Virus record (IMG/VR): IMGVR_UViG_3300016667_000367
Location: 1-64,000 of that record
Source: a virus
Strand: one strand, 5' to 3'
Length of the DNA: 64,000 bases
The notes beneath the pieces are model-generated. The model did not search any database and had not been told where the DNA came from. It saw only the letters and a list, made by a program, of their open reading frames with translations. Position numbers and translations under genes: made by a program. Within the stretch, counting starts at the first letter, position 1. Every line of letters starts with the position of its first letter. This document shows, one piece after another, positions 1 to 64,000 of the stretch.

Positions 1-474
1 AGGCTCTAAGGGACTTCCAGCAATTCAAAGGGTTTTACAACAGCTTCCACAATGACACTGTTGGGCCTCGTCCAATAACTATCAAGCCGCAGAGAGTTGC
101 CAGCCTTGAAAAGAATGCTTATCCTCTTCGTACTGACAATGACGGAAGGCAACTTGAGCACCGCTAGGATACTCAATGATGCCGTCACGTTTTCTAATCT
201 TTAATTTGTCGCCATAGAATTCTCTATGCAAGCTGACAAAAGTTTCAAAGATTCCTCCGGGTCCATGAATTTGTGGAGTACTGAGTAGATAGCCTTCGAG
301 ATACAAGACCCCTGAATTTGGGGTCATCCGTATGCTTCAGGAAATCCATAGCACCAAGATAGCTTTTTCCGGCTATTAGCCAGCTCCGCCGCCAAAAACT
401 ACAATATCTTGAGGGGCATTGATATATAGCTCCTGCTTATAAGAAGCAGGGCCGATTACTTTTTGTTCAGACAT
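1..474 (-). pseudogene. terminase large subunit-like P-loop ATPase, N-terminal region only (gene runs off the left edge); reading frame broken at least twice in the first ~250 nt
   Basis: minus ATG at 474 gives MSEQKVIGPASYKQELYINAPQDIVVFGGGAG then TAA; Walker-A-like AGKSYLGAMDFLKHTDDPKFRGLVSRR continues in the -1 frame; ORF 82..327 (..IEYPSGAQVAFRH..) is back in the first frame; ORF 6..188 is in a third frame. Confidence 0.3.
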
Positions 475-1543
475 TCGTGTTTCCTTTCGTTTGTGCCTGT
501 TTATAAATTTTCTGATATTCTGTTAGGTTGTTGTACCTAATTAGAACTTCCTTCTTAATAACCTCTGCACAATCAAGGTTGTAGCACTCAGAATATCCAG
601 TATTCTTGAAGTACTGCTTCATTTGATCGTTTGGTAAAGAGTCTTTACTCATGTCTTTATGTATTGACTTCTCAACAAGCATAGCAGAGTATCCGCTTTG
701 CGTATCAAACTCAAATAGAACACCTGTTAGCTCTATATCTCTGATTCTATATTCACGAATTCTATTCTTGATACTCTTACCGTATCCAAATTTAATAAAC
801 TTAAATCCGGTGTTAGTTATAAATTCTAGAATGTATATTTTACTAGGCTTTGACCAAGCAGTGTCATTGCAGGCATGACAAACACAATTACCCCTTAAAG
901 CCGCAGACTTGTAAACTTCTCTTTCGTGTCCACAAGAATTAAACCTGTACATTGCTTTTGCTGCTGTTGTTTCTTTTACAAAAGTAAGTCCGTTGTTATT
1001 GAGTATATTCTCTATTTTTTGCTCATAACAAACTTGACATTTCCCGGAAGCTGTTTTGATTGCATGGCGTATATAAGTGAATTCGTGACCACAATCTTTA
1101 TATCTAAATTTACCAACCTTAGTTGGTCTAGAATATTTATTATCTACTGGTCTGGGATCAATAACTTCAATATTGCATTCTTCCAGTGTCTTGCTATAGT
1201 CTTCATTGTAACAAGTTGGACACTTATAGTCTGAATCAGACTTGTGTAGATTGGACTTATAAATGCCAACAATGTGCCCGCAAGATTCAATCTTAAAAAG
1301 ACTAGGTACTTTTGCACCTCTGTCCTCTACAAGTGAGACTTTTCGCTTTCTCATGACCTCTTGAAATTCAAGATCATTACAAGTTCTACAAACAGTCCTT
1401 GCTTGATGCCTCATGTTATTAACTTCAGCAACTTTTTCATGTCCGCAAGATATTCTTTTATACAAGTATTTATCTCTGTCTACTTGTTCTAAAATCTCAT
1501 AGCCTTTCTCTAAGGCTTCTTTTACATATAGTTCTCTAATCAC
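467..1543 (-). CDS. 358-aa protein with four tandem C-x2-C...C-x2-C zinc-ribbon repeats (SCGHE...C.TC) and a C-terminal GIY-YIG-like segment (KIYILEF...KFGYGKS...R); putative free-standing endonuclease/DNA-binding protein
   Basis: ORF track; repeated SCGHE(x~18)CxxC modules read directly in translation. Confidence 0.5.
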   Translation of the reverse strand: MIRELYVKEALEKGYEILEQVDRDKYLYKRISCGHEKVAEVNNMRHQARTVCRTCNDLEFQEVMRKRKVSLVEDRGAKVPSLFKIESCGHIVGIYKSNLHKSDSDYKCPTCYNEDYSKTLEECNIEVIDPRPVDNKYSRPTKVGKFRYKDCGHEFTYIRHAIKTASGKCQVCYEQKIENILNNNGLTFVKETTAAKAMYRFNSCGHEREVYKSAALRGNCVCHACNDTAWSKPSKIYILEFITNTGFKFIKFGYGKSIKNRIREYRIRDIELTGVLFEFDTQSGYSAMLVEKSIHKDMSKDSLPNDQMKQYFKNTGYSECYNLDCAEVIKKEVLIRYNNLTEYQKIYKQAQTKGNTNV

Positions 1544-1640
1544 TTATCCCGTACTCCTACGAAATACTCACTGAATAACAAATCGGCAGGAGGGCGAGTA
1601 AACCTCTTTTCGGGGATCAGCCTAGCCGTTTGCATAAAAA

Positions 1641-2054
1641 TTAATTCTCGTCTTGTCCTACAATCTTCAGAGAGAAAACAGGACCGCTGTTCTGCTGCTG
1701 CACCTCAGTCCCCTCTTGCTCCAGCTTATCTTCATCTCCATCATAAAGATCAAGAGTAAGCCTCCTATAATTATCTAGCAAAATCGTAGCAGCTTTCAGT
1801 TGGTTCTGGTGACTAGCTTCATCATTACGCATAATCTTACTAGCCTGCATAATAGCTTCAGCTACATGAGGCTTGATCTTGCGTAGAAGCATAAGTAGTT
1901 CGCGTTCTTTTAGTTCGCGGTTAGTAGGTTGTTTATCGCGCTCTGAGTTAGGTGTGCGACCTGCAGCCCAAGGAGAGGGTCCACCTTTCTTCCAGTTTGG
2001 ATTACCCTTGCGTTTAGGTTCTTGCTCTTCTTTTGGTTGTTCTAGTGCTGACAT
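1641..2054 (-). CDS. hypothetical basic protein (137 aa)
   Basis: ORF track; fits the compact minus-strand gene array. Confidence 0.5.
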   Translation of the reverse strand: MSALEQPKEEQEPKRKGNPNWKKGGPSPWAAGRTPNSERDKQPTNRELKERELLMLLRKIKPHVAEAIMQASKIMRNDEASHQNQLKAATILLDNYRRLTLDLYDGDEDKLEQEGTEVQQQNSGPVFSLKIVGQDEN

Positions 2055-2238
2055 AGCATCTCCTATAAATTCTTAACTAATGCATTGATACTTAGTAATA
2101 CAAATGCATTAATAGCCTAGCTTACCTTATACTAGATGCAATTTTTAAAGGCTGCATGGTGTAATTACGCCTGCACCTTACGGGTGCTGATCGGACGCTC
2201 TAACCGGAACATCATCGGTCACTAAGATAGGTGATCTT

Positions 2239-2314
2239 TGGAGCAGGCACTCGGTAACGATCCGAAGTATTGCAGTTTGGAAGACTGCCGTGTATCCATG
2301 AACACTTTACCTGC
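2239..2314 (-). tRNA. tRNA-Gly (anticodon TCC), CCA encoded
   Basis: hand-folded cloverleaf: acceptor GCAGGTA/TGCCTGC, anticodon arm GCAGT-CTTCCAA-ACTGC, T arm TTCGG-ATCGTTA-CCGAG, 3' TCCA. Confidence 0.6.
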
Positions 2315-2324
2315 TTGGTTATTG

Positions 2325-2397
2325 CTGTCTAGGTTGGGATCGAACCAGCGACCAATTGATTAACAGTCAATTACTCTACCGTCTGAGCTACTAGACA
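2325..2397 (-). tRNA. tRNA-Asn (anticodon GTT)
   Basis: acceptor TGTCTAG/CTAGACA, D arm GCTC-AGACGGTA-GAGT, anticodon arm ATTGA-CTGTTAA-TCAAT, T loop TTCGATC. Confidence 0.65.
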
Positions 2398-2502
2398 AAA
2401 CTTTGGTGGAAGATGATGGTAACGCTCCACGAGGCAACTTCCTGACTTATTAAGCCAATGGTTTTACAGACCACCGTCAGGGGCATCTTCCTTTGATTAT
2501 TC

Positions 2503-2590
2503 GGGGACGATCCGATTCGAACGGATGGAGGGATGTTATCCCCCGGAAGTTTTCAAGACTTCTGCATTAAGCCGGACTCTGCCACGTTCC
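2503..2590 (-). tRNA. class-II tRNA-Ser-like (anticodon TGA) with imperfect acceptor stem; possibly a pseudo-tRNA
   Basis: anticodon arm GAAGT-CTTGAAA-ACTTC, variable-arm hairpin GGGAT-AAC-ATCCC, canonical T arm ATCCG-TTCGAAT-CGGAT; acceptor pairs only 5 of 7. Confidence 0.35.
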
Positions 2591-2601
2591 AATAAAATTA
2601 G

Positions 2602-2677
2602 TGGTGCCACTAGTTCGGATTCTAACCAACGACCTTCCCCTTACAAGAGGGATGCTCTAACGCTGAGCTATAGTGGC
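2602..2677 (-). tRNA. tRNA-Thr (anticodon TGT), CCA encoded
   Basis: GCCACTA-TA-GCTC-AGCGTTA-GAGC..TCCCT-CTTGTAA-GGGGA..TAGTGGC-A-CCA. Confidence 0.6.
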
Positions 2678-2684
2678 AATTTTT

Positions 2685-2918
2685 TTAACTAAACTTCTCA
2701 ATCCTATGGTTAAGAATATCTAAATATCTCTGCATGAAATACGCCTGATCTTGCAGGAGCACCATGTCTTTATTACCAACTAGAATCTTACCATTGTAAC
2801 TATTGTAACTATTGTCACTATCGAGAAACACAAGAAGATCATGAAGTTTGCATGATAACTCATCACGCTCTTCAATTACACGTATTTTCCAATCATTCTG
2901 AACAATGCAAGTATTCAT
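2685..2918 (-). CDS. hypothetical protein (77 aa)
   Basis: ORF track. Confidence 0.5.
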   Translation of the reverse strand: MNTCIVQNDWKIRVIEERDELSCKLHDLLVFLDSDNSYNSYNGKILVGNKDMVLLQDQAYFMQRYLDILNHRIEKFS

Positions 2919-2934
2919 AGCTATCCTTTTCTAA

Positions 2935-3153
2935 TTATATACCAAAGGCATCAGTATCGTCAAATAGATACATTCTATCATCAGGGATGAATGCTTGAAC
3001 TTTTCCTGATGGATTTACTAGAAGATTTACTTCAAGTTCTGCTTCTGAATCCAAGTCAATAGGTGAAGCATCCGAGCAATCCTCGCAGTAAGAACCTTTA
3101 TTATAGCTCGTTTTCTTAAAGTAGCAACCGCATGATAAGCAAATCATACTCAT
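2935..3153 (-). CDS. small Cys-rich zinc-ribbon protein (72 aa; CLSCGC...CEDC)
   Basis: ORF track; paired CxxC motifs. Confidence 0.5.
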   Translation of the reverse strand: MSMICLSCGCYFKKTSYNKGSYCEDCSDASPIDLDSEAELEVNLLVNPSGKVQAFIPDDRMYLFDDTDAFGI

Positions 3154-3423
3154 CTCCTAATGTTATTCTTATTATTAATTTATAGTTACCCCCGAAGGGC
3201 TAGGTTACTTATCCTAGAGCTTACTGAAAGTAAATGAAAGTGAAAGGAGTTTAAAGCCGATCATTTAAAAACATAAGCAGGTTCATTCGGGTTAGTGTCC
3301 TAGTATCATGCTCCTTAAGGCAGTCATAATGCGCTTAATGCATTATTTTACAAATAGGAAATACTCAGGATTTAACCTGAATGAATTCTACCATGCTGTA
3401 ATTATTAAAACAAGGTTAGTAAA

Positions 3424-3810
3424 TTAATCATGATTAGCTAGTTTACTTCTTAGTTCGTAACCCATTAAAGGCCAAATCTTATTAACTGCATTCTCTCGTG
3501 CAATCTTCTTGCCAATCTCAGCGTTGAAGTTTTCAGGGGAAGCACAAGCTGATTCACCAGTGACTGTAAAACCATTCTTAAGTACTAATACGCAGAACGT
3601 AAGAAGACCAAGAGGTAGCACTTGTACACCTTCACCATATACAGCTTCTGATGCAGTAAAATAGTATTCACTCGTAATATTATCTTCAATATCTTTTGGA
3701 GTAATCCTCGGAGCCTTATCAGCACCTGATCGCTTGATGTCAATCTCAATCCAATCATCAGATGTCTTTGGTAGTGGTGATGGAATATTATTCATTGCAA
3801 ATCCTTTCAT
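3424..3810 (-). CDS. hypothetical phage protein (128 aa), possibly Gp49-like (TGESACASPENF)
   Basis: ORF track; family assignment tentative, from memory. Confidence 0.45.
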   Translation of the reverse strand: MKGFAMNNIPSPLPKTSDDWIEIDIKRSGADKAPRITPKDIEDNITSEYYFTASEAVYGEGVQVLPLGLLTFCVLVLKNGFTVTGESACASPENFNAEIGKKIARENAVNKIWPLMGYELRSKLANHD

Positions 3811-3814
3811 TTAG

Positions 3815-4315
3815 TTAATCAAATACGCAGTACTTTGACAAAATCTTAGCAAACCTCAACTTTAACTTCATGTACTCCCTCTTAGCTACTACAATATCCT
3901 CGCAGAGCATTGTACGAAGCCTTCCGTCTTCCTTCCACTGCAGCACATAGCAATACACATTACTACCGTGAGGTTTCATCTGCAATGCACCAGAAAGGTT
4001 CCTATGAGCTTCCTTAACCGTCTTAAGTACTTCCCTTGGAACTATCTGCAAGTTTACTAGCCTAAAGTCCTCGTAGTCAAGATTCTTATGAAGAACAACC
4101 TTATCATCAGGAACGGCAATATCGTTACCAATCTCAGCAGCAATCCTGTTAGCCTTCAGCTTGAACTTCTTACCCTTCCTGAAGAATGTAATGTAACCAT
4201 CTTCATCAGGGAATATCTGTCTCATGCTATCCAAGCAGTCCTTATCTTTAAGTAAAAAGAAAGTACCATCATGCAGGTTGTACTGAATGTAATCACGATA
4301 GGTAGTATGCTGCAT
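3815..4315 (-). CDS. hypothetical protein (166 aa)
   Basis: ORF track. Confidence 0.5.
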   Translation of the reverse strand: MQHTTYRDYIQYNLHDGTFFLLKDKDCLDSMRQIFPDEDGYITFFRKGKKFKLKANRIAAEIGNDIAVPDDKVVLHKNLDYEDFRLVNLQIVPREVLKTVKEAHRNLSGALQMKPHGSNVYCYVLQWKEDGRLRTMLCEDIVVAKREYMKLKLRFAKILSKYCVFD

Positions 4316-4390
4316 ATAAATCCTTAAAAATTAAAAGTATGTTATATGATAATTATGATGCTGTCAAGAGGGTTTAGGAAATATCTTTGT

Positions 4391-4430
4391 TTACTCTTGC
4401 TATGCTGTACTTACTCGTGCTATACTTGCA
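4391..4430 (+). promoter_or_regulatory. divergent-promoter region: two tandem 20-bp direct repeats containing a TTGCTA-18-TATACT sigma70-like element ahead of the plus-strand early block
   Basis: ttactcttgctatgctgtac / ttactcgtgctatacttgca read directly. Confidence 0.3.
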
Positions 4431-4454
4431 CTATCAACAATATGAAAGGGTTAT

Positions 4455-4658
4455 ATGTTTAAAGTTAAGTATGACAAAGACAAGGCAATCTTCCTGCGAA
4501 AGATCGGATGGGAATACAGTGATATTGCTGAGTTTCTTCAGTGCAGTGAGTCATGGTGCAAGCTGAATCTCAAAGGAGTTGAGAAGGATAAAGAACTTAT
4601 GCATAAGGCAGCGGTTATTGCTCGTTTGTATATTCAGCAAGTTAAGGAAGAAGTATGA
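4455..4658 (+). CDS. hypothetical protein (67 aa)
   Basis: ORF track; ATGA overlap with next gene. Confidence 0.45.
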   Translation: MFKVKYDKDKAIFLRKIGWEYSDIAEFLQCSESWCKLNLKGVEKDKELMHKAAVIARLYIQQVKEEV

Positions 4659-5917
4659 CTAAAACAGTAGAAGTTCTTGATGCCCTAATGGGTTCAGGTA
4701 AGACTCATGCAATCATTGAATACATGAGTAAGCACCAAGATAGACCTTGGTTGTATATCAGCCCTATGCTTGAAGAGGTTGATTCCAGAGTTCCTGAGAG
4801 GGCAGACGAACTTGGTCTTGAGTTATTCATTCCATATGCTGATGATTTGCACACAAAGGCAGAGACTTGTCTGAAAGCACTGAGTAAAGGAATGAATGTG
4901 TGCTGTACTCACAATCTGATGTATAAGTTCACCAAGCACCACCTTGCAGAGATCAAGAAGCACGGCTATAACGTAGTATCAGATGAAGAACTCAATTTGA
5001 TAAATGGTTATGGCACAAAAAAGGAAGACATTGAATTTCTAATCAATAATGAAATTATCAAGATTGATGAAGAATCGGGTCAGGTTATATTTTTAGATGA
5101 GGATATGTCACTAGAGGCTAAGTATGGTGACATCAAAGCTAAATCCGATCTTGGTATGCTTTATGCAGCAAAAAGAAGCACTAGGTTCATGGTTGTTCAG
5201 CTATCCCCTAAGATTATTGACAATTCGGAAAGATTCATTCTTCTGACATATAACTACAAGGGTAGTTTAATGCAGACCTTCATGACTATGCATGGATATG
5301 AGTACAAAGAATTTAACGAGGTAACTCTATACAAGACAAACAAGGAAATCATAAAGGACTTGCTTGAAAGGATTGAGTTTATTGAGACACCATCAGTAAA
5401 GAAAATACAAAATAGCTTTACACTGAGTAAGTCTTGGTGGGTTAATGCTTCTGCAAAAGAAAGAGAATCCGTAGCTAAGTGCATCAGGTCTTGTATGCTT
5501 AAAGCTGGACTAAAGAAGGGTGAAATATTTTATACAGTACCAAAAGATTACTCGACAAAAGCAAAAGGATTCAATACGCAGTGGATAGGCAGTCAACCTG
5601 AGATTGGACAAGATGGTGAACCAATAGAAAGCACAAGAAGTTTTATTGCTTGTAATGCAAGAAGTACTAACGTGTATGCTGAGAAGAAATTAGCAGTACA
5701 TGCTTACAATATGTATCCAAATCAGGCTGTAAAGGCTTTCATACAGGGTCAGGGGTATGTTTGTGATGATGAAGTGTTTGCACTAAACATGATGCTACAA
5801 TGGTTGTTCAGAGGATGCATACGTAAGAAGGATGGGAGCAAGATGAAAGTAGCTATACTAAGCAAGAGAATGAGTGTACTATTCAAGGAGTGGTTGATGA
5901 AGAGTACAAAGTCGTGA
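4655..5917 (+). CDS. P-loop NTPase (N-terminal Walker A GSGKTH); Zot/RepA-like, possible replication-initiation or DNA-transaction ATPase
   Basis: MTKTVEVLDALMGSGKTHAIIEY at the N-terminus. Confidence 0.45.
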   Translation: MTKTVEVLDALMGSGKTHAIIEYMSKHQDRPWLYISPMLEEVDSRVPERADELGLELFIPYADDLHTKAETCLKALSKGMNVCCTHNLMYKFTKHHLAEIKKHGYNVVSDEELNLINGYGTKKEDIEFLINNEIIKIDEESGQVIFLDEDMSLEAKYGDIKAKSDLGMLYAAKRSTRFMVVQLSPKIIDNSERFILLTYNYKGSLMQTFMTMHGYEYKEFNEVTLYKTNKEIIKDLLERIEFIETPSVKKIQNSFTLSKSWWVNASAKERESVAKCIRSCMLKAGLKKGEIFYTVPKDYSTKAKGFNTQWIGSQPEIGQDGEPIESTRSFIACNARSTNVYAEKKLAVHAYNMYPNQAVKAFIQGQGYVCDDEVFALNMMLQWLFRGCIRKKDGSKMKVAILSKRMSVLFKEWLMKSTKS

Positions 5918-6268
5918 AGGCTGGTTCTTCATGTCACCATCAATTTCATGTGTCGTAAACAGTGTTTTTTGAGGCCAATCCTTAAGAACCAAGAGAGAAA
6001 TTAAACAAAGAAGAAACTGACGTTATTTGCACCTCGCATTGCTTGTATAGTATATTACTGCAAAAAGGTGCAAATAAAATATCTCAACAAAAGGAACCAT
6101 CATGCCAATCCAAGACCTTATCCAAATTCTTAAAACATACCTCCGAGAAGAAGGTAATCTTGATGTAGTAATCAAGGATTCAAAATATCTTGTGTACTTC
6201 CCTATTGAAGTTCATCTTCAGGAGGATAGGGTTGGTAAATTCTTAATCATTGAGTAAAAAGTAAATCC

Positions 6269-6484
6269 ATGAAACTACGATATAAACGCAAGCAGTCAAA
6301 TAGATGCAAGCACTTCAGAAGTCTGCGTGCTACTATTAGGGGTATATTTAAAAGAAACGTAAAGTACAGGCAGTACATGAGGGAAGACGGTAGTATTGGT
6401 GCATTACCTGAATACAGATGGACTGAAGAAGATAAAAAGTACTCATTTGCTGTGATAAATAAGATGAAGAAGGTTAGTAAGTGA
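6269..6484 (+). CDS. hypothetical basic protein (71 aa)
   Basis: ORF track. Confidence 0.4.
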   Translation: MKLRYKRKQSNRCKHFRSLRATIRGIFKRNVKYRQYMREDGSIGALPEYRWTEEDKKYSFAVINKMKKVSK

Positions 6485-6558
6485 ATTATTGAATTATTAA
6501 ATTACTGACTCATTGACATACAGCATGATCGTGCTACACTACTTTTAACTAAACAACT

Positions 6559-6831
6559 TTGAAAGGAAATGATATGCTAGAAAAGCAAGTAGAAGCTTAC
6601 TCACTATTTGAATTCTGTCAGAAGGTTCAGGAGAATATCCTAAATGGCTTTAAGTTTGACTTTGAGAGTAATGCTAGGTTCCCTACAGCATTTGGTACTA
6701 TGCTTGTAGCAGGTATGGTGAAGGATGGTGTACCTGATGTTAAGGTTGAGGTAGTATCCGAGGATAAGGAAGAACCTAGCGTAAAATCAGTAAGTACCTC
6801 TCGTAAATCACGGAAAGTTGAAGTTGAGTAA
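6559..6831 (+). CDS. hypothetical protein (90 aa)
   Basis: ORF track. Confidence 0.45.
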   Translation: MKGNDMLEKQVEAYSLFEFCQKVQENILNGFKFDFESNARFPTAFGTMLVAGMVKDGVPDVKVEVVSEDKEEPSVKSVSTSRKSRKVEVE

Positions 6832-6902
6832 TTAACAAGCATAATGATGGTGCATAACTAGCACCCTGCTATTTTATAAATATCCTTAAGGTAAGGAGTT
6901 GT

Positions 6903-7655
6903 ATGAAGCGTCCTGCAAAAATGTCTCGTAGAGAAAAGTCACAACAAGGTCATGATGGAGCTATTGCTAATCGCAAGGCGCACAACTGGTCCGAGCAATA
7001 TGGCATTAACCAAATTAAATTAACAGTCAGTCAAACTGAACTTATGCACAAGATTCAGAATAACACACTGACTTTTGTTGATTCCGTGGCGGGTAGTGGT
7101 AAATCATTAACTGCACTTTATACTTTTGTAAAGGAGTATTTGAGGGACAATACAAAACAACTCATTATTATTCGTACACCAGTTGAAGCCGGTATGGATA
7201 AGATTGGTGCACTTCCTAATGAGTACGAAGCAAAAATTGAACCGCACTTTGCAAGCACTAGGAAGATTCTTGAGGAACTTCTGAGCAGGGGTAAAGTAGA
7301 AACTGACCTAGGACATAGGATTCACTTCAAGATTCCAAACTTTGTTCTTGGTGCAACATTTGATAACTCCTTAATTCTTTTGGATGAAATGCAACAGGTT
7401 CCGCCAAATATCCTAAAGCTACTTCTTGAGCGTATTGGTGTTGATAGTAAGTGCGTTGTCATGGGCGATAGTACTCAACTATATACTGGCACCGACAGCA
7501 AGCGTAATGGTCTTAAGGATGCATTGGGTCGATTCCTAGATACTGATGGTGAGCCAAAATACAACGATGTAGCATTTCATAAATTTGGTATTCAAGATGT
7601 AATGCGTAGCGAAATCGTAAAAACTGTAATCACGGCTTATACTGGTCTTGTATAA
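6903..7655 (+). CDS. phoH: PhoH-like ATPase
   Basis: Walker A VAGSGKS, LLDEMQQ and VVMGDSTQ motifs as in PhoH family. Confidence 0.65.
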   Translation: MKRPAKMSRREKSQQGHDGAIANRKAHNWSEQYGINQIKLTVSQTELMHKIQNNTLTFVDSVAGSGKSLTALYTFVKEYLRDNTKQLIIIRTPVEAGMDKIGALPNEYEAKIEPHFASTRKILEELLSRGKVETDLGHRIHFKIPNFVLGATFDNSLILLDEMQQVPPNILKLLLERIGVDSKCVVMGDSTQLYTGTDSKRNGLKDALGRFLDTDGEPKYNDVAFHKFGIQDVMRSEIVKTVITAYTGLV

Positions 7656-7668
7656 ACAAGAAAATCCG

Positions 7669-7697
7669 TTGACAGTAGGACAGGACTGTAGTAACAT
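7669..7697 (+). promoter_or_regulatory. sigma70-type promoter TTGACA-17-TAACAT for the downstream homing endonuclease
   Basis: ttgacagtaggacaggactgtagtaacat read directly. Confidence 0.45.
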
Positions 7698-7725
7698 ACA
7701 GTCTTGTTCAATCTTAAAGGTACTT

Positions 7726-8514
7726 ATGACCTCAAAAGTAAATATTCTTGGTAAAGTATTTCAATCCAAAAACTACGGAGAGTACATTGTTACTGAGTAT
7801 AAAAGTTGGAGAGAAGTTCACATAATGTTTACAGCAACAGGATTTAAAACTGTAGCTCAATTAAAAGAGATAAGAACCGGAATGGTTAAAGATTATCTCC
7901 TACCTACTATTTGTGGCGTTGGATATCTTGGTATCGGTGATTATAAGTGCCAGCGTATAAACGAATATGGTAAACGCGCAAATACGCCGGAGTATGAAGT
8001 ATGGAATGGAATGTTGAAACGCTGCTATAACAAGGAGTGGAGAGATAAGCAGGGTAGGCAATCATACGAAGGCGTGACCGTTTGTATTGAGTGGCATAAC
8101 TTCCAAAATTTTGCAAAGTGGTTTAACGAAAATAAACCAGAAGGTGATTACGCACTAGACAAGGACTTAAAAATTATTGGAAATAGGCAATACAGTCCTG
8201 AATCATGCACATTTCTACCAGTAAGAGTGGACAGTCTGTTTACTGGAACTATGGATGATCGTGATCTACCAAGAGGTGTTCATTTCTGTAAAAATAAAAA
8301 GAAATACATCGTGCAACTACACAAGGGTGATGTGACTGCAAAAGGTAATCCAAAACAAACATATCTTGGTGCATACACAAGTAAAGATGATGCAATTCGT
8401 GCTTATCGAGAAGCAAAGATTGAGGTGGTTAGTAAAGTTGCAGAGGAATATAAGGATGTTCTTGATCCAGTTGTATATCAGAACTTAAAAACACGGGTTT
8501 TAGAATTTATTTAA
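7726..8514 (+). CDS. free-standing homing endonuclease of the HNH-AP2 type (DKD..GN..YSPEsC nuclease core plus C-terminal AP2 domain), paralog of 30886..32181
   Basis: WNGMLKRCYN...W.NFQNFAKW...LDKDLKIIGNRQYSPESCTF; AP2-like LPRGVHFCKNKKKYIVQ...YLGAYTSKDDAIRAY; start moved to MTSKVN ATG with RBS. Confidence 0.6.
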   Translation: MTSKVNILGKVFQSKNYGEYIVTEYKSWREVHIMFTATGFKTVAQLKEIRTGMVKDYLLPTICGVGYLGIGDYKCQRINEYGKRANTPEYEVWNGMLKRCYNKEWRDKQGRQSYEGVTVCIEWHNFQNFAKWFNENKPEGDYALDKDLKIIGNRQYSPESCTFLPVRVDSLFTGTMDDRDLPRGVHFCKNKKKYIVQLHKGDVTAKGNPKQTYLGAYTSKDDAIRAYREAKIEVVSKVAEEYKDVLDPVVYQNLKTRVLEFI

Positions 8515-8547
8515 GAAACGAATTAACGAATTAGTAAAGGAGCCCTC

Positions 8548-9264
8548 ATGAAAGCACTAAACCAAAATATCAACAAGTACAAGAACTTCACTAGGATCAA
8601 TCTATCGGATGATGATGATGAAGATAAGGAACTTCAGCATATTCATCTACCTATGTATGAAAGTACTGCTACATCACGCTGCATTAAGATTTACCTTGAT
8701 GAAAATATCAAGCAACCTTCTTACTACAGGAATATGGTTCATGCTCTTGATAATCTTACCGAAGATGACATGATGCATATCAGCATCAATAGTTATGGTG
8801 GTCAACTTGATAGTGCTATTGCTATTATTGGTGCTATGCAACGAACTGACGCTCATGTTCACTGCAGTATTGATGGTATGGCTGCTAGTGCTGCTTCACT
8901 GATTGCTCTAGCATCTCCTTCACTAAGTATTGCTCCTATGGCTAGTATGATGATTCATGCTGCTACATTTGGAACCTTCGGTACTCAGAGTTCTGTTGTA
9001 TCTCATGCTTCATTCATTGATAAAAAGGTGAAAGATATCATGCAAGAAATCTACAAGGACTTTCTGAGCCAGAAGGAACTTGATGAGGTATTCATGGGTG
9101 CTGAGATTTGGCTATCATCCGATCAAATCTTTGAACGCCTTGAGAAACGCTCCGAGATTCAGGAGAAGCGATACCAGAAGGAACAACGAGAAATTGCTAA
9201 GGCTATGAAGGTTCCTCGGAGTAAGGTTAAGAAGGTGGATGAAGAGGTTTATGATATCTCTTAA
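8548..9264 (+). CDS. ClpP-family serine protease-like protein (S14 fold; GMAASAAS Ser and MMIHAA His)
   Basis: ISINSYGGQLDSAIAIIGAMQ...IDGMAASAASLIALAS...MMIHAA resembles ClpP / ClpP-like prohead proteases. Confidence 0.55.
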   Translation: MKALNQNINKYKNFTRINLSDDDDEDKELQHIHLPMYESTATSRCIKIYLDENIKQPSYYRNMVHALDNLTEDDMMHISINSYGGQLDSAIAIIGAMQRTDAHVHCSIDGMAASAASLIALASPSLSIAPMASMMIHAATFGTFGTQSSVVSHASFIDKKVKDIMQEIYKDFLSQKELDEVFMGAEIWLSSDQIFERLEKRSEIQEKRYQKEQREIAKAMKVPRSKVKKVDEEVYDIS

Positions 9265-9330
9265 AATTTATATTTAACGCTGCTTGAATTATCAGTTTCT
9301 ATCGCTAAATTTGCTATTAAAATATCACTA

Positions 9331-9368
9331 GAACCCCTTGGGAGTAATCCCTTGGGGTTTTTCTTTTG
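9331..9368 (+). terminator. rho-independent terminator ending the plus-strand early block
   Basis: ccccttgggagtaatcccttgggg followed by tttttctttt. Confidence 0.45.
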
Positions 9369-9652
9369 TTCTGATTTAACAGCAAAATATGCGATAAATT
9401 CATGCTTACTGCCGCTTTATTCATGCATCTCTTTCTCAAATATCAATTTGAGTTAAGTTTTGATGTCTTCTTGATACCTTTATGATCCAGCAGGATTTGT
9501 TAGTTGTTTGTTAGGTACTTGCTGGGATTGTGAAATTGCTGCAGGATGGAATGTGGGTTTAATCAACCGACCCTACCACCCCATCAATTTTGCTGATTTT
9601 TCTAAAATATCATGGCGCCGGATCGCATAGGACATGCAGCAGGATCGCGCAT

Positions 9653-9684
9653 CTAGTTCCGATAATTCACATTTTCGGAACTAG
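9653..9684. other. perfect 10-bp-stem hairpin (ctagttccga-N12-tcggaactag) inside a GC-rich ORF-free segment
   Basis: read directly. Confidence 0.4.
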
Positions 9685-10004
9685 GGTTTATCCTGCACCA
9701 GGGATTATCGCCGGGCATGCTTCGGGGTTTTCTGGTGGATACCCTATAGGCCCAGCAAGGCGCATAGAACGGCTTCAGGCGGGTTTTCTTGTGCAAGCCT
9801 AGGCTACCCTACTATGCGACATGGAAAATTGATTCTAGGCGCTTTTGGTGCATTCTAGCATCATCCACATTTTACGCGGTGCATGGTGGATGCTTAAAAG
9901 TAAACCCATGAGTAAATTCAAGATCCCCGCCGTACTCGCCAGCACCCCAAAAGATAAACCAAAGTACAAATGAGAATGACTCGCATTTCACCCTTCAGGC
10001 AAAA

Positions 10005-10033
10005 GAAAAACCCCAGGGATAAGCCACGGGGTT
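10005..10033. terminator. bidirectional terminator-like hairpin aaaaacccc-N13-ggggttt
   Basis: read directly. Confidence 0.35.
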
Positions 10034-10168
10034 TCATTGCTCAATCAATCTCTTTGCTTAATCCAATGAATCACGCAAGCTAGCCCGTAACATACGCCAG
10101 CACAAGCCCAGCAATACAGAAGAAAACCAGAGTACAGTTTAACTAGGGAAAACAGAAGCGGCACGTTA

Positions 10169-10414
10169 TTAGCTCCAATCCAGCAGGTTTTTATATGCTG
10201 GACTCATTGTCCCGTTGGTATATGCGGCATATGAGTGCCAGTTCCCATGATCCGGAAAATCCTCTATTTCATAGCCAATGTATCCGGCGCGTTCATTAAT
10301 TACGACAATTTCATGCGCTTTTTTAAACGCTCTTTTCCAATCTAATTTGTCTCCTGATTGATAGTAAAAAACCCTGATTTGTTTCCCATTGTAAAAGACT
10401 GCAAAACATCCCAT
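10169..10414 (-). CDS. hypothetical protein (81 aa) in GC-rich island
   Basis: ORF track; last gene of the island operon. Confidence 0.5.
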   Translation of the reverse strand: MGCFAVFYNGKQIRVFYYQSGDKLDWKRAFKKAHEIVVINERAGYIGYEIEDFPDHGNWHSYAAYTNGTMSPAYKNLLDWS

Positions 10415-10419
10415 TTTAA

Positions 10420-11181
10420 TTACCCCTTAAAGTTAGACTTAGCTGAACCATGCGATACAATTGCAATGGATTTTGCTTTGATACTGGAGCCGCTGCAAAG
10501 CTTGCAAGCCTCGCAGGTTACACGGCGCCCGGCCTCCTCACTAGCTGGGCATAGGATTTCGTTTTTCAACACGGAGCTTGCCCCCTTGTCCTTCCATTCT
10601 TGCACTGGGATAACCCGAAAAGTCCGGTAGCCGTTATTGTGCAGGGTTTGCGCCTGCCTTGCATTATCTGCACTAATCATAAGCTTTGCGGTGTCAATAC
10701 CCGGATATTCCCCTAACTGGTGCGTGTATCCGGTATGTCCCAAAGCTTCGGACAATAAAGCCTCGAATCTTGCACTATAAATAGCCGCCGGGTCGCCATA
10801 GGTGCCGAGGCGAATCATACGCCCCCTGCCGATTTCACGCGCCTGGTCATCGGTCAGGATTGGATATTTGCCCGCCAGGAATGCCCTATAAACTGCGCCG
10901 GCTCCCTGGCCAATGGTGACATAACACGATCGACCATCCGCTAACCCTTTTGTCTTTTCGGGGTTTGCCTTGCCGCGATGCACGCAACGACCACAGATTG
11001 AATAATCCCGGTCTGTCCGATTAGCCGTTATAGGGTCCATGTCAGCCCGCAGGATGTAGGTTTGAACCATGTTCCCGGTCTTGCTGTTAGTGCTTTTGGC
11101 GATTGCGATGACGACAATAGGCGCTCCATCAATACGCGACGGACCCTGATACAGGATGCCGGATTGGATTTTCTTTTTCAT
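10420..11181 (-). CDS. Cys-rich hypothetical protein (253 aa; CGRC ... CEACKLC)
   Basis: ORF track; GC about 52% versus about 38% in flanks; preceded by the conserved leader motif. Confidence 0.55.
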   Translation of the reverse strand: MKKKIQSGILYQGPSRIDGAPIVVIAIAKSTNSKTGNMVQTYILRADMDPITANRTDRDYSICGRCVHRGKANPEKTKGLADGRSCYVTIGQGAGAVYRAFLAGKYPILTDDQAREIGRGRMIRLGTYGDPAAIYSARFEALLSEALGHTGYTHQLGEYPGIDTAKLMISADNARQAQTLHNNGYRTFRVIPVQEWKDKGASSVLKNEILCPASEEAGRRVTCEACKLCSGSSIKAKSIAIVSHGSAKSNFKG

Positions 11182-11190
11182 AATTTACCT

Positions 11191-11220
11191 TTTGGTTTTG
11201 CTGGGCAATATCGCCCCCAA
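11191..11220 (-). promoter_or_regulatory. conserved leader element copy A (GGGGGCGATATTGCCC stem-loop plus AAAACCAAAAGG RBS) just 5' of the ATG
   Basis: aligns with copies at 11624..11652 and 12033..12056. Confidence 0.4.
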
Positions 11221-11261
11221 ATGACCCTATTTAGTAAGATCATTTGAGAGAATACTACATA

Positions 11262-11612
11262 TTAGAATTCCTGATAAACAAAGACATTGGCGCCCTGTTT
11301 ATTAATGTACTCACCTATTATCACTGTATTCTCTTCGAGAAAATCCCTTGCGATATCTGCCAAGTCATCATTTGAATAATCCGATGAATCCTGCAATTTG
11401 TATTGCACAAAGATATCCGCGCAATCATTTTCCACGTAATTGCAGCAATACCCTACGACGTCCAACTCTTCATTGTTTCCTGTCTCTTCGCTCAGGTTTT
11501 CGAGGTAATCAAAAATGATCCTCTGAGCCTTTTTAGAGAAATGATCCGCACGACCCATGTCTTGAAATGCTCGGGCGAACTCATAAAATCCGATAGTTTG
11601 AACGATTGCCAT
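11262..11612 (-). CDS. highly acidic 116-aa protein, candidate DNA-mimic / antirestriction protein (Ocr/ArdA-like; assignment tentative)
   Basis: D/E-rich translation (e.g. DLADIARDFLEENTVIIGEY); GC-rich island context. Confidence 0.5.
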   Translation of the reverse strand: MAIVQTIGFYEFARAFQDMGRADHFSKKAQRIIFDYLENLSEETGNNEELDVVGYCCNYVENDCADIFVQYKLQDSSDYSNDDLADIARDFLEENTVIIGEYINKQGANVFVYQEF

Positions 11613-11623
11613 AATTTCACCTT

Positions 11624-11652
11624 TTGGTTTATCGGGCAGGATTGCCCCCTAT
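11624..11652 (-). promoter_or_regulatory. conserved leader element copy B (GGGGGCAATCCTGCCC stem-loop plus RBS)
   Basis: read directly. Confidence 0.4.
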
Positions 11653-11693
11653 ATGGCACTATTTTCTAATGCCATATAAGAAAATCCTATTTA

Positions 11694-11927
11694 TTATTTG
11701 CTGCCGTACAGTTTTGCGAAATCTCGGATATGTCTATTATTTTCAAAGTCAATCTGTTTTCCAAACCTCCCATTCTGCCAGCGAATCGCAATCGTCCCTG
11801 CTTTTGTGATTCCAAGAAACTGTCCCCGAGACCCAGTTTTACGGCAAGTCAACCATTGCCCAACCTGCAGATCGTACCGCTGCAGATTGCCCAGATCGAT
11901 TTTGATCGTTGCAATATAACGCGCCAT
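11694..11927 (-). CDS. hypothetical protein (77 aa)
   Basis: ORF track; RBS AAGGGGGTGAA before ATG. Confidence 0.5.
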   Translation of the reverse strand: MARYIATIKIDLGNLQRYDLQVGQWLTCRKTGSRGQFLGITKAGTIAIRWQNGRFGKQIDFENNRHIRDFAKLYGSK

Positions 11928-11938
11928 GGTTCACCCCC

Positions 11939-12022
11939 TTATGCGAAAGAAAAAGCCAAGATAAGGCCGAAGACTGCGCCCATGATGGCTGCGCAAAGAT
12001 AGTCAAATGCTGTAGGTTTCAT
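11939..12022 (-). CDS. 27-aa hydrophobic peptide MKPTAFDYLCAAIMGAVFGLILAFSFA (single TM helix)
   Basis: hand-translated; its own copy of the leader motif upstream; stop 1 nt before the next gene's RBS. Confidence 0.35.
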   Translation of the reverse strand: MKPTAFDYLCAAIMGAVFGLILAFSFA

Positions 12023-12032
12023 TGTTTCGCCT

Positions 12033-12056
12033 TTGATTTATCGGGAATATTCCCGG
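12033..12056 (-). promoter_or_regulatory. conserved leader element copy C (CCGGGAATATTCCCG stem-loop plus RBS)
   Basis: read directly. Confidence 0.35.
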
Positions 12057-12651
12057 ACAATCGCCTATTTTTCTAAGCGATTCTCAGAGAATCCTGAGCT
12101 GGTCTCAGGCCAGCGCTTATGCGCCGGGTTTGTGTTGGTGAAAATCAAGTCTTTAGATTTTTAACGATCCACCCCGTACTAGGGGCGATACCCTAGGGGC
12201 TGGGGCTTGCTGCTGTTCGCTGCTGCCTTGGACTCAATTATGCACTAGTTCGATGCCTTGTCTCGGTTTCTCTTAACTATTTTGATTGAAATTTACTATC
12301 GATGCCATAGGTTTTCCCTATCTGTTGGAGCGTCGATTTATACATATGACGCGCCCGCGATATAGCATAAAAAGAAAAACCTAGTAAATCGAAGGGTTAT
12401 TATATAAACCTAAGTCTAAACGAGAATCATTCTCATTTAGCTTTTCTGCAATCCTCCATATCAACCTCTTTACTGAAAACCACCATCAGCAATAAACGCT
12501 ACCTTGAAAAACTCCGAGGGGTCGTGAGTTTTTTAAGAAATTTTAACTTCAACCCCTAGCGGATTTTTGATTTCAATTTGGATTTCCATATTCAGGAAAT
12601 TTCAAATGCTCATGAGTTTTTGAAGATGAAAATTAAATGAGAAAAATAAAA

Positions 12652-12692
12652 ACCACCGAGGATAATCCAAGGTGGTCTTCTTTTTATTTATT
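12652..12692. terminator. bidirectional rho-independent terminator between island and early minus block
   Basis: accaccgagg-ataatcc-aaggtggt flanked by A-run and T-run. Confidence 0.45.
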
Positions 12693-12703
12693 CATCTTTT
12701 TAT

Positions 12704-13027
12704 TTAATCTTCACCATACATATCTTCATCATCCTTGTCTTCCTTCTTCCTGAAAGGTCTTACGGAATGCAATGGACAAACCTCAACCCTGCAATCACTG
12801 ATATCCTCCTTACTGAAGTTACAGCAAGTCAAGCACTTAGCCTTGATGGCTTTACTCAAGCTCTTACCTACAAAGGCATCAGCGATAAGCCTCTTGAGTT
12901 TATCAGGGGAGTACTCAACATAAGCCCTTTGCTTATCAGTAATGCTATCAAGAGCAGTGTTAAGTTTTGCTAATGAAATTTCCTTGTTTTTTGACCTATC
13001 GAGGTTCAGTAAGGGGTTGATAGCCAT
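12704..13027 (-). CDS. hypothetical protein with C-terminal Cys cluster (107 aa)
   Basis: ORF track. Confidence 0.5.
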   Translation of the reverse strand: MAINPLLNLDRSKNKEISLAKLNTALDSITDKQRAYVEYSPDKLKRLIADAFVGKSLSKAIKAKCLTCCNFSKEDISDCRVEVCPLHSVRPFRKKEDKDDEDMYGED

Positions 13028-13116
13028 CTCTTTAGTTCCTTCATTTACGTAATACGGAAGATGCTAGTAAAAATGCTGCTGAGGATTTTACAGCAGCATC
13101 TTAACTTGTTTTCTTC

Positions 13117-13317
13117 CTAGCCTCTACGAATCTCGAAAAGACCTGCATTACTCCTCAATTCATTACCATTCTCTCCAGTAAACAGTGTGTCATTCTCTTC
13201 AATCCAGTACTTAGCCTGAGCAATGCTTGAGAACTTGTTAGCTACCTTACCGGAGCTTTTGAAGACTACGTTGTACATCATACGTTGCTTGACGGTGTTG
13301 CCTTGGTTGTTTTTCAT
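13117..13317 (-). CDS. hypothetical protein (66 aa)
   Basis: ORF track. Confidence 0.45.
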   Translation of the reverse strand: MKNNQGNTVKQRMMYNVVFKSSGKVANKFSSIAQAKYWIEENDTLFTGENGNELRSNAGLFEIRRG

Positions 13318-13356
13318 GATTGCTTTCTGTTTAGTTGAATTAACTGACTTATCTTA

Positions 13357-13557
13357 TTATCTCTGATAATTAACAGGACGTTCGTACTTACCTTGCTCGT
13401 TTCGGTAGATACTAATTAACATTCCGTACTTACTTCCATCATCCCAAGTCCAGCTACGGGTTTCTCCGTAGTTGATAGGATGATAATGAATCTCCCACGC
13501 ATCAAGAAGATTCTCTGATTTCAGAGCTTCGTTAAGAGTGTCAAGCCAGTTCTTCAT
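13357..13557 (-). CDS. hypothetical protein (66 aa)
   Basis: ORF track; preceded by 28-bp promoter-like motif. Confidence 0.45.
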   Translation of the reverse strand: MKNWLDTLNEALKSENLLDAWEIHYHPINYGETRSWTWDDGSKYGMLISIYRNEQGKYERPVNYQR

Positions 13558-13576
13558 GTTTACATCTCGTTGCTAT

Positions 13577-13604
13577 GACTTAAGTATATCAGAAATCCTT
13601 AAGT
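13577..13604 (-). promoter_or_regulatory. copy 1 of recurring intergenic motif (mRNA sense CTTAAGGATTTCTGATATACTTAAGTCA; extended -10 TGnTATACT between palindromic CTTAAG arms)
   Basis: four near-identical copies at 13577, 14069, 17230, 17718, each just upstream of a minus-strand start. Confidence 0.4.
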
Positions 13605-13617
13605 AAAAACCACCTTG

Positions 13618-13851
13618 CTAGTACTTTACTTGCTGGACTTGAGGATTCTTGTAACCTATCTCAAGCAGATGCTTCTCAGCGTACTTCCTGACCTTGTTCT
13701 GCTGTCTAGTGGTTAGCATGAAGTAGAACTCACTAGTACTACGCCTAGAACCCGTAGGAGTCTCATAGGTTAGTACTACCTCATAGCAATGCACAAAGCC
13801 ACCTGAAGGAGATCCGTAGGAGATTTTCATCATTACTCTCCTTGATTGCAA
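13618..13851 (-). CDS. hypothetical protein (77 aa)
   Basis: ORF track. Confidence 0.45.
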   Translation of the reverse strand: MQSRRVMMKISYGSPSGGFVHCYEVVLTYETPTGSRRSTSEFYFMLTTRQQNKVRKYAEKHLLEIGYKNPQVQQVKY

Positions 13852-14048
13852 GTAAACACCATACCTTCTTTACTCTCAAGATTGAAGATCTTACCAGCCT
13901 TACCACGGCGACCTTCAGGCTTCTGCTCAGTACCAGCTACCTCGATGATACCGTAGCGATGCAAGATGGTGAAAGCTACAGCATCCATTAGGGTTCCGTT
14001 AAGAGTGACTTGCTTTGCCATGAGTTGAGCTACAGTACCGATCAGCAT
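13833..14048 (-). CDS. hypothetical protein (71 aa)
   Basis: ORF track. Confidence 0.45.
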   Translation of the reverse strand: MLIGTVAQLMAKQVTLNGTLMDAVAFTILHRYGIIEVAGTEQKPEGRRGKAGKIFNLESKEGMVFTCNQGE

Positions 14049-14068
14049 CTTAGTTCCTTGGTTTGCTA

Positions 14069-14095
14069 TGACTTAAGTATAACATAGTTCTTAAC
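14069..14095 (-). promoter_or_regulatory. copy 2 of the recurring 28-bp motif (variant)
   Basis: tgacttaagtataacatagttcttaac. Confidence 0.35.
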
Positions 14096-14138
14096 AGAAA
14101 ACAGAAACCACCCAAGATTTCTCAAGGGTGGTCCATGC

Positions 14139-14273
14139 TTACTTCTCAAACCTAGGTAGCATAGGATCGATGCTATCCTTCATACCGATAAAAGCCTTGC
14201 AGATGAAGTAATGCATTTCAATCAAAGCAGTGATAGCAACAAGAGGTGCAATCAGGATATTCTTCAGCTTCAT
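14139..14273 (-). CDS. small hydrophobic protein (44 aa; MKLKNILIAP...), paralog of 16391..16552
   Basis: hand-translated; shared NILIAP..I..YY/HYFIC.KF motif. Confidence 0.4.
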   Translation of the reverse strand: MKLKNILIAPLVAITALIEMHYFICKAFIGMKDSIDPMLPRFEK

Positions 14274-14306
14274 TTCCCAGCTTTCTTTTCAATGCGTTCA
14301 AGTTTA

Positions 14307-14483
14307 TTAGCAGCGGATAGAGAACCCTACGTTGTCCAGCAGTACTCCGTTGATCTGGAGTTGTTGAGACATTAACTCCGATGCAGTACCGACGTAGGAG
14401 GTGGTGTTAGGAGTAAGGAGTTCGCTAGCAGTACCTGTGTAAGTAGTCATGTTAGAAATACCCATGTTGAAATTCAGAGCCAT
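14307..14483 (-). CDS. small protein (58 aa; MALNFNMGISNMTTYTGTASELL...); out-of-frame tail ANKLERIEKKA matches C-terminus of 16552..16776
   Basis: hand-translated codon by codon. Confidence 0.35.
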   Translation of the reverse strand: MALNFNMGISNMTTYTGTASELLTPNTTSYVGTASELMSQQLQINGVLLDNVGFSIRC

Positions 14484-14624
14484 CTGTTTTTAATCTATTT
14501 ACGTGACTGATGTAATCTTCGTACTCGTTTTCAGAATACTTAACAACATCGATGACTTTGTTGTGGTGATTAAAGAAGATTATGTAGTAAGCCATGTTGT
14601 GTTACCAGTCCGTGTTTCGTTAAC

Positions 14625-15005
14625 TTATTCTACACCAAGATTCTCTAGCTCAGCTATGCTTTGCTTAATTTTATTCAAGTCCTTACCTTGCGCTGCTTGC
14701 TGGAGGTTTACCCAAGCACTACCTAGCTTTTGCTGCCTGTACTGCTCGGCATCTCGCTTCAGCTTATCACCAAGAGTCTCTACAAAACTCCTACTGTCAT
14801 AGCTCACTCCTAGCTCTTTCTTGGTCTTAACGCTGAAGCTACGCTGTACTCCGTCTTCTCGTTCTAGCACTAGCTTTACCTTGTCTAGTTTGATGACCTT
14901 GTAGACACCTTCGCTGGAAGTACTCCAACTACCGTTACGTGCTACAGAGACTTCTTGACCGATGCTGAGGTTTGAGTAATCGATGATCATTGGTTTACCT
15001 ATCAT
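14625..15005 (-). CDS. hypothetical protein (126 aa)
   Basis: ORF track. Confidence 0.5.
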   Translation of the reverse strand: MIGKPMIIDYSNLSIGQEVSVARNGSWSTSSEGVYKVIKLDKVKLVLEREDGVQRSFSVKTKKELGVSYDSRSFVETLGDKLKRDAEQYRQQKLGSAWVNLQQAAQGKDLNKIKQSIAELENLGVE

Positions 15006-15346
15006 TTTGAAGTAAAAGCTGCGTACAGAACACGGAGGATACTAAACAAAAGACCTGTCAGCATTGTCTGAGCAGGGAAGTTAGTGAAAACAGTCAGAAC
15101 TACGGCTACTACAAATGACGCAAGAAAACAAATAGCAATCTTTAGTGAAGTGCTAGAGCCAGATGCAATGTAGATATTACTAGCTACTTCAGAGAATTTG
15201 TCGGTTAGTTTAGACATTGTTGTGTTCCTTAGAACTTGTTGCGTTATAGCTAGTATAAGCGAGGAAACCAAGGTTCTACAAGGACTACAGTTAATAAAAT
15301 CTATGAAGAACCGAGGAACGATAGTAGTTCTTGTAGCCAGAAACAA
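15002..15346 (-). CDS. hypothetical membrane protein (114 aa, several TM segments)
   Basis: ORF track; hydrophobic stretches. Confidence 0.5.
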   Translation of the reverse strand: MFLATRTTIVPRFFIDFINCSPCRTLVSSLILAITQQVLRNTTMSKLTDKFSEVASNIYIASGSSTSLKIAICFLASFVVAVVLTVFTNFPAQTMLTGLLFSILRVLYAAFTSK

Positions 15347-15383
15347 AAAACCTCCCTAGCTTTCACCAGAGAGGTCTTGAGTC

Positions 15384-16196
15384 TTATTTACCTAGGTTCC
15401 CAAGCATCGTGATATTGCTAGGTACAACAATAGTATTCACCTTACCTTGCTTGATACCTTCAGAGATGTTCAGTGCAGCCTGAGCCTGCATATAAGCAAT
15501 ACTCTGAGTGCTGTTAGCAGCCAGAGCAGCCATACGCTCTGATTCTTTCTTAGCAATTAGGACCTCATTCTCCTTGATCTTCAGTTCGTTCTGTGATCGA
15601 ACATAATCAGTAGCTGACTTCAGAATCTCTGCATTAGGTTTTACGTTAGTAATCTGTACTACTGTCAGAGAAATACTAGTATCTAGTTTTTCTTCCTTTA
15701 GTTGTTCAGCAACGTAGTTCTGAATCTCTTGCTCTAGTTTAGCTCGGTTATCAGCTACTTCTAGTGCGTTGTAAACCCGTACTGCTTTGTAAGCAGAGTT
15801 GTTGACCAAGGTCTGCATGTATTTGTGCATCAGCAGTACGTTCTTATCCTCGTCTACAGTATGGAAGCTCTTTGACTTAGTGCTGTAGAGTTCTGCAACC
15901 GAACTAGGGTTAATCCCGTAGACTACTGTAATGTCGAAATCAGCTAGTGCTGAGTTATCTTTTGTCATTGGAGTTTTGTTCTCTAGGTTAACTGCAATGT
16001 CTTTCACAGGAAACTCCAGAACAGAACCTACGATGGTCTGGTTCCAAGAGCCCGGCATCAGTTCATTACCCTCGATTTGCTTTGAAGCATTAAGACGTAC
16101 ACCTACTTCTCCGGTTTCAATCCGAGTACAACCACTAGCTAGTAGCGAAGCTACAACGATAGCAGAGACAGTAATGGACTTCTTGATGTTTAGCAT
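15384..16196 (-). CDS. lipoprotein with SPFH (band-7/stomatin/HflKC-like) domain
   Basis: signal peptide plus lipobox LLASGC; long coiled region EILKSATDYVRSQNELKIKENEVLIAKKESERMAALAA typical of SPFH. Confidence 0.5.
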   Translation of the reverse strand: MLNIKKSITVSAIVVASLLASGCTRIETGEVGVRLNASKQIEGNELMPGSWNQTIVGSVLEFPVKDIAVNLENKTPMTKDNSALADFDITVVYGINPSSVAELYSTKSKSFHTVDEDKNVLLMHKYMQTLVNNSAYKAVRVYNALEVADNRAKLEQEIQNYVAEQLKEEKLDTSISLTVVQITNVKPNAEILKSATDYVRSQNELKIKENEVLIAKKESERMAALAANSTQSIAYMQAQAALNISEGIKQGKVNTIVVPSNITMLGNLGK

Positions 16197-16210
16197 TTGA
16201 TTTCCTTTAG

Positions 16211-16387
16211 TTAGAACAGAAACGTGATTACAGACAGAATACCTACAGCAATAGCTGCATACAGAGAAGACTTAGCAAACAGCTTGAAAGCCTGTAACTT
16301 TTCTTGCTTTGACATTGTGCTTAAGATACTTGATCCAGCAGCAATAACAAAAGTAAGAACAATAAAGACTAAGATCATTAGTAGCAT
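16211..16387 (-). CDS. small membrane protein (58 aa, two TM segments)
   Basis: hand-translated MLLMILVFIVLTFVIAAGSS... Confidence 0.4.
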   Translation of the reverse strand: MLLMILVFIVLTFVIAAGSSILSTMSKQEKLQAFKLFAKSSLYAAIAVGILSVITFLF

Positions 16388-16390
16388 GGT

Positions 16391-16552
16391 TTACTTCTTC
16401 ACAGCTTCAAACTCAGGAAGCATATACTTGTGGTTATCTGTAAGTACTACAAACTTCTCACAGATGTAGTAGTTAATCATTACAGGTACTCGGATTAGCA
16501 GCACTGCAGGAGCAATCAGGATGTTGCGGATAACGGTCTTGATGTTTTTCAT
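16391..16552 (-). CDS. small protein (53 aa; MKNIKTVIRNILIAPAVLL...), paralog of 14139..14273
   Basis: hand-translated. Confidence 0.4.
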   Translation of the reverse strand: MKNIKTVIRNILIAPAVLLIRVPVMINYYICEKFVVLTDNHKYMLPEFEAVKK

Positions 16553-16776
16553 TACTTAGCCTTCTTTTCAATTCGTTCAAGTTTGTTAGCTGCACTAAGG
16601 AGAGCAAATGCTAACTTCTTAGCTCTCTTGCTATCAAGATAGGTTGTAGTCACATCACCACTAAGCTCTACTTCAACTTCCTTTAGGGCTTTATTCTGCA
16701 GAAGAACACCGAAGTCCTTGCAAGCTAGAGTCCTGAGTTGGATGAAGTTATAGCTACCAGTTACTTGCTTTTTCAT
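16552..16776 (-). CDS. hypothetical protein (74 aa)
   Basis: ORF track. Confidence 0.45.
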   Translation of the reverse strand: MKKQVTGSYNFIQLRTLACKDFGVLLQNKALKEVEVELSGDVTTTYLDSKRAKKLAFALLSAANKLERIEKKAK

Positions 16777-16778
16777 GA

Positions 16779-16961
16779 TCAGATGCTTTCAAAGAACTTG
16801 ACAATGTACTTACTAACTTCCTTTTTACTAGCTTCAATGCAGTAATAACCAGAAGTTGACTTGATATAGACTTTACTCTTACCTTGAGGAAGTTCGTCAG
16901 TAATCTGCTGAACTTGATTGGAAGTAAGAAGTTCTTTTCTAGTAAGTTTGTGAGAATTCAT
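16779..16961 (-). CDS. hypothetical protein (60 aa)
   Basis: ORF track. Confidence 0.4.
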   Translation of the reverse strand: MNSHKLTRKELLTSNQVQQITDELPQGKSKVYIKSTSGYYCIEASKKEVSKYIVKFFESI

Positions 16962-17212
16962 TGCAGCACCTCGATTACATTGCAGTTATCAACAGCAAGG
17001 CAGGAGTCCTTGAAGTAAGCTATACCTGCTCGGAAAGGAAGGATAAGATCTTCTTCGATCTGAATCCTGTACTCCGTCTTCCAACCGTACTTAGTCCTCT
17101 TCTCAATAATAGTGCCTTGGATCTGGTACTCACCAAGGTAAAGAGCCTTGACTCTTTGACCTTCTTCAAGACGGATACTTTGCAGTTCGTTGAGCTTGCT
17201 GATGGAGTTCAT
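16958..17212 (-). CDS. hypothetical protein (start moved to MNSISK ATG; the upstream extension overlaps the promoter motif)
   Basis: ORF track 16958..17335, trimmed. Confidence 0.4.
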   Translation of the reverse strand: MNSISKLNELQSIRLEEGQRVKALYLGEYQIQGTIIEKRTKYGWKTEYRIQIEEDLILPFRAGIAYFKDSCLAVDNCNVIEVLQ

Positions 17213-17229
17213 TTTTGACCTCTGTTTGA

Positions 17230-17256
17230 ATGACTTAAGTATATCAGAAATTCTTA
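17230..17256 (-). promoter_or_regulatory. copy 3 of the recurring 28-bp motif
   Basis: tgacttaagtatatcagaaattcttaa. Confidence 0.4.
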
Positions 17257-17690
17257 AAAGAAATCTCAGGATGCCACCAAATAGCATGAACAGGCTTTGA
17301 CTTTGATTGGTCAAAAGTATCCACAATGCTGCCATCTATCAGTGAAGTTGCATGACCCTTGACATACACAACAAACCTACCCTTAGTAAGCTCGGAGACA
17401 ACTTTACCTAGACTCTTGCGCTCTTCCAGTTTTGTATTCCAGTACTTCGAAGTGTGATAATTCTCATATCCACTCTTAAAGATTACTGGCATAAAACCAA
17501 GTTCTTTCATTGCAGCAAATGTAGTAGGCATGAAAGTACCTTTGCCATGCTTCCTGCCATGCTTGTCAAGCAGAGCATGGATTTCATCATAGCTCTTACC
17601 AGTAACATTAGTCAAAGCACGAACTACGCAGTCATTGCTTTCACCAACCTTAGTTGCACCGCGAGAAACACAAGGGATTTTACGACTCAT
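17244..17690 (-). CDS. hypothetical protein (148 aa) with Cys...His...Asp arrangement; possible papain-like/CHAP-like peptidase (speculative)
   Basis: ESNDCVVRAL ... KGHATSLIDGSIVD. Confidence 0.4.
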   Translation of the reverse strand: MSRKIPCVSRGATKVGESNDCVVRALTNVTGKSYDEIHALLDKHGRKHGKGTFMPTTFAAMKELGFMPVIFKSGYENYHTSKYWNTKLEERKSLGKVVSELTKGRFVVYVKGHATSLIDGSIVDTFDQSKSKPVHAIWWHPEISFKNF

Positions 17691-17717
17691 GATTTCAAAC
17701 CTCAGCTTGTTTGGAAT

Positions 17718-17745
17718 GACTTAAGTATAGCACAAATTCTTAAGC
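17718..17745 (-). promoter_or_regulatory. copy 4 of the recurring 28-bp motif
   Basis: tgacttaagtatagcacaaattcttaag. Confidence 0.4.
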
Positions 17746-18299
17746 CTTTGCGAAGAACTTATGCCCTCCGATCACAGCTACTTTTTTCATGTCCTTACTC
17801 CACCTAGCTGTGATGTTTGTCGTAGTGTACCAGAGTACATTGCTGCTGAGAACAGGTTTGAACCTACCTTGCAGCATCTTTTCAGCAATCTCTGAGATGC
17901 TTGCAACGACCTCTCGCTCAGAAGGCTTTGCAAGTTTCTCTGCATTGACAAGAGGTTTACCTTCTGCTATGAAGGAGAACTGCTTGTTTTGCTTAATAAT
18001 TTTGCAGTACGTAGCAGGATATGCTTCATGCTTCTTCCTGTTCTCTATGACTGAAGCTACTGCCTTGATACCATGAGAACCTTCACCTCTAGCTTCATGA
18101 TATAAGGCAGCAGTCAGGCAGGTTTTCTCATTCTGATAGTCCTTCTGCTTCTTGTACTCCTGAGCTAGACTGTATTTGTCATACCTAGCTGAGATCTCTT
18201 GACTGTCAGCAGGTAACGGTTGGTTAGCTGCAAATAGTAATAAAGCAGAAGCTACCAGAGACATGGTTTTAGTCCTTATCTTCCTGCTTGATTTCTTCA
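17740..18299 (-). CDS. secreted cell-wall hydrolase, SleB/Hydrolase_2-like
   Basis: signal peptide MKKSSRKIRTKTMSLVASALLLFAANQ; CLTAALYHEARGEG...AVASVIENR motif; start trimmed from 18435. Confidence 0.5.
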
Positions 18300-18512
18300 T
18301 CTTGATTCTCTTCTTGCTTCTTCTTACCGAAGATCCTATCCCAATTACTTGCGTAGGAATCATAGTCCGCGCTCTTACGTGGAGCATGACCTTTACCACC
18401 TCGATTCTGAAAACTTGTAATTGCTGCTGGATCAAAATCAGACATATTATACCTCCTTCATAAAGTTAAAAACCTCCAAGGTTTCCCAAGGAGGTTATAT
18501 TATATCATATTG

Positions 18513-18806
18513 CTACATAGTTACTTGCACCAAGTACTTAGCGATGATTGCAGCCGTTAGTGTCAAGAGGAAGATGACGACAATGTAGTATACAGCCAAC
18601 ATCATTTCACGAAGGAAATTCCTAGCATCATTTGCAAATGAAAACATCTTAAAGAAAGTATTCTTAATCATACATCTCACCTCGTTTGTTTCTGCGATTC
18701 TCTGAGTAGTCACCTTTGCGCTTTTCCTTGCGCTTCTTGTCGTACTCATCATCGTACTCTCTGCGATTCTTACGGGTCTTTTCCTTAGTGTCTGAATAAC
18801 TGCCAT
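18513..18806 (-). CDS. small basic protein with C-terminal TM anchor
   Basis: ORF track. Confidence 0.4.
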   Translation of the reverse strand: MAVIQTLRKRPVRIAESTMMSTTRSARKSAKVTTQRIAETNEVRCMIKNTFFKMFSFANDARNFLREMMLAVYYIVVIFLLTLTAAIIAKYLVQVTM

Positions 18807-18812
18807 GCATGA

Positions 18813-19181
18813 TTAGCTTTCCGTTTCCTTTTGCTCTTTCTCAATAACCTCAGAAGAGGCACCATATGCTTCCTGCAGCATAGTACGAATCCATGTATCG
18901 GGTTTCAGGCTAAGAGCAGGTGCTGTCTTTACGCTGTACTCCAAGTCATTAAAAGCACTATAGAAGGTTCGTGGCTTGTAGTGCTTTAGCTGAAATACAC
19001 CTAGACCTTCAATCTTTACTTTGTTATCGTCAATAACAGCATCCTGCATTACTTTAACGAAGTGCTTTAGGAAATCCTCAACTTCGTACTTGTGATAACC
19101 TGATGATTGACTAATTAGAGAAATCAATTCCTTTCGGTTAATTAGCTTCTTAACTTCTTTTGGTTCTTTGATTTCTTGCAT
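18813..19181 (-). CDS. hypothetical protein (122 aa)
   Basis: ORF track. Confidence 0.5.
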   Translation of the reverse strand: MQEIKEPKEVKKLINRKELISLISQSSGYHKYEVEDFLKHFVKVMQDAVIDDNKVKIEGLGVFQLKHYKPRTFYSAFNDLEYSVKTAPALSLKPDTWIRTMLQEAYGASSEVIEKEQKETES

Positions 19182-19182
19182 A

Positions 19183-19854
19183 TCAGTTATTTTCTTCCAA
19201 GCTAAAAATTTTAGAGATTACCTTTGCAATTTCAAGAGCTAGCTCACGATGCTCTTTTTGAGTACTTGCATCTGTACGAACTTCAATGTAATGAATCCAT
19301 GATCGAATTGTTCCATTGATGTACATACGACTTGCAATATTTCCTTCAGGTAGTACTGCTCGTGCTTGCTCCTTAGCAATGCCGTTAGTTACAGCCCAGG
19401 TGTAAGCATCCTTAGCAGCCTTAATCACCTGCTGTTGCTTCTCAACCCACAGTCGTTGTAGTTCCTTATGATCTTGATCTTCTGAAGTCAGGTCAATGCT
19501 ATTTTGTCGATTCTTTGTATCCTGAAGTCGAGCTTCACGGATCACAAACCCAAGATCCTTAGTTGGATCAGCATAGCGATTTGAGAACTCCTGAAAGCTG
19601 AAGCTACGATGACGCAGGAATTGACGTGCAATATCTCGTGTAGTCTCAACCTCAAGTGTAGCACTGCACATTTCCATTGGCGACCAGTGCTTATGCTTGA
19701 TAAGGTATTTAATTAACTTATCTGCTGTTTCATTATTAAACTGATTGCTTGGATTAGATACACGTGAGCAGTACGCAATTAGTTCTTTTGCATTGCTAAA
19801 ATGCTCTGCAAATTCTTCTGATGGTTGTGTGTAACCGACTAGATTTACTTTCAT
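19183..19854 (-). CDS. thyX: flavin-dependent thymidylate synthase ThyX
   Basis: ThyX signature RHRSFSFQEFSNRY. Confidence 0.8.
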   Translation of the reverse strand: MKVNLVGYTQPSEEFAEHFSNAKELIAYCSRVSNPSNQFNNETADKLIKYLIKHKHWSPMEMCSATLEVETTRDIARQFLRHRSFSFQEFSNRYADPTKDLGFVIREARLQDTKNRQNSIDLTSEDQDHKELQRLWVEKQQQVIKAAKDAYTWAVTNGIAKEQARAVLPEGNIASRMYINGTIRSWIHYIEVRTDASTQKEHRELALEIAKVISKIFSLEENN

Positions 19855-19863
19855 GATTTCCTT

Positions 19864-20067
19864 TTATTTAACGATCTTGATTAGGCATTGCTTATAAATC
19901 TCAGGCTGAATGAATATAACTTCATTATTAACAGTAATCTGCATGAATGCCTGATCATTATTTTTAAGTGCTTTTGCAACTACGTAATAGATTTGATCTT
20001 CATCTTCCGTAATCTCATCAGAGCAAATACTCCAGCTTAGGTCAGGTTTATAGAATAGAAGTTTCAT
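19864..20067 (-). CDS. hypothetical protein (67 aa)
   Basis: ORF track. Confidence 0.45.
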   Translation of the reverse strand: MKLLFYKPDLSWSICSDEITEDEDQIYYVVAKALKNNDQAFMQITVNNEVIFIQPEIYKQCLIKIVK

Positions 20068-20484
20068 TTAGATTTGCTTTACTAGCACTCCATTGTTTAT
20101 AAGATATTCAACACCTGATAGATCACGATAGGTGTTCCTGTAGTATACAGCAGAAATTCCTGAATCCTTGATCCTTAGACTGCACATTTTGCAAGGAGCA
20201 TGACTTACTAGCATGACAGCACCATCCGAAGATTCGGTGGATCTGATTAGTTTATCAAGTGCTGCTTGCTCTGCGTGTCTAACGAACCACTGAGTATTAC
20301 CATCTGAATCTTCGCAGATGTTTGTACTCCATCCGGGGTATGTCCCATTGACACCTAGAGAGATTATAGCGCCATTCTTTACGATACTAGCACCAACCTT
20401 CAGTCTAGTTGCTTCAGAAGTCATACCGAACCTCTCGGTCATATCCATGAAAGCAAGAAGATATTTATCCTTCATACCAACCAC
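20068..20484 (-). CDS. dCMP (deoxycytidylate) deaminase
   Basis: HAEQAA ... SHAPCKMC zinc-binding motifs (H-x-E, PCxxC). Confidence 0.7.
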   Translation of the reverse strand: MVGMKDKYLLAFMDMTERFGMTSEATRLKVGASIVKNGAIISLGVNGTYPGWSTNICEDSDGNTQWFVRHAEQAALDKLIRSTESSDGAVMLVSHAPCKMCSLRIKDSGISAVYYRNTYRDLSGVEYLINNGVLVKQI

Positions 20485-20810
20485 TCCTTGAAACCTTCTT
20501 CAGTACTGAAGATAACCTTCTTGACACCTGACAGTTTAATTGCAAGCTGACAGCTAGGGCAAGGGAAAGCAATCCTTGGTTCACCTTGACTACCGTATCT
20601 TTCGATCTTTAAAGTATGAATCTTCTTACCCTTAGCTTTTAGCAGGCAATCAACCTCTGAGTGTAGATATATCCTTTCCTCGGACATACCTGCTTTTATA
20701 CTCAATTCCTTCTGCCATGTATTTGACTTTGAGTAGGAATTACCACCCCTTGAGATGACATTTCCTTTCTTGTCGTAAGCAGTACTTAGAATATTAACTT
20801 TGCGAGTCAT
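20472..20810 (-). CDS. second CDA-fold deaminase-like protein (HSEVDC ... PCPSC)
   Basis: H-x-E and PCxxC motifs in a 112-aa protein. Confidence 0.5.
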   Translation of the reverse strand: MTRKVNILSTAYDKKGNVISRGGNSYSKSNTWQKELSIKAGMSEERIYLHSEVDCLLKAKGKKIHTLKIERYGSQGEPRIAFPCPSCQLAIKLSGVKKVIFSTEEGFKEWLV

Positions 20811-21132
20811 CCTTTGAGTTCAACAATTGATATCGTTCTTTAATTAGACTCTTCTGATTCTCAAGACGAGAAATCAAATAGTCAATCTCTGAAATCTCAA
20901 GGAAACTCTTTTGCTCAACCAAAGCAAAGATAAGTTCATGAGCTTCATCGTAGTCAAGGCAAATGTAGTTGTCCTGATTCGTTGAGCTATAGCTCGGGAA
21001 TTTAGCAATGAATCCATTACCTGTATTCTCAAACTTAAGCAGGACTTCACCTTTTACCATTGAATTCCAGCAACCTTCTCCGTTAGCAGTAACCTTTGTT
21101 ATATCGCCTTTTACTTTGACTTTATAGTTCAT
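20794..21132 (-). CDS. hypothetical protein (112 aa)
   Basis: ORF track. Confidence 0.5.
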   Translation of the reverse strand: MNYKVKVKGDITKVTANGEGCWNSMVKGEVLLKFENTGNGFIAKFPSYSSTNQDNYICLDYDEAHELIFALVEQKSFLEISEIDYLISRLENQKSLIKERYQLLNSKDDSQS

Positions 21133-21141
21133 GATAAATCC

Positions 21142-21634
21142 TTAACGCATTTTCTTGAGTTTATTCTGAATGCCTTGCAGTTTCTTGTACTGCTTCTCAA
21201 AGACTCGTAAGTCAGTCTTCATGCAATTCATCTTTTCAAATTCATAGTAAGTGCTAGGATTATCAGGATCGCACTGATTCCACAAATCACCAATGTACTG
21301 CTTCATACCACCTCGTGCTTCCGCTGCTGAGTTAAGCTGATCACGAAGGATCATAACTAGGAATTGAATCTCTTGCTTAGTCAATTGGTTTTCAGCAAAT
21401 TCCTGCATGGTGTTTTCTTTCATAAGTTTAAATTTGTTAAGTGAATTACGAATAACTTCGTAGATTTTTGATGTGCTTACTGCACTTGATGATAGCAAAG
21501 CAGCCTCTTGAGTTGACTTACCTAAGCACACTGCTTCAGCTTTGCACCAAGCAGCATAAGCAATCAGTGCATCATGCTCCGACAGATTAAGTTTTGCTGC
21601 AAATCTCTCAAACTCTTTTTTATGCAATGAATTC
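21142..21634 (-). CDS. hypothetical protein (start at MNSLHKKEF; track start at 21684 lies inside the tandem repeat)
   Basis: TAATG overlap with upstream gene stop. Confidence 0.45.
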
Positions 21635-21635
21635 A

Positions 21636-21971
21636 TTAATAGTCCTCGCATCTGCATTGAGCATAGTAGTCCTCGCATCTGCATTGAGCATAGTAGTCAG
21701 CATCTGCTTGAGCATAGTAGTCATCATTTAACTCCTTTTCATCCTCAAGTTCTTTCTTGAGTTCCTTGAACAACTCCTTGAGGAATGAGTAATCATCAAA
21801 GTCCTCAGGCTTGAATCCAAGTTCTTCAGCGACTTCAGCATTGTACTCAAGGTTCTCAATCCAGAATTCCTCATCTTCAGGAGGCTCGTAGAAAGTACCC
21901 TTGACAGCAGGATAGTAATCCCACGTAACAGTGAAGTCCATGTCAAGAAGTTCAACTTTGCTGGTTCTCAT
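21636..21971 (-). CDS. acidic protein with C-terminal DYYAQCRCE tandem repeats
   Basis: ORF track; repeats encoded by the 27-bp tandem DNA repeat. Confidence 0.5.
   Translation of the reverse strand: MRTSKVELLDMDFTVTWDYYPAVKGTFYEPPEDEEFWIENLEYNAEVAEELGFKPEDFDDYSFLKELFKELKKELEDEKELNDDYYAQADADYYAQCRCEDYYAQCRCEDY
21641..21725. repeat. 27-bp tandem direct repeat, about three copies (agtcctcgcatctgcattgagcatagt ...)
   Basis: read directly. Confidence 0.6.
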
Positions 21972-22012
21972 GATTTACCTTTGGTTGTTGTAAGTGAAGT
22001 ATAGCACAGGTT

Positions 22013-22243
22013 TTACTGTTTGCTGGATATCTTAGATATGCACCTGTCAAGTAATTCCCATGCTTCGGTTCCTGACCATGTTTCATCGAAGGCTTCTTGA
22101 ACAATCTTACGGCAGCGTTCTTGCTCAATCTTAACTCCAGCTTGCCAGCCTTCCCATGCCCAGAAAGCCGGTGAACCTGCCTCGTATGGGTTGTCGGTGG
22201 TGATTTCTCCTTCGTTCCACCATGCGTTGAACTCTGGCGTCAT
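22013..22243 (-). CDS. hypothetical small protein (start at MTPEFNAWWNEGE)
   Basis: ORF track trimmed; ATGA overlap with upstream stop. Confidence 0.4.
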   Translation of the reverse strand: MTPEFNAWWNEGEITTDNPYEAGSPAFWAWEGWQAGVKIEQERCRKIVQEAFDETWSGTEAWELLDRCISKISSKQ

Positions 22244-22458
22244 TTGTCGCCCCTTGCTTGGATTGCCTCTACGGCGTACTTCAACCAGCCTTCCGGCCCG
22301 CTGGGCCAGTAGTAGCTGGCCTCGCACGCCTCGATGCAGCGTTTGCGCTCGGCAGCGGCGATCAGGGCGGCAAAGCGTAGAAGCATGTCGTCATTCAAAG
22401 ACCACCCGTCAAACATGCCTGCCTCCCTCGCCATGCGGATGATGTCGTCTCGGGTCAT
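22240..22458 (-). CDS. hypothetical protein (72 aa), GC-rich patch
   Basis: ORF track. Confidence 0.45.
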   Translation of the reverse strand: MTRDDIIRMAREAGMFDGWSLNDDMLLRFAALIAAAERKRCIEACEASYYWPSGPEGWLKYAVEAIQARGDK

Positions 22459-22994
22459 GTGTTCTCCTTGATGCCGTGAGCTGCCTCGATGGCGCGGGCA
22501 AAGTCTTTTGCATACAGCCAGCGAACGCGCAGGTTCTCCACTGTGTCGTGTGGGCAGCTACGCAGTGCGTCGCGCAGTTCCTCATCCGTCAGCGGCTGGC
22601 GAGGTGGCTGCGGGTGGGTGTAGAGCGGAACCTCCCTTCCAGTGCCAGCGTTATAGAACTCAAGCCCGCAGCGAACTCCACCATCATCAACATCCATCCA
22701 CGCCACCGGCTCAACCTGCTGCTCGGCCTCAAGGGCTTGGCGTAGGGTGCCGATAGCGTCATATCCTTTGACGACTCCATCAGCAACACCCTTCAAGCGA
22801 AGCTGCATAGCGTTCAGTAAGCGGAACCTTTCTTCTGCGGAGCCTGGAAGCATGTCTCTGAACTCTTTAACGTATGCTCCGGCCCAAGTCTCTCCATACT
22901 TCTCAGCGTGCTCGCGCATCTGTATCAATCCAGTACGCAACAGCTCCAGCGCCTCCAGCGCCTGCTGTGCGGCTTGTATCAGTTTGTCGCTCAT
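22455..22994 (-). CDS. hypothetical protein (179 aa), founding member of a local paralog family (QAAQQALEALE ... FARAIEAAHGI)
   Basis: ORF track; GC about 60%. Confidence 0.5.
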   Translation of the reverse strand: MSDKLIQAAQQALEALELLRTGLIQMREHAEKYGETWAGAYVKEFRDMLPGSAEERFRLLNAMQLRLKGVADGVVKGYDAIGTLRQALEAEQQVEPVAWMDVDDGGVRCGLEFYNAGTGREVPLYTHPQPPRQPLTDEELRDALRSCPHDTVENLRVRWLYAKDFARAIEAAHGIKENT

Positions 22995-23036
22995 AGTCTG
23001 CTCCTGTGTGTTAGTGTCTATGCAGTTATTATAGCA

Positions 23037-23234
23037 TCACTTGACGGTGCCTACATAGTGCGCAGCCATATACAAGTCTGGCACTGTGTCTGCAGTGTTC
23101 CAACGCAGGTTGTAGTTGCGAGCATAGTTCCGGGCTTCGGCCTCGGTTGCGAAGTAAAGCACTTCGTCTACCTTCTGTCCCCAACCTGCTTCGCTTTCGA
23201 TGATCTCTACCTTGTGCAGTCCGATCTGTGTCAT
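23037..23234 (-). CDS. hypothetical protein (65 aa)
   Basis: ORF track. Confidence 0.45.
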   Translation of the reverse strand: MTQIGLHKVEIIESEAGWGQKVDEVLYFATEAEARNYARNYNLRWNTADTVPDLYMAAHYVGTVK

Positions 23235-23246
23235 TGTGTGCTCCTG

Positions 23247-23585
23247 TTAACTGATACCGTGGGCACGCTCAATGGCGCGGGCGAAGTCAACAAAAGACCC
23301 GCTTTTCCTATCTACAGCAAAAATTATTGACCGAATTTCTACTTCAGACAGTGGATTTCTCTGCGTTACTAATGCCTTAGCAGCTTCCTGCGCTTGAAAC
23401 AATGCGCTGGTTAGCGCCTTCACCTGTGCTTGGCACGCTTGCAACGGCGTTGGCTCTGGCGGCTTCAGATTGCCTTCAGAATCGAAGCGTTCCGGCTGGC
23501 ATGTAGGGCATATCTGCCAATGCTCGCAGTTGCAATTCCTCATTTGTGCTCCTTGCTTGTTACGTTGTGCTTTGCGGCCATCCAC
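23247..23585 (-). CDS. hypothetical protein (112 aa; GTG start), paralog (C-terminal FARAIERAHGIS)
   Basis: ORF track. Confidence 0.45.
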   Translation of the reverse strand: MDGRKAQRNKQGAQMRNCNCEHWQICPTCQPERFDSEGNLKPPEPTPLQACQAQVKALTSALFQAQEAAKALVTQRNPLSEVEIRSIIFAVDRKSGSFVDFARAIERAHGIS

Positions 23586-23982
23586 GCCCCTAAACCAAGC
23601 GTGTATTGGTTGACGTATTGGTCATATGTAGTATCTGATGGGGTCGGAATTTCTCTGACAATATCGCCATCACCAATGAACCACGCATCGAACCATGTCT
23701 TAAATGCCGCAAATTCTTCGCTGACATTCAGCGGCTGCTGCGCTGGTTGATGCGGTCGTTCATATAGCGCAACCGCGCCTTCGTCGGTTTCGGCGCAATC
23801 AGTCCAGCCAAACGGTTCAGCTTTGAAATAGCCAAACGGCTCATCCTGCTGCTCTGCCTCAAGGGTTTGGCGCAGGGCGGTGATGGCTTTCTCGCATTTG
23901 CGCTCAACAAGGCTTGGGCAAATTCAATGGCTTGCTCCAGAGCCTTAATCGCCTGCTGGGCGGCTTGTCGTAGTGTTACCAC
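23586..23982 (-). pseudogene. frameshifted and internally deleted paralog of 22455..22994 (N-terminus in one frame from GTG 23982, C-terminal LEAEQQDEP...YERPHQPAQQPL in the -1 frame)
   Basis: two-frame hand translation; DNA similarity to 22690..22750. Confidence 0.4.
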
Positions 23983-24104
23983 AATGCATCCTCCATTTCA
24001 TTACGTCGCTGTTCTTGCATCTTCTTGAGTAGCTTCTGCATCTCAGCAGGAGTCAACTGCTTGAATGGGTTGGTTGGCCAACCTTGAGTGTACGGATACT
24101 TCAT
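23976..24104 (-). CDS. small protein (42 aa), first gene of the minus early block
   Basis: RBS aaaggagta then ATG. Confidence 0.35.
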   Translation of the reverse strand: MKYPYTQGWPTNPFKQLTPAEMQKLLKKMQEQRRNEMEDALW

Positions 24105-24131
24105 GAGTACTCCTTTGTTGAAAGTGCTTTT

Positions 24132-24161
24132 ATCTTAGCACAAGACAAGAGCAGCTTGCAA
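24132..24161 (-). promoter_or_regulatory. sigma70-like promoter TTGCAA-18-TAAGAT for the minus early block
   Basis: read on minus strand; divergent from the plus block. Confidence 0.35.
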
Positions 24162-24732
24162 CAGATTTTTGAACTTTTTTTTTTCTTACCAGCACCGCTT
24201 GCTTTCCTACTTGGACTTGTGCTAGACTGCAGTCATGCAGAAAAACCTCATGGGTTTCATGCAAGCTAGGCTGCAGCGGAGGTTGTGGTACACAAGGGGT
24301 TCACCAAGTCTCCCCTGCTTGCATCCATGAGGCAACCTCGGTGCGCTCATTACGGGGAACTGCCGGTACATATGTCCAGAAGGTGCCAACGAGGCATCAA
24401 TATGGATTCCCTATAGCCGAAGAGGCTTGAAGGATGGCAAGATCAAGCATAAAGCTGTTCAGTCAGTAGTTGCTTGACCCTATCCGGAGAGTTAGATTAG
24501 GGACACTCTGCGTAGTCGAAGCGATTCGAGGGTCAGTTTGAGTGCTATGCTTACTAAGGGATAGGGTTAGTCCGTCCTTTGAGTAAGAGCATATCACTCA
24601 CGAATCTCAGCTCATCTCAGGTCAGTACTAGGAAATATAAGTAAACTATAGGTACTAAGTAATAATAGAAATAAGTAATGAATAAGAGTAAGTAACTATG
24701 CTAAAGTAACTTAACTCAACTAAGGAGGTAGT

Positions 24733-24909
24733 ATGTTCAATCAGAGTATGGATGATGTCTTTGCATGGAAGGATGGAAGTTGGATTTACAGATATGAATA
24801 CTACGAACTACCTGAGTTCAAAGGGGAAGATCACATGAACTTTATAGTTATCTTTAAGGAAGATAAGGAAAGCTACAAAGCATTTTGGAATGAGGTTAAA
24901 CTAAAATGA
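24733..24909 (+). CDS. small protein (58 aa), degenerate paralog of the zinc-ribbon fragment at 28974..29138
   Basis: RBS taaggaggt; DVFAWKDGSWIYRYE vs DVFVWPDGSWCYRCE. Confidence 0.45.
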   Translation: MFNQSMDDVFAWKDGSWIYRYEYYELPEFKGEDHMNFIVIFKEDKESYKAFWNEVKLK

Positions 24910-25316
24910 CAATAGTATTTCTTCGTAACGCGTGGCGTACACCTGATGGCACTGTAATTGAAAGTAAGAATAGGTGGGACTATCAGCAGCACGTTGATGC
25001 AGTAACAGGTGAGACTTACTTCTGCGATGGTATGGAGTTTTATATCAGGACAAGTATCAACAAGGTTCCTGCTGAGGATCTTTGCGTGACTACTGAAGAT
25101 CCTTTTGATGAACAAAGGACTTACTTCATGTGGACTTCGTGGTATGATGCTGGTGGTGAAAGACTTGATCAGCCAGTACGTAGACCTCTGAAGTACTTGA
25201 GCAAGGAGCATATCCAAGCTATACTCAATACTCAGAAGCACATCAAAGGTACTTACGTTGAGGACTTGATGCTTAAGGAACTTGAATACAGGAAAAAGAT
25301 TGATGGATGTAATTAA
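24906..25316 (+). CDS. hypothetical protein (136 aa)
   Basis: ORF track. Confidence 0.5.
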   Translation: MTIVFLRNAWRTPDGTVIESKNRWDYQQHVDAVTGETYFCDGMEFYIRTSINKVPAEDLCVTTEDPFDEQRTYFMWTSWYDAGGERLDQPVRRPLKYLSKEHIQAILNTQKHIKGTYVEDLMLKELEYRKKIDGCN

Positions 25317-25442
25317 ATATTGGGATGCAATCAGGAAGCATACTAATGATCCTAGAGATTGGAGTATGCTGAGTTCTCAGGAGCAACAGATGGTTGTTCA
25401 GAGTATTAACTTAATGATAGCTGTTTTATCTAACTACCGAGG
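25299..25442 (+). CDS. small protein (47 aa)
   Basis: hand-translated MDVIKYWDAIRKHTNDPRDW...; overlaps both neighbours. Confidence 0.25.
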
Positions 25443-25447
25443 TTGAT

Positions 25448-25639
25448 ATGCAAGAGACTAAATACAAGCAAGTACCTTTTGAAGTCATTGAGGTGTGGTA
25501 CAACGATATCTACACACCTTATACTTTTAAACCTACTCGCAATGATTCAGAATTGAACTATGCAATTAAGATAGGAAATGAAGTGTTCTTGCTTGGTGAT
25601 AGTAATCATATAATTCATATTTGTGACTTCAATGAATGA
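25448..25639 (+). CDS. hypothetical protein (63 aa)
   Basis: ORF track. Confidence 0.45.
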   Translation: MQETKYKQVPFEVIEVWYNDIYTPYTFKPTRNDSELNYAIKIGNEVFLLGDSNHIIHICDFNE

Positions 25640-25977
25640 ATATGAATGACTTTAAAGTAATCCAAGTATGCAGTGAGACATTTATACAAGGTAATGTCTT
25701 TGCTGTTTATTATTTCCTAAAGCATAGAGAAGCAATTAATGAAGGCAAGTACTGAATAAAGTTTCTTGAGTAGTTCAATGAACTAGAGGTATTTGGATTA
25801 CGCAGTGAACGATTTTATAATTAACTTAATGAATGCAGGACCATGTAATGCAGAGAAAATAATGTGCTTCTATTGTTGAAAGCTGTTATGAAGACATGAC
25901 ACAGGAACAATTCAAAAATACGCCATGCATCAGAAAGTGCATAAAGAATAACTTGGTTGTAGATATAAAAGGAAAGC

Positions 25978-26445
25978 ATGATTAAATACAGAAAAGGCAA
26001 TCTACTTGACGTTACAGAAGGTATTATCCTTCACGGATGTAATGCACAAGGCGTGATGGGCTCTGGGGTTGCTCTTGCTGTTAAGCAGAAGTATCCAGAA
26101 GCGTATTATGACTACAAGTTAGAATATGAACAGCGTCAAAATCGTCTATACCTAGGGCAGATTATTTGGAGCACAGATTTACATAACAAGCCAGACTTAA
26201 TGCTAGGCAATGCTATTGTGCAAGAAAACTACGGTAGAGATAAAAAGCGATATGTTAACTATGCAGCTCTAGCTACAGTATTTACAGCAGCAATCTCAAA
26301 AGCAAGATGCTATTCCTGTACTCTTAATTTTCCTAAAATTGGTGCTGGTCTTGGAGGTGGAGATTGGAACATTATTGAACAGATTATTAATGATTGTGAT
26401 CCAAAAGATGAAGTAACAAAGATTTGCTGGGAATTTAAAGTGTGA
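25978..26445 (+). CDS. macro-domain protein (ADP-ribose binding/processing)
   Basis: GNLLDV..GIILHGCNAQGVMGSGVALAV matches the macro-domain core. Confidence 0.6.
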   Translation: MIKYRKGNLLDVTEGIILHGCNAQGVMGSGVALAVKQKYPEAYYDYKLEYEQRQNRLYLGQIIWSTDLHNKPDLMLGNAIVQENYGRDKKRYVNYAALATVFTAAISKARCYSCTLNFPKIGAGLGGGDWNIIEQIINDCDPKDEVTKICWEFKV

Positions 26446-26645
26446 AAAAATCTAAAGCAAGTACTGAAGAGAAGTTCCTTGAGTGGTTCAATGAAGTAGA
26501 AGGATTTGGTTTACGTAGTGAAAGGTTTTATACTTCACTTGATGAATTTAGAACAAGAGAAGGCCAGGCAGCTAGTATGATGTTGTGGTTGAAAGCTGCT
26601 TACGAGCAGGGTTTTAATGATGCTATTAATCAAAAGGATGAATAA
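26442..26645 (+). CDS. hypothetical protein (67 aa); a decayed copy lies at about 25745..25835
   Basis: ORF track. Confidence 0.45.
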   Translation: MKKSKASTEEKFLEWFNEVEGFGLRSERFYTSLDEFRTREGQAASMMLWLKAAYEQGFNDAINQKDE

Positions 26646-27571
26646 TGATTCCAAATAATTTCAAGCCAATGCTAGCTATCAACCAAGATAAAGTCAGCAC
26701 TCAACCTAGCACTAGGTATTGCAGTCAGAAGTTGGATGGCGTGCGTGTACTGTTCTTCGGTGGTGTTGCTTACAGCAGAAGTCTTAAGCCTTTGCCTAAC
26801 AAGCTACTGCAGAAGCTAGCTCAGGATAACGCAGAGATCCTTGAAAGTTGCGATGGTGAAGTTATTGCTGGCCCTAGGATTACAGCAGAGGGTGTTCTTC
26901 AAAGGACCACTAGCTTCTGTATGTCAGCGGATAGTACTGATGAATTTAATGTATATCTGTTTGATAAGTACATTCCTGATACTTACTGGTATAAAAGGTT
27001 TAGTGAATTACTTGATATTGAGAAATACTTGCCGGATCGTGTAAAAGTTCTTCAGCATTTCTTTGTTCCTGAAAAATACTCAGTACCTCCAGTTTCAGCA
27101 AGTTTGGTTAATCTTGAGGAATTTGAGAAGGATGTACTTGAGTCAGGTGGTGAAGGCGTAATGGTTCGTGATGCATTTGGTTTCTACAAATGCGGTAGGT
27201 CAGGTAAAAGGACTCCTGAGCTTCAGAAGTACAAACGATTTGACGACATGGAGTTTGAGGTAGTAGGATACCAGCAGTTTGAGAGCAACCAGAACGAAGC
27301 AGAGAAGAACGAACTAGGGTATACTAAGCGCAGTACAAGCAAGGAAGGTAAGGTGCTTGTTGAGCAGCTAGGAAGCCTTGTGTGCAAGCTACCTGACGGC
27401 AGGACTTTCAACGTAGGATCAGGATTTACCTTGCAGCAACGCAAGGAACTCTGGGAGACTAAGGATGAACTTTGTGGTAGACTAGCTAAGGTGCAGTACT
27501 TTGGATTTAGTCCTGATGGTGTACCATTGCTTCCTGTGTTCTTGGATTTTCGTAGTGAAATGGATATATAA
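26645..27571 (+). CDS. ATP-dependent DNA ligase
   Basis: adenylation motif I QKLDGVR (KxDG). Confidence 0.7.
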   Translation: MIPNNFKPMLAINQDKVSTQPSTRYCSQKLDGVRVLFFGGVAYSRSLKPLPNKLLQKLAQDNAEILESCDGEVIAGPRITAEGVLQRTTSFCMSADSTDEFNVYLFDKYIPDTYWYKRFSELLDIEKYLPDRVKVLQHFFVPEKYSVPPVSASLVNLEEFEKDVLESGGEGVMVRDAFGFYKCGRSGKRTPELQKYKRFDDMEFEVVGYQQFESNQNEAEKNELGYTKRSTSKEGKVLVEQLGSLVCKLPDGRTFNVGSGFTLQQRKELWETKDELCGRLAKVQYFGFSPDGVPLLPVFLDFRSEMDI

Positions 27572-27790
27572 ATGAAATTCTATAACCCATTCAAATGGCA
27601 TATACGACAAGTAGGTAATAAATACGTAGTTGCAAAAAGAGGTATTCTTTTCTGGTACTTTATCGACAAGGATGATTTCTTTGATTGGTCAAATGCATCA
27701 AGTTTTTGGAGAATTCATTGCCTAATTGATTCTAAGGAAAAAGCTAAATATTTATTGCAACAGGTTAAACAACAAGGTTTTGTGGAGTGA
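27572..27790 (+). CDS. hypothetical protein (72 aa)
   Basis: ORF track. Confidence 0.45.
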   Translation: MKFYNPFKWHIRQVGNKYVVAKRGILFWYFIDKDDFFDWSNASSFWRIHCLIDSKEKAKYLLQQVKQQGFVE

Positions 27791-27793
27791 ATA

Positions 27794-28849
27794 ATGCGTA
27801 AACTTGCAAGCATTCGGCGTATCTCTGAAGTCAAAGCAATCGAAGGTGCTGATAAAATTGAGGCATACCGCGTAGACGGTTGGTGGGTTGTTGATAAGGT
27901 AGGGAAGTACAAAGTAAACGATGCTGTAGTTTATTTTGAGGTTGATAGCTTTATACCTAACTACCTAGCTGCATTCCTATCTAAAGGCAAGGAACCTTCT
28001 GAATACGAAGGAATACAAGGTGAGCGTTTACGTACAATTCGGCTTCGTAAGCAAATTAGCCAAGGGCTTATCATGCATCCTTCTGAGATTCCTGACTTTA
28101 TTCACGTTTACTATAACGCTTCAGATCGGCATGCTTTGCGGAAGTACACCTACGATGATGTCTATGAGGAGTACGCAGAGGGTGATGATTTAAGTGAATC
28201 ACTTGGTATTATTAAGTGGGAACCTAAGCTGCCCGCTCAACTAGCTGGTCAAGTACGTGGAGTATTCCCTAGTAAAATCCCTAAGACAGATCAGGAGCGA
28301 GTACAGAACATTGACATAGAGCAGTATCATGGGGAAACCTATGAGGTCACTGAGAAGCTACATGGAAGTTCTTGCACGTTCTACCTTGACAAGGATGGTG
28401 ACTTTCATGTATGCTCTCGGAACTACGATCTTAAGTATGACGAAAGCAATGCTTACTGGAAGGCTGCAATCAAGTACAATGCAGAGGTAGAGATGAAAAG
28501 ACTTGGCTTGTACGGTTATGCAATCCAAGGTGAACTCTGCGGTGAAGGTATCAACGGAAACAACTACAAGCTAGGTCTGGACTTCTTTGTCTTTGATATC
28601 TACATCGTAGGTGTAGGATACTTGATGCCTTATCGCAGGCAGCAACTAACAGAAGAACTTGGCTTGAAGCACGTACCTGTAGTTGATAGCGAGTATTTGC
28701 TGTATGATACAAAGGATGCGTTACTAGCTAAGGCTGATGGCAAGTCAGTACTGGCGGGTTGCAAGAGGGAGGGATTTGTGTTTAAATCTCATGAGTCAGA
28801 CAGGACTTTTAAGGTTGTGTCAAATGATTGGTTGTTGAAGTATGAGTAA
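27794..28849 (+). CDS. RNA ligase, Rnl2 family
   Basis: motif I TEKLHGSS (KxHGs) and YAIQGELCGEGINGNNY nucleotidyltransferase motifs resemble T4 Rnl2. Confidence 0.6.
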   Translation: MRKLASIRRISEVKAIEGADKIEAYRVDGWWVVDKVGKYKVNDAVVYFEVDSFIPNYLAAFLSKGKEPSEYEGIQGERLRTIRLRKQISQGLIMHPSEIPDFIHVYYNASDRHALRKYTYDDVYEEYAEGDDLSESLGIIKWEPKLPAQLAGQVRGVFPSKIPKTDQERVQNIDIEQYHGETYEVTEKLHGSSCTFYLDKDGDFHVCSRNYDLKYDESNAYWKAAIKYNAEVEMKRLGLYGYAIQGELCGEGINGNNYKLGLDFFVFDIYIVGVGYLMPYRRQQLTEELGLKHVPVVDSEYLLYDTKDALLAKADGKSVLAGCKREGFVFKSHESDRTFKVVSNDWLLKYE

Positions 28850-28872
28850 TTAAGTAATTCCAAGGAGTGCAT

Positions 28873-28977
28873 TTGAGTAAGTTTATTAAACATACCTCAT
28901 GCACTTCATGCGGTAGCAAGGATAACTTTGCACTGCTTCCTGTGTTTCTTGCGTTCAGATATGAAAGAGATATGTGA
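28873..28977 (+). CDS. short TTG-start ORF encoding a zinc-ribbon fragment (HTSCTSCGSKDNFALLP) like the N-terminal zinc-binding domain of T7 gp4
   Basis: hand-translated; -1 frame relative to the next ORF. Confidence 0.25.
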   Translation: MSKFIKHTSCTSCGSKDNFALLPVFLAFRYERDM

Positions 28978-29138
28978 GTAAAAACCTAGAAGATGTATTC
29001 GTTTGGCCTGACGGTAGCTGGTGCTATAGGTGTGAAATTCATGAGTACAGGTGGATCTCAGATGATTATTCTGTGGTGGAATACCGTAGTGAAGAGTACA
29101 AAGAATTTTTCATGAAGAAGTTGAAAGGAAATCAGTAA
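28974..29138 (+). CDS. 54-aa ORF (GTG start) encoding the second half of a gp4-like zinc ribbon (PDGSWCYRCEIHEYRW); in-frame with the primase-helicase, separated only by TAA
   Basis: 29139-28974=165 nt, so same frame; read directly. Confidence 0.4.
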   Translation: MSKNLEDVFVWPDGSWCYRCEIHEYRWISDDYSVVEYRSEEYKEFFMKKLKGNQ

Positions 29139-30806
29139 ATGGGTTACTTCAAAGCAGGTAAGAAATCTCTAAACAACGAGGAAAACGAATTCATGTTTGA
29201 AACTAAAGAAACTATCGAAGAAGTTCAAAAATACGGCTTCTACGATGCGGTAGATCGTAAGATTAGTAAAGAAACCTGCAAGCGATTTGGAGTACGCGCT
29301 ACTGTATCTGAAAAAGACGGCAGCACAGTAACTGCTTTCTACTTCCCTTCATACAACCAGAAGGGTAAGTTAGTAGGCTTCATGAAGCAGGATATTACAA
29401 AATCAAAAGAAGAAAAAGGTCATTGGACCGCTGTTGGTTCTGTTACTGTAAGTAACAAGCTATTCGGCCAAGAGATTGCTGAATGTATTAACCGCAAGCA
29501 CAATTCTCTAGTTATTACAGAAGGCTTTTGGGATACTATGTCTGTGTACCAAGCACAGGTTCAAAGTGTCAAAGGCACAAAGTACGAGGGGATGGAGCCA
29601 TTTGTTGTAAGCATCAATCTCGGTACAGCAAACGCTGTTGAGAATATGCTTCATAACGAAGAGTTTGTACGATCTTACGATTCTTGGACCTTGTTTCTGG
29701 ACGATGATTATTGCACACCAGCAGAAACCAAGAAAGGTATCATGAAGGGGCACGAAGCACGAGAAGCTATTGCTAGTGCTTTTGTTGGCAGTGGTATTAG
29801 TTTGATGACTGTAAGCCCTGATGATGGATTTAAAGATGCATCTGATTATATGCAAGCTGGACGTTCAGATGATCTAGCAAAGTTGGTTCAGTTTGGTAAG
29901 CGACCGTATTCTGCTGAGAAGATTGTTAAAGCAAGGGAGATTAGTCTTGAGGAATTACTTGAGCCACGACCAGAAGGTATTTATGTGGATTCATTTCCTA
30001 AGCTGATGGATAAGATTCACGGATTCCGTACATCTGAGTTAGTTCTGCTTACATCGCCTTCAAACACTGGTAAATCAACTGTTTTGTCTTTGTTTGCTAA
30101 TGCGTTTGTTGACGCTGGTGAAAAGATCGGTATGATTTATCTTGAAGAGACAAATAAGGAAACAATGCAACGACTAGTGGCATCTAAACTTAAAGTAAAC
30201 TATCTAAAGTTTAAAGATAAACCGCTAGAACTTGCTACTATGGAAGAAATTCAAGAAGCATATGATGACATTGTAAATAATGATAAGTTAGTAATGCTTT
30301 CTCATTTCGGATCGCTGCCTGTTTCAGAACTTATGAACAAGATCAAGCATATGCATTTGGTTGAAGGATGCAAGTACATCATGTTGGATCACTTATCAAT
30401 GGTTATTTCTGGTCTTGAGACTGATAATGAACGAAAACAACTGGATATTGTTATGACTGAGCTTGCGGCATTTTGCGCAGCAAATCAAGTTTGCGTGATC
30501 GCAGTGTCACACATCAATCGCACTAACGCAAACCAGTTTGTAGCACCGAAAGGCAAAGAAAACGAACCTTATTGGGTACAAGTCACAAAGGAGTCAATGC
30601 GAGGCAGTTCCAGTTTGGAACAGCTTAGTTTCATTATCCTTGGTCTTGAACCGCAAATCATGCCTGATCGTAGTCGCGGGAATGTTCGTCTGACTGTTCT
30701 TAAAAATCGCCCTTGGGGTTATCTTGGTGTATGCGATGAATTTAAGATTGATGATAATACTTGGCAAGTTGTCCTAGCAGAGGAAGAAGCTATTGATGCT
30801 TTCTGA
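29139..30806 (+). CDS. primase-helicase (T7 gp4-like: TOPRIM primase plus DnaB-type helicase)
   Basis: TOPRIM ITEGFWD; Walker A SPSNTGKST; Walker B IMLDHLS. Confidence 0.8.
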   Translation: MGYFKAGKKSLNNEENEFMFETKETIEEVQKYGFYDAVDRKISKETCKRFGVRATVSEKDGSTVTAFYFPSYNQKGKLVGFMKQDITKSKEEKGHWTAVGSVTVSNKLFGQEIAECINRKHNSLVITEGFWDTMSVYQAQVQSVKGTKYEGMEPFVVSINLGTANAVENMLHNEEFVRSYDSWTLFLDDDYCTPAETKKGIMKGHEAREAIASAFVGSGISLMTVSPDDGFKDASDYMQAGRSDDLAKLVQFGKRPYSAEKIVKAREISLEELLEPRPEGIYVDSFPKLMDKIHGFRTSELVLLTSPSNTGKSTVLSLFANAFVDAGEKIGMIYLEETNKETMQRLVASKLKVNYLKFKDKPLELATMEEIQEAYDDIVNNDKLVMLSHFGSLPVSELMNKIKHMHLVEGCKYIMLDHLSMVISGLETDNERKQLDIVMTELAAFCAANQVCVIAVSHINRTNANQFVAPKGKENEPYWVQVTKESMRGSSSLEQLSFIILGLEPQIMPDRSRGNVRLTVLKNRPWGYLGVCDEFKIDDNTWQVVLAEEEAIDAF

Positions 30807-30836
30807 TTAGGACTAGGATTAGGAAAGATATATTAT

Positions 30837-30865
30837 TTGACAGCCAATAAAACCTGTGGTAAAAT
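30837..30865 (+). promoter_or_regulatory. consensus-like sigma70 promoter TTGACA-17-TAAAAT for the HNH-AP2 homing endonuclease
   Basis: ttgacagccaataaaacctgtggtaaaat. Confidence 0.5.
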
Positions 30866-30885
30866 ATAGTTTTTAAGGAGATTAT

Positions 30886-32181
30886 ATGTTTACTGAAGGT
30901 TTTATTGGTAAAAATAAGCAAGGACTTACATATGAAGTACTTGATGCAAAGAAATCAAAACAAATTAGGATTCGTTTTGAAGACGGAGTAGAACTAGTAA
31001 CAACAAAACGTTATCTAAGTAACGGACTCCCGCTGCATCCTACAAAATTCAAGATGCTTCCGGGAGACATTCATAAAGACCGAGATTCTGTTGAATTTGA
31101 GCTAATTGAAAAAATAGGCGGAGGGACTTGGAAGATTAGATACTTGAAAGATGGAGTCGAATGCACAAGGGAAACCTCAACAATAAAAGAATGCGGAGGC
31201 AGGCATCCTATTGATTCCGTTCCTGCTGTTGGTGATGTCTATGCAGTTAATTCCGGACTTGTAAAAATTATTGAGTATAAATCAGCGACTGATGTAACAG
31301 TTGAATTTGAAGATGGCTCTGTTGTGAAAACAACTGCAAGCTGCTTAAGGCACAAAAATGTTGGTCATCCGACTTCAGGGATAAAAGTAGGTCAAAAAAG
31401 AACAACAAATAGTGGTTGGGAGTACACCATAGAGAAATATGTTTCTCCTACAGAAGTTTATGTTCGTATGCAGGATGGCTCTATTGAGAAAATTTCTGCG
31501 AGGGATGCAAAAACAGGAGGTTTTAAACCATGTAATCAACCGTCTGTTGCTGGTGTTGGATTTATTGGGCAAGGTAGGTTCACTAATTTGCTTAAGAAAG
31601 ATGGAGAAAAAGCGCCAGAAGAAATTTATAGTTATTGGCACAGAATGATTGGCAGGTGTTACAACCCTGCAGAAATTGTTAAAAATTCTGGAAGAAGATA
31701 TATTTTCGTAAATATATACAAAGACTGGTTCAACTTTCAAAACTTTGCTGAATGGGCTTTGTCTCAACCTAACTGGAACATGCGTCATGATCTAGACAAA
31801 GACCTTTTAGGTAATGGTACAGAGTATTCCCCTGAAAATTGTACATTTCTGCCATCAGAGATAAACGTATTTCTTGCTGAAAACTGGTCAAAGACAACAC
31901 ACGATCTACCTATTGGAGTTCAGTACATTAAACCAGCAACTGTAGGATCAAAAGAAGGGTATGTAGCAAGGTGTCACACAGATAATGGCAGAGAATATCT
32001 TGGGTATTTTGATGATCCAATGGATGCACATATTGCCTACAAAAATACAAAGGAAGCATATGCAAAAGTGCTTGCTGAAAAGTTTAAAGATGTTATAACA
32101 GAAAAAGCTTACAAGGCTTTAATTAATTTTAGACTGACAAAAACTTATTCTGATCCTCCGCACGTTTGTGGCCAGAGCTAA
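30886..32181 (+). CDS. free-standing homing endonuclease of the HNH-AP2 type, with four N-terminal about-45-aa repeat modules and a C-terminal AP2 domain
   Basis: YSYWHRMIGRCYN...WFNFQNFAEW...LDKDLLGNGTEYSPENCTF; AP2-like LPIGVQYIKP...YLGYFDDPMDAHIAY; paralog of 7726..8514. Confidence 0.6.
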   Translation: MFTEGFIGKNKQGLTYEVLDAKKSKQIRIRFEDGVELVTTKRYLSNGLPLHPTKFKMLPGDIHKDRDSVEFELIEKIGGGTWKIRYLKDGVECTRETSTIKECGGRHPIDSVPAVGDVYAVNSGLVKIIEYKSATDVTVEFEDGSVVKTTASCLRHKNVGHPTSGIKVGQKRTTNSGWEYTIEKYVSPTEVYVRMQDGSIEKISARDAKTGGFKPCNQPSVAGVGFIGQGRFTNLLKKDGEKAPEEIYSYWHRMIGRCYNPAEIVKNSGRRYIFVNIYKDWFNFQNFAEWALSQPNWNMRHDLDKDLLGNGTEYSPENCTFLPSEINVFLAENWSKTTHDLPIGVQYIKPATVGSKEGYVARCHTDNGREYLGYFDDPMDAHIAYKNTKEAYAKVLAEKFKDVITEKAYKALINFRLTKTYSDPPHVCGQS

Positions 32182-32251
32182 AACCAACAGCCAGCCTTGC
32201 GCTGGCTTTTCTTTTTGTGCTATACTTCACTTAAAGTAAGAAAGGAAAACC

Positions 32252-34333
32252 ATGACGCAAGGATACTGCTTTGACATTGAGTGCGATAACTTCTACCTGC
32301 AAAGCAAGCAAGTATGGGTTGTCTCATTGATGTCTCTTGATAAGAAGAGAAAGCTAGACATCTTCCCGTACAAGGAAGGTAAGGAAGCATCCTACAAAAA
32401 GTTCATGGAGTGGCACAACTCATTCGGTGAAGAACCAATGGTTGTATCCTTCAACGGTATAGGTTTTGATCACTGGATTTTATGGAAGCACCTTGGTATT
32501 TCTTTCCATGTAGGTAAGAAAGGTAAGGACTGGATTGATATGCAACCATGTCGTATCGTTGATCTGTTTATCTTGTCTCAGTTTGTAGAACCAGATCGTC
32601 CAAGGCATAGTCTTGCTTCCTACGGTGAAGAACTAGGTAATGCAAAGATCGACTTTCACGACTTCTCGCAGTTCTCTGAAGAAATGCTTACGTATTGCCA
32701 GCAGGACGTTAATGTAACCGTAGACACTTATCGAAATCTTGCAGGAAAGCTGAATAAGATGTACGTAGGTTTCTATGGTAATGAATATAACGGTCAGCAC
32801 AAAGAGCCTTTCAAGGCTATCCAGAAGGATTACTATCTATATGCAGCGCAGGCTTACACCGGGATAAAGTTCAACCAAGAAGCAGCTAAGAAGCTAGTAG
32901 TTGAGATTGATAAAGAGATGCTTGATATTGAAGCCGAGGTTCTTCCACAGCTCCCCCCAAGAAAACTAAAAGAGGGTGAGAAGAAATTCTATACAATTCC
33001 TTCAAAGCCTTTTAAGAAGTCAGGGGAGTTAAGCACTACGATGCTTAACTGGATTGCTAAACACAATGCAGAAATCAAGGATCGTTCTTTTATTGCTTAT
33101 GGTAAAGAATACAAAATCGAGGCTAACAAGTTGCTTGACATTGAACTTCCTATGGAAATTAAAGATGGAGATGACATCAAGAGCTGGCTGATTTCTCGTG
33201 GATGGCGACCAAGTTTTTGGAACTTTAAACGAGATCCTAATACTGGAAAACCAATGCGTGACGATAAGGGTGAAGTTATTACAACGACACCAAAGTTGCA
33301 AGAGATGGGTAAGATTTGCCCAAATCTGTTGCTTATTGACGGTGAACTTCCAAAAAAGATCGTTAGGTTCTTGTCTCTACGTAACAGGCGATCTGTTGTT
33401 TCTGGGTGGCTTGATCATTGGAGGCTTGCCTTTGATGGCAGGCTTCCTGCAGAGATTACAGGATATACTCCAACTTTTCGCGTAAAGCATTCTTGTATTG
33501 TCAATCTACCGAAAGCATCTCCAGAAGTTATCAAGGGTTATGAGGTGCGGTCATTGTTTGTTAGTGACGATGATATGAAATACGTTTCTGCTGATGCTGC
33601 TGCTCTTGAAAATAGAACAGTTGCTGACTACACGTATGATTTCGACAACGGTGCTTTCGCTGACCTTGTGCTTAACGGGGATTCTCATTCGTTCAATGCT
33701 AAGATTTTCTTCCCAGAACAGACAAAGGATTTCGATCCAAGTTGTAAGGATTTTAATAAAGATGATCCAATGTTTAAGCCATATAGAAACAAAGCAAAGA
33801 CTGGTGCCTACAGCCTAGCGTATGGTGCTTCTGTTAAGAAGTTCACAAAGTCATTGGGTTTATCGGATGAAGAAGGTGCAAGGGCATACGAAGGTTACTG
33901 GGATGCTAATAAAGGTCTTAAGTTGTTCAAGGAGCATATCGAGAAAGAGTGGCAAACAAAAGGATCTAAGAAATACATCATGGCAAAAGATGGTAAGTTG
34001 TTGACTGCAAGATCAAAGCACTTGCTTGTAAACTTATCAGGGCAAAGCCTTGGTGCTACTGTCATCACCTACGCAGCCTGTCTTCTTGACAACAAGTTAG
34101 GTTGGATGCAGATTGACGACCTTGGACGACCATACTACACTTACAAGGGTTTCAAGGTTCAGCGGCTTGCTGCCTTCCATGATCAGATTGATATGCAGAC
34201 AGAACCAGAGGTTGCTGAAGAGGTTGGTAAATCAATCGTTGATGCAATAAAGAAAGCTGGTACACTTCTTGGTATCAAGGTACCACTTGACGGTGAGTAC
34301 AAGGTAGGTGATAACGCAGCAGAGATTCACTAA
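32252..34333 (+). CDS. DNA polymerase, family A (T7 gp5-like) with 3'-5' exonuclease
   Basis: exo motif CFDIECDNF; pol motif B RNKAKTGAYSLAYGAS; motif C HDQIDM. Confidence 0.8.
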   Translation: MTQGYCFDIECDNFYLQSKQVWVVSLMSLDKKRKLDIFPYKEGKEASYKKFMEWHNSFGEEPMVVSFNGIGFDHWILWKHLGISFHVGKKGKDWIDMQPCRIVDLFILSQFVEPDRPRHSLASYGEELGNAKIDFHDFSQFSEEMLTYCQQDVNVTVDTYRNLAGKLNKMYVGFYGNEYNGQHKEPFKAIQKDYYLYAAQAYTGIKFNQEAAKKLVVEIDKEMLDIEAEVLPQLPPRKLKEGEKKFYTIPSKPFKKSGELSTTMLNWIAKHNAEIKDRSFIAYGKEYKIEANKLLDIELPMEIKDGDDIKSWLISRGWRPSFWNFKRDPNTGKPMRDDKGEVITTTPKLQEMGKICPNLLLIDGELPKKIVRFLSLRNRRSVVSGWLDHWRLAFDGRLPAEITGYTPTFRVKHSCIVNLPKASPEVIKGYEVRSLFVSDDDMKYVSADAAALENRTVADYTYDFDNGAFADLVLNGDSHSFNAKIFFPEQTKDFDPSCKDFNKDDPMFKPYRNKAKTGAYSLAYGASVKKFTKSLGLSDEEGARAYEGYWDANKGLKLFKEHIEKEWQTKGSKKYIMAKDGKLLTARSKHLLVNLSGQSLGATVITYAACLLDNKLGWMQIDDLGRPYYTYKGFKVQRLAAFHDQIDMQTEPEVAEEVGKSIVDAIKKAGTLLGIKVPLDGEYKVGDNAAEIH

Positions 34334-34390
34334 AAAACCAAGCACAGGCGTAAAAACCTGTGCTATACTCAAGTCTCACAAGGAGAAATC

Positions 34391-34762
34391 ATGCAAGAAA
34401 AGATTGAATATGAACTAAACGGGGTTATGTACGAAGCTCATCCTGAGCTCACCTACAATGATTGCTCCGGTTGTGCAATGGAGGGTGAAGATTACTTCTG
34501 CACTATAGATCCCCATTTCATGAGCAGTATATGTCATGAACAGAAGATTATTTGGAAAAAGAAGGAAGAAGTAATGAAGTCAGTGTATAATCAGCAGCTT
34601 GTTGAGCAAATTCTTGACATCGTTAAGTACTACACAAGCCTAGGTCTTGATCCTAGCCTTGATGATTACATTAACTACATCACTTTAAAGGTTGAATTAA
34701 TCCTTCGTGATGGTAACTATGAGGAATTCAAGAAGTTCGTTGAGCTTTCCAAGAAGTACTGA
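34391..34762 (+). CDS. hypothetical protein (123 aa)
   Basis: ORF track. Confidence 0.5.
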   Translation: MQEKIEYELNGVMYEAHPELTYNDCSGCAMEGEDYFCTIDPHFMSSICHEQKIIWKKKEEVMKSVYNQQLVEQILDIVKYYTSLGLDPSLDDYINYITLKVELILRDGNYEEFKKFVELSKKY

Positions 34763-34772
34763 GGTTTGAAGT

Positions 34773-34931
34773 ATGGTAAAATTTGTGTATAATCAGATGT
34801 ACCATACTCTTACTAAGATGCAGGGTAGCAAGAAAGGTTGCAGCATTTCAGTAAGTCCTCATGAAATAGATGATATGATCAAGGATCTTGAAGAGATTAA
34901 GAAAAATCTGCAGAAGCAAGGATTGATGTAG
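34773..34931 (+). CDS. small protein (52 aa)
   Basis: hand-translated MVKFVYNQMYHTLTKMQG... Confidence 0.3.
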   Translation: MVKFVYNQMYHTLTKMQGSKKGCSISVSPHEIDDMIKDLEEIKKNLQKQGLM

Positions 34932-34977
34932 GTTTTTGTGGTAAACTCAATGCTGTGATTTGTTGAGTTTACTTAAT

Positions 34978-35051
34978 ATCACCGTAGCTCAGTAGCATAG
35001 AGCAGTTACCTTCTAAGTAACGGGTCACTGGTTGGAATCCAGTCGGTGATG
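34978..35051 (+). tRNA. tRNA-Arg (anticodon TCT)
   Basis: ATCACCG-TA-GCTC-AGTAGCATA-GAGC-A-GTTAC-CTTCTAA-GTAAC-GGGTC-ACTGG-TTGGAAT-CCAGT-CGGTGAT-G. Confidence 0.7.
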
Positions 35052-35073
35052 CTAAGTAAACTTAAAAATTATT

Positions 35074-35514
35074 ATGAAAAGAGAAAAAGCTGAATATCCG
35101 TTTGATAAATATTGGATCTACAAAGTTTTTCATAGAAAAGAAAATAGGTGGCAAGCGAATCTAATTTTAATTGATAATATTTCTATCCGCACTACAATCT
35201 CATATGCAAGATATTTAATGTCAGTCAAACTAGGACGATTTCTTGAAAAGTCAGAACAGGTTGATCATATTGATAATGACTGCACAAATGACTCGATAAA
35301 CAATTTACAAATATTGTCACAAAATGAAAACCTAAGTAAGCAAGTAGAAAGTTACTGGAAAAACTCAGGTAATCAGAAATACACAAAACTTCTGTGTGCT
35401 AACTGTAACAATGAATTTGAAATTCTTACTAGAAATTTTAAATTTAAATCAAAATCAGGTCAGGAGAAATTCTATTGTTGTAGAAAATGCTCATATGAAT
35501 CATTAAAGAGATAA
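35074..35514 (+). CDS. HNH homing endonuclease
   Basis: VDHIDNDCTNDSINNLQILSQNEN plus CANCNN...CCRKC zinc motif. Confidence 0.65.
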   Translation: MKREKAEYPFDKYWIYKVFHRKENRWQANLILIDNISIRTTISYARYLMSVKLGRFLEKSEQVDHIDNDCTNDSINNLQILSQNENLSKQVESYWKNSGNQKYTKLLCANCNNEFEILTRNFKFKSKSGQEKFYCCRKCSYESLKR

Positions 35515-35615
35515 GGGTGCTTTGCTAATGTTGGTTTAAGAGCAGAGCTTATACCTCTGTATAGCACAGTCTAGATAAGGCTGCGTACGTCGGTTCGATT
35601 CCGGCAGCACCCACC
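35515..35615 (+). tRNA. unusual 101-nt tRNA-like gene with CCA, anticodon loop CUUAUAC (UAU) and an extra about-28-nt arm
   Basis: acceptor GGGTGCT/AGCACCC, T arm GTCGG-TTCGATT-CCGGC, anticodon arm CAGAG-CTTATAC-CTCTG, extra hairpin CAGTC-TAGATAA-GGCTG, 3' ACCA. Confidence 0.45.
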
Positions 35616-35730
35616 AAGATTTAGCAAGTTATAAATGTTGAGTACTTGCTAAAATTTGTGATACAATTAAAACAACTCGTAAGCTGGAGTATAAACAGCT
35701 TAACTTTTTAACACACTGAAAGGAAACACA

Positions 35731-36357
35731 ATGTCAATCGCAAAGCTAAACGGTACTCTGGTCTATGTTCAAGTTAACGAGCCAAAGCAGTGCTTCGCTG
35801 CTGAGAAGGGCGAAGAATGGAAGGCAAGTATCGTCGTAAGCGAAGATGATGCAGAAGCATGGGATGATACTTACCCAAAGCAAACTGCAAAGCAAGTAAA
35901 GACCTCTGAGTTTGAATCAATCTATAAGATTCCTGCTCCGTTCCCTAATCAACGTAAGCAATACGTTATCACTGCACGTAAGAACACAAAGCTAGGTAAC
36001 GGAAAACCAGTGCCAATTCAGTACCAACCAAAAGTCTTCCAGAAGAAGGGTAATACACTGGTTGATGTTACTACTTCTGTACTACCAGCTAATGGTTCTG
36101 TCGGTGCAATCAGCATTGAGTCATATGAAGGTAAGATGGGTATCTTTGCTCGACTCAAGAATGTACTTGTCACTGAAATGATTGAGTACAAACGTGCAGA
36201 TTCTGGAAGTAGTGCAGATGGTTCTGAGTTTGGATTTGAAGTGCAAAAGGCAGATGATGGTGAAGGTAATGAAGTGAAAGTACCAGCAAAGGCTGCTGCA
36301 AAGCCGAAGAAGGTTGTAGTTGAAGATGACGATGATCTTTCCGATTCGCCTTTTTAA
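35731..36357 (+). CDS. single-stranded DNA-binding protein, T7 gp2.5-like
   Basis: acidic C-terminal tail VEDDDDLSDSPF ending in Phe; position in the replication module. Confidence 0.5.
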   Translation: MSIAKLNGTLVYVQVNEPKQCFAAEKGEEWKASIVVSEDDAEAWDDTYPKQTAKQVKTSEFESIYKIPAPFPNQRKQYVITARKNTKLGNGKPVPIQYQPKVFQKKGNTLVDVTTSVLPANGSVGAISIESYEGKMGIFARLKNVLVTEMIEYKRADSGSSADGSEFGFEVQKADDGEGNEVKVPAKAAAKPKKVVVEDDDDLSDSPF

Positions 36358-36411
36358 GATAGTTAAGTAAATCAAAGGAAGGTCTTCGGATCTTCCTTTA
36401 AAGGAAAAATT

Positions 36412-36591
36412 ATGATGATTGAAAAACGAAATACTACTATTGAAGTCGAAAAGATCTCAAATGGTTTTGTAGTTATCGCATCAGGTCGTTCAGAAGATAA
36501 TGAATGGGTTCATGAGAAGTTCTATGCGTACACTATGGATGATGTACTTGACATCATGAATGAATACTTCAGTCTTCCTCAAGACAAATAA
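36412..36591 (+). CDS. small protein (59 aa)
   Basis: hand-translated MMIEKRNTTIEVEK... Confidence 0.35.
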   Translation: MMIEKRNTTIEVEKISNGFVVIASGRSEDNEWVHEKFYAYTMDDVLDIMNEYFSLPQDK

Positions 36592-36603
36592 TTAAGGAAT
36601 AAG

Positions 36604-36774
36604 ATGGAAAAGCCAAACCTAAAGCCAACTAGCACTTTTAAGCTGTCAAAGACGACTAAGCGAATGATGTGCTTTATTGCTAACAAGACACTGCGTAATG
36701 CATTTAAAAGAAATATGATTCAAGCACAACTTGCTGCTGAGGAAGCACGTAAGACAAAGCACAAGGAGGACTGA
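36604..36774 (+). CDS. small basic protein (56 aa)
   Basis: hand-translated MEKPNLKPTSTFKL... Confidence 0.3.
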   Translation: MEKPNLKPTSTFKLSKTTKRMMCFIANKTLRNAFKRNMIQAQLAAEEARKTKHKED

Positions 36775-36775
36775 T

Positions 36776-36976
36776 ATGACACGTAATACTAAGGAAGCAC
36801 TTCTACTTGTAGTTGCTATTACTCTAGCTGGTTTCTTTATTGCAGTAGGTCCACTAGCTGTTATCTGGGCACTGAATACCCTGTTTAGCCTTGCAATTTC
36901 CTATGATTTCTTCACTTGGCTTGCAGTGCTAGTACTCTCGGGTGTCCTGAAGACGAAGGTTCAAATTAACAAGTAA
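36776..36976 (+). CDS. small membrane protein (two TM segments; start at MTRNTKEALLL)
   Basis: ORF track 36731..36976 trimmed. Confidence 0.4.
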   Translation: MTRNTKEALLLVVAITLAGFFIAVGPLAVIWALNTLFSLAISYDFFTWLAVLVLSGVLKTKVQINK

Positions 36977-37047
36977 AATCCATTGCGTACAGAGCCTGCT
37001 GAGGCTTTTGACAACGTATAAACGGTAAGTAAAGTAAAGGAACAAAG

Positions 37048-37266
37048 ATGGACCAACGTGAAGCAATCTCTAAGCTGACTAAGATGTACGTGCAGATTCA
37101 GAGCATCGAAGAAGAGATTAAGGAAATCAAGTCAGAGATCAAGGCAGAAGGTATGAATGCAAGCATCATCGCAAACGTAGCCAAGGCAGTAGCTAACAAC
37201 AAGGTTACTGAGCTTAAGGAAAAGTCAGAAGAAACCCTAGAGATGATCGACATCTCTCGGAGTTGA
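37048..37266 (+). CDS. hypothetical coiled-coil protein (72 aa)
   Basis: ORF track. Confidence 0.45.
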   Translation: MDQREAISKLTKMYVQIQSIEEEIKEIKSEIKAEGMNASIIANVAKAVANNKVTELKEKSEETLEMIDISRS

Positions 37267-37273
37267 TGTATAA

Positions 37274-37306
37274 TCCCCGGAGGTTAGCCCTTCGGGGTAT
37301 TTTTGT
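37274..37306 (+). terminator. hairpin ccccgg..gcccttcgggg plus T-run; one of a recurring GCCC-TTCG/GAAG-GGG tetraloop family
   Basis: read directly. Confidence 0.45.
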
Positions 37307-37321
37307 ATCTTAAGGATTAAA

Positions 37322-37621
37322 ATGAAATATCGTAAGAAGCCTGTTGTGATTGAAGCTACTCAGTGGTTCAAGCAAGGAGATCATTCTGCCGTAAGGGGAA
37401 CATCTTATACGGAGATTCATAAACTTCTAGGAACATCCGGTTGCTCAAGAGAAGAACCTTATTGGACTTGGATGGCTATGGGTGTAATTGATACACCAGA
37501 AGGACAACATGTGGTTATACCGGGAGACTGGATTATTACTGGTGTAAACGGAGAAAACTATCCGTGTAAGCATGATATTTTTCAGATGACATATGAAGCA
37601 GTAAAGGATGATTATGAGTAA
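37322..37621 (+). CDS. hypothetical protein (99 aa)
   Basis: ORF track. Confidence 0.5.
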   Translation: MKYRKKPVVIEATQWFKQGDHSAVRGTSYTEIHKLLGTSGCSREEPYWTWMAMGVIDTPEGQHVVIPGDWIITGVNGENYPCKHDIFQMTYEAVKDDYE

Positions 37622-38579
37622 AGCACTAGTGGTAGTTGATTCTGATACTTTAATTTACTCAGCGGCTTGCGTGACTGAGAAAAGATTCATTGATGTACTG
37701 CATAAACCAACAGGTATTGTGAAGTCATTTGCTAATCGAACTGAGTTCAAGCAATTGATGAAGTCAAAAGATAAGGAAATCACTGAAGACTACAGTATTA
37801 CAGACAGACAAGAGCCAGAAGATATTGCTAACTGCCTAGCCTTGATTAAGCATTCAGCTAACGCTATTCTAGAACGCTATCAATTTGAGGATGTAATCTT
37901 TGTTGCTGGTGACGAAGATAACTTCAGGCTTGATCTACCACTACCAACACGGTACAAAGACTTCAGGAAAGATACGCTGCGACCGTTGCACCTTAAAGAG
38001 GCTCACAACTACTTCAAGCACAAGTTCAAAGCTCGCAAGGCTAAATTTCACGAGTGCGATGATGAGGTTTTGCTGCTAGCAACAGAAGCAAGTAAGTCAA
38101 GGCAATCTATTCTGCTTTCCGAAGACAAGGACTCACGACAGGCTATCGGTGTTCATATTGGAGGATATAGCGCAGGTTATGATGATCTAGTACTGGTACA
38201 TGATATGCACGAAGTCAATCTAGTGAACGGTAAGTTCAAATCCTACGGTGTACCTTGGATTGCATATCAATGTACAGTTGGTGATAGCAGTGATGGTTAT
38301 AAGCCAAGTAAGTTAGCTGCCACAAAGTACGGAGATGTTGGTGCATACAAAGAGTTTAGCTATTGCAGAAATCCTGCTGAAGTTCTTGAATTACTAAAAG
38401 GGAGATATAAGAAGTGGTACCCTGAGGAATTCATATACACAGCATGGGATGGCTCAGAGCATAAAGCAGACTGGAAATCAATGCTGCAAATTTACTATTC
38501 CTGCGCGAGGATGAAACGAAGTACGGATGATGATCTGAATGTAGAAAAATTCTTTAACGAATACGGAGTTCAATTGTGA
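37608..38579 (+). CDS. 5'-3' exonuclease / flap endonuclease (T7 gp6-like)
   Basis: N-terminal acidic VVVDSDTL and H3TH-like VGDSSDGYKPSK. Confidence 0.5.
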   Translation: MIMSKALVVVDSDTLIYSAACVTEKRFIDVLHKPTGIVKSFANRTEFKQLMKSKDKEITEDYSITDRQEPEDIANCLALIKHSANAILERYQFEDVIFVAGDEDNFRLDLPLPTRYKDFRKDTLRPLHLKEAHNYFKHKFKARKAKFHECDDEVLLLATEASKSRQSILLSEDKDSRQAIGVHIGGYSAGYDDLVLVHDMHEVNLVNGKFKSYGVPWIAYQCTVGDSSDGYKPSKLAATKYGDVGAYKEFSYCRNPAEVLELLKGRYKKWYPEEFIYTAWDGSEHKADWKSMLQIYYSCARMKRSTDDDLNVEKFFNEYGVQL

Positions 38580-38764
38580 TTATTGCCAAGGAATACAAAG
38601 GTAAGTTCTATCATTGGGATTCAAGCTATAGGAAGTACATTAGGGATCACGAAGGCAAGATGATCTCTACAGATCAATGCTTATGCTTTGCTTATGAACC
38701 AGGGGAATGCTGCTGCGCTTTTGACTGGAGTGGCTATGAGTACGATGACTATTGCGATGACTAA
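38576..38764 (+). CDS. small Cys-rich protein (62 aa)
   Basis: ORF track. Confidence 0.4.
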   Translation: MIIAKEYKGKFYHWDSSYRKYIRDHEGKMISTDQCLCFAYEPGECCCAFDWSGYEYDDYCDD

Positions 38765-38778
38765 TATGAAGGATATCC

Positions 38779-39282
38779 ATGACAGAAAGCCTACGAACAA
38801 CAACTGACGTAAAGAACTACAGAAATAAGTTAATTAAAGAGCAAGGTGGTATTGATCCAATCCTAAATGAACCTTTCAAGGAGGTTGTAGTCCTTGACCA
38901 CGATCATGTATCTCAGCATGTAAGATCCTCTCTTAACAGAAACACAAATGCTTTTGAAGGTTTAGTTTTTAATGCGTATCGTAGGTGTCTTCAGTGGTTG
39001 ACTGACAAACCACTACCTGATATCCTACGAAGCCTAGCTACTTACTTGGAGCAGGACTACTCAAGGCATCCATATCACCCCGGTTGGATGAAGAGAGTCA
39101 GTACTGATTTCAACAAGCTAAACGCTAAGGGCATGCAAGTAGCCCTTGAGAAGCTAGGTTTGCAAGCAGGTAGGAATGCAGTGGAGAGAAAAAATCTTTT
39201 CAAAGCTGCTCTCAAGAGGCAGGATTTAGGGTATGATGACTTCATCAAAATCCTGAAAGAAGCTGAGAAGCTATCAAAGTAA
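38779..39282 (+). CDS. endonuclease VII-like junction-resolving nuclease (tentative)
   Basis: VVLDHDHVSQHVRSSLNRNTNAFEG resembles the Endo VII DHDH motif. Confidence 0.4.
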   Translation: MTESLRTTTDVKNYRNKLIKEQGGIDPILNEPFKEVVVLDHDHVSQHVRSSLNRNTNAFEGLVFNAYRRCLQWLTDKPLPDILRSLATYLEQDYSRHPYHPGWMKRVSTDFNKLNAKGMQVALEKLGLQAGRNAVERKNLFKAALKRQDLGYDDFIKILKEAEKLSK

Positions 39283-39297
39283 AACTAAGGAGTAATC

Positions 39298-39591
39298 ATG
39301 CAGAAAGAGAAGACAGTTGTTTATTTTCAAGGTGAAGCAGTATTTGTTAAAAAATCAGCGGAGTACGTTCCAGAGGATCTTAAGCAGTTCATTGCTGAAG
39401 ATGGCACTTATGAGTGCGCTCATGTCCTTGCTCTCAATCACCCTCGTCTTGGGTATGAAGATGTTCGTACAAGCATCGTAGTCAATAAGTTTGAGGATGG
39501 ATCATTTGAGACTCTAAACACGCAGTACGTAAAAGCAAATGATGATATCGTTGCTGGATTCCATGCTGCACTAAAGATGACTAAGTGGTAA
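39298..39591 (+). CDS. hypothetical protein (97 aa)
   Basis: ORF track. Confidence 0.5.
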   Translation: MQKEKTVVYFQGEAVFVKKSAEYVPEDLKQFIAEDGTYECAHVLALNHPRLGYEDVRTSIVVNKFEDGSFETLNTQYVKANDDIVAGFHAALKMTKW

Positions 39592-39594
39592 ATC

Positions 39595-39786
39595 ATGAAA
39601 CCTGTTAACTTTAAATTTAAAATCAAGTCATGCAGTAATGCAATGATGTGGTATAGTCAGCATATCAACGAAGAGTTCATTGCTCTTTATGAAGATGGTA
39701 AGGCATACTGGACTAGAGAGAAAGAACAACCTTTCTGTCTAAATTGGGTAAACAAGCAAGATATTGAAGTTCTAACTGAGGAATAA
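39595..39786 (+). CDS. hypothetical protein (63 aa)
   Basis: ORF track. Confidence 0.45.
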   Translation: MKPVNFKFKIKSCSNAMMWYSQHINEEFIALYEDGKAYWTREKEQPFCLNWVNKQDIEVLTEE

Positions 39787-39787
39787 C

Positions 39788-40288
39788 ATGAAACAGAGCA
39801 CTAAACTTATGATCGCTGACTTTGCCGAAAGCTGCTATGCATTTAATGAAATTGCAGGCAAGGATAATGATGTTAGTCTGAATGATCTTAAGAAGCAACT
39901 TGTTCTTATCTATGAGGAAGTTGATGAAATCTCTGAAGGTCTTGTAGATAATAATCCAACTGAAGTACTTGATGGTGTAATTGATACGTTGGTTGTGACT
40001 ATCGGCTTGCTGCAGAAACTTGAGAACCTCGGTATCAATGTAGAGGAAGCAATGGAGCGAACTGCTGCTAATAACCTAAGTAAGTTTACTCCTAATATTG
40101 AAGTTGCTCAACAGTCAGTCAAGGCTTTAAAGGCTAATTCAATTAATGCTCGGACTGATTACAACGCGCAATACAATGTATTTGTTATAAAGGATTCAAA
40201 CGACAAGGTTCGTAAGCCTTGGAACTTTGAAAGCAACGATTTGACTTGTTGTGTACCAGAAGAACTAAAGAATGGATTTAAGGAATGA
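39788..40288 (+). CDS. hypothetical protein (166 aa)
   Basis: ORF track. Confidence 0.5.
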   Translation: MKQSTKLMIADFAESCYAFNEIAGKDNDVSLNDLKKQLVLIYEEVDEISEGLVDNNPTEVLDGVIDTLVVTIGLLQKLENLGINVEEAMERTAANNLSKFTPNIEVAQQSVKALKANSINARTDYNAQYNVFVIKDSNDKVRKPWNFESNDLTCCVPEELKNGFKE

Positions 40289-40497
40289 GTATGCAGGATT
40301 CAATTGTTAGTGAAATTCGCCAGATGCTTCTTCAGCGAAGCCAAACGGGGATCAAGAAGTACGGTACTACCTTGGATCGTACTGACCTGAAACCTTCTGA
40401 ATGGTGCCAGCACCTTCTTGAGGAACTCCTTGATGCAAGTGGATACGTCCTTCGTTTAAAGAAGGATCTTGAAGAAATTGAAAAGGAATTCAAATGA
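40285..40497 (+). CDS. hypothetical protein (70 aa)
   Basis: ORF track. Confidence 0.45.
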   Translation: MSMQDSIVSEIRQMLLQRSQTGIKKYGTTLDRTDLKPSEWCQHLLEELLDASGYVLRLKKDLEEIEKEFK

Positions 40498-40613
40498 CCT
40501 CAGATATCATGTCTTTCCTAGTTGCTATTGCATTTGGAATCGGTATGGGTCTAATGCTGTGGCTTTCTATTGAGGAAAAGCCTCATAAAAAGTACGATCA
40601 AGATCTGGAATGA
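40494..40613 (+). CDS. 39-aa TM peptide MTSDIMSFLVAIAFGIGMGLMLWL...
   Basis: ATGA overlap with upstream stop; hand-translated. Confidence 0.3.
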   Translation: MTSDIMSFLVAIAFGIGMGLMLWLSIEEKPHKKYDQDLE

Positions 40614-40676
40614 TCATGCTCTGAGTGCTATAATTCTCTTCCCTAGCGAAAGTTAGGGAGGAGTAAAGGAGTTAAC

Positions 40677-41081
40677 ATGGATAATCAAAAGAGAGTAAAG
40701 CCTTCAGCTATCGTAGCTAAGGTAATTATCTCTGAGTCAGAACTTTCAAAGGCAATGCAATGGCATTGCGATATTGAAAAAGACGAAGAAAAGTTTAAAA
40801 GCATTTTGTACAACCTTGGTGTAGATGTCCAAAAGTCAATCATTAGACAAGATGGTCTTCAGCATAGAAATAGGTTTAATGAAGTAGTAATTTGTTCTAG
40901 ATGGATTTGCGAAGAGAGGCTTGATGATACTTGGTTGAAATCAGGATATGCTTCAAAGGAAGCGATTGATAAAGCCGGTGGTAGTAAGATTATCGAAAGC
41001 CTTTACCGAGAAAAGTGCTTGACTGAAGATGCTCAGGAAATCCTAGAGCGCAGGGATGCTCGGGAATTCAAGGGTAAGTAA
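40677..41081 (+). CDS. hypothetical protein (134 aa)
   Basis: ORF track. Confidence 0.5.
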   Translation: MDNQKRVKPSAIVAKVIISESELSKAMQWHCDIEKDEEKFKSILYNLGVDVQKSIIRQDGLQHRNRFNEVVICSRWICEERLDDTWLKSGYASKEAIDKAGGSKIIESLYREKCLTEDAQEILERRDAREFKGK

Positions 41082-41097
41082 TTAATTAAGGAATATT

Positions 41098-42045
41098 ATG
41101 CAAGATCATTTAGTGCCTGTGTATGAAGATAAGAATGTTGTAGAACTAGCAGAACAGCAGCTGAAAATTTTCTGGCTTCCAGATGAAATTAAAGTTGAAA
41201 AAGATGTACAAGATGTGCTGACTAATTTTACTGAAGCTGAAAAACACGCAGTTCTTACTACACTAAAGCTATTTAGTATTTACGAAACTCATGCCGGAGA
41301 TGAGTGGTGGTCTGGACGTTTCAAGGAAATCTTTAATCGTGCTGACTATCACAGGATGGCTAGTGTATTCAGTATGTTTGAACTAGCGGTTCACGGACCA
41401 TTCTATAATAAGATTAATGAGCTTCTGTATATCAATACTCCTGAGTTTTACCTATCTTATCAAGAAGATAAAACTCTAAGCTCTCGTGTTGAGCACATTG
41501 GAGAGATGATTTCAAATAAAGATGACTGCGTAGCCCTTGGTAGTTTTTGCATGGTTGAAGGTGTGATTCTCTATTCTAGTTTTGCTTTTCTAAAGCATTA
41601 TCAGTCTCAGGGAAAAAATAAACTTGCAAATGTAGTTCGTGGATTGAACCTGAGCGTCCGTGATGAGGCGATTCACTCAAAAGCAAGTGCTTATGCATTT
41701 AATTTAAAGTTTAAAGAACATCCTTATAAAGAAAAAGTAGTATCTGAGCTAAAGAAAACAGCAGAGCTTATTCTTGAACATGAAAAACAAATCATTTCAA
41801 AACTTTTTGAGAAAGGTAAAATTGAAGGAATTACTGCACATCAACTTGAAAACTTTGTGATGTCTAGAATTAATGAATGTTTCAAGGACATGGGCCTTGA
41901 GAAGATTTTTGATGTAAAATATAATCCAATCGCTGAATGGTTCTATAAGGGAATCAACGATTACCAGTTTAATGATTTCTTTGCTGGTCAAGGTAATCAA
42001 TATCACCGTAATTGGGATGAGTCTAGTTTTATTTGGAGCAACTAA
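41098..42045 (+). CDS. nrdB: ribonucleotide reductase small subunit (class I R2)
   Basis: di-iron ligand motifs FELAVH, VEGVILYSSFAF, VRDEAIH. Confidence 0.7.
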   Translation: MQDHLVPVYEDKNVVELAEQQLKIFWLPDEIKVEKDVQDVLTNFTEAEKHAVLTTLKLFSIYETHAGDEWWSGRFKEIFNRADYHRMASVFSMFELAVHGPFYNKINELLYINTPEFYLSYQEDKTLSSRVEHIGEMISNKDDCVALGSFCMVEGVILYSSFAFLKHYQSQGKNKLANVVRGLNLSVRDEAIHSKASAYAFNLKFKEHPYKEKVVSELKKTAELILEHEKQIISKLFEKGKIEGITAHQLENFVMSRINECFKDMGLEKIFDVKYNPIAEWFYKGINDYQFNDFFAGQGNQYHRNWDESSFIWSN

Positions 42046-44738
42046 TGTCTGAAAATCTGTACGAAAAACTTAGTAACGAGCGCAAAAAACTTCAAGAAGA
42101 AGGTCTTGTACCGGACTGGTATACAACAGCAGGCTGGCAAATGTTTAAACAAAAGTACCTATACGAAACTGATCGAGCAGTTAAAGGGCAGTTTGAGCGA
42201 ATTGCAAGCACAGCAGCAAAGCATGTAAAAGATCAGTATCCTGAAGCAGAGAATAAGTTCTTCGATCTTCTGTGGAATGGTTGGCTATCTCCCTCAACAC
42301 CTGTTCTTGCAAATATGGGCACTAATCGGGGTATGCCTGTTAGTTGTTCAGGGACTGTAGTAACTGACTCTGTTGATGGTTTCTATAGCAATCTACATGA
42401 AGTTGCAATGCTAACTAAATACGGATTTGGCACTGCTTCTGACCTTTCATATATTCGTCCTCGTGGGTCTAAAATCTCTGTAGGTGGGAAGGCATCTGGT
42501 GTACTTCCAATCATCAAGGAGCATGTAAGTGCAATGCGAAATATTGCTCAAGGTACAGCTCGACGAGGTGCATGGGCAGCTTATCTTGATATCGAACATG
42601 GTGACTTCTATGAAGTAGTCAACTATATGTCTTCTGAACCTGATGATTTAAATATTGGTTGGACAATTAAACAATCATTTATTGATCGACTTAACTCAGG
42701 TGATAGTGATGCTGTTGCTAGGTTTCAGAAAGCAATGAAAACAAAAATGATTCTTGGTAAAGGATACTTTTTCTTTATTGATAAGGCAAATGCAAAGCGT
42801 CCTGTTATGTATAAGGATAAAGGTTTACAGATTAATAATAGTCAATTGTGTGTTGCACCTGAGACTTTAATCCTAACGGATGAAGGTTATCAACAAATCT
42901 CTGATCTAGAAAACGAAACTGTTAATGTATGGAATGGTAAGAAGTTTTCAAAGGTAATTGTTAAGAAAACTGGAGAAAATCAAAATCTTCTAAAGGTAAT
43001 AACAAATAGTGGTTTTGAACTGGAATGTACACCTTATCACAAATTTTATGTTGCAATCAGGAACGAAATTTCTGGAAATACTAAAATTGTAGAAAAGCGA
43101 GCACATGAACTTAAAGCAGGCGATAAGCTAATAAAATGCGATTTCCCTATTATCCAAGGCAATCAACAGCTAGACTATGCATATGAAAATGGATTTTTTA
43201 GTGCAGACGGTTGCCTAGATAGAAATGGTCAAAGACTTTATTTTTACCATGAAAAACGAAACCTTAAAAATTTCGTTGACATGAGTATTTTCAAGAATTG
43301 GATTGTTGATGAAAAGCAAAACAGGGAATACGGAACTACTTTTGTATTAAAAGACAAGTTCTTTGTTCCAAGCGGTGACTACACTATTGAATCTAAAGTT
43401 AAATGGCTAGAAGGTTTCCTCGATGGTGATGGTGTCGTATGCCGTAATGGTAAAACACAGAGTATTCAAGCAAGCAGTGTCAATAAAGATTTTCTCCTAG
43501 AAATTCAAATGATGCTGCAAACTATGGGAGTTTCATCTAAGGTTACGAAATGTTCAGACGCCAGTTATAGAGATATGCCTGCAAATGATGGCACTGGTGG
43601 AACTAAAGAGTATTTTTGTCAAACTTCTTGGCGAATCATGTTTGGTCAAACTGGAATCGTAACACTTCAGGGTATGGGATTCAATCCAAAGCGACTTGTG
43701 ATTACAGATCACAAACCAAACCGAGAATGCTCTCAGTTTGTAAAGATCTCAGAAGTTATTGATGAAGGTCGTGTTGATGATACTTACTGCTTTACTGAGC
43801 AAGAAAGAGGGATGGGAGTATTTAACGGTATCCTAACAGGTCAATGTTCTGAAATCATGCTGTTCAACGATGAAGACCATACGTACACTTGTGTTTTATC
43901 GTCAATGAATGCAAGTAAGTATGATGAATGGAAAAAGACAGATGCCGTATTCTGGGCTACAGTATTTCTTGACTGCGTAGCTAGTGAGTTTGTAGAAAAA
44001 GCAACAGGTATTAAAGGACTTGAGAAAGCTGTTCGATTTACAGAAAAGAGTCGTGCTTTGGGTCTTGGTCTTTGTGGTCTCCATACAGCTATGATGCAAA
44101 AGATGATGCCTGTTGAATCCTATGATGCTTACGAACTAAGTCAGGAAATTCAAGAATTTATTTGGAATGAAGCAACAAAAGCAACTAAGGATATGGCAGC
44201 TAAACTAGGTGAACCTGATTGGTGCAAAGGTTATGGTGTACGTAATACTCACTTGATTGCAATTGCACCAACTAAATCAACTGCTTTGCTAATGGGTGGT
44301 ATCTCTGAAGGTATCAATCCAGATCCAGCAATGACGTTTGTACAGGCTACATCTGCTGGTGAAGTAGATCGAGTAAATCCAGTATTGCTTGAGCTTATGA
44401 AAAAGAAAGGTGTGTATACAAGAAAAAATATCCAGCAAATCACAGACGAACAAGGATCTGTTCAGCATGTAGATTGGTTGACTGCAGAAGAAAAGGAAGT
44501 TTTCAAGACTGCTTTTGAAATTAATCAGAAATCAATTCTACAGCTTGCATCTGCTCGTAGTAGGTTCATTGATCAATGGCAGAGTCTAAATCTATTCTTC
44601 GCTGCAGATGAAGACCCTGCGTGGATTGCTGAAGTACATAAGCAAGCGTTTGAAGATCCTAATATTCTTGCGCTATACTATATCTACACTCAAGCTGGAG
44701 TTCAGGCAGCGAAGGGTGAATGCGAATCTTGTCAATAA
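42033..44738 (+). CDS. nrdA: ribonucleotide reductase large subunit (class I, no ATP cone), interrupted by an intein
   Basis: SPSTPVLANMGT; active-site NSQL-[intein]-CSEI reconstitutes the NxCxE motif. Confidence 0.85.
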   Translation: MEQLMSENLYEKLSNERKKLQEEGLVPDWYTTAGWQMFKQKYLYETDRAVKGQFERIASTAAKHVKDQYPEAENKFFDLLWNGWLSPSTPVLANMGTNRGMPVSCSGTVVTDSVDGFYSNLHEVAMLTKYGFGTASDLSYIRPRGSKISVGGKASGVLPIIKEHVSAMRNIAQGTARRGAWAAYLDIEHGDFYEVVNYMSSEPDDLNIGWTIKQSFIDRLNSGDSDAVARFQKAMKTKMILGKGYFFFIDKANAKRPVMYKDKGLQINNSQLCVAPETLILTDEGYQQISDLENETVNVWNGKKFSKVIVKKTGENQNLLKVITNSGFELECTPYHKFYVAIRNEISGNTKIVEKRAHELKAGDKLIKCDFPIIQGNQQLDYAYENGFFSADGCLDRNGQRLYFYHEKRNLKNFVDMSIFKNWIVDEKQNREYGTTFVLKDKFFVPSGDYTIESKVKWLEGFLDGDGVVCRNGKTQSIQASSVNKDFLLEIQMMLQTMGVSSKVTKCSDASYRDMPANDGTGGTKEYFCQTSWRIMFGQTGIVTLQGMGFNPKRLVITDHKPNRECSQFVKISEVIDEGRVDDTYCFTEQERGMGVFNGILTGQCSEIMLFNDEDHTYTCVLSSMNASKYDEWKKTDAVFWATVFLDCVASEFVEKATGIKGLEKAVRFTEKSRALGLGLCGLHTAMMQKMMPVESYDAYELSQEIQEFIWNEATKATKDMAAKLGEPDWCKGYGVRNTHLIAIAPTKSTALLMGGISEGINPDPAMTFVQATSAGEVDRVNPVLLELMKKKGVYTRKNIQQITDEQGSVQHVDWLTAEEKEVFKTAFEINQKSILQLASARSRFIDQWQSLNLFFAADEDPAWIAEVHKQAFEDPNILALYYIYTQAGVQAAKGECESCQ
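42849..43844 (+). mobile_element. 332-aa intein with LAGLIDADG homing-endonuclease domain at the catalytic Cys of NrdA; ends in Gly-Gln with Cys at +1
   Basis: block A CVAPETLILTDEGY; LAGLIDADG motifs GFFSADGC and GFLDGDG; C-terminal ...ILTGQ|CSEI. Confidence 0.7.
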
Positions 44739-44751
44739 ACGAAAGGAGTCT

Positions 44752-44979
44752 ATGAAAGTAGTTGTATGGAGTAAAAATCGTTGCATGTATTGCAATGAAG
44801 CTAAATCTCTTCTAAAGCTAAAGCAAATTGACTTTGAAGAACGCAATGTTGAATCAGGTAACTGGACACGAGAGCAGTTCTTTGAATCAAATCCAACTGC
44901 TAGAACTTTTCCTCAAATTTGGTTTGGTGACAATCTAATTGGTGGATTCACTGAACTGCAAAAGTATCTAAGTAAATAA
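44752..44979 (+). CDS. glutaredoxin (NrdH-like; CxxC redoxin)
   Basis: MKVVVWSKNRCMYCNEAK; RBS aaaggagtc; track's longer ORF from 44608 overlaps the nrdA end and is rejected. Confidence 0.65.
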   Translation: MKVVVWSKNRCMYCNEAKSLLKLKQIDFEERNVESGNWTREQFFESNPTARTFPQIWFGDNLIGGFTELQKYLSK

Positions 44980-44983
44980 AACA

Positions 44984-45020
44984 AAAACCCCGAAGTAGAA
45001 ATACCTCGGGGTTTCTTTTT
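44984..45020. terminator. bidirectional terminator at the convergence of the replication (plus) and structural/lysis (minus) blocks
   Basis: aaaaaccccgaag...cctcggggtttcttttt. Confidence 0.5.
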
Positions 45021-45540
45021 ATGGTTTTTTAATAGCACTAGCTTCAGCAGCCCTTCTCCTGACAAGACCAGCAAGTACCTTGCCATTAGCCTTATCCCAG
45101 CGTTTGCACTGCTCTGCAGCTTCATCCCAATCTCTAGCATCAATCTTAACCTTAAACGTACTAGCTCTGTAGTTGCCCATGCCTACGTTGTAGCACCAAG
45201 AGAGTACAGCAGCTATCCGTCTAGAATCTTCTTTGATTAGCTTAGGGCTTAGACTGAGTAAAGCCTTGAGAAAGTAGTTCAGTGCAGCATCCTTAGCTCT
45301 TAAGGCTTTCTCGTGAGTCCAGATGTCACTTTGCTTTACCTTGACTCCATTCTCATCGAAAGTACTGCCATAACCTATAGTCCAAGGCTCACCTTTCTTC
45401 TCAGGGTCTTTAGCTGTAGCAGGGTCTGGATAAGCTATGCAATCACCATTAGCTAATTTCTTATGATAGGATTCAAAAGGAATTAGAAACTCACTGATGC
45501 ATATCTGCTTTACTTCATTGAGTTTTAGTTGGATGTTCAT
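45019..45540 (-). CDS. endolysin, GH24 lysozyme-like
   Basis: FESY..AYPDPATAKDPEKKGEPWTIGYGST...VLAGLVRRRAAE resembles P22-gp19-type lysozymes. Confidence 0.65.
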   Translation of the reverse strand: MNIQLKLNEVKQICISEFLIPFESYHKKLANGDCIAYPDPATAKDPEKKGEPWTIGYGSTFDENGVKVKQSDIWTHEKALRAKDAALNYFLKALLSLSPKLIKEDSRRIAAVLSWCYNVGMGNYRASTFKVKIDARDWDEAAEQCKRWDKANGKVLAGLVRRRAAEASAIKKP

Positions 45541-46022
45541 TACTTGCTATACCGTTCAATACTTCTAGAAATGAACCAGAATGTCAGGGTTGCATTAAGC
45601 ATTGCAAAGTCATCAGGACTCCATGCTTGCTGCATTACAGTAACCCAAGGAACTCCTGAGCTAAAAGCATATGACATCATTGCAGCTTTAAAGGCTACGT
45701 ACATACCGAAAAGAACATAAGTAACCATAGGGCGTACTAAAGCACTTAGAGCAGCTACCCACTTGTATGAGTTACTAGCAGTACTTGATTGCTCCTCAAA
45801 AGCCTTCTGGATAACCTGAAGTTCTTGAGTGCTGAAGTCAGCGTATTTTTCCTCCAGTTTAATAGAACCTTTCAGCTTCTCAAATTCAAGCTGCTTGTCC
45901 ATCATACTAAGTTCATGCTTGCGTTCATCCTTCTTGTCCATTAGTTTAAGTAATTCAGGAGCAAGCCTAAATAAGCCACCGAAGAGGCTACCTAAGATAC
46001 CACTACCAATAAATTCTAGCAT
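45540..46022 (-). CDS. membrane protein of the lysis cassette (holin-like, 160 aa)
   Basis: hydrophobic N- and C-terminal segments; ATG overlaps upstream stop. Confidence 0.4.
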   Translation of the reverse strand: MLEFIGSGILGSLFGGLFRLAPELLKLMDKKDERKHELSMMDKQLEFEKLKGSIKLEEKYADFSTQELQVIQKAFEEQSSTASNSYKWVAALSALVRPMVTYVLFGMYVAFKAAMMSYAFSSGVPWVTVMQQAWSPDDFAMLNATLTFWFISRSIERYSK

Positions 46023-46102
46023 TTCTTATTACCTCCGAAAGCCTCTTGAATAATCCTATAGAGGACTCCGTAGTAAATCACTAAAAAAGTTACTGACCAC
46101 AT
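46016..46102 (-). CDS. 28-aa TM peptide MWSVTFLVIYYGVLYRIIQEAFGGNKKC with AAGGAGG RBS
   Basis: hand-translated; ATGCTAG overlap with next gene. Confidence 0.35.
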   Translation of the reverse strand: MWSVTFLVIYYGVLYRIIQEAFGGNKKC

Positions 46103-46117
46103 GGAGTCCTCCTTTGG

Positions 46118-46468
46118 TTATTCATTTAATTTTAAGCATATATTGTTTTGATGATCGCAGTCCTTGTGGTCATCGCATCTAACCTTCATACTTCTCATCT
46201 TGAAGTTATGCTCTACTTTTTCTCTTTCAGCTTGCTCATGCTTAAGATGAAGTTCATCAAGTCTGAACTTAATCTCAGCACTTGCAATCTTGTGCTTGTA
46301 GTACCAGTTTACTAAGAAACCAGCAATACCAATTACGATACCAACTAGAACTGCAAATTCAGAGCTGAATATCCAACCACTTAGTATCATTCCAGAACCA
46401 GTGTATGTAGCTTTACTACCTGTTGCTGCTAATGCAACATCTAATGTACTTGATGCTTGAGTTTCCAT
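46118..46468 (-). CDS. membrane/coiled-coil protein (116 aa), holin- or spanin-like
   Basis: TM helix VLVGIVIGIAGFLVNWYY followed by charged coiled coil. Confidence 0.4.
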   Translation of the reverse strand: METQASSTLDVALAATGSKATYTGSGMILSGWIFSSEFAVLVGIVIGIAGFLVNWYYKHKIASAEIKFRLDELHLKHEQAEREKVEHNFKMRSMKVRCDDHKDCDHQNNICLKLNE

Positions 46469-46474
46469 TTTTGT

Positions 46475-47575
46475 TTATTCGTATAAAACATTTATAGATC
46501 CTGCGTCAAATAAATCAGTTGTACTACCTGTAGTTACATTAACTGTAGTTAATCTGATTAAGTTTAATGCACCTGATAGTTGCTTGCTTCCTGACATAGT
46601 TCCAACAAGTGAATATGTACTTGAGATTGCAGTCCCTGTCACAACCCAAAAGTTTGAATCAAAAAGTGTAAGTATCATTACACCATTAATTATATTAGAT
46701 GCTGAAGCTGGTCCTGTTGCACAAAGTGGAAATCCAGTTGTAATATTTGCGAAGTAACCTGAATTTGGACCATGTGTTACATTTCCATTATACCCTGTAG
46801 TTTCATAGACTGAAGAACCAAGCTGTACTTGCGGTAAACTGTCACCATTTGTACTTACTCCTTTGAACATAATAGTAACTCTTTTTACCCATGAAGGAAT
46901 TCCATTAATCGCTACAACACTAGTTCCACTTGTCGTTACTACTGGGGTACTTGATACAATCTTTGCTGCAACCATAGATGATGGTGTCAGAACTCTATCC
47001 GTGTCAGTACCTGCCTGAGCTTCTGCGTTTGTAGCAAGTTCAACAACACCCTGATAGCTATCCGTTGCTACTTGCTTTAGGTTATCAAAAGCAGTAGCTG
47101 CAGTACTAGCACCAGTTCCACCTTCAGTTATCTGAAGATCACCAGAAATTGAAACAGTACTTGTAAATGAAGCAGGAGAAGTGAATGTCTTGTTACCAGC
47201 AATACTTTGATTACCAGAAGTACTTACATCACCAGTACCATTTACTTGCTTGTAGTTTGTAGTATCAAGGCTAGGATCAGTAGTTCCAGCACCGGCTATC
47301 ATTCTACGATAACCTAAACCATTGATAGGACTCCATACTACTGCACCTTCTGCATATGTAGTACCAGATACCCACTTAGTAATATTAGTCGCTGCGAGAA
47401 CAGCAGTATGACTAGCCTGAACATTATCCGCTCTTGTATTAACTTCAGTACTTAGAGCATTTGCTTGGCTTTGAAAAGCTGGTAGAGCACCCAGAAAAGC
47501 ATCTGCTCTATCATTAAAGTTTGCTGGATCTTGTCTACTCGGTGGAGTAGGTAAAGTTGAAATTTGTGCTGCCAT
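46475..47575 (-). CDS. tail fibre / receptor-binding protein (366 aa, Ser/Thr/Gly-rich)
   Basis: composition and position downstream of tape measure. Confidence 0.45.
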   Translation of the reverse strand: MAAQISTLPTPPSRQDPANFNDRADAFLGALPAFQSQANALSTEVNTRADNVQASHTAVLAATNITKWVSGTTYAEGAVVWSPINGLGYRRMIAGAGTTDPSLDTTNYKQVNGTGDVSTSGNQSIAGNKTFTSPASFTSTVSISGDLQITEGGTGASTAATAFDNLKQVATDSYQGVVELATNAEAQAGTDTDRVLTPSSMVAAKIVSSTPVVTTSGTSVVAINGIPSWVKRVTIMFKGVSTNGDSLPQVQLGSSVYETTGYNGNVTHGPNSGYFANITTGFPLCATGPASASNIINGVMILTLFDSNFWVVTGTAISSTYSLVGTMSGSKQLSGALNLIRLTTVNVTTGSTTDLFDAGSINVLYE

Positions 47576-47587
47576 ATTATTTCCTTA

Positions 47588-49249
47588 TTAAATCAGACCT
47601 TCAATTTCTAGGTTGCATAGTGAATGAGTTGGGTATGCAATTTCAGTATCAAAATCCTTGTAGAATCCCATTACTACTAATGGCTCCTCAAATAAAGGAT
47701 CTTCGGTTGCAATCCATAGTACAGGTGTAGCTCTAATGCTATAAAGAAGTCTCTGAACTCTATTTAGGTTTGAGTTAGTCAAGAAGACTTTTGCATTCAT
47801 TCTCTTGCTGTAATTTCTTACAACAAGTGAAGTGTTACCAAATTGATCAGTCTCTTTTCTTGAGTAATCAATTATACCTGCGTTTACACCGTACTGAGTC
47901 CCACCAAGCTCCTTAAGCTGACCTTCAATAAAAGAACCTGCAGATACAGTTCCAACTCCTGAAACCCTGATAGTTACAAGACCATTAGCTACCTGAGCTA
48001 TATTCAAGTTAATTGATTGAGTTTTCTGAGTTGCTTCATCAAAGAAGAAATAGCTGTACCAGTCAATTGATTCAGTACCTGATAGCTGGGTTGTTCTGCA
48101 ATAAGCTACGTTACCAAGATATGCACTTGAATAACTTGCATCTGATACAGCAACTGCAACTTTTGATGCAACAGTATTAAGTACAGCAACTGAGTCAATA
48201 GATGAACTTGTTACAACGAATGTAAATTCAGTTGTAGCTGATGTGACAGAGCTAATTACATTGTCAAACACAGCAAATTGATTTGTTGGGCCAGTTCTAA
48301 CCCAATTTGCAGGTGAACTTAAAGGGTTATTGTCTAGGTTACTATCTGTCAGGCTTTTATATGTTCCTGAGTTAGCTATCGTCACTGTATTGCTGCCTGT
48401 GTAGTTTCCAACTGTAACAATTTGACCTGAACTGTAGGTTGTTGCTGAACTCCACTCAGCGTAAGCATTAGTTACTGAAGTATATACAAGTCCAGAGCCT
48501 GTAATTACTTCCGCTGCTCTAGGAGCAGTTGTTGTAGTCGTTGGGATATAACTTGTCATCTTAGGCTTTAGTTCAGCTTGAGAACCATATAGGATAATTC
48601 CGGATGTTCCATTTCCAGCCCAACTACCTGTTTGATTGTCAGTAGATTGAACATAAATGCCAGCACTTAGTGTTCCACTGGCTACTAACTGTCTAGTTAT
48701 TGAAACTCTATACCAACCATTCTTAAGTTTTTCAACATCTGGGGTAGCGTAAAGGCCAGAGCTACTTGCAACTAAGCCAGTACTTAAATCAAAGAATGCA
48801 TACCCTGTACCAGCAGCAGTACCTTCAAACTGAAGTCTTACGAAGTTATACCCATTAGCCTTAACAAATGTTGAAATAGTATAGATCTCTCCTGACAATG
48901 CTGATGCATTAAATTGCTGAACAAGAGAATGCTGACCTGATGTTGTTGTAGGAACAATTGATTCAGCAGCTAATGTATTAGTAGGAGCAGTCTGCGTATT
49001 AGCTGTAATAGTAGCAATGTTAGTCTTAGTCCAAGAAGCATTCTCAAATGAATTACTCTGGAGTAAAAGATTAGTACTTGCTGCCTCTACAATAATACCT
49101 ACAAACTCAAGAGTGAATGGATGATATCCAAATCTTAATGCGCCTGATGAACTAGTCTGAAGATATCCATTTGAGTCATAGTAAGTTGCTGTTCCAGTTC
49201 TTGTTACGCTACCTGTAGTTGTTACTAGATCAGGGTTTACTACATGCAT
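47588..49249 (-). CDS. tail fibre / distal tail protein (553 aa)
   Basis: composition and position. Confidence 0.45.
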   Translation of the reverse strand: MHVVNPDLVTTTGSVTRTGTATYYDSNGYLQTSSSGALRFGYHPFTLEFVGIIVEAASTNLLLQSNSFENASWTKTNIATITANTQTAPTNTLAAESIVPTTTSGQHSLVQQFNASALSGEIYTISTFVKANGYNFVRLQFEGTAAGTGYAFFDLSTGLVASSSGLYATPDVEKLKNGWYRVSITRQLVASGTLSAGIYVQSTDNQTGSWAGNGTSGIILYGSQAELKPKMTSYIPTTTTTAPRAAEVITGSGLVYTSVTNAYAEWSSATTYSSGQIVTVGNYTGSNTVTIANSGTYKSLTDSNLDNNPLSSPANWVRTGPTNQFAVFDNVISSVTSATTEFTFVVTSSSIDSVAVLNTVASKVAVAVSDASYSSAYLGNVAYCRTTQLSGTESIDWYSYFFFDEATQKTQSINLNIAQVANGLVTIRVSGVGTVSAGSFIEGQLKELGGTQYGVNAGIIDYSRKETDQFGNTSLVVRNYSKRMNAKVFLTNSNLNRVQRLLYSIRATPVLWIATEDPLFEEPLVVMGFYKDFDTEIAYPTHSLCNLEIEGLI

Positions 49250-49346
49250 AAGAACCTCCTGATAAATTTTCTAATTTAATAATTTTAATTTGCATAGAAA
49301 TCCTTTAAAAAGAAGGTGGATATTTCACCACCTTCCTGCATTAGTA

Positions 49347-52300
49347 TTAAGCGACTGTAGTTACACTGAGTCTATCGCCATTCTGATTTACTCTTTCTAG
49401 GATCTTACTTGTCTTGGTATTAGCTGAAACATCAGCTCTTACTTCAGCACGAAGACCTTGAATCTCTGAAATCAAAGCAGCAATCAGATCAGTCTGAGAT
49501 GATGTAGCGGAGCTAATTGTAGTACCAGCAGAACCCTCCGTCATCGTTGGGGTAACGACATCAGGTGTTGTTACAACAGGTGTACCTTGAATTACCCCAG
49601 AGGTATCCTGCAGGCTTTGAGCTAGCCAAGCACGAGCAAATACAACGTCGGATGCTGATGTAGCGCCTGCAATAGTAGCTTCTTCAACTAGTTTACTTAG
49701 TTCTGGAAGTCTCTCAAGTGCAGTAGTATCGCCAGCACGAGCCTGAGCAGTTGCAGTAGCAAACTCAGCCATTAGACCTTGTAGACCACCTGAAGTTGCT
49801 GCATCACCTAGTATTTCACCACGGAGTCTATTTACTTCATCTACGATTGAACTTACTAACTCCTTCATCTTTTCAGCAGCTTTATCCGCTGAATCATTTA
49901 GAAGTAGGAATGAATCCTGAAGATCAAGTAGGTTATTTGTCAGAGCAGGATCTCCAGCCTTTATGGCAGTAAGTACCATTTCTCTGAAAGCAGCCTTTGT
50001 CTTAGGCATTTCAAGACCAAGAGCAGTAAATGCATCACCTAGGTTTCTAGTCAGGTTGTCAGTCTTTTCTGTTTCAGTAAAGAACTTGTCATAGAAGCTA
50101 GCCATCCTAGAGCCAAACTTATCAACTCCCCCGAAGTACTCAGTGAAGTTTAAAGCTGCATCTACAGCGTCATAACCTGTTCCCAGGATTGCAACACCAA
50201 GATCCTTGAAGTATCCATTAACTGTCTGCAAGGTAGTAGCTAGGCGCTTTAGCGTATCGAATGAAGTTTCATTCTCCTTGCTGTAGTCCTTGCCTTGAAG
50301 AACAGCAGCAGCCATTGCTTCTTTTACCTTATCGAATTCCTTCTGCAGTTTTTCAGTAATTTGCTTATCACTTAGTCCTTTGAGATTAATTCTCATTTTA
50401 TAAGTGAAATTCTCAAGCTCCTTAGCACCAACACCTAGGTAGTCAGTAAACTTCTGGACTTCGTATTTAGTAACAGCGAATGCAGTACTGAAGAAGTTCT
50501 TTGTTTGAGTATCAAGTGCTGACTTAGTAGTCTTATCGCTTCTAAGTATTCCACCTTTCTCAAACTTGTATCTTGATCCTTCAAATCCTTCAGGACCAAA
50601 AGTGCCCATGACACCAACTTCTTTTAGTTTTCTACCATACAGTCTATTCTGTATACCCTGAGTTATACCAACCGCAAGAGATGCGATAGGACCGATGCCA
50701 GGAATTAGGTTGGCAGCAGCAATTGCCATTTTATTGATGCTCTCCATACCCTTGTTTATTGAGTAACCTCCACTTATTTTTTTGTATAAGAAATTACCAA
50801 CAACTGTTGCTGCTACAGCAATTGCTGCTTTTGAAGCTGCTGAGGATATTGACTGCCCAATATCTGTTAAAGAAGTTTGCTGCGATGCTATATTTGTAGT
50901 AGAAGATGTTGTTGCACCACTTGCTGAAGTACTTATTTCTGTAACAGGAACACTAACAGTACTTGTTGAAGATAGTCCAAGTTGCTGACCGTATTTTGAC
51001 ATTGCAAATTTATCAAAGTAACTACTTGCTGTTGAACCAATTGATCCAAAACCAGTTGTCACAGCAGAATATGCAGTCTTTGCTGTACTTGCTGCATTGA
51101 CTAAATTTCCTACATTTACTGAGCCTGATTTAGAACCAGCTGGTAAATTAATTCCAGCAGCAGACAGGAGCGACTCAATTGCACCACCGAATACTTGATT
51201 AACAACTGCGTTAATCATTATAGTGATTGGCTCCATGAGTTTAGCCTTAATCATATCTCTTAGCTTCTTACCAGCATCAGCACCTCTTCCTGTCAGTGCC
51301 ATGAACATTACATCAGATATCTCTGAGGCAACCTTCTTGTACTCACTTAGGTAGTAAGAGGTTTCAGCATCAATCCTAGCCTTGTCAGCATATTCCTCTG
51401 ATTTAGCTCTTGCGTCTTTGAGATTTTTTCTAGCATTAGCCCTTGCTTCAGATAAAGCTATCAGCTGCTCCATGTCAGCGAAGGATTTGCTTGACTCCAT
51501 GACTCTGAATTCAATATCTAGATCAGATAAAGCCTTCTCAAGTTTACTAATAATAGGAATCATCTGATTCATAGCTTCAGTCTTAGCTCTCAGTCCAGCT
51601 GCATCTTGTGGATGCATTGCAATAACCTGCTGCTCAAGAGCTAATTGCTCTCTTCTCTTAGCTATTGAATCTTCTTGAGACTTAGTGAATTCATCATAAG
51701 CATTCTTTGAATCATTAACAATCTTCACAAGAACTTTATATGACTCAGTAACTCTCTGATTTGCCTCAGCTTCAATCTTAGCAAGAGACTCAGTAGCCAC
51801 TGCTCTCTTACCTTCGTACTCAGCTTTTGCCTTATCAACTTCCTTCTGATAAGTATCTCTCAGGGCACCAGCATCAGAGGGTGATCTAGCTATTTGCTTA
51901 TCTCTTTCAGCAGTAATCCTAGCGATCTTGTCTTGCTCAAGTTTTACTAAGTCATCAATATACTGCTTTGTTCTATCAATTTGATTTTTCTCAAACTGAT
52001 TGCTAATTGAAGTACTATCTTGAATGTACTCAGCTCTGGTCTTAAGTCCTAGATCATAGTACAGTTGATTTAGAGATAAAGTGGCTTTGTTATTAGCTTC
52101 AATGGTTTTCATCTCAGCGGAATACAAAGAATTCAGATTAGCAAGTGCTGTATTATCTATAGACACTACTCTTTGAATTTTTGTTTTCTTATTCTGGATA
52201 TCAAGAATATCTTTCTCTATCTTCAGGATTGCATCTCTTCTTACTTTTGCGTACTCTGAATTTTTACCGTACTGAATTTCTATATCAGATAACTCGTTTC

Positions 52301-54662
52301 GTAGCTTGTTAATCTCAAGTTGCTTTTTACCAACTTCATCTAGATTCTTAATACGCAGCTTTTCGGTGGCTGAGATCATTTCTGCTTCAGCACTTTGTTT
52401 TTTCTGAATATCAAGGTTTTCTTGCCTACGTAGAGCCTGCCTATTTAGTGACTCAAGAGTTTCTTTCTCTCTCTGAGCAGGTAGCGTGTTATCAAGACCA
52501 AGTGATTCATATATTGCAAGTCTAGTTTGCGCTCTAGCTCTAATACCTAGGGTGTCTTTTTCACCTCTGCTAAACTCTTTAATACTCTTGTAGAATGAAT
52601 CAAATTTATCCTTAAGGTCAATGAATAATTGCTGCAGTGGATGCAGATCTTCTTCAATTCTCTTTGCTTGAGCTGAGTTTGCATCAGCAAGTGCTTTCAT
52701 GGCTACAGCAGCAGCCTCTGCAACTTTACCTTGATTATCAAGTTCAACAGCTAGCTTAACAACTTCTGGTGAAACAAGACCTGTACTCTTGGCTAGTTCT
52801 ACCAGGGACTCAACTGGCTTATCACGCATCTTGGCAAATGCTTTGACAGTATCTTCGATTGCGATACCTGCGTACTTCTGCATGTTTTGAGCAGATACAA
52901 TTACCATGTCCATCTGAGATGATGAGAACCCACCAGCCTTAGCCATCTGAGTAATTGCATCAATTGCAAAACTTGTTGATACGCCGATTGACTCAAGAGA
53001 TTTTGCATACATAACAGCAGTATCTCTTGATATACCTAGTGATGCACCTGAAATTGCAAGAGCCTTGCTTAACTCTGATTCCTGCTTAATTGTCTGAGCA
53101 AATCCAACAGCAAGTGCAGTTAAAGATCCAGCTAATGCAAACAAGCCTGCACCAAGGGCAGCAGACAGTAATTTACCCATAGTGATTGACTTAGCAGATG
53201 TCATTTCAATAATATTAGGAAGACCTGACATCTTAGCAGCAAGACCTGCCGCTGCTTCACCAGCACCAATCAGTGAAGAAATTAGTAGCTGCCCAATAGC
53301 GCCTGCAGTTGCAGCAATACTAGGAATCATTGTCTTAGATGCTTGAACAATAGCATCACCCATCTTCTTACCTTCAACACCGGCTAGGCCAAACTGATCT
53401 CTTAGCTGACCACCTTGCTGTAGCATGATAGTCAACGGGGATTGACCAGTAGCTAGACCTACAAAGATGTCAGTAATCTGAGGTGCAATAGCTCTTGATA
53501 GGTGATCCATTCTTTCATTAAGTTTAGCAGCATCATCAGCCATCTTCTTGATTGGGCTGTGAGATTGCTTCTCAACTAACATCTCTCTGAACTTTGATGT
53601 TCTCTGAGCAACTTCCTCTTGTGACTTACCTAGCTTTTCTAGGTTTGTTCTGTACGCATATAGGGCATTAGCACTTGCTTGAGATAGGCCAGCAGCTAGT
53701 TCTGCATTAGTAAAAGCTAACTTCTTTTCAGTCTCAAGTAGCCTAGCTTCCTGAGCAGCAAGAGACTTAGCAGCAGCTTCTTTCTGCTTGTAGAACTGAA
53801 CAACAGCCTGATCCATTGTAGTATCACGACCTGGGATCTGAAATCCTGATTGACCAGATCTATACATATCAGCCAGTTGTTTAGCTTCAGCAGTCTGTTT
53901 AGCTACACCTTTAGCCCACTCACGCATCCTAGCAGCAGAGGCTGATTGAGCAGCAGCTTCTAGTCTCTCCTGCTCTTTTAGCATTTCAATGCGTTGCTTC
54001 TCTTCAGCAGTAAGTTTATTGACAGCAGCTACTGTGTCAAGATATCTCTTCTGAGAATCAGATAGTAAATCATTAAATCTTTTTAGACCTTCACCAGTTT
54101 TAGGATCAAGACCCATAGCTTCAACCTTACCAGCAGCCTCGGCAGCTAGTCTACTGTATTCACCAAGCTGCTTAGTTGTCAGGACAATACCTTGAGCAGC
54201 TAGGTTAGCTCTCTGTTGCAGCTTCTCAAACTCTTGAGTAATACTTCTTACCCCACCTAGGGAAGCATCGAAAGGATCTTTGTTTAAAGTCTTAATCTTT
54301 TCAAGCAAAGAGATTACAGGTTGAAGTTCTGCACCAAAAGCACCAAGATTTCTCGCTTGGTTAAGAATACTTGCTTCGCCCTTAGTGAAACCAGCAGCCA
54401 TGTCTTTATGACGCTGATCTAGTTTTTCAATAAGCCTTGTAAGAGGATCAATAGTATCAGCAGCCTTCTTAGCTGCAGTAGCTTGACTCTCAACTGCCTT
54501 GTTTGTTTTAGCTACAGCCTTATCAAGATTTGAAGCAGCCTGAGCAGTTTCCTTTAGGGGCTTATTAAGCTGTTGAACAGCAGCACCTAGTTCTTTTACC
54601 TTAATGACAGCATCATCAAGTTGTTCAGTACGAACAATAAATTTTAATTCCTGTAGATCCAT
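49347..54662 (-). CDS. tail tape measure protein (1771 aa)
   Basis: extreme length, coiled-coil and Ala/Gly-rich hydrophobic segments, position between chaperones and fibres. Confidence 0.6.
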   Translation of the reverse strand: MDLQELKFIVRTEQLDDAVIKVKELGAAVQQLNKPLKETAQAASNLDKAVAKTNKAVESQATAAKKAADTIDPLTRLIEKLDQRHKDMAAGFTKGEASILNQARNLGAFGAELQPVISLLEKIKTLNKDPFDASLGGVRSITQEFEKLQQRANLAAQGIVLTTKQLGEYSRLAAEAAGKVEAMGLDPKTGEGLKRFNDLLSDSQKRYLDTVAAVNKLTAEEKQRIEMLKEQERLEAAAQSASAARMREWAKGVAKQTAEAKQLADMYRSGQSGFQIPGRDTTMDQAVVQFYKQKEAAAKSLAAQEARLLETEKKLAFTNAELAAGLSQASANALYAYRTNLEKLGKSQEEVAQRTSKFREMLVEKQSHSPIKKMADDAAKLNERMDHLSRAIAPQITDIFVGLATGQSPLTIMLQQGGQLRDQFGLAGVEGKKMGDAIVQASKTMIPSIAATAGAIGQLLISSLIGAGEAAAGLAAKMSGLPNIIEMTSAKSITMGKLLSAALGAGLFALAGSLTALAVGFAQTIKQESELSKALAISGASLGISRDTAVMYAKSLESIGVSTSFAIDAITQMAKAGGFSSSQMDMVIVSAQNMQKYAGIAIEDTVKAFAKMRDKPVESLVELAKSTGLVSPEVVKLAVELDNQGKVAEAAAVAMKALADANSAQAKRIEEDLHPLQQLFIDLKDKFDSFYKSIKEFSRGEKDTLGIRARAQTRLAIYESLGLDNTLPAQREKETLESLNRQALRRQENLDIQKKQSAEAEMISATEKLRIKNLDEVGKKQLEINKLRNELSDIEIQYGKNSEYAKVRRDAILKIEKDILDIQNKKTKIQRVVSIDNTALANLNSLYSAEMKTIEANNKATLSLNQLYYDLGLKTRAEYIQDSTSISNQFEKNQIDRTKQYIDDLVKLEQDKIARITAERDKQIARSPSDAGALRDTYQKEVDKAKAEYEGKRAVATESLAKIEAEANQRVTESYKVLVKIVNDSKNAYDEFTKSQEDSIAKRREQLALEQQVIAMHPQDAAGLRAKTEAMNQMIPIISKLEKALSDLDIEFRVMESSKSFADMEQLIALSEARANARKNLKDARAKSEEYADKARIDAETSYYLSEYKKVASEISDVMFMALTGRGADAGKKLRDMIKAKLMEPITIMINAVVNQVFGGAIESLLSAAGINLPAGSKSGSVNVGNLVNAASTAKTAYSAVTTGFGSIGSTASSYFDKFAMSKYGQQLGLSSTSTVSVPVTEISTSASGATTSSTTNIASQQTSLTDIGQSISSAASKAAIAVAATVVGNFLYKKISGGYSINKGMESINKMAIAAANLIPGIGPIASLAVGITQGIQNRLYGRKLKEVGVMGTFGPEGFEGSRYKFEKGGILRSDKTTKSALDTQTKNFFSTAFAVTKYEVQKFTDYLGVGAKELENFTYKMRINLKGLSDKQITEKLQKEFDKVKEAMAAAVLQGKDYSKENETSFDTLKRLATTLQTVNGYFKDLGVAILGTGYDAVDAALNFTEYFGGVDKFGSRMASFYDKFFTETEKTDNLTRNLGDAFTALGLEMPKTKAAFREMVLTAIKAGDPALTNNLLDLQDSFLLLNDSADKAAEKMKELVSSIVDEVNRLRGEILGDAATSGGLQGLMAEFATATAQARAGDTTALERLPELSKLVEEATIAGATSASDVVFARAWLAQSLQDTSGVIQGTPVVTTPDVVTPTMTEGSAGTTISSATSSQTDLIAALISEIQGLRAEVRADVSANTKTSKILERVNQNGDRLSVTTVA

Positions 54663-54808
54663 AGCTACCCTTTATTGTATTTTATAAATATAAATCCCAT
54701 AAAAATTAAATGGTATTTATTGCTCCTTGATCATCTCGCTTTGTTTATTTTGTCTCTATGGACTTCTATAATCCATACGGACAAAAGCCCTCACGATGAG
54801 GGCTAGTG

Positions 54809-55009
54809 TTATTTCTTATTTTTCTTTTTATCAGCATCTGACTTTGACTTCTCAGCGTAAATACTCATAACTACGTTATCGAAGTGAACTAGGATTTCAA
54901 CATCCCAAGGTTGAGGCATTACACCTTGCAATTCATAGTAAGCGAGTATTTCACTGAACTGCAATGGATTAACACCAAAACCATTACTTGCTCTTCTTGA
55001 GTTAAGCAT
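54809..55009 (-). CDS. C-terminal 'T' portion of the tail assembly chaperone; its frame is open upstream to the stop of 55188..55598 (probable +1 frameshift fusion)
   Basis: +1 frame open from 55207 through 54809 with no stop. Confidence 0.4.
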   Translation of the reverse strand: MLNSRRASNGFGVNPLQFSEILAYYELQGVMPQPWDVEILVHFDNVVMSIYAEKSKSDADKKKNKK

Positions 55010-55187
55010 TAGGAAGTCATGCCAAACGAAGCTAAAACTTTCAGGTAGTTCAAGGAAGTTATCAAGTTCCTTAGGTCTTATACCTGTCTGTTTCTCAACA
55101 GCTTCTAGCTTCGCTCTTTCACTATTTGGGTCGTCCTTAGACCCCTTAGTAAATTCCTGCCTTACGTATTCCAGTGCCCTATCTAGA

Positions 55188-55598
55188 TCACTTCGGTTGA
55201 AAGTTGGTTAGATCAGCGGCTTCTGCCATCACTGCCTCGCGTACCCATGAATGCTGAGTCAGGACTTCACGAGCCTTCTCCTTGCTGAATGGAACATCCT
55301 TACCACCCTCTTGGATACCAGTCCAATTGATTAGGCGAATCAGGGCAGCTTCAACAGCTAGATCTTCGGCTTCATCCAGGCTTAGATCATCTACTTCCTT
55401 ACCCTTGCGCTTTGCGATACTCTGCTTCATCTGGTACTCAGAGAACTTCTTACGTGAGTAAGCCTTAACAGTTGGTGACATATCACCGATAACGGTTAGC
55501 TTTGCACCGGAGGGTTCACCAGTAGGTAGCTTTAGTTCAAAGGTAAAACCTGCTTCTGCAGCCTTATTAAAGTCCTGCTTAACTAGATCAAATGCCAT
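55188..55598 (-). CDS. tail assembly chaperone (G-like)
   Basis: size and position immediately upstream of tape measure. Confidence 0.45.
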   Translation of the reverse strand: MAFDLVKQDFNKAAEAGFTFELKLPTGEPSGAKLTVIGDMSPTVKAYSRKKFSEYQMKQSIAKRKGKEVDDLSLDEAEDLAVEAALIRLINWTGIQEGGKDVPFSKEKAREVLTQHSWVREAVMAEAADLTNFQPK

Positions 55599-55726
55599 AA
55601 TATTTCCTTTCGTTTCAGGTAGTACTCAGTACACCTTAGTCTTAACTTGTTAACAAATTCATATCACCTGCTTTAGCAGATAAATGTAGTTTAGCATATT
55701 GAAACTTTCTTTACAAGATAGGTAAA

Positions 55727-55763
55727 TAAAAAAAAAAAATCCCTGCGCTAAGGCAGGGATTTA
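55727..55763 (-). terminator. rho-independent terminator after the major tail gene (aaatccctgc-gctaag-gcagggattt plus T-run on minus)
   Basis: read directly. Confidence 0.55.
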
Positions 55764-55849
55764 ATTGGTCTAATTCTAGCTCACGGCTGCTAAACCACTT
55801 CTTCGTAATAATAAATCTGGTTAATGAAATCCAGAATTAGACTTGGCCC

Positions 55850-57055
55850 TCAGGCGCCTGAATCTTGAATCATGATGGTGGTACGCTCTGAAGCAGTACC
55901 TGCACCACCAGCTGAGTTCAGTAGAGCTTGGAAGTTATGTGAAGAAACGATACCCTGCTCACCGTCATCGCGTGTATTGCTGTTGATCTTGATGCGTGGT
56001 AGGGTGATGCTGATGAAGTCAGCGTTAGCTGCATTGCTTGTTGTAATAGCAATAACTAGTGATGCTTCTGATTCATTGTTGTATAGATCACGGATGGTGC
56101 CATCTTGGAAGTAAGCTGAGAAAGAACCATCAACTAGGATGCGACCTTCAAACATTTCAGCAATATTGTTGCTACCGATAACGGTTGCATTCTGCATATT
56201 GCGGTTTAGGTTGATGGTAGCGTCAGTGATAACAGCGACAGGTGAACCATTGATTAGTAGAACACCATTAACAGCAGCAAAGATACCAGTGGTGGTCTGA
56301 GCAGTAGGAGCAGTGAAGTAAGCAGTTGAACCAGTCTGAGCTAGATCCTTACCCATGAAACCGAATTCAGTAGTAACTAGACCAGTTGAAGGAATACTTA
56401 CTGAAGCAGTATTGACCTTGCAGCCTGAGAAGACTTCTGACTGAGGAACATCTGAGTACCACTCTTCAACAGTGAAGGAATCATCAGTGTGACCAGTGAT
56501 AGGAGCAAATGTCTTCTTACCTGGGAAGGAGATATCAACAGCAGCTGCAGTACCAACAGCAGTTAGATCAGTACCGTTTAGTGTACGAACACCTAGGGTT
56601 AGAGCTACGACTGAAGTAACTAGTAGGTTGCGGTTTGAGTTAGCAGTTGCGCTTAGACGAATAACATCACCAACCTTGATACCGTCAGTTAGGAAGCTAC
56701 CAGTTGTACGAACGATAGTACCAGCACCACTACCTGAAGTTGTAATGGTAACGCTTGCACCTGAGATTGTAGTGACAGTAGCGAAGTTCTTAGCTACAGC
56801 AGCAGCCATGAAATCAGCATAAGTACCGGGTGATAGTTCAGCACTTAGAGTACCTGAAGCACTACGGACACCGTGACGCATATCCTGCATCTGGTAGTCA
56901 GTACGGATTTCGTTTGACTGATAAGTTTCCTTGTCTAGGTTAAAGTTTGCGGTGACTCGACGTAGAATAGTACCGGCAGAACTACCAGCTAGCGTACCCC
57001 AAGTAGTTTCTTTCTTATATCGTACTTGCTTATTAAGACCTGTTGCAATAGGCAT
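55850..57055 (-). CDS. major tail protein (401 aa)
   Basis: position between connector genes and chaperones; followed by terminator. Confidence 0.4.
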   Translation of the reverse strand: MPIATGLNKQVRYKKETTWGTLAGSSAGTILRRVTANFNLDKETYQSNEIRTDYQMQDMRHGVRSASGTLSAELSPGTYADFMAAAVAKNFATVTTISGASVTITTSGSGAGTIVRTTGSFLTDGIKVGDVIRLSATANSNRNLLVTSVVALTLGVRTLNGTDLTAVGTAAAVDISFPGKKTFAPITGHTDDSFTVEEWYSDVPQSEVFSGCKVNTASVSIPSTGLVTTEFGFMGKDLAQTGSTAYFTAPTAQTTTGIFAAVNGVLLINGSPVAVITDATINLNRNMQNATVIGSNNIAEMFEGRILVDGSFSAYFQDGTIRDLYNNESEASLVIAITTSNAANADFISITLPRIKINSNTRDDGEQGIVSSHNFQALLNSAGGAGTASERTTIMIQDSGA

Positions 57056-57135
57056 ATGTTTTCTCCAATTAATTAAATTTCATTTGCAAATGATTTGGGA
57101 ATGATCTTGGATTTTCATCCCATGATTAGTCATGC

Positions 57136-57540
57136 TTAGGAATAAACTTCAGCGACCAATTCGATTAAGATAGGAACTACTATCCTATCTTGACTTACTG
57201 AAGCACCAACTACTTGAGGTGTTCTTAGGACATGAATCCTAATACCGCTTTCAAGGAAGGTTGTTCCCTTCTTGAAATGATTCCTAATAAGTTCAGCATG
57301 AGCAATAGCTTCAGCAGTACCTTTGTTTACAGGGGCGCACACGAATACTTGGAAACTTGCAATCTCTCTGTGAAATCCAGCACCAAGTACAGGGTCTTGC
57401 ACCGATCTAGGAACAAACTGAACTCTCTGGTAGATCGTAGTAGGAGGTGTCATTGAAACACCCTCCCATGCTGTAGGAATACTCGGTGATAAGTTATTAA
57501 GGTGTCTCTCTGCCGCTCTCTTGATTTCTAATATAGCCAT
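57136..57540 (-). CDS. tail completion / tail terminator-like protein (134 aa)
   Basis: gene order only. Confidence 0.35.
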   Translation of the reverse strand: MAILEIKRAAERHLNNLSPSIPTAWEGVSMTPPTTIYQRVQFVPRSVQDPVLGAGFHREIASFQVFVCAPVNKGTAEAIAHAELIRNHFKKGTTFLESGIRIHVLRTPQVVGASVSQDRIVVPILIELVAEVYS

Positions 57541-57549
57541 GTAAATCCT

Positions 57550-58026
57550 TTAGCTTTGTTTGTAGTAATCATCAAGATTGTATTGGTAGATATTCATTAT
57601 CTGATCTATGACTGGTTGCATGATACCTTCACCTTGAGTCTGAGGTGAATGATTGCTCTCAAGCATCCTAATATATGGTGTAGCGTTACCTAGATAGTAA
57701 GTCTCACCTAGCTTGTAGAATGAATTCATGTATCTACCAGCATCTGAGTAAGGTAATGACTGATCAGTTGAGTAAATAGGATAGAAGTCATCCGCTTCAT
57801 TGATATTCCAGTTAGCTCTTGACATACCAGCTTCCTGAGGAAGTGGAGCTTCTCTTCGATCATAGAAGCTTCTGAAAAGCACATCATTACCTATCGGAGT
57901 TTTCTCAACAGCAACCTCTGTAAAGTTAAGAGTAAACTTCTTAACCATACCGAGCAGCTTTCTCTGAATTTCTACTTCAGCGTCACTCAGTGATTTCTCC
58001 AGCTTTGAAGTATCTACTTCAATCAT
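57550..58026 (-). CDS. head-tail joining protein (158 aa)
   Basis: gene order only. Confidence 0.35.
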   Translation of the reverse strand: MIEVDTSKLEKSLSDAEVEIQRKLLGMVKKFTLNFTEVAVEKTPIGNDVLFRSFYDRREAPLPQEAGMSRANWNINEADDFYPIYSTDQSLPYSDAGRYMNSFYKLGETYYLGNATPYIRMLESNHSPQTQGEGIMQPVIDQIMNIYQYNLDDYYKQS

Positions 58027-58028
58027 GA

Positions 58029-58385
58029 TTAACCCTTGAGAGCAATGATTCTATAAAGCACAACCTGACCTAGGGCAGCATGTTCTTGAATACTATCCAC
58101 TACGTAGGTTACTCCTGAATAGACAATCTTATCTCTTACAGCAGGAGTAAACGCTAGGCTATTATTTGCTAGGTAAAACATAGCAGCATCCTTACCTACA
58201 AGATCAGGATAGCTGTATTGGCTAGCTTTGATATGCTTCTTATACACTGTTACTGAATAAGTAGTTTCTGAATTAACAGAGCTACCAGTCTCTACGTTAT
58301 AAGCACCTTCTTGAACTTGGATAAAGCTGCAAGCAATACCGTTATCTAGGATGAATTTAGTTGTTGTCTGCAAGAACTGATTCAT
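58029..58385 (-). CDS. head closure / neck protein (118 aa)
   Basis: gene order only. Confidence 0.35.
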   Translation of the reverse strand: MNQFLQTTTKFILDNGIACSFIQVQEGAYNVETGSSVNSETTYSVTVYKKHIKASQYSYPDLVGKDAAMFYLANNSLAFTPAVRDKIVYSGVTYVVDSIQEHAALGQVVLYRIIALKG

Positions 58386-58394
58386 ACCTGATCC

Positions 58395-58817
58395 TTAGAC
58401 TTCAAATGGACTACTTGGGGTATTGTCGTAATCAAAAGGTGATTCAGATGGAGGTACTGGAATTACGTTATCAGGATTTGAATCATTAGCCTGCATATCT
58501 TCCTTGGAGATACCACCAGCCCATCCGTTAAGGTTCATTAGGACATTGTTGAGGTTGGGATCCTTGATGTACAGCTTTAGAGCATCGGCATATGCCTTAG
58601 CAGAACCAGAAGAACGAATACTGAAGATATCGACAGTACTATCTGACCGCATACTTAGGTTGAACAGGATGATTCTAGCTGCTTCAACTGATGCTCTGTT
58701 TACGTTATTTGAATTCTTATCTAGAAGATATTGAATCTCTTCATCAGAGATAATGTAAAGCCCCGGAGTATTATCCTGAACTAAGAGCCTTACTTGTTGG
58801 ATTAGGGTTAGTGCCAT
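58395..58817 (-). CDS. head-tail adaptor (140 aa)
   Basis: gene order only. Confidence 0.35.
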   Translation of the reverse strand: MALTLIQQVRLLVQDNTPGLYIISDEEIQYLLDKNSNNVNRASVEAARIILFNLSMRSDSTVDIFSIRSSGSAKAYADALKLYIKDPNLNNVLMNLNGWAGGISKEDMQANDSNPDNVIPVPPSESPFDYDNTPSSPFEV

Positions 58818-58883
58818 AGTACTCCTTGTTATTATATTTAAACCTTTAGGAAAGATACTCCAAGGAATATCTTTCGTGAAGGG

Positions 58884-59735
58884 TTATGTTCCGTGTCTCT
58901 CGGTGTAACCTGCACCTTGAGCATTGAGTTCTTCTATCTTTTGCTTACGCCATTCGCAAGCTAGACGGAAGGCTTCTTGTTCGCCGTATTTGGATACAAA
59001 GAATTCTTTAGATACGTTTTTACCGTTTAGCTTGTAGATTGCTGTGTATATTCTGTAAGACCTAGTACCCTTGTTTTTTATTTTAAAAGTAACTCCAACA
59101 ACACCAAGAGGGTTAGCAGAAGACTTTGACATATTTCTAGAGTTCTGTTCCTGAGTAATTGCCCTAAGATTTTCTATCTTATTATTTAATGCATTACCAT
59201 CTATATGGTCAACTACGAGATTACTTGGAAGTTCATTAAACATGGAGTATACAATTCTGTGAATATAATACCTTTTATCATCTACAACAACCCTCCAGCA
59301 TTTGTGTTTACCGCATTCAGAGACTTTTACAGAACCGACTAAAGTACCAGCTTTATTGTAAACTCTTCCGTTAGAACCTATATTATCGTTTTTCCATATT
59401 AATCCAGAAGGGCTATCTTCGCTGTACTGAAATAGCTCACTGAAATCAGGTATTTGTTTTACAGGTCTAGGTATTGATTGATTTGTTAAATTTTCTATAT
59501 TCTCAGAAATTAATTTTATTTCAAGACTCAGGGCATCATCTTCAGAAAGATTATCTTTTATTATATCTGAATACCACTTATTATCTTTTGTAAACTCATG
59601 CCAACTTTTAGGTCTGAATTGTTTTGAATCTTTTCTTTTGTTCTTTCCTTTTCCAATATAGAAAAGTATGTTATCACTTTGCCTGTAGTGTCCGTAGACA
59701 TAATAATCATTCATAGCTTCTCCCGAAACTTCCAC
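58884..59735 (-). CDS. composite homing endonuclease: N-terminal GIY-YIG, central HNH, C-terminal AP2 domain
   Basis: YYVYGHYRQSDNILFYIGKGK; VVDHIDGNALNNKIENLRAITQEQNSRN; AP2-like GVVGVTFKIK...YRIYTAIYKLNGKNVSKEF. Confidence 0.65.
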   Translation of the reverse strand: MEVSGEAMNDYYVYGHYRQSDNILFYIGKGKNKRKDSKQFRPKSWHEFTKDNKWYSDIIKDNLSEDDALSLEIKLISENIENLTNQSIPRPVKQIPDFSELFQYSEDSPSGLIWKNDNIGSNGRVYNKAGTLVGSVKVSECGKHKCWRVVVDDKRYYIHRIVYSMFNELPSNLVVDHIDGNALNNKIENLRAITQEQNSRNMSKSSANPLGVVGVTFKIKNKGTRSYRIYTAIYKLNGKNVSKEFFVSKYGEQEAFRLACEWRKQKIEELNAQGAGYTERHGT

Positions 59736-59833
59736 TAAGAACAGACAGCAGGATCGGTGGATAGTCGATCTTTTCGGGAGCTACCCTAGCTGTTGTTTTC
59801 TAACGAAACATTCTACTACAAAAATGCTTTGTT

Positions 59834-59853
59834 AGAAAGCCCCGAAGGGCTTT
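59834..59853 (-). terminator. stable hairpin gaaagcccc-gaag-gggctttc right after the major capsid gene
   Basis: read directly. Confidence 0.45.
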
Positions 59854-59866
59854 CGTTACTCAATGA

Positions 59867-60883
59867 TTAGTTTGAGGTATACAGACGACAGATTGCCTGT
59901 GGACGACGAACTAGGTTGAGGAAGTTGGACTCGGATTCGATAGTGATTTCGCTATCGTTAGGGCTTCTGTAAGTGAATACATAAGCGGGTTCACCAAGAG
60001 TGTTAACATAGCTAAACTTGTTAGCTGGTGAGAAGTAAGTCATGAAGACATCAGCAGTGCCAGTGGGTAGTAGGTAAGCATCGCCGGATGGGATTAGAGC
60101 TTGACCGTTGTAGCTACCGCGATATTCGATAAATTCGATACCACCAAACTGGAAACGACGATATAGACCTGCACCTAGACGGTTACGTAGTGGCTCTTGG
60201 GTGCTGGAGTAATAACGATAAGCATCCTTGATTGTAGCATGGTTAATCAGCTTGGCAAAGAAAGCAGGTGAACATAGTGCAACCATACCGCCAACGACTT
60301 CACCTGACTGAATGTTGTCCTGAATTGCTGCAATACCTTGCTCTGACTTACCTAGAACATCAGTGGTTGAAGTGCTTAGTAGGAAGTCAATCTCAGTACG
60401 AGCGATACCCATGTCGCTGTAAAAATTGCCAGCAACTGTACCACTTGGGGCATAAATGGTTCCTGTGGTGATTGCATGAGCACGAGCAGCTTCTAGAGTA
60501 ATAGCGTGATTACGACGAATGCGCTCTAGCTTACGAGCGATAACGGCAGCTTCAGTTTCAGCAGCATCTGCAGAGCCAAATGCACGCTTACCTACGACAT
60601 CTTCAGGCTTGATTGCATCATCAAGTGGGAAGTGAGGAATAGCGTAGCTACGTAGAGTGCGGGTATCATCCTTATTAACTAGATTACGAGCGCCGCGAAC
60701 TTGGTCAGTAATTAGACCTAGAGTACCATTGCGTGATTCAACGGTAACGGTGTGTTGAGCAACACCTTCTTCACGGAATAGACCTAGTTCATTAATTAGG
60801 CCCCAGGTTGACGGTACTAGTAGTAGTTCTTGGGTGTAGTCAGTAACCTCAAAGGCATTGCTGAATGAGCGGGTAATAGCCAT
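59867..60883 (-). CDS. major capsid protein (HK97-fold-like, 338 aa)
   Basis: size, position after scaffold/decoration genes, strong downstream hairpin. Confidence 0.55.
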   Translation of the reverse strand: MAITRSFSNAFEVTDYTQELLLVPSTWGLINELGLFREEGVAQHTVTVESRNGTLGLITDQVRGARNLVNKDDTRTLRSYAIPHFPLDDAIKPEDVVGKRAFGSADAAETEAAVIARKLERIRRNHAITLEAARAHAITTGTIYAPSGTVAGNFYSDMGIARTEIDFLLSTSTTDVLGKSEQGIAAIQDNIQSGEVVGGMVALCSPAFFAKLINHATIKDAYRYYSSTQEPLRNRLGAGLYRRFQFGGIEFIEYRGSYNGQALIPSGDAYLLPTGTADVFMTYFSPANKFSYVNTLGEPAYVFTYRSPNDSEITIESESNFLNLVRRPQAICRLYTSN

Positions 60884-60928
60884 AGTATTTATTCCTTAAT
60901 AATAGTTATTCTTAAATCAAATCAACGA

Positions 60929-61327
60929 TTAAACTGCATCGTTAACTTGGACACCCTTGGCTTCTAGAGCAGTGTAAACTGCAGCCTTCTTGGCATCATC
61001 ATTGTAGGTGCTGTCTAGGACTAGACCAGACTTAGAAACAATGGCTGGACCCTTGACGAGAACTAGAACCTTAGTGTCGGTTGAAGCAGCTACAGAGACT
61101 TCTTGCATAACGATAGCGTCAGCCACTTGTGAACCATCAACTGCTGATTGAACAGCAATCTTGTACTTACCAGTAGCAGTTACCTTACCTAGAACAGTAC
61201 CGGGAACGTAGGACTTAGCAGCAGCTTCGTTTACGGTTACAACTAGACGGTTGTAAGCTAGATCAGGCCAAAGTTCCTTCTTAACTACGTTAGATAGGCG
61301 AGCGTTTTCAGTGCTAATTACGGGCAT
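60929..61327 (-). CDS. head decoration / auxiliary capsid protein (132 aa)
   Basis: position between scaffold and capsid. Confidence 0.35.
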   Translation of the reverse strand: MPVISTENARLSNVVKKELWPDLAYNRLVVTVNEAAAKSYVPGTVLGKVTATGKYKIAVQSAVDGSQVADAIVMQEVSVAASTDTKVLVLVKGPAIVSKSGLVLDSTYNDDAKKAAVYTALEAKGVQVNDAV

Positions 61328-61353
61328 ATTTTTCTCCTAAAAGATTTATTAAA

Positions 61354-62463
61354 TTATTGCTTTTGCTTGGCTTTTAGAAGTTTTGCCACAGCAGATTCTT
61401 GAATAACTGGAGCCTCATCTTGAACTGAAGCACCTTGCTCTTCAAATAGAGCGGACTTTTCAACAACTTCCTGAATTTCAGCTAGGGTGCTTACTACAGC
61501 GTTGAAATCCTCATCGGAGCATTCCTTGATAGCCTTGAAGATAACTTCAGAACGTGCAGCGTGTTTAACGGCAGCGTCCAGAGATGACTTACGTGACTTT
61601 AGGATAGCTTCCTTCTTTTCAGCTTGGAATTGATTGATCAGGTCTTGTGCCTTCTGTAGTTCAACCTTCATCTCTTCGTGAGCTTTCATGATTGACTCAA
61701 ATTGCGCCTTCTCAACCATTTCTACATTCTGTTCTTTTTGAACTTCTTGCATATCGGTCATAGGGGTTTCCTTATTTGATTTACTAACTTCAGAGGGTTC
61801 AACCTCCTTACTTACCTCGCTAGCGATTGAGGTGGTATCTTCCTCTGCTGCAGTAGCAACAGCCTTAGATTTGTTTACTGACTTAGCGTCAATTGATTCC
61901 TTGCTTAGACCAGCAGCTTTCTCTGCTCTTGCGATCTTACGGAATGCTTTCTCGATACGAGCCTGATCTTGAAGGATTGCTAGATAGTCATCTTCATGCA
62001 TCTTCATTAGATCTTCAACTAGCTCTTCTGATTCCTGCATTGACTTCATAATCTCAAAGGCTTCTAGTTGGGACTTGATCCAATCCTCGTACTCAGAACC
62101 TTCTGGCTCTTCAGGCATTTCAGGATCAATCATCTCTTCCTTCATGTCGAGTTCTTCTTCCTGAGCTTGAAGTTCAGCCATATCCATCTGGACAGTCTTA
62201 TAACCCATAGCACGAGCTAGGACTTCAGCTTGCTCTTGGTACATACCAAAGAAGCGAGATAGGAATTCCTCAATAGGCATTGTTACTTTTACTTGTGATG
62301 CCTTGGCTAGGAATTCATCTGATAGATTCTTGTTCTTTAGGATTGCTAGGGTTGTACCATTTGCAGGCCCTCCCTGCTTAGTGCTGACTAGGGCAATATG
62401 AGAACCCTCTGAATCAAAGGAAATGTTTGACAGTTTCCTTTTAGCTTTTCGTTGTAGTGTCAT
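61354..62463 (-). CDS. scaffolding protein (acidic coiled coil)
   Basis: ELQAQEEELDMKEEMIDPEMPEEPEGSEYED; position upstream of capsid. Confidence 0.55.
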   Translation of the reverse strand: MTLQRKAKRKLSNISFDSEGSHIALVSTKQGGPANGTTLAILKNKNLSDEFLAKASQVKVTMPIEEFLSRFFGMYQEQAEVLARAMGYKTVQMDMAELQAQEEELDMKEEMIDPEMPEEPEGSEYEDWIKSQLEAFEIMKSMQESEELVEDLMKMHEDDYLAILQDQARIEKAFRKIARAEKAAGLSKESIDAKSVNKSKAVATAAEEDTTSIASEVSKEVEPSEVSKSNKETPMTDMQEVQKEQNVEMVEKAQFESIMKAHEEMKVELQKAQDLINQFQAEKKEAILKSRKSSLDAAVKHAARSEVIFKAIKECSDEDFNAVVSTLAEIQEVVEKSALFEEQGASVQDEAPVIQESAVAKLLKAKQKQ

Positions 62464-63248
62464 TCATCTTCCTTTTCAATAATTTCGCAATTAGCCATAG
62501 CACCAATGCTGATACCGTTAATATCGCCTGACTTAACTAATTCCCATAGACTGTCATCCTTGACTTGCAGTGTCATTAGCCAAGTACCTTTAGAAACGAA
62601 TTCATCATTGAGGATAAAATCAACAGGTGCTAGGTAGGACTCAAGAACTTCAAACTTGTCAGTCATTGATACATGAAATAAGTTAGCTCTCTTCTCGGAT
62701 CTATTAAATGACTCCATAGCTTTTCTTACTTCATCCGCTGATGTGTAATCACCATGAAGATCTACTGAATCAGGTAGCATTGCAATAAAGGTGCATTGCT
62801 TTAATTCCTGATTTGCAGCTTTAGTAATCTGAACTCCAAACTCAGCTTCAAGTTCTTCATCAGTCATTGGATCAACTGACTTAATGATTCCTTCTTGACG
62901 TAGGATATTTCTAGCCCATGAAAGACCAGCAGGTCCGCTCCAGAGTAAAAATGCTTGTGTACCTGGAGTTAGATTTCCAGATGCTGTGCGTTCATTAGGC
63001 TTGTAGTATGCTTTGGCTCTGCTAAGAAATGAATACATTCTCTTAACTGACTCAAGAGATAGATCACCGTTGATGATGTCTCTAGCCCGAGCTACACCGG
63101 AACCAACCCCTGCAGCTTTAGCTTCTTTAGCATCAAATCCACCCTTCTGAGATTTTGGTGCCTTCTGTCTAGCTTCAAGACCGCGCTTTGCATTATTTCG
63201 CATTGCCTCTGTCGGGGTATAACTTTTAGCTTTTTCTATTTCTTCCAT
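62460..63248 (-). CDS. head morphogenesis protein, possibly prohead protease (262 aa)
   Basis: gene order only (upstream of scaffold). Confidence 0.3.
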   Translation of the reverse strand: MEEIEKAKSYTPTEAMRNNAKRGLEARQKAPKSQKGGFDAKEAKAAGVGSGVARARDIINGDLSLESVKRMYSFLSRAKAYYKPNERTASGNLTPGTQAFLLWSGPAGLSWARNILRQEGIIKSVDPMTDEELEAEFGVQITKAANQELKQCTFIAMLPDSVDLHGDYTSADEVRKAMESFNRSEKRANLFHVSMTDKFEVLESYLAPVDFILNDEFVSKGTWLMTLQVKDDSLWELVKSGDINGISIGAMANCEIIEKEDE

Positions 63249-63297
63249 ATATTCCCTTAAAGCCTTGCTACAAAATATTACGCATAGCTAATAAAAA

Positions 63298-63327
63298 TAT
63301 TATAGCATAATTGATTTGTAAAAATCA
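63298..63327 (-). promoter_or_regulatory. sigma70-like promoter TTGATT-18-TATAAT inside the structural operon
   Basis: minus strand ttgatttttacaaatcaattatgctataat in the 110-nt gap. Confidence 0.4.
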
Positions 63328-63357
63328 AGACAAATAATTTTGAGTAATAAGCAGTGA

Positions 63358-64000
63358 TTAACCAGCAAACATCAGTCTAAATGCAGGCATAGTTACAGTT
63401 CCCGGAGTAGTCCCTGGTAAATCAGTAGTCCTCAGAGAGATAGTAGCATCACCCCAGATGTAGAATCTAATCTTAGTTCCAGTTGGATAGTATCTTGCTG
63501 CTGCAATAGTCAGTTGAGTTTCCTGAGCATTAGGTAGATCTAGTTTTCTTGCTGAGTACCTACTGATGGTCCAATTACCACCTGCAGGTTTCTCTTCAGC
63601 ATAGAAATACATCTGCTTGTTACTTGCACTAGGTTGAGCATTAAACAGGATTGACACAGCATACGAAGCACTATCTGTAATCTCAAGTTCACCTGTTAGT
63701 GCATTGTAGTTAAAACCATCGTTATATCCAATTGTAGGTGCTAGATAGATCTGAGGCATTGTAGGTAGAGTGACAGTAGGTCTAGTATCAAGCAAGATAA
63801 CAGACGGATGCCACTCGTACTTATCAATACTGACATAGATCTTACCCTCTGTAGTATGACTACTTAGTACTGTACCAATCTCAACGATGTAGTTAGGTTG
63901 CAATGGCTGGATATTAGTTAAACCACCAGAAGCTGTATCAAGATATAAGATAGTGCCTTCAGTATATGCTGAAGTATTAAGGTCATGGACTACACCTGAT
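63358..64000 (-). CDS. structural protein, partial: frame stays open upstream of the track's TTG to the window edge
   Basis: no in-frame stop between 63903 and 64000 on the minus strand. Confidence 0.4.
   Translation of the reverse strand, partial: SGVVHDLNTSAYTEGTILYLDTASGGLTNIQPLQPNYIVEIGTVLSSHTTEGKIYVSIDKYEWHPSVILLDTRPTVTLPTMPQIYLAPTIGYNDGFNYNALTGELEITDSASYAVSILFNAQPSASNKQMYFYAEEKPAGGNWTISRYSARKLDLPNAQETQLTIAAARYYPTGTKIRFYIWGDATISLRTTDLPGTTPGTVTMPAFRLMFAG

Follow-up and report, generated by a model that had tools for sequence, protein, structure and literature searches.

Positions 10000-12264 of the analysed viral DNA fairly probably form one terminator-isolated accessory operon on the minus strand, in which swapped cassettes are set into an inherited skeleton within a hyperplastic (cassette-swapping) slot. 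The evidence comprises the layout of terminators and promoter, the comparison with related phages, and a small hairpin motif at the cassette boundaries. Positions refer to the window, which is the whole stretch of DNA that was analysed (64,000 nt), and the term island is used for the region 9270-12700.

Layout and predicted transcription

The island is situated at the meeting point of a rightward PhoH-(HNH)-ClpP block and a leftward block of small genes. This convergence, noted in a preliminary description of the sequence, is evident from gene orientation and from a local peak of the cumulative GC skew at ~9.6-10.2 kb. The bracketing terminators given there are real as well. The PhoH-HNH-ClpP block ends at an intrinsic terminator found by the terminator scan at 9331-9366 (plus strand, -19.5 kcal/mol, z -3.5), which is followed by UUUUUCUUUU, and the island is closed on its right side by the intrinsic terminator at 12677-12645 (minus strand, U-run, -17.0 kcal/mol, z -4.9), which belongs to the leftward gene lying upstream (12704-13027, 107 aa). 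A further intrinsic terminator, overlooked until now, lies at 10036-10000 on the minus strand (-15.5 kcal/mol, z -3.0, with a U-run), and its counterpart is present after the small TM ORF in the relatives L040 and L043. According to a repeat search, 19 nt of the terminator at 9331-9366 recur inverted in the opposing terminator.

The promoter scan predicts a sigma70-like promoter, GAGACA-16-CATAAT (12264-12237, minus strand), with a 9/12 match to the consensus and a leader of ~200 nt (12065-12264 including the promoter). In the alignment with L043, the -10 region with the transcript start (12222-12250) and a block at 12149-12170 are kept. Transcription most likely starts at this conserved promoter near 12237-12264 and would cover 10000-12264 as an operon, proceeding from the ~200-nt leader through cistrons of 27 (TM), 77 (basic), 116 (acidic), 253 (Cys-rich), 81 (ORFan) and 39 (TM) aa to its probable end at the terminator at 10036-10000. 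The ORF listing contains all the minus-strand ORFs that had been claimed (81, 253, 116, 77 and 27 aa). The hydrophobic 39-aa ORF (10045-10164) and the terminator preceding it in coordinates occupy 10000-10164, and of the stretch 9370-10160, formerly taken to be free of ORFs, only the part within 9367-9999 is truly intergenic, between two convergent terminators.

Comparison with related phages

The phage that carries the island is virulent, with a genome of ~76 kb, and is not T4-like. In its closest relative, L043, ClpP is 81% identical and the common genes are 70-83% identical in DNA, and in a clade of 78-82-kb genomes ClpP is 56-59% identical. L043 harbors, in the same order, the promoter/leader blocks, a TM mini-ORF, a homologue of the 77-aa protein, a canonical DUF7227 gene, a TM mini-ORF, the terminator and a non-coding spacer, and it lacks the 116- and 81-aa genes. 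A gene of the DUF7227 superfamily is located in the slot next to PhoH-ClpP in L043 and in the more distant 78-82-kb clade. The 253-aa gene type of the window, convergent on ClpP, is found in L040/L045 and in the short contigs L048 and L051, and is missing from L046, L047, L049 and L052 of the 78-82-kb clade.

The first cistron (11939-12022, minus strand) encodes a hydrophobic (TM) peptide of 27 aa with a GRAVY of 1.49; its 28-aa counterpart in L043 (MKYFDNPYIAGCIIGVVTITPWIVASLF), identified by reading the sequence by eye, stands behind a similar hairpin-SD motif. The 77-aa basic protein (11694-11927, minus strand, pI 10.5) belongs to phrog_21585 (E=5.5e-10; its DUF4314 match is weak) and has homologues in the same slot of L043 (39% identity), L046 and L047; in L040/L041/L042 there is a weaker match (E=7.6e-5), situated upstream of the DUF7227 gene. 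The last cistron, the 39-aa ORF on the minus strand (GRAVY 0.99, TM), resembles TM mini-ORFs that immediately precede the terminator in L043 (41 aa) and L040, a likeness of position and composition only, with no significant sequence match. The 81-aa ORFan (10169-10414, minus strand) starts 5 nt past the stop of the 253-aa gene; its sole database match is itself, and there is none in cultured phages and no family match.

These comparisons bear out the earlier suggestion of a mosaic cassette array: the small cassettes differ from one related phage to another. As a contrary outcome, the preliminary description had named ordinary conserved phage genes with identical content across relatives; three of the four proteins are indeed from widespread phage families, but the relatives differ in their gene content. 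The skeleton would be inherited, and the swapped cassettes would be the 116-aa gene, the 81-aa gene and the DUF7227 subtype.

A hairpin motif at the cassette boundaries

Repeat search, folding and alignment revealed a composite element, consisting of a hairpin, the sequence GATAA(A)C and an SD, of which the window contains three copies and L043 four, all of them within the island. Upstream of the 253-aa gene (11182-11222, minus strand) the hairpin is GGGCG-AUAU-UGCCC (5 bp, tetraloop), followed by AGCAAAACC and the SD. The intercistronic spacer at 11613-11693 (minus strand) contains two hairpins, the second of which, GGGCA-AUCC-UGCCC, precedes GATAAACC and the SD, and at 12023-12064 (minus strand) the hairpin CGGGA-AUAU-UCCCG is followed by AUAAAUC and the SD. 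Four different stem sequences occur among the copies, all still pairing. The 77-aa and 81-aa genes are without the motif. Compared with L043, the 116-aa gene appears in the alignment of this one phage pair as an insertion between two motifs, and the extra ORFs of L043 (46 aa, 28 aa and 71 aa) are also located between motifs, again in one genome pair.

In T4-type hyperplastic regions, which like the island are clusters of small variable genes between conserved blocks, small composite motifs mediate cassette exchange (PMC2839356, PMC4122927). With the T4 PeSL (promoter-early stem-loop) elements the island shares a short repeated stem-loop motif at gene junctions, and it may share motif-bounded indels between close relatives, which are seen in one phage pair only. 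The differences concern the motif itself, a 5-bp/tetraloop hairpin with GATAA(A)C and SD and no early promoter inside, and the phage, which at ~76 kb is not T4-like and has relatives with a Mu-like portal. The promoter scan detected no promoter-like site between hairpin and start codon, a gap of ~24 nt made up of GATAAACC, the SD and a spacer, and because there is no room for a promoter the motif is not a strict PeSL. The motif junctions are likely points of cassette exchange by recombination, and they may have an additional role in mRNA processing or translation. Alternatively, the motif could be just a translation or processing signal.

Base composition and the question of recent import

A recent horizontal import of the whole 3.4 kb from a GC-richer donor, as a foreign island (moron) not native to the lineage, appears somewhat unlikely. 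In favor of it, the k-mer check confirms the atypical composition noted before, with a tetranucleotide z of 3.4-3.7 that is exceeded within the 64-kb window only by 22000-24500. Furthermore, the third-position GC content (GC3) of the 253-aa gene is 55%, compared to 27-41% in core genes, and the closest relative is without the 116- and 81-aa genes.

The GC contrast itself had been overstated. In place of ~50% for the island and ~38% for its flanks, the measured values are 43.8% (9270-12700) against 37.7% (4000-9269) and 40.3% (12701-21500), and 43.8% is only the 93rd percentile for a 3.4-kb window within the 64-kb window. The 253-aa gene alone is GC-rich (52%), whereas the 81-aa and 116-aa genes have an ordinary GC content of ~40%. 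The DUF7227 and 77-aa genes of L043 likewise exceed their genome in GC content (44-45% vs 38%), and the GC bias therefore travels with these gene families. Against recent import, L043 and more distant relatives carry at this site the skeleton, the promoter/leader blocks, a gene of the DUF7227 superfamily and the 77-aa family. The label of acquired DNA fits the atypical composition and the 116- and 81-aa genes missing from L043, but not the skeleton and the DUF7227-superfamily gene in the same slot of the relatives.

Encoded proteins and the question of anti-defence

The largest gene (10420-11181, minus strand) encodes a putative metal-binding enzyme, a Cys-rich protein of 253 aa that falls into the DUF7227 superfamily (phrog_2554). 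The phrog_2554 match (E=2e-60) spans residues 5-252, most of the protein, and places it in this PHROG. The match to Pfam DUF7227 (PF23872) covers residues 169-249 only and, at 26.3 bits (E=6.7e-6), is just under the gathering cut-off of 27 bits. Among the subfamily members, 23 of 25 match DUF7227 at E<=1 (best 2.3e-8), and hhalign of the protein against the canonical DUF7227 protein of L043 (230 aa, Pfam E=1.9e-81) gives a probability of 49% (E=1.7e-4, 132 columns). The C-terminal motifs GD, (H/K)TG(Y/F)TH, S(A/C)DN, CPA(S/T)...C..C and HG are common to the protein and the DUF7227/phrog_2554 family, as are, on reading the sequences by eye, the N-terminal motifs N(S/A)KTG and CY(V/A). The protein belongs to a divergent subfamily; the Pfam model aligns to its C-terminal third alone, and its first Cys cluster is CxxCxH...C compared with CPxxCx6C in the canonical L043 protein. 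The superfamily counts >7,000 close homologues. It is known from 152 cultured phages, with mycobacteriophages, Gordonia phages and Klebsiella phages among them, and is always annotated "hypothetical" there.

The richness in cysteine was correctly described: there are seven, all invariant in the family, whose mean column identity is 67%. The protein is most likely an enzyme which holds a metal through the clusters C63/C66/C86 (perhaps with H68) and C211/C223/C226/C229. It is a strongly conserved enzyme-like protein of one of the commonest phage families and not a small inhibitor. Radical-SAM enzymes (QueE, PFL-activating enzyme and lysine 2,3-aminomutase) were considered for comparison; the invariant cysteines are spaced C63-x2-C66-x19-C86 and not CX3CX2C, and none of the 25 subfamily members matches Radical_SAM in Pfam.

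The 116-aa protein (11262-11612, minus strand) is acidic, as previously stated (pI 4.06; 23 D+E vs 8 K+R, net about -15), and represents a large uncharacterised family that is widespread in phages. Its structure model is confident, and the predicted fold matches nothing solved. In cultured phages, genes of the DUF7227 type and the 116-aa type are located among arrays of small hypothetical genes. Like Ocr and ArdA, the protein is small, very acidic and encoded in a presumed early variable region, and an ArdA/Ocr-like DNA mimic was considered. An elongated fold with acidic residues in a DNA-like pattern is not seen in the model, there is no Pfam match even at E<=10, and no PDB sequence or profile match was obtained.

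The proposal of an anti-defence cassette array, in which the 116-aa protein is a DNA mimic or defence inhibitor and the Cys-rich and small proteins neutralise restriction, CBASS, Thoeris or similar systems, is to be weighed against the results of the family searches, and we regard it as unlikely. Variable small-gene regions are a typical location of counter-defence genes, and the strong acidity and wide distribution of the 116-aa protein are compatible with the proposal. In the distant locus L039, genes of NAD salvage (NAMPT, NMNAT/Nudix and NAD kinase) are found a few kb away from a DUF7227 gene and a homologue of the 116-aa protein. Phages use NAD-salvage genes against NAD-depleting defences. 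Searches of Pfam, PHROGs, NCBIfam and PDB sequences yielded no match to ArdA, Ocr, Acr, anti-CBASS, anti-Thoeris or any other named family, and none of the proteins matches a family of known function, in agreement with the initial impression that no gene belongs to a nameable family. PADLOC, which holds defence and not anti-defence models, gave no match, and no sequence or fold similarity to characterised anti-defence proteins (Acr, anti-CBASS, anti-Thoeris and others) was detected. On the accessory-operon reading, host takeover or counter-defence, the usual purpose of such regions, would be the probable role of the products. The island may have a part in blocking bacterial defences, but the evidence does not carry the claim of a new anti-defence locus.

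Non-coding DNA

The non-coding spacer between the convergent terminators (9367-9999, ~630 bp, no ORF >70 aa) has alignment blocks in common with L043, e.g. 9454-9481, 9527-9544, 9559-9577, 9600-9611 and 9878-9888. The upstream non-coding region (12265-12644) contains blocks at 12286-12315 and 12346-12360 which are conserved in L043. An operator-like palindrome of 21 bp (AAATGAGAATGACTCGCATTT) is restricted in the 64-kb window to two sites, against 0.01 expected, one on either side of the operon: 9968-9988 and 12418-12438, the second copy folding with -12.3 kcal/mol (z -5.6). Of the non-coding DNA formerly called structured, 12023-12700 folds strongly (z -5.5) because of its terminators and palindromic hairpins, while 9370-10000 has no excess folding energy (z -1.3, -1.7).

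That one or both of these regions constitute a real feature in their own right, namely a phage non-coding RNA or a replication origin, seems quite unlikely. A spacer of 0.5-0.8 kb between convergent terminators is kept in three lineages, short blocks are conserved despite the swapping of adjoining genes, and the L043 region homologous to 12265-12644 contains in addition a perfect DnaA-box sequence, TGTGGATAA, as well as tandem repeats of 3x23 bp and 3x29 bp. The presence of the palindrome on both sides of the operon points in the same direction. However, the non-coding stretches match no Rfam family even at E<=10, the two-sequence consensus fold of the spacer with L043 (623 columns, ~-31 kcal/mol) gives no convincing common RNA structure for either strand, and the hairpin at 9653-9684, the strongest one locally, is missing from L043. 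With respect to an origin, no tandem repeats were found in the window, DnaA boxes are not enriched there (15 vs 16.8 expected), and the cumulative GC skew at the island is a local maximum which tracks gene orientation, with global extremes at 24.2 and 44.8 kb. Most probably, the flanking non-coding DNA provides DNA-level regulatory sites, that is, promoter and operator-like palindromes, and not structured RNA.

The two palindrome copies bracket promoter, six cistrons and terminator and have no third site in the 64 kb, but a discrete mobile element of 2.4 kb (9988-12418) moving as a unit by site-specific recombination is hardly credible, as family searches detected no recombinase, transposase or integrase in or beside the segment, the palindrome copies of L043 are diverged, tandem and on one side only (12764-12850), and relatives differ by single cassettes and not by the whole unit.

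Significance

An accessory-cassette operon is an ordinary kind of phage feature, of which this is a fresh example, and for a phage genomicist nothing in the island is surprising. A more far-reaching interpretation sees the DUF7227-type protein as a new phage Fe-S enzyme, distantly radical-SAM-like, which modifies nucleic acid or a nucleotide against host immunity together with its recurrent small partners of 77 aa (basic) and 116 aa (acidic), and the junctions as an undescribed non-T4 signal for cassette exchange or RNA processing; we consider this combination decidedly improbable. A further point of note is that several lineages keep a non-coding spacer between two convergent terminators. The hairpin-GATAA(A)C-SD junctions offer a concrete, testable handle on cassette exchange outside the T4 family. 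The 116-aa protein defines a large family with a confident, unmatched fold, and the DUF7227 superfamily ranks with the most abundant phage protein families that lack an assigned function; its seven invariant cysteines and its confident model make it a tractable biochemical target.

Structure of the predicted island operon

The island at 9270-12700 is best read as a hyperplastic accessory operon, in which a conserved regulatory frame of promoter, leader, terminators and TM (hydrophobic/transmembrane-type) mini-ORFs at either end would hold exchangeable cassettes. On the minus strand it reads as one transcription unit, judged from predicted signals and gene spacing. The promoter scan yielded a sigma70-like candidate promoter (GAGACA-16-CATAAT, 12264-12237), followed by a leader of about 200 nt and then by the 27-aa TM ORF, the 77-aa gene, a spacer of 81 nt, the gene of the acidic 116-aa protein (pI 4.06, net charge about -15), a spacer of 80 nt, and the gene of the Cys-rich 253-aa protein (seven cysteines). 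The 81-aa gene starts 5 nt past the 253-aa stop, and a 39-aa hydrophobic (TM) ORF (10045-10164) is the last cistron before a minus-strand terminator (10036-10000; fold -15.5 kcal/mol, z -3.0). The five minus-strand ORFs of 27, 77, 116, 253 and 81 aa and the two noted properties of their products were thus found as in the preliminary description, and terminator scan and folding identified both bracketing terminators as good intrinsic ones. The stretch 9370-10160, which had been called ORF-free, contains this minus-strand terminator and the 39-aa ORF; therefore, the true intergenic spacer comprises 9367-9999 and is enclosed by convergent terminators. These terminators share 19 nt (9350-9368 and 10000-10018, inverted, 95% complementary, 631 nt apart), and so an inverted repeat frames the spacer.

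Source phage and comparison of the slot in relatives

The source is a virulent uncultured phage of about 76 kb. A look-up of the 116-aa protein for relatives led back to this very phage, as an ENA contig of 76,055 bp with 99.99% identity across 20 kb, and a JGI protein on a 75,944-bp contig matches the 253-aa protein at 100% identity. A search of 50,697 deposited phage genomes in near and distant modes gave no DNA-level match to window or island. The window encodes primase/helicase, DNA polymerase, ribonucleotide reductase, tail proteins, and tRNAs; ThyX and dCMP deaminase were called on the identical ENA contig. Four tRNA genes are clustered at 2239-2677 (Gly-TCC, Asn-GTT, Ser-TGA, Thr-TGT) and tRNA-Arg (TCT) is located apart from them at 34978-35052, while at least eight tRNAs occur in L040, a more distant relative. 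The ribonucleotide reductase (901 aa, 42033-44738) is matched by RNR profiles separately at residues of about 26-372 and 600-901, and the roughly 230 unmatched residues in between may be an inserted domain or an intein.

Among the relatives found, L043 (IMGVR_UViG_3300044209_000006, 71.5 kb) is the closest, with a ClpP identical to 81% and a DNA identity of 70-83% in shared genes. Two DNA-pattern scans of viral contigs for further close relatives returned this contig only, and a metagenome scan with ClpP returned only a clade with 56-63% identity. Downstream of ClpP, L043 first harbors an inserted HNH endonuclease gene with a terminator behind it. Next come about 0.8 kb of non-coding spacer, which has short blocks in common with 9367-9999, and a minus-strand terminator with a 41-aa TM ORF. 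A DUF7227 gene of the canonical type (230 aa, Pfam E=1.9e-81) follows, and beyond it lie the gene of a 77-aa-protein homologue (39% identity), more small ORFs, one of them for a 28-aa TM peptide, and finally a leader/promoter region with blocks in common with 12149-12360. The 116- and 81-aa genes were not found in L043. Its DUF7227 gene and the 253-aa gene of the window belong to separate subfamilies, linked by hhalign at E=1.7e-4. The HNH homing-endonuclease genes occupy differing sites, namely 7648-8514 (between PhoH and ClpP) and 30886-32181 (between primase/helicase and DNA polymerase) in the window and 8796-9464 (after ClpP) in L043, which suggests active endonuclease mobility in the lineage.

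Phages of a more distant clade (78-82 kb, with a Mu-like portal and 56-59% ClpP identity) keep the synteny of PhoH and ClpP converging on the island. In L040/L045 and in the short contigs L048 and L051, the window-type 253-aa gene occurs together with a small TM ORF, and a terminator and some 0.5 kb of AT-rich spacer are present as well; L046 and L047 lack this gene and keep the 77-aa family. Upstream of the DUF7227 gene, L040/L041/L042 also show a weak match to the 77-aa protein (E=7.6e-5), and in L039, an unrelated contig of 73.6 kb, a homologue of the 116-aa protein is encoded directly upstream of a DUF7227 gene. Gene content across L043 and the 78-82-kb clade thus indicates that slot and skeleton are inherited and cassettes vary, which bears out the proposed cassette array.

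Junction elements and proposed cassette exchange

Upstream of each of the 27-, 116- and 253-aa genes lies a 5-bp hairpin with a 4-nt loop, next to it GATAAACC (in other copies AUAAAUC or AGCAAAACC), and then a Shine-Dalgarno (SD) sequence. This hairpin-GATAA(A)C-SD element is confined to the island, with no other copy across the 64 kb. The design recurs, with different stem sequences, at four hairpin-GATAAC-SD junctions of L043, and relative to L043 the 116-aa gene is an insertion with the junction motif on either side. The repeated junctions would mark the points of cassette exchange. Since the stems vary among the seven copies yet always pair, the sequences argue for selection on the hairpin itself, which fits a role at the RNA level (processing, stability or translation) besides any role in recombination.

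In T4-type hyperplastic regions, composite stem-loop motifs (promoter-early stem-loops, PeSLs) mediate modular shuffling (PMC2839356, PMC4122927). The island would work in a similar manner, with stem-loop junction motifs at the cassette exchange points, but its junction motif leaves no room for a promoter and is therefore no PeSL in the strict sense. Likeness to the 3′ end of the type I-E repeat had prompted the idea that the hairpin with GATAAACC may be an RNA anti-CRISPR, i.e. a CRISPR-repeat mimic; this was set aside as unlikely because the seven copies have four stem sequences and no Rfam CRISPR-DR family was matched at E<=10.

Protein families of the cassettes

The 253-aa protein matches phrog_2554 (E=2e-60) and scores 26.3 bits with Pfam DUF7227, just under the cut-off of 27 bits. 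More than 7,368 homologues were scored at 50-62% identity, many on contigs of 73-82 kb. With a mean column identity of 67% and the invariant residues C63, C66, H68, C86, D130, H154, E208, C211, C223, C226 and C229, conservation appears enzyme-like, and AlphaFold gave a confident alpha/beta model (pLDDT 86.7). Overall, the protein has the look of a conserved metalloenzyme. In a tblastn search, genes of this type turned up in 152 cultured phages (65 of Mycobacterium, 29 of Klebsiella, 28 of Gordonia, 8 of Microcystis, plus those of the Roseobacter group and others), annotated as “hypothetical protein” in every one.

Clustering of the neighbors of DUF7227 genes at 42 loci was set aside as too noisy, because overlapping spurious ORFs were included. 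At single loci, Rfam detected a type II hammerhead ribozyme (RF02276, scoring 47.2 bits where the cut-off is 37) about 40 nt downstream of a DUF7227-type gene on a 42-kb viral contig (L032:6771-6835), and a Mom-family DNA-modification gene (PF25680) is located about 3 kb upstream of one in the 79.9-kb relative L040 (2164-2754). On the Logan contig L039 (1271-6145), genes for NAMPT, an NMNAT/Nudix fusion and NAD kinase are found a few kb upstream, which we take to be a phage NAD-reconstitution gene set against NAD-depleting defences.

For the 116-aa protein, a word-indexed search matched only itself and one relative, and an exhaustive HMMER search gave 1,368 representative clusters at E<=1e-3 with the family consensus F..AF...GR..FS.E....LFDYLE......G...ELDV(I/V)ALCCEY.E; no relatives were found in Pfam, annotated PHROGs or PDB. 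The 77-aa protein matches phrog_21585 (E=5.5e-10) and has distant relatives in Vequintavirinae, and the 81-aa protein is an ORFan. PDB sequence matches of the latter two (Kelch, designed TIM barrels) were dismissed as artefacts of composition or repeats, with no significant stretch.

Composition of the island

The island had been described as GC-rich (about 50% against about 38%) and hence as acquired DNA. Its GC content of 43.8% is indeed above that of the flanks (37.7% left, 40.3% right) and of the whole window (40.3%), placing it at the 93rd percentile among equal-sized windows, but falls short of the described value; within it, high GC is confined to the 253-aa gene (52%, GC3 55%). By k-mer composition the island is still atypical, as 9250-12750 is a tetranucleotide outlier (z 3.4-3.7) exceeded only by 22000-24500. 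Acquisition of the island as a whole appears unlikely, slot and skeleton being inherited.

The region 22000-24500 is a second, stronger compositional island: segments of 500 nt have 51-62% GC, and nowhere in the 64 kb is tetranucleotide composition more atypical (z up to 4.3). It carries minus-strand ORFs without PHROG match, two of which (179 aa, 22455-22994; 112 aa, 23247-23585) both end in FARAIE(A/R)AHGI, and cumulative GC skew has its global minimum (about 24.2 kb) at the edge of this region.

Non-coding DNA

Two sites of the window, and no others, carry the 21-bp palindrome AAATGAGAATGATTCTCATTT (0.01 expected), one just outside the terminator (9968-9988) and the other upstream of the promoter (12418-12438). 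In L043, the upstream side has a tandem array of three diverged copies and, in addition, 3x23-bp repeats. We read the palindromes and the conserved non-coding DNA as putative protein-binding regulatory sites. Alternatively, the non-coding DNA may be a replication origin or an unstructured RNA. An origin appears unlikely in the spacers of the window, which has no tandem repeats and no enrichment of DnaA boxes; cumulative GC skew reaches only a local extreme there, which tracks gene orientation. In L043, the counterpart of the upstream spacer (12490-12640) looks origin-like: it combines a 23-bp tandem repeat in three copies (GTCTTATACAAGAGT...) with two DnaA-box sequences, of which one is perfect (TGTGGATAA) and the other near-perfect (TGTTGATAA). 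This is not matched in the window.

Against a structured RNA, Rfam gave tRNAs outside the island and only chance-level matches inside when searched with the whole window and, at E<=10, with 9200-12800; consensus folds of the spacer from two sequences (window and L043) were weak on either strand, and the strongest spacer hairpin (9653-9684) is not conserved in L043. As to the stretches described as structured, the spacer 9367-9999 folds in an ordinary manner (z -1.3 and -1.7), whereas 12023-12700 shows an excess (z -5.5) due to terminators and palindromic hairpins. A large structured RNA in 9370-10000 was rejected in view of the folding z-scores and the lack of a structure in common with L043.

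Possible anti-defence function and significance

Taken together, the preliminary observation was partly confirmed and its interpretation partly supported. The anti-defence role is plausible by analogy, given the kind of region, and found no specific support: the island proteins matched no defence-system model in PADLOC and no NCBIfam model, and the 116-aa protein, DNA-mimic-like by its looks, resembles none of the known DNA mimics. We consider it improbable that the island holds both an Fe-S enzyme system serving immune evasion and a cassette-junction signal of a new kind. Rather, it is a fresh example of an already known feature of phage genomes and harbors two abundant families of unknown function, whose biochemical study would repay the effort.

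Follow-up and report, generated by a model that had tools for sequence, protein, structure and literature searches.

Three intergenic leaders in a 64,000-nucleotide stretch of viral DNA (IMG/VR record IMGVR_UViG_3300016667_000367, positions 1 to 64,000; hereafter, the window) are copies of a genuine conserved structured RNA element, which is previously undescribed and belongs to a globally distributed group of freshwater phages. The confidence attached to the existence of this element is much higher than that attached to a mechanism; the element probably marks the points at which a long message is cut or stabilized. The copies in the window and in related phages share two alternative RNA folds, a constant position between an upstream stop codon and a downstream ribosome-binding site, and a location at the joints between genes that have been exchanged.

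Leaders and operon of the window

The window derives from the genome of a tailed phage and has tRNA genes and a primase/helicase similar to those of myophages of Pseudaeromonas and Acinetobacter and of Pseudomonas phage vB_PsaM_M1. A minus-strand cluster of ORFs, encoding products of 27, 77, 116, 253 and 81 aa in that order, is flanked by two ORF-free stretches, has a GC content somewhat above that of the rest of the window and is adjoined by ORFs for a ClpP-like protease and an HNH endonuclease (Table 1). As no internal promoters or terminators were found in the cluster, we infer that it is transcribed as one polycistronic message, with the ORF-free stretch upstream of the first gene being the probable promoter and 5′ leader region. 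An exact-protein look-up of the 253-aa product returned nothing on record.

Each leader spans ∼80 to 90 nt and consists of an 11-nt box (TAGGATTCTCT and variants), a 12-bp hairpin (hairpin 1), a second hairpin (hairpin 2), a GATAA motif, a Shine-Dalgarno sequence (SD) and the ATG. This larger unit was revealed by alignment of whole intergenic regions combined with folding. The stems of hairpin 1 differ among all three copies (W1, W2 and W3, in order of transcription) with retention of complementarity, while TTA...TAG frames the loop. The predicted folds of the window leaders had z scores of −3.9 (W1), −4.8 (W2) and −5.0 (W3).

Table 1. Features of the leader-bearing operon and its surroundings in the window
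Feature	Position	Strand	Remarks
HNH endonuclease ORF	7648-8514		
ClpP-like protease gene	8548-9264		
81-aa ORF	10169-10414	−	Last gene; translationally coupled; without a leader
253-aa ORF	10420-11181	−	DUF7227/GP88 superfamily; terminal slot of the operon
W3 tail	11179-11202	−	AGCAAAACC; SD AAAGG (11192-11188); ATG (11181-11179)
W3 hairpin 2	11203-11216	−	GGGC GATATT GCCC
W3 hairpin 1	11218-11246	−	CAAATGATCTTA / CTAAA / TAGGGTCATTTG
W3 box	11247-11257	−	TAGTATTCTCT; begins 4 nt past the stop of the 116-aa ORF
116-aa ORF	11262-11612	−	Without relatives among the compared clusters
W2 tail	11610-11633	−	GATAAACC; SD AAAGG (11624-11620); ATG (11612-11610)
W2 hairpin 2	11634-11647	−	GGGC AATCCT GCCC
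W2 hairpin 1	11650-11678	−	TATATGGCATTA / GAAAA / TAGTGCCATATA
W2 box	11679-11689	−	TAGGATTTTCT; begins 4 nt past the stop of the 77-aa ORF
77-aa ORF	11694-11927	−	Family A (phrog_21585); kept in all relatives; stop at 11696-11694
27-aa ORF	11939-12022	−	Hydrophobic product; coupled to the next gene
W1 tail	12020-12041	−	ATAAATC; SD AAAGG (12034-12030); ATG (12022-12020)
W1 hairpin 2	12042-12055	−	CGGG AATATT CCCG; the hairpin of the original prediction
W1 hairpin 1	12056-12085	−	GAGAATCGCTTA / GAAAAA / TAGGCGATTGTC; columns 21-31/46-57 of the 24-copy alignment
W1 box	12086-12096	−	CAGGATTCTCT; first leader of the operon; no ORF upstream
Conserved ORF-free stretch	12100-12400	−	Upstream of W1; 74% column identity with the 71.5-kb contig L040; no Rfam match

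The original prediction had described a near-identical stem-loop leader, at a fixed distance from the SD, in front of three unrelated ORFs. All three of the quoted leader strings were found immediately upstream of the respective minus-strand ATGs, and the ORFs behind them were indeed mutually unrelated. Coincidence, which the prediction had discounted, was also contradicted by a degenerate pattern that had 2 matches versus 0.10 expected and by a motif scan that detected no further copy in the 64 kb. The proposed search for the motif, carried out over the 64 kb, yielded exactly three copies, all in one operon and on one strand, and a profile derived exclusively from 21 copies of other phages ranked these three sites at the top of the window (E values of 2e-5, 4e-5 and 8e-3, with the next match at 0.19). 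The repeat is real, but "near-identical" was an overstatement; identity over the whole element was 66% between W2 and W3 and 45% to 49% between W1 and the others. Similarly, a fixed spacing between hairpin and ATG holds in the window (21, 21 and 19 nt for the start codons at 11181, 11612 and 12022, respectively) but not in the family, where it ranges from 9 to 30 nt. As to its extent, the predicted leader contained hairpin 2, while the repeat starts ∼40 nt further upstream with the box and the larger hairpin 1. The larger hairpin, the box abutting the stop codon and an alternative long helix, all of which had been missed, are the most informative features.

Distribution in related phages and exchange of flanking genes

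Megablast and blastn comparisons of the region with phage records gave no match, and an exact-pattern scan of viral contigs with the window's own consensus gave 0 matches. Relatives were reached only via the neighboring ClpP gene, which led to Limnohabitans phage DC31 (L039), a 71.5-kb viral contig (L040) and 16 metagenome loci. These relatives have a common layout of the ClpP gene, an ORF-free gap and the cluster on the opposite strand. The closest annotated relative of the ClpP neighborhood was DC31, a freshwater phage of 76.2 kb. This phage infects Limnohabitans, a freshwater betaproteobacterium, and is described by its authors as a novel lineage (PMC12195039). In L040, a leader is followed by a 28-aa hydrophobic ORF in a place equivalent to that of the 27-aa ORF of the window.

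A sequence profile search recovered 31 copies of the element. A covariance model (R1) and a pattern scan applied to viral contigs brought the collection to 48 confident copies on the sense strand, of which 44 were distinct, at 26 loci of DC31-like phages. Each locus had 1 to 5 copies, all within the operon next to the ClpP-like gene and all on the coding strand. Pattern matches in Helicobacter, a Legionella MAG and Paenibacillus were unconfirmed by the covariance model and were attributed to chance. Covariance model searches did not detect the element in four related loci (L049, L051, L053 and L055) despite the same gene order, indicating that the element is dispensable. It was likewise absent, by this model, from the GC-rich phages encoding the closest homologues of the 253-aa protein. 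The leaders of the GC-rich DUF7227 genes share a TAGGnTTCTC box with the element; a homology between the two was considered and rejected because the covariance model had no match in these loci, and the resemblance was taken to be coincidental or promoter related.

Known RNA families did not account for the element. A search of the window against Rfam at the gathering threshold detected tRNAs only; in positions 9000 to 13200, at E values of up to 5, there were nine weak matches, none of them over a leader; and in four relatives, at E values of up to 1, only tRNAs and two chance-level miRNA matches were obtained. A description of the element was not found in the literature on promoter early stem-loop (PeSL) elements, Pseudomonas-phage ONT-cappable-seq, DC31, Pakpunavirus-like phages or Limnohabitans phages.

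The clusters of the relatives have a recurrent slot order consisting of family A, then B or F, optional genes and a terminal gene of 225 to 257 aa. The terminal gene is a GP88/DUF7227 superfamily member in every case, but at least four lineages mutually lacking BLAST similarity occupy this slot. Comparison of DC31 with locus L041 illustrates the exchange of genes around a leader: the two terminal leaders share ∼88% identity, yet the proteins encoded behind them are unrelated (E = 12) and the DNA ahead of them is unalignable. A gene-cassette boundary was one of the options listed in the original prediction and was strengthened by a comparison of 33 between-genome leader pairs having at least 78% identity. 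Only 1 of these pairs had homologous genes on both sides, 11 had them on one side and 21 on neither; the flank families were assigned to simple ORF calls with a BLAST cutoff of 1e-4. The flank homology of these pairs indicates that the leaders are conserved joints in a shuffled operon. Homogenization of leaders within a genome was considered and rejected, as the nearest neighbor was in another genome for 13 of 18 copies; leader identity was 0.66 within a genome and 0.64 for the same slot between genomes.

Two mutually exclusive RNA folds

Covariation was assessed in a MAFFT alignment of 24 copies (A3). Hairpins 1 and 2 were 97.9% paired in this alignment, with double-sided changes in 10 of the 16 pairs and a covariation score of 0.492 versus 0.149 for shuffled alignments and ≤0.071 when the partners were slid by 1 to 3 columns. 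For the 44 distinct copies (A5), pairing was 99.3% and 12 of the 16 pairs exhibited double-sided changes, values that are inflated because this alignment was fitted to the two-hairpin structure. All four Watson-Crick types were present at pair 61-70 of hairpin 2 (CG in 9 copies, AU in 8, GC in 5 and UA in 2).

A second pairing was unexpected. The 5′ half and the loop of hairpin 2 can base pair with the box, forming a helix that stacks under hairpin 1; as this box helix uses nucleotides of hairpin 2, the two folds are mutually exclusive. Column pair 13-66 of the box helix was UA in 15 copies, AU in 5, CG in 1 and GC in 1, and in 22 of the 24 copies the partner of column 17 was either column 61 or column 62. 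In W2, the box sequence AGGATT is perfectly complementary to an unusual hairpin 2 loop, AATCCT, with a compensatory G-C pair at columns 13-66. The box helix alone was 95.0% paired compared to 90.5% after shuffling and had 8 double-change cells compared to 2.3, neither value being reached in any of 500 shuffles. The count of double-sided pairs was less discriminating: 2 versus 1.4 in A3, equalled by 187 of 500 shuffles, and 4 versus 2.5 in A5, equalled by 61 of 500, the A5 numbers again being inflated by the structure-fitted alignment. Taken alone, the box helix is moderately supported, with modest covariation arising mainly from ∼5 to 6 independent events at one column pair.

With the box paired, the element forms a single hairpin of 22 to 27 bp (median, 24 bp) in 41 of the 44 distinct copies. 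This long helix has a median of 2 unpaired stem nucleotides (range, 1 to 7), an apical loop of 3 to 7 nt and a median of 5 G·U pairs, and in 34 of the 44 copies there is a bulge in the 3′ strand 7 to 8 bp from the base. In W3, hairpin 1 and the box helix together make a 23-bp helix with one bulge. W1 and a variant subtype form a long helix of only 17 to 18 bp; that of W1 is weak, with 17 bp and a box-helix probability of 0.01. The two folds are nearly isoenergetic, the two-hairpin fold costing 1.5 ± 1.6 kcal/mol more with the box masked. When the box is free, the long fold is predicted to dominate, with a pair probability of 0.83 versus 0.07 for hairpin 2. The many G·U pairs and the strand asymmetry of the element (covariance model scores of ∼84 bits for the sense strand versus ∼31 bits for the antisense strand) indicate that the structure works as sense RNA and not as DNA.

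The position of the element was also constrained. For 20 of 24 copies, the last nucleotide of the upstream stop codon falls within a narrow interval that runs from 4 nt ahead of the box to 3 nt into it, and in 9 of these the TAG or TAA of the box is itself the upstream stop codon; two further copies are preceded by short ORFs with the same kind of ending. Since the upstream stop codon is in or at the box, a terminating ribosome would cover the box. Predicted accessibility of the SD and AUG was equal in the two folds (0.59 versus 0.60; p = 0.51), and hence a switch that masks the SD was rejected.

Candidate roles of the element

The explanation that we favor, tentatively and with a confidence somewhat short of even, is that the leaders are RNase III-type intercistronic processing or stability signals with a lower stem opened by ribosomes, which double as homology patches for gene exchange. 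An RNase III-type signal is favored because published signals have the same form, namely, a bulged intercistronic helix of roughly two A-form turns; the pointer to RNase III itself comes solely from the length and position of the helix. The original prediction had included an RNase site among its options, and this option has gained from the finding of the bulged helix between cistrons, at which cleavage would occur. RNase III substrates have helices of ∼22 bp, equivalent to two A-form turns, in which a bulge directs cleavage to a single strand and leaves stabilizing 3′ hairpins (PMC3867540). The early precursor of phage T7 contains five RNase III signals, whose processing results in separation of the cistrons and stabilization by 3′ hairpins (PMC3867540). 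The element resembles T7 signals R0.3 to R1.3 in that related hairpins are present between the cistrons of one phage transcript and in that a helix of approximately two A-form turns is broken by a bulge or internal loop. There is, however, no sequence relationship to the T7 signals, and in the phages described here the helix contains the upstream stop codon, is in competition with another hairpin and would be cleaved only putatively. The hosts also differ, being E. coli for T7 and, for the present group, a freshwater betaproteobacterium, as exemplified by the Limnohabitans host of DC31.

From the structures, their positions and the shuffling of the flanking genes, we infer cleavage and a ribosome-driven switch as follows. 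The element would act in cis as a structured intercistronic RNA of ∼80 nt within the polycistronic transcript and would adopt one of two mutually exclusive folds. In the first (fold L), the box would pair with hairpin 2, at the 5′ half and loop of the latter, and stack under hairpin 1, giving the 22- to 27-bp helix with its conserved 3′-strand bulge, which may be read by a host RNase III-type activity with resultant separation or stabilization of the cistrons. A ribosome terminating on the upstream gene would sit on the box and melt the lower stem, allowing hairpin 2 to form and so generating the second fold (fold S), in which hairpin 1 is followed by the small hairpin 2 just upstream of the GATAA-SD-ATG segment. 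After cleavage or occlusion, hairpin 2 may offer the ribosome-binding site in the same surroundings irrespective of the gene that follows. As the element is self-contained and conserved, it could also serve as a homology patch at which neighboring genes are exchanged between related phages. Were cleavage to occur at the bulge, the 5′ arm of hairpin 2 would be lost, a variant in which the role of this hairpin is unexplained.

A passive role, in which the element is an uncleaved insulator or stabilizer whose folded gap blocks 3′ exonucleases and Rho loading and keeps the SD in a constant open context, so that translation of whatever gene follows the joint is predictable, is a somewhat unlikely alternative. 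The equal accessibility of the SD and AUG whichever fold was imposed and the presence of the same leader before unrelated genes would both be expected of such an insulator. Neither the length of the helix and fixed position of its bulge nor the covariation of two mutually exclusive pairings is explained by a passive gap. A strong form of this favored reading, in which the element is a translation-sensing switch, is unlikely: given the location of the upstream stop codon at the base of the long helix, each terminating ribosome would convert an RNase III-sensitive duplex to the two-hairpin form, such that upstream translation would set processing or decay at the boundary, and the same module would be the joint for gene swapping with expression left undisturbed (an "expression socket").

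Two further systems bear on these readings. In phage lambda, the cIII mRNA has alternative structures that are modulated by RNase III, and the switch between them alters access to the ribosome-binding site. The present element is similar in having two exclusive mRNA folds near a start site, one of which is proposed to be read by RNase III, but differs in that accessibility is predicted to be unchanged. REP and BIME sequences are intercistronic palindromes that stabilize upstream mRNA. The leaders resemble these in being intercistronic hairpins directly after a stop codon; REPs, however, are dispersed genome-wide in both orientations, in contrast to the three copies confined to one operon and one strand of the 64 kb.

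The original prediction had also raised the idea of a shared translational operator. According to this alternative, a phage RNA-binding protein would bind either the apex of hairpin 1, with its conserved U·G and U-A pairs, or the AAUAUU loop in hairpin 2 and thereby coregulate the genes that follow the leaders. All copies are in one operon, the U·G and U-A pairs atop hairpin 1 are near-invariant (24 of 24 copies in A3 and 41 of 44 in A5), and the AATATT center and GATAA are conserved (A3), features that are consistent with protein recognition. The apical part of hairpin 1 is, however, variable in both length and sequence, being entirely different in L065 and L047, and the loop of hairpin 2 varies and does so in concert with the box, so that its conservation is explained by pairing. 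There was no RNA-binding domain among the cluster proteins, and the predicted accessibility of the SD and AUG did not differ between the folds. An operator is neither favored nor refuted by these results and is considered improbable. A similarity of the GAAAA loop to lambda boxB was dismissed, as this loop occurs only in W1 and W2 and the apical loops of the family vary. A DNA operator with GATAAT/ATTATC half-sites was also discarded; these are present in AT-rich relatives but absent from the window copies, and it is the structure that is conserved instead.

The PeSLs of T4-like phages consist of a consensus σ70 promoter with an AT-rich UP region and a terminating stem-loop with G/C tracts (PMC2839356, PMC4122927). 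A cassette of this type, in which each leader has its own early promoter (with TAnnAT as the −10 element) and a terminating stem-loop, is very doubtful for the present leaders, in spite of several similarities. Like PeSLs, the leaders are repeated intergenic motifs of ∼90 to 100 bp that end in an SD and ATG, are flanked by small genes of unknown function and mark points of gene insertion, deletion and replacement between related phages; a repeat of ∼90 bp flanking shuffled ORFs is what a PeSL would look like, and the box reads T-A-n-n-A-T in 22 to 24 of 24 copies. The expected promoter and terminator were looked for and not found. Matches to a −35 element at a spacing of 16 to 18 bp averaged 2.57 of 6 positions, compared to 2.58 at control TAnnAT sites, and there was no TGn; the real promoters of leader-less relatives are different (TGgTATAAT), and no promoter scoring ≥10 was present on the cluster strand. 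The TAG or TAA of the box is, moreover, simply the upstream stop codon in the 9 copies mentioned above. A run of at least 5 T residues within the 8 nt after the hairpin was present in 0 of 44 copies for hairpin 1 and 2 of 44 for hairpin 2, and no terminator-like sites were found inside the leaders. PeSLs, in addition, act on DNA and transcription, whereas this element exhibits RNA-type covariation and many G·U pairs.

Highly improbable is a DNA-level element, namely, a cruciform or hairpin for an attC-like recombinase or for replication with an incidental RNA structure: the long imperfect inverted repeat with one extrahelical base and the location at junctions of swapped genes fit this idea, but the G·U pairs (median of 5 per helix) would be C·A mismatches on the other strand, the covariance model scores are strongly strand asymmetric, the attC cores R″ (RYYYAAC) and R′ (GTTRRRY) were found in none of the 44 copies, and the element has a fixed place with respect to the stop codon and SD.

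If the reading of the leaders as RNase III-type signals and exchange joints is right, these phages harbor a new structured RNA motif with 48 copies and covariation in three helices, and the reading is directly testable because Limnohabitans phage DC31, which belongs to the group, is in culture. Operon processing by RNase III, for which T7 is the paradigm, would be extended to an unrelated lineage, with the addition of an alternative fold that embeds a stop codon and could couple processing to translation. A compact element that provides an identical ribosome-binding site before unrelated genes is also the type of insulator that synthetic biologists design by hand. The translation-sensing switch, if true, would be a portable "expression socket" of a kind undescribed for phage operons. 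The element would, furthermore, be an RNA-level counterpart of the PeSL concept, in which conserved regulatory joints drive the modular shuffling of genes.

The terminal gene and the leader-associated ORFs

The terminal slot of the operon, the minus-strand gene cluster beside the ClpP-like gene, was occupied every time by a protein of the GP88/DUF7227 superfamily, yet the lineages involved lacked pairwise BLAST similarity to one another. Proteins encoded by uncultured GC-rich phages were ∼60% identical to the window protein, whose family, one of unknown function, numbers >7,000 database members. A conserved upstream promoter-like motif is common to the GC-rich phages carrying the DUF7227 homologue (L002 to L035; e.g., L005, 1600-1700), with the -35 element sitting within a small hairpin, CTTGTnnnnnnnACAAG, followed at 17 bp by TGcTAGGGT, then by a GC hairpin and then by the SD.

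Tiny hydrophobic ORFs were translationally coupled to the following gene in two phages, the window and L040 (a 71.5-kb viral contig). A variant subtype of the leader element, the folded RNA between operon genes, was also observed, in which a small extra hairpin, CTGATAATATCAG, takes the place of the box and the long helix is only ∼18 bp.

Features of the cluster and its surroundings in the window and relative loci
Feature	Position	Remark
Terminal gene, GP88/DUF7227 superfamily	window 10420-11181; L039 (Limnohabitans phage DC31) 8491-9249; L040 9529-10221; L043 around 8291	
Tiny hydrophobic ORFs	window 11939-12022; L040 about 10846-10932	27 and 28 aa; immediately 3′ of leader
Variant leader	L039 9792; L041 5822; L043 9435; L052 3472; L056 9012	5′ of conserved 71-aa ORF
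ORF-free upstream region	window 12100-12400; L040 11240-11520; L039 10644-11574	minus strand (window)
Terminator-like hairpin pair	window 9350-9368 and 10000-10018	flanks ClpP-cluster gap; inverted copies, 95% complementary
HNH homing-endonuclease-like ORF	window 7648-8514	TTG start; inserted immediately 5′ of ClpP-like gene

Noncoding regions on either side of the cluster

Upstream of the cluster, in a region devoid of ORFs, the window and L040 have a conserved stretch of ∼250 nt in common (column identity of 74%), with blocks such as CGATAGnAAATTTCAAT, TAGTGCATAATTGA, and AATCTAAAGACT, and this stretch had no Rfam match. The equivalent region of DC31 contains six 20-nt iterons and three DnaA-box-like CCTGTGGATAAC repeats and looks like an origin. 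No excess of DnaA boxes was found in the window.

An ORF-free gap of ∼630 nt (9350-10018) separates ClpP from the cluster in the window, and parts of its interior seemed, as judged by eye, to be conserved with L040. This gap could be a noncoding RNA gene or another cis element.

The HNH ORF and a second GC-rich patch in the window

No annotated counterpart of the HNH ORF was present in the syntenic stretch of DC31 because the neighbouring CDSs of that phage are all labelled hypothetical. A second GC-rich patch at 22000-24000 (GC of 0.51 to 0.56 versus about 0.39) contained no leader elements and carries small ORFs on the minus strand, two of which (179 and 112 aa) share a C-terminal end, DFARAIEaAHGI. 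This patch looks like a module that was acquired separately.

Follow-up and report, generated by a model that had tools for sequence, protein, structure and literature searches.

Morons, as Hendrix and colleagues use the term, are extra, compositionally deviant genes lying between conserved phage genes; by definition they carry their own promoter and terminator and are expressed from the repressed prophage to the benefit of the host (PMC3594210). In T4-type phages, the shuffling of early ORFans is mediated by PeSL cassettes, whose conserved promoter/stem-loop motifs lie on either side of the ORFan (PMC2839356, PMC4122927); the stable stem-loop acts as a terminator or attenuator, and recombination between the flanking motifs gives mini-circles (PMC2839356). 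In the gp38 adhesins of T-even phages, hypervariable segments alternate with glycine-rich motifs that are conserved, and it is in or close to these motifs that exchanges take place (PMC3157838).

We examined a 2.1 kb GC-rich patch (positions 22013..24104, minus strand) within a window of 64,000 nt of viral DNA, comprising positions 1 to 64,000 of IMG/VR record IMGVR_UViG_3300016667_000367. The explanation that we favor as a whole, and regard as probable, combines an acquired cassette, a modular gene family and a frameshifted third family member (copy 3). Under this explanation, a cassette of seven small early genes would have been acquired horizontally by an AT-rich phage of about 76 kb. Like a moron, the cassette is extra DNA that separates genes lying side by side in relatives, its genes are of accessory type, and its GC content of 50-62% stands out from a background of 39.8%. 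It differs from a moron in that it is not self-contained, with a search for a terminator finding none and the cassette sitting behind the operon's own promoter-like motif, and in that it comprises seven genes where a moron has one or two. The recipient, moreover, has the replication-gene content of virulent phages, with no integrase among the ORFs examined, so that expression from a repressed prophage does not apply. The term moron, suggested in an earlier note on this DNA, fits only loosely: it suits the extra, GC-deviant DNA but not an independent transcription unit.

The resemblance to PeSL cassettes lies in the position within a hyperplastic early region, in the flanking copies of a repeated promoter-like motif and in the way relatives differ by gene presence, absence and replacement in adjacent slots. 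However, the two flanking motifs are without a stem-loop and their sequence is unrelated to T4 early promoters. As in gp38, the protein family encoded here has variable modules between short conserved motifs, and its exchange unit ends inside such motifs. Its members are nevertheless small early proteins, unrelated to gp38, and not virion adhesins; what they exchange is entire folded units and the starts and ends of genes, not loops on a fixed core, and their conservation extends to synonymous sites. A likeness to the early-left, ea and nin regions of lambdoid phages is seen in MW202710 and in a Rubrivivax prophage, where homologues sit in such regions. Unlike the Lar-type proteins (PF14354) of lambdoid phages, no protein of the window matched PF14354 or another Pfam, PHROG or NCBIfam family of known function.

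Composition and insertion site of the patch

In windows of 500 nt, the GC fraction was 0.50-0.61 in the patch and 0.398 +/- 0.032 outside it (z 6.4). The reported rise in GC is thus real, but the reported level of about 60% is reached only at roughly 22200-22800, the remaining patch being at 50-55%. GC3 of the cassette genes ranged from 0.49 to 0.77, compared to 0.28-0.41 elsewhere, showing that the synonymous-site composition of the cassette is foreign.

All seven small genes lie on the minus strand, tightly packed or overlapping, in the order g1, copy 3, copy 2, g4, copy 1, g6 and g7. The leftward promoter-like motif is followed first by g1 (23976..24104, 42 aa, GC 46%), taken from the ORF list; an identical product was called on five contigs. 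The 65-aa product of g4 (23037..23234) was the only one of the seven to give a match in scans of Pfam, PHROGs and NCBIfam, hitting phrog_14410 (no function annotated) with an E value of 2e-7. Both the start and the stop of g6 (22240..22458, 72 aa, MTRDDIIRMAREAG...) overlap neighboring genes, and homologues of g6 adjoin family members in nine loci of GC-richer phages. The last gene, g7 (22013..22243, 76 aa), was placed from the ORF list, GC and GC3; its GC content falls from 55% in the 5' half to 43% in the 3' half, marking the left edge of the patch.

The recipient is an AT-rich phage of roughly 76 kb with its own replication genes. Related phages were found via its DNA ligase, to which theirs are 65-68% identical; a search of IMG/VR with the ligase as single-protein query found no relative. 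Gene order in the relatives is PL, an 83-84-aa gene, a variable slot and a 154-165-aa gene, with the 83-84-aa gene directly after the leftward promoter-like motif. In the window, seven genes lie between that motif and a 111-aa gene at 21636-21971 that is homologous to the first leftward gene of the relatives, so that the cassette sits upstream of the latter. One relative, L032, has no insert; two others, L034 and L035, carry different, GC-richer inserts (49-56% GC) in the neighboring slot, and all three are without the cassette at the position that it occupies in the window. This comparison showed the block to be an insertion relative to related phages. The inserts of L034 and L035 contain members of the same protein family, which thus recurs in this phage lineage; some of the cassette could therefore predate the assumed acquisition and be ameliorating only slowly.

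On either side of the cassette stands a copy of a promoter-like motif, and the two copies are followed by similar short leaders (alignment A4). The leftward motif, TGTGCTAAGAT, of extended -10 type, lies before g1 at 24132..24142 (minus strand), and its homologue precedes the first leftward gene of the relatives. A second motif, TGTGCTATACT, lies at 21998..22008 (minus strand), directly after g7 and before the 111-aa gene. Insertion would have taken place between these two motifs, before the ancestral first gene, and the motifs may have offered the insertion site. Further copies lie at 17734, 32216 and 34359, and the relatives have the motif as well; a hairpin precedes only the copy in front of polA, and none was found beside the two flanking copies. 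A scan of the cassette borders for a sigma-70-like promoter or a terminator, using a crude consensus, found neither, and an Rfam search with the intergenic region gave no match.

The modular protein family and its linkers

Copy 1 (22455..22994, minus strand) is an intact gene of 179 aa with 622 homologues. Its AlphaFold2 model (pLDDT 81.5) predicts a helical hairpin (residues 3-92), a three-stranded beta unit (98-124), the RQPLTDEE linker and finally a three-helix module that ends in FARAIEAAHGIKENT. An identical protein (P0001) is encoded on a 76,055-bp contig, and the relatives P0002/P0003 are 54-75% identical. An additional helical hairpin of about 55 aa is found in copy 1 and a few relatives and is missing from most family members, which reverses the view that the third copy has suffered an internal deletion.

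Copy 2 (23247..23543, minus strand) encodes 98 aa. Its start is most likely the ATG at 23543, with AAGGAG as upstream Shine-Dalgarno sequence, and we have corrected the reading frame of 23247..23585 accordingly. The N-terminus is a zinc-knuckle-like module with invariant C4, C6, H8, C12 and C15, followed by a coiled coil and a C-terminal PLSEVEI...FARAIERAHGIS module. Matches to 111 cluster representatives fell mostly within residues 1-60 (alignment A6). When compared to the copy 1 family by hhalign, only the last 38 columns aligned (E 1.3e-9 for the C-module). No match of copy 2 to Pfam, including the Lar family PF14354, was obtained at E values up to 0.1; PF14354 was matched only by the distant family members P0025 and P0053.

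Copy 3, as delimited by three-frame translation and by about 100 single-ORF homologues that span its frame junction, occupies 23540..23982 (minus strand) rather than 23586..23982. It consists of an N-helix (QAAQQAIKALE), a loop, an ALRQTLEAEQQ linker, a EPFGYFKAEPFGWTDCAETDEGAVALYERP beta module and a C-terminal part for which we detected no homologues. Once repaired, it had 612 matches, with the relative P0122 at 74%. Copies 1 and 3 thus have their overall architecture in common, while copy 2 shares only the C-terminal module. The motifs previously ascribed to all three are accordingly distributed more narrowly, with QAAQQA..ALE present in copies 1 and 3 only and FARAIE.AHGI in copies 1 and 2 only; the C-terminal end of copy 3 has a weak look-alike, GAWMAAKHNV.

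All three copies were significantly similar to members of the family over at least one module plus its linker; in some members, a Lar-type zinc ribbon or a WDGH domain is present. The proteins are assembled from interchangeable N-helix, helical-hairpin, small beta, zinc-ribbon and three-helix end units, joined by linkers of the types AAQQALEAL, ALRQALEAEQQ-EP, RQPLTDEE and FARAIEAAHGI, the last together with the ribosome site of the next gene. Conservation at the borders between modules extends to the nucleotide sequence, as in CCGCTGACGGATGA for PLTDE. The RQPLTDEE linker of copy 1 (CGCCAGCCGCTGACGGATGAGGA, 22579..22601, minus strand) is matched at 100% across 23 nt in 12 loci that are otherwise unlike it. 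Its codons CTG ACG were used in 12/12 non-redundant linkers found independently of the linker itself. The first set of loci was retrieved by a pattern that included RQPLTDEE, and only the second set together with L001, L031 and L035 is unbiased; by comparison, ACG encodes the Thr of the invariant FGWTDCAE peptide in 2/21 cases. The analysis showed this linker to be conserved as DNA across the family. Between genes that are otherwise unrelated, the remaining linkers turn up as short stretches of nearly identical DNA.

The beta module of copy 3 (23728..23878, minus strand), bounded by the linkers GCC.TGCGCCAA and CCGCTGA, matches the P0122 gene (L063/L064) at 96.7% over 151 nt, with unrelated flanks. 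This identity starts and stops inside the two linkers, and other family members are 76-88% identical over the same stretch. The module was thereby shown to be a recently exchanged unit. Judging from such sequence patterns only, the linkers of 20-40 nt may serve as homology patches for phage recombination, which would shuffle modules within and between genes. Alternatively, selection on RNA or translation could fix the linker codons.

The earlier note had interpreted the three genes as recombination-derived duplicates, one of which then decayed. That a single gene was duplicated twice in place, with the copies diverging and one decaying, is highly improbable, even though the three are same-strand neighbors with common motifs and short DNA identities of 75-90%. 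The similarity of about 80% noted between 22690-22750 and 23820-23880 was borne out and sharpened to 90% over 41 nt (22707-22747 versus 23837-23877), accompanied by 86% over 35 nt (22943-22977 versus 23934-23968) and 75% over 59 nt (22454-22505 versus 23230-23288). These shared patches, however, are linkers that recur near-identically across dozens of other loci, and the resemblance of 23007-22991 to 23247-23231 is just the shared ribosome-site region. The three copies are mutually only 36-42% identical over just 38-62 residues, and copies 1 and 3 are both far closer to genes on other contigs, which contradicts duplication in place for each of them; copy 2 has only the last module in common and brings its own widespread, unrelated N-module. 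The "three paralogs" appear not to be local duplicates but members of a large, unannotated modular family. We attach minimal probability to the idea that the patch is native, its high GC stemming from the GC-rich codons of Ala-, Arg-, Gln- and Pro-rich proteins, or that the contig joins two phages in a chimera. The proteins are indeed Ala- and Gln-rich, and GC1 of copy 1 is 0.69. An artifact of amino acid composition is nonetheless contradicted by the raised GC3 and by relatives that are without the block at this position, and an assembly chimera by separate contigs that cross both junctions (L028, L029 and L030 on the right; L024, covering 21669-22625, on the left).

Searches with PDB sequence profiles and with Foldseek against the PDB returned just generic coiled-coil matches with E values above 1, BFVD yielded only uncharacterized proteins of uncultured phages, and the motifs, looked for as text strings in the literature, gave no match. 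A comparison of the A1 and A2 profiles gave E 8e-32, a circular result given that A1 contains copy 1. The family may resemble the Ea22-like proteins. Its members might be non-enzymatic early accessory proteins that bind host or phage partners.

The frameshift in copy 3

Translation of copy 3 can begin in frame A at GTG 23982, with GGAGGA 6 nt upstream, and this frame extends to about 23887. Frame B is open from about 23923 to the TGA at 23542-23540, which overlaps the copy 2 start as ATGA. The change of frame must fall within 23885..23923 (minus strand), bounded by a frame-B upstream stop at 23926-23924 and by the conserved (E)KAITALRQ, which is in frame B from 23893. Candidate sites for a single-base change are the C-run at 23916-23918, the G at 23893 and the A-run at 23888-23890 (A_AAG). 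The claim that one copy is frameshifted therefore held: frame A must pass to the -1 frame within this interval, about 100 homologues spanning the junction read through in a single frame, and the intact genes in L001, L034, L035 and L063 need no shift. The identical frameshift was present in three assemblies, a MEGAHIT 76-kb contig, a Logan 34.7-kb contig and a JGI contig with a SNP at 24347, representing at least two haplotypes. At the level of these assembled sequences, we confirmed that the frameshift is real relative to the single-ORF homologues. Gene callers either left copy 3 uncalled or called just the 84-aa frame-A ORF.

A single-base frameshift would lie in the loop between the first two helices, and copy 3 would as a result make a product of only 84 aa, with about 30 native residues followed by an out-of-frame tail. 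With no further lesion seen in the 126 downstream codons, copy 3 has most likely become a pseudogene only recently. In a short contig, L030 (774 nt, from the neighboring ENA accession ERZ27292646), CCCC stands in place of CCC at 23916-23918; this would restore the frame, which points either to an intact allele of copy 3 or to errors that are common at contig ends. When metagenome contigs were scanned for the exact patterns of the two alleles of the site, there was no match, the collection evidently being without this phage, and exact-product look-ups returned no result for copy 1 or the 84-aa frame-A ORF.

An error of homopolymer length in the consensus, which would leave copy 3 an intact gene of about 147 aa, is unlikely. 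Such an error would account for candidate sites that are all short homopolymers (CCC, AAA or a G before AG), for the open frame B of 126 codons ending in the ATGA overlap with copy 2, and for the CCCC of L030, which restores one frame and gives ...EQAIEFAPSLVERKCEKAITALRQ.... Against it, MEGAHIT k141 and Logan agree (two assemblers, possibly on the same reads), and the JGI contig carries the same CCC/AAA sequence in a different haplotype, as marked by the SNP at 24347. The large genes of the window (1771, 901, 693 and 555 aa) are uninterrupted, which argues that the assembly is not indel-ridden, and the CCCC variant is 8 nt from the end of L030, with the homopolymer indel of the other short contig also near an end. 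We consider it very doubtful that copy 3 instead depends for its expression on programmed -1 ribosomal frameshifting at A_AAG (23890-23887), or that slippage in the C-run acts as an on/off switch for it. If tRNA-Lys slipped by -1 on A_AAG, the product would read ...ANARK-AITALRQ..., keeping the KAI.ALR motif of the family, and both CCC and CCCC were found among the contigs. However, the interval 23923-23885 holds no in-frame X_XXY_YYZ heptamer, only the single-codon site A_AAG; folding of 23900-23800 revealed no downstream stimulatory structure (z 0.09 versus shuffles), and no Shine-Dalgarno-like stimulator was read from the sequence upstream of the site. Nor is a shift conserved, as none of the roughly 100 junction-spanning homologues needs one, and a run of three Cs is far too short for efficient slippage. 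Our preferred reading remains the pseudogene, and copy 3 should be annotated as a frameshifted gene rather than left uncalled, with the start of copy 2 at 23543.

Donor pool and meaning for phage mosaicism

Loci with homologues of the family belong to phage contigs and a prophage with GC contents of 46-62%. Among 185,579 species genomes, scanned with the trimmed alignment A3 because alignment A2 is too diverse for such a scan, the sole match was a prophage in a Rubrivivax MAG, where two paralogues lie near an integrase. Megablast against GenBank phages gave no match, and blastn and tblastn matched MW202710 only, where NinB, a RusA-like gene and an HNH gene are neighbors of the homologues. The closest homologue covering most of copy 1 came from ERZ27292650, an ENA accession close to the window's own ERZ27292648. 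We found no donor contig with all seven genes in the order of the window, so that acquisition in one block is only one possibility; only g6-like genes near family members recur among the donor loci. The source of the cassette is most likely to be found in GC-richer phages, and the proposal of a compositionally foreign cassette from a high-GC phage is supported by synteny, GC3, and the GC content and prophage setting of the homologues.

As a tentative view, which we hold to be possible rather than probable, the linkers may be conserved as DNA because they are working parts of a natural domain-shuffling system, in which stretches of identity of 20-40 nt would allow phage recombinases to recombine modules inside genes, over gene borders and between phages whose GC contents differ widely. 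Such a system would yield a combinatorial library of early proteins, perhaps under arms-race selection. On this view, the difference between CCC and CCCC in copy 3 might represent a standing polymorphism that turns the gene on or off, and no error.

The cassette itself is ordinary phage mosaicism, in an unusually clear example: accessory genes from a GC-richer pool enter an AT-rich phage that carries replication genes of its own, with breakpoints visible at base resolution. If the donor pool consists of temperate phages of the same host, the composition of the patch and the Rubrivivax prophage relative would be a clue to that host. The family, with more than 600 matches per search, is a large one for which Pfam, PHROGs and NCBIfam hold no model of known function. 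The greater conservation of its linker codons relative to those of its invariant peptides offers a testable model for how small phage early genes may be reassembled.

Composition and setting of the GC-rich cassette

The window sequence is part of a 76,055-bp MEGAHIT contig (k141_601892, ENA ERZ27292648) from a phage of ~40% overall GC that encodes a primase-helicase, PolA, ribonucleotide reductase, RNA and DNA ligases, ThyX, dCMP deaminase, a macro-domain protein, and five tRNAs; no close relative was present among GenBank phages. As the earlier note had described, GC content (500-nt windows) rises from 0.398 ± 0.032 outside the patch to a peak of 0.61 (z 6.4), and it stays at ≥0.50 from ~22050 to ~24000. 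The seven patch genes have GC3 values of 0.49-0.77. For ThyX, the deaminase, the macro-domain gene, ligase, PolA, and the capsid gene the values are 0.28-0.41, and the 111-aa gene directly left of the patch has 0.47. Since the excess is also present at synonymous sites, amino-acid composition alone is an insufficient explanation. A second GC-rich patch (10400-10900, 51-54%), presumably the "first" patch of the earlier note, covers an ORF of unknown function (10420-11181, 253 aa, phrog_2554), and we detected no member of the modular family in it.

Genes lie on the minus strand left of ~24100 and on the plus strand right of 24733, so that a leftward operon begins at the patch. Its minus-strand genes are g1 (24104-23976, 42 aa), the frameshifted copy 3 (23982-23540), copy 2 (23543-23247, 98 aa), g4 (23234-23037, 65 aa), copy 1 (22994-22455, 179 aa), g6 (22458-22240, 72 aa), and g7 (22243-22013, 76 aa), with junctions that are mostly overlaps (GTGGTAA, ATGA) or 12-42 nt gaps with (A/C)AGGAGCA ribosome sites. 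The C-terminal ...GIKENT of copy 1, in which many homologues also end, is conserved and is encoded by GGCATCAAGGAGAACACATGA. Since this sequence also includes the g6 start codon and its Shine-Dalgarno site, the C-terminal motif partly doubles as a translation-coupling signal.

We compared this region with three related phages (L032, L034, and L035) whose ligases are 65-68% identical to that of the window and which have a common architecture with it. There the order is the leftward promoter-like motif TGTGCTAAGAT, an 83-84-aa gene, a variable slot, a 154-165-aa gene, genes of 71, 96, and 113 aa, deaminase, and ThyX. In the window, the 83-aa and 154-aa genes have their counterparts at 21971-21636 and 21636-21142, and the seven patch genes are located upstream of both, directly behind the leftward motif at 24142-24132. 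Judged from gene order, the patch is an insertion relative to these ligase-related phages. The variable slot is empty in L032, and in L034 and L035 it contains different inserts (49-56% GC) that include one or two family members along with a phosphoesterase-like gene, indicating that genes of this kind have been present repeatedly in the promoter-proximal variable region of the lineage. In these slots (L034 3021-3991 and 4028-4555; L035 3862-4825), the family members begin with MTEKFVTLPREVLEQAL and end with FARAIEAAHNIK or FTRAVESAHNIK, and the adjoining 175-197-aa gene, with the motif GDVAMK...GNHD, is putatively metallophosphoesterase-like.

Two further features of these genomes were observed. 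An HNH endonuclease ORF (30886-32181, plus strand, 431 aa) lies between the primase-helicase and PolA genes of the window, and the HNH genes of the relatives lie elsewhere (L034 9402-10001, L032 15201-15734; before ligase, after PolA); the differing positions suggest mobile homing-type endonucleases. The ribonucleotide reductase large subunit (42033-44738, plus strand, 901 aa) has PHROG matches at residues ~26-372 and 602-901; an inserted domain or intein could account for the unmatched gap of ~230 residues.

A second motif of the same type, TGTGCTATACT, separates g7 from the 111-aa gene (22008-21998, minus strand). Promoter-like elements with similar leaders therefore stand on both sides of the cassette. 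Exact intergenic copies of this 11-mer occur in the window at 17724-17734 (-), 21998-22008 (-), 32216-32226 (+), and 34359-34369 (+), and in the relatives at L032 12749, L034 12747, and L035 12748. They are oriented with local transcription, ~25-40 nt before start codons, and in both the window and the relatives one copy is upstream of polA, preceded there by a GC hairpin with a T-run. TGTGCTATACT is probably the promoter consensus of the lineage, of the extended -10 type. At 24218-24620, a promoter-like TGTGCTAGACT (24218-24228, plus strand) stands back-to-back with the leftward motif and is followed by ~400 nt of non-coding, GC-rich (~50%) sequence, with the first rightward gene at 24733. 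This stretch folds more stably than its shuffles (z -3.0 plus strand, -2.2 minus strand) and had no Rfam match; the corresponding spacer of the relatives is unrelated, AT-rich, and contains AACTTAAGT-like repeats. The stretch could represent a structured leader or small RNA.

Homologue-bearing loci have a GC content of 46-62%, and their neighborhoods include helicase, PolA, and terminase genes, a nin-like region in MW202710, and a putative integrase in a Rubrivivax MAG, which was the single match among 185,579 species genomes. The closest homologue covering most of copy 1 comes from a contig of ERZ27292650, an ENA accession that lies near that of the window (ERZ27292648). Genes similar to g6 are found near family members in nine homologue loci, and none of the homologue-bearing contigs carried the seven-gene order. 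In the Rubrivivax sp. MAG (JAJTDE010000093.1), also the only home of the copy 1 end module among those species genomes, a prophage segment (2979-7999) contains two family paralogues (4560-5168 and 5700-6146), along with a putative C5 DNA methyltransferase-like ORF and a putative tyrosine integrase-like ORF (7019-7999). The foreign GC3, the insertion relative to related phages, and the GC content of the homologue loci together support the proposed horizontal origin, whether in one step or several, and the earlier observation was largely correct.

Modular relationship of copies 1, 2, and 3

Copies 1, 2, and 3 had been described as a three-member paralog family; on sequence evidence they are paralogues only in a modular sense. 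Copy 1 residues 80-139 and copy 3 residues 33-89 are 42% identical (E 1e-4, within the window), and the N-terminal QAAQQA..ALE helix is common to both. Similarity between copies 1 and 2 is confined to the last 38-44 residues (copy 2 vs. the copy 1 family: 96% probability, E 1.3e-9, hhalign), and copies 2 and 3 have no significant similarity. The N-terminal 35-60 residues of copy 2 form a separate, well-conserved module (C4, C6, E7-H8-W9, C12, and C15 invariant) that we found in 111 cluster representatives with unrelated C-termini.

Duplication followed by decay, the history first proposed for these genes, was not supported. The homologues P0002 and P0003 (54-75% identity) are closer to copy 1, and P0122 (74% identity) is closer to copy 3, than the window copies are. 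Because each has closer relatives elsewhere, local duplication was rejected for these two genes; copy 2 is unrelated to both over most of its length.

Searches with copy 1 gave 622 matches and those with repaired copy 3 gave 612; almost all were unnamed metagenomic proteins. Among the 120 proteins listed, coverage of copy 1 was uneven (107-121 at residues 131-175, 4-13 at residues 1-55). By inspection, family proteins consist of interchangeable units that vary in number and order: the end module may be C-terminal, N-terminal (P0057, P0064), or present twice (P0007, P0053), two beta units are present in P0121 and P0013, and fusions to a Lar-type zinc ribbon or a WDGH domain occur. The AlphaFold2 model of copy 1 (pLDDT 81.5) predicts a helical hairpin (3-92), a three-stranded beta unit (98-124), and a three-helix end module (137-172). 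Fold and sequence comparisons with the PDB gave no informative match, and the BFVD matches were all uncharacterised phage proteins. The family proteins are located in early, nin-like, and ea-like regions, combine coiled coils with small domains, and are occasionally fused to Lar-type zinc ribbons, which leads us to guess, tentatively, that these could be non-enzymatic early accessory proteins binding host or phage partners.

The frameshift in copy 3

Frame A of copy 3 runs from a GTG at 23982, with a good ribosome site, to TGA at 23730-23728. Frame B, which is open between 23923 and the TGA at 23542-23540, lacks its own start codon until a late in-frame ATG. Approximately 100 homologues read both parts as one protein, and the conserved (E)KAITALRQ in frame B from 23893 confines the shift to 23923-23885, where a one-base addition at the C-run 23918-23916, G 23893, or the A-run 23890-23888 would repair the gene. 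The frameshifted sequence is identical in the 76-kb MEGAHIT contig, a 34.7-kb Logan contig (SRR6423793), and a JGI contig (3300016265), in support of one family member being frameshifted. This JGI contig, Ga0185706_139554 (L029), has an A-to-G SNP relative to the window at 24347, indicating another haplotype or dataset. A 774-nt contig from ERZ27292646 has the same SNP, so that at least two haplotypes of the phage exist across the samples, but reads CCCC at the C-run, 8 nt from the contig end; L029 also reads GG for GGG at window 23298-23300, inside copy 2 and 64 nt from its end. These CCCC and GG variants are either low-coverage end errors or real. Programmed frameshifting is unlikely, since the site has neither a heptamer nor a structure (z 0.09) and the shift is not conserved. 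As sequenced, the product would comprise ~30 native residues and an out-of-frame tail, and the lack of any other lesion in copy 3 suggests a recent event.

Linkers conserved as DNA and an exchanged module

The 23 nt at 22601-22579, encoding RQPLTDE(E) of copy 1, are 100% identical in 12 otherwise dissimilar loci. As this first locus set came from a peptide pattern covering the motif itself, we repeated the codon count on loci retrieved independently of that pattern (L001, L031, L035, and L037-L062, the latter found via the FGW module). Leu-Thr was CTG ACG in 12/12 non-redundant instances, and the following Asp, where present, was GAT in 10/11. In the same loci, FGWTDCAE is invariant as a peptide but free at synonymous sites, with Thr encoded by ACG in 2/21. 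Linker conservation therefore exceeds what the protein sequence requires. Beside this linker, two Logan contigs of SRR6423793 (34.7 kb and 957 bp) meet at 22596-22625 with a 30-nt overlap, which could reflect repetition of the linker in the sample's assembly graph.

In copy 3, 23878-23728 encodes ALRQTLEAEQQDEPFGYF...HQPAQQPL and is 96.7% identical (151 nt, 5 mismatches) to the P0122 gene, carried on two JGI contigs; the remaining family members are 76-88% identical over this stretch, with the exception of L037 (94.7% over 131 nt). Identity to the P0122 gene starts at GCC(C/T)TGCGCCAA, within the ALRQ linker, and stops exactly at CCGCTGA, the PLT linker core, with unrelated flanks on both sides (alignment A5). 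This is the trace that recombination within linkers would be expected to leave, and we propose that phage recombination may use the linkers as homology patches. PeSL motifs (PMC2839356) and conserved gp38 motifs (PMC3157838) have been suggested to play similar roles. The patch as a whole is ordinary phage mosaicism, of which a specialist might want to pursue only the DNA-conserved intragenic linkers and the clean exchange unit.
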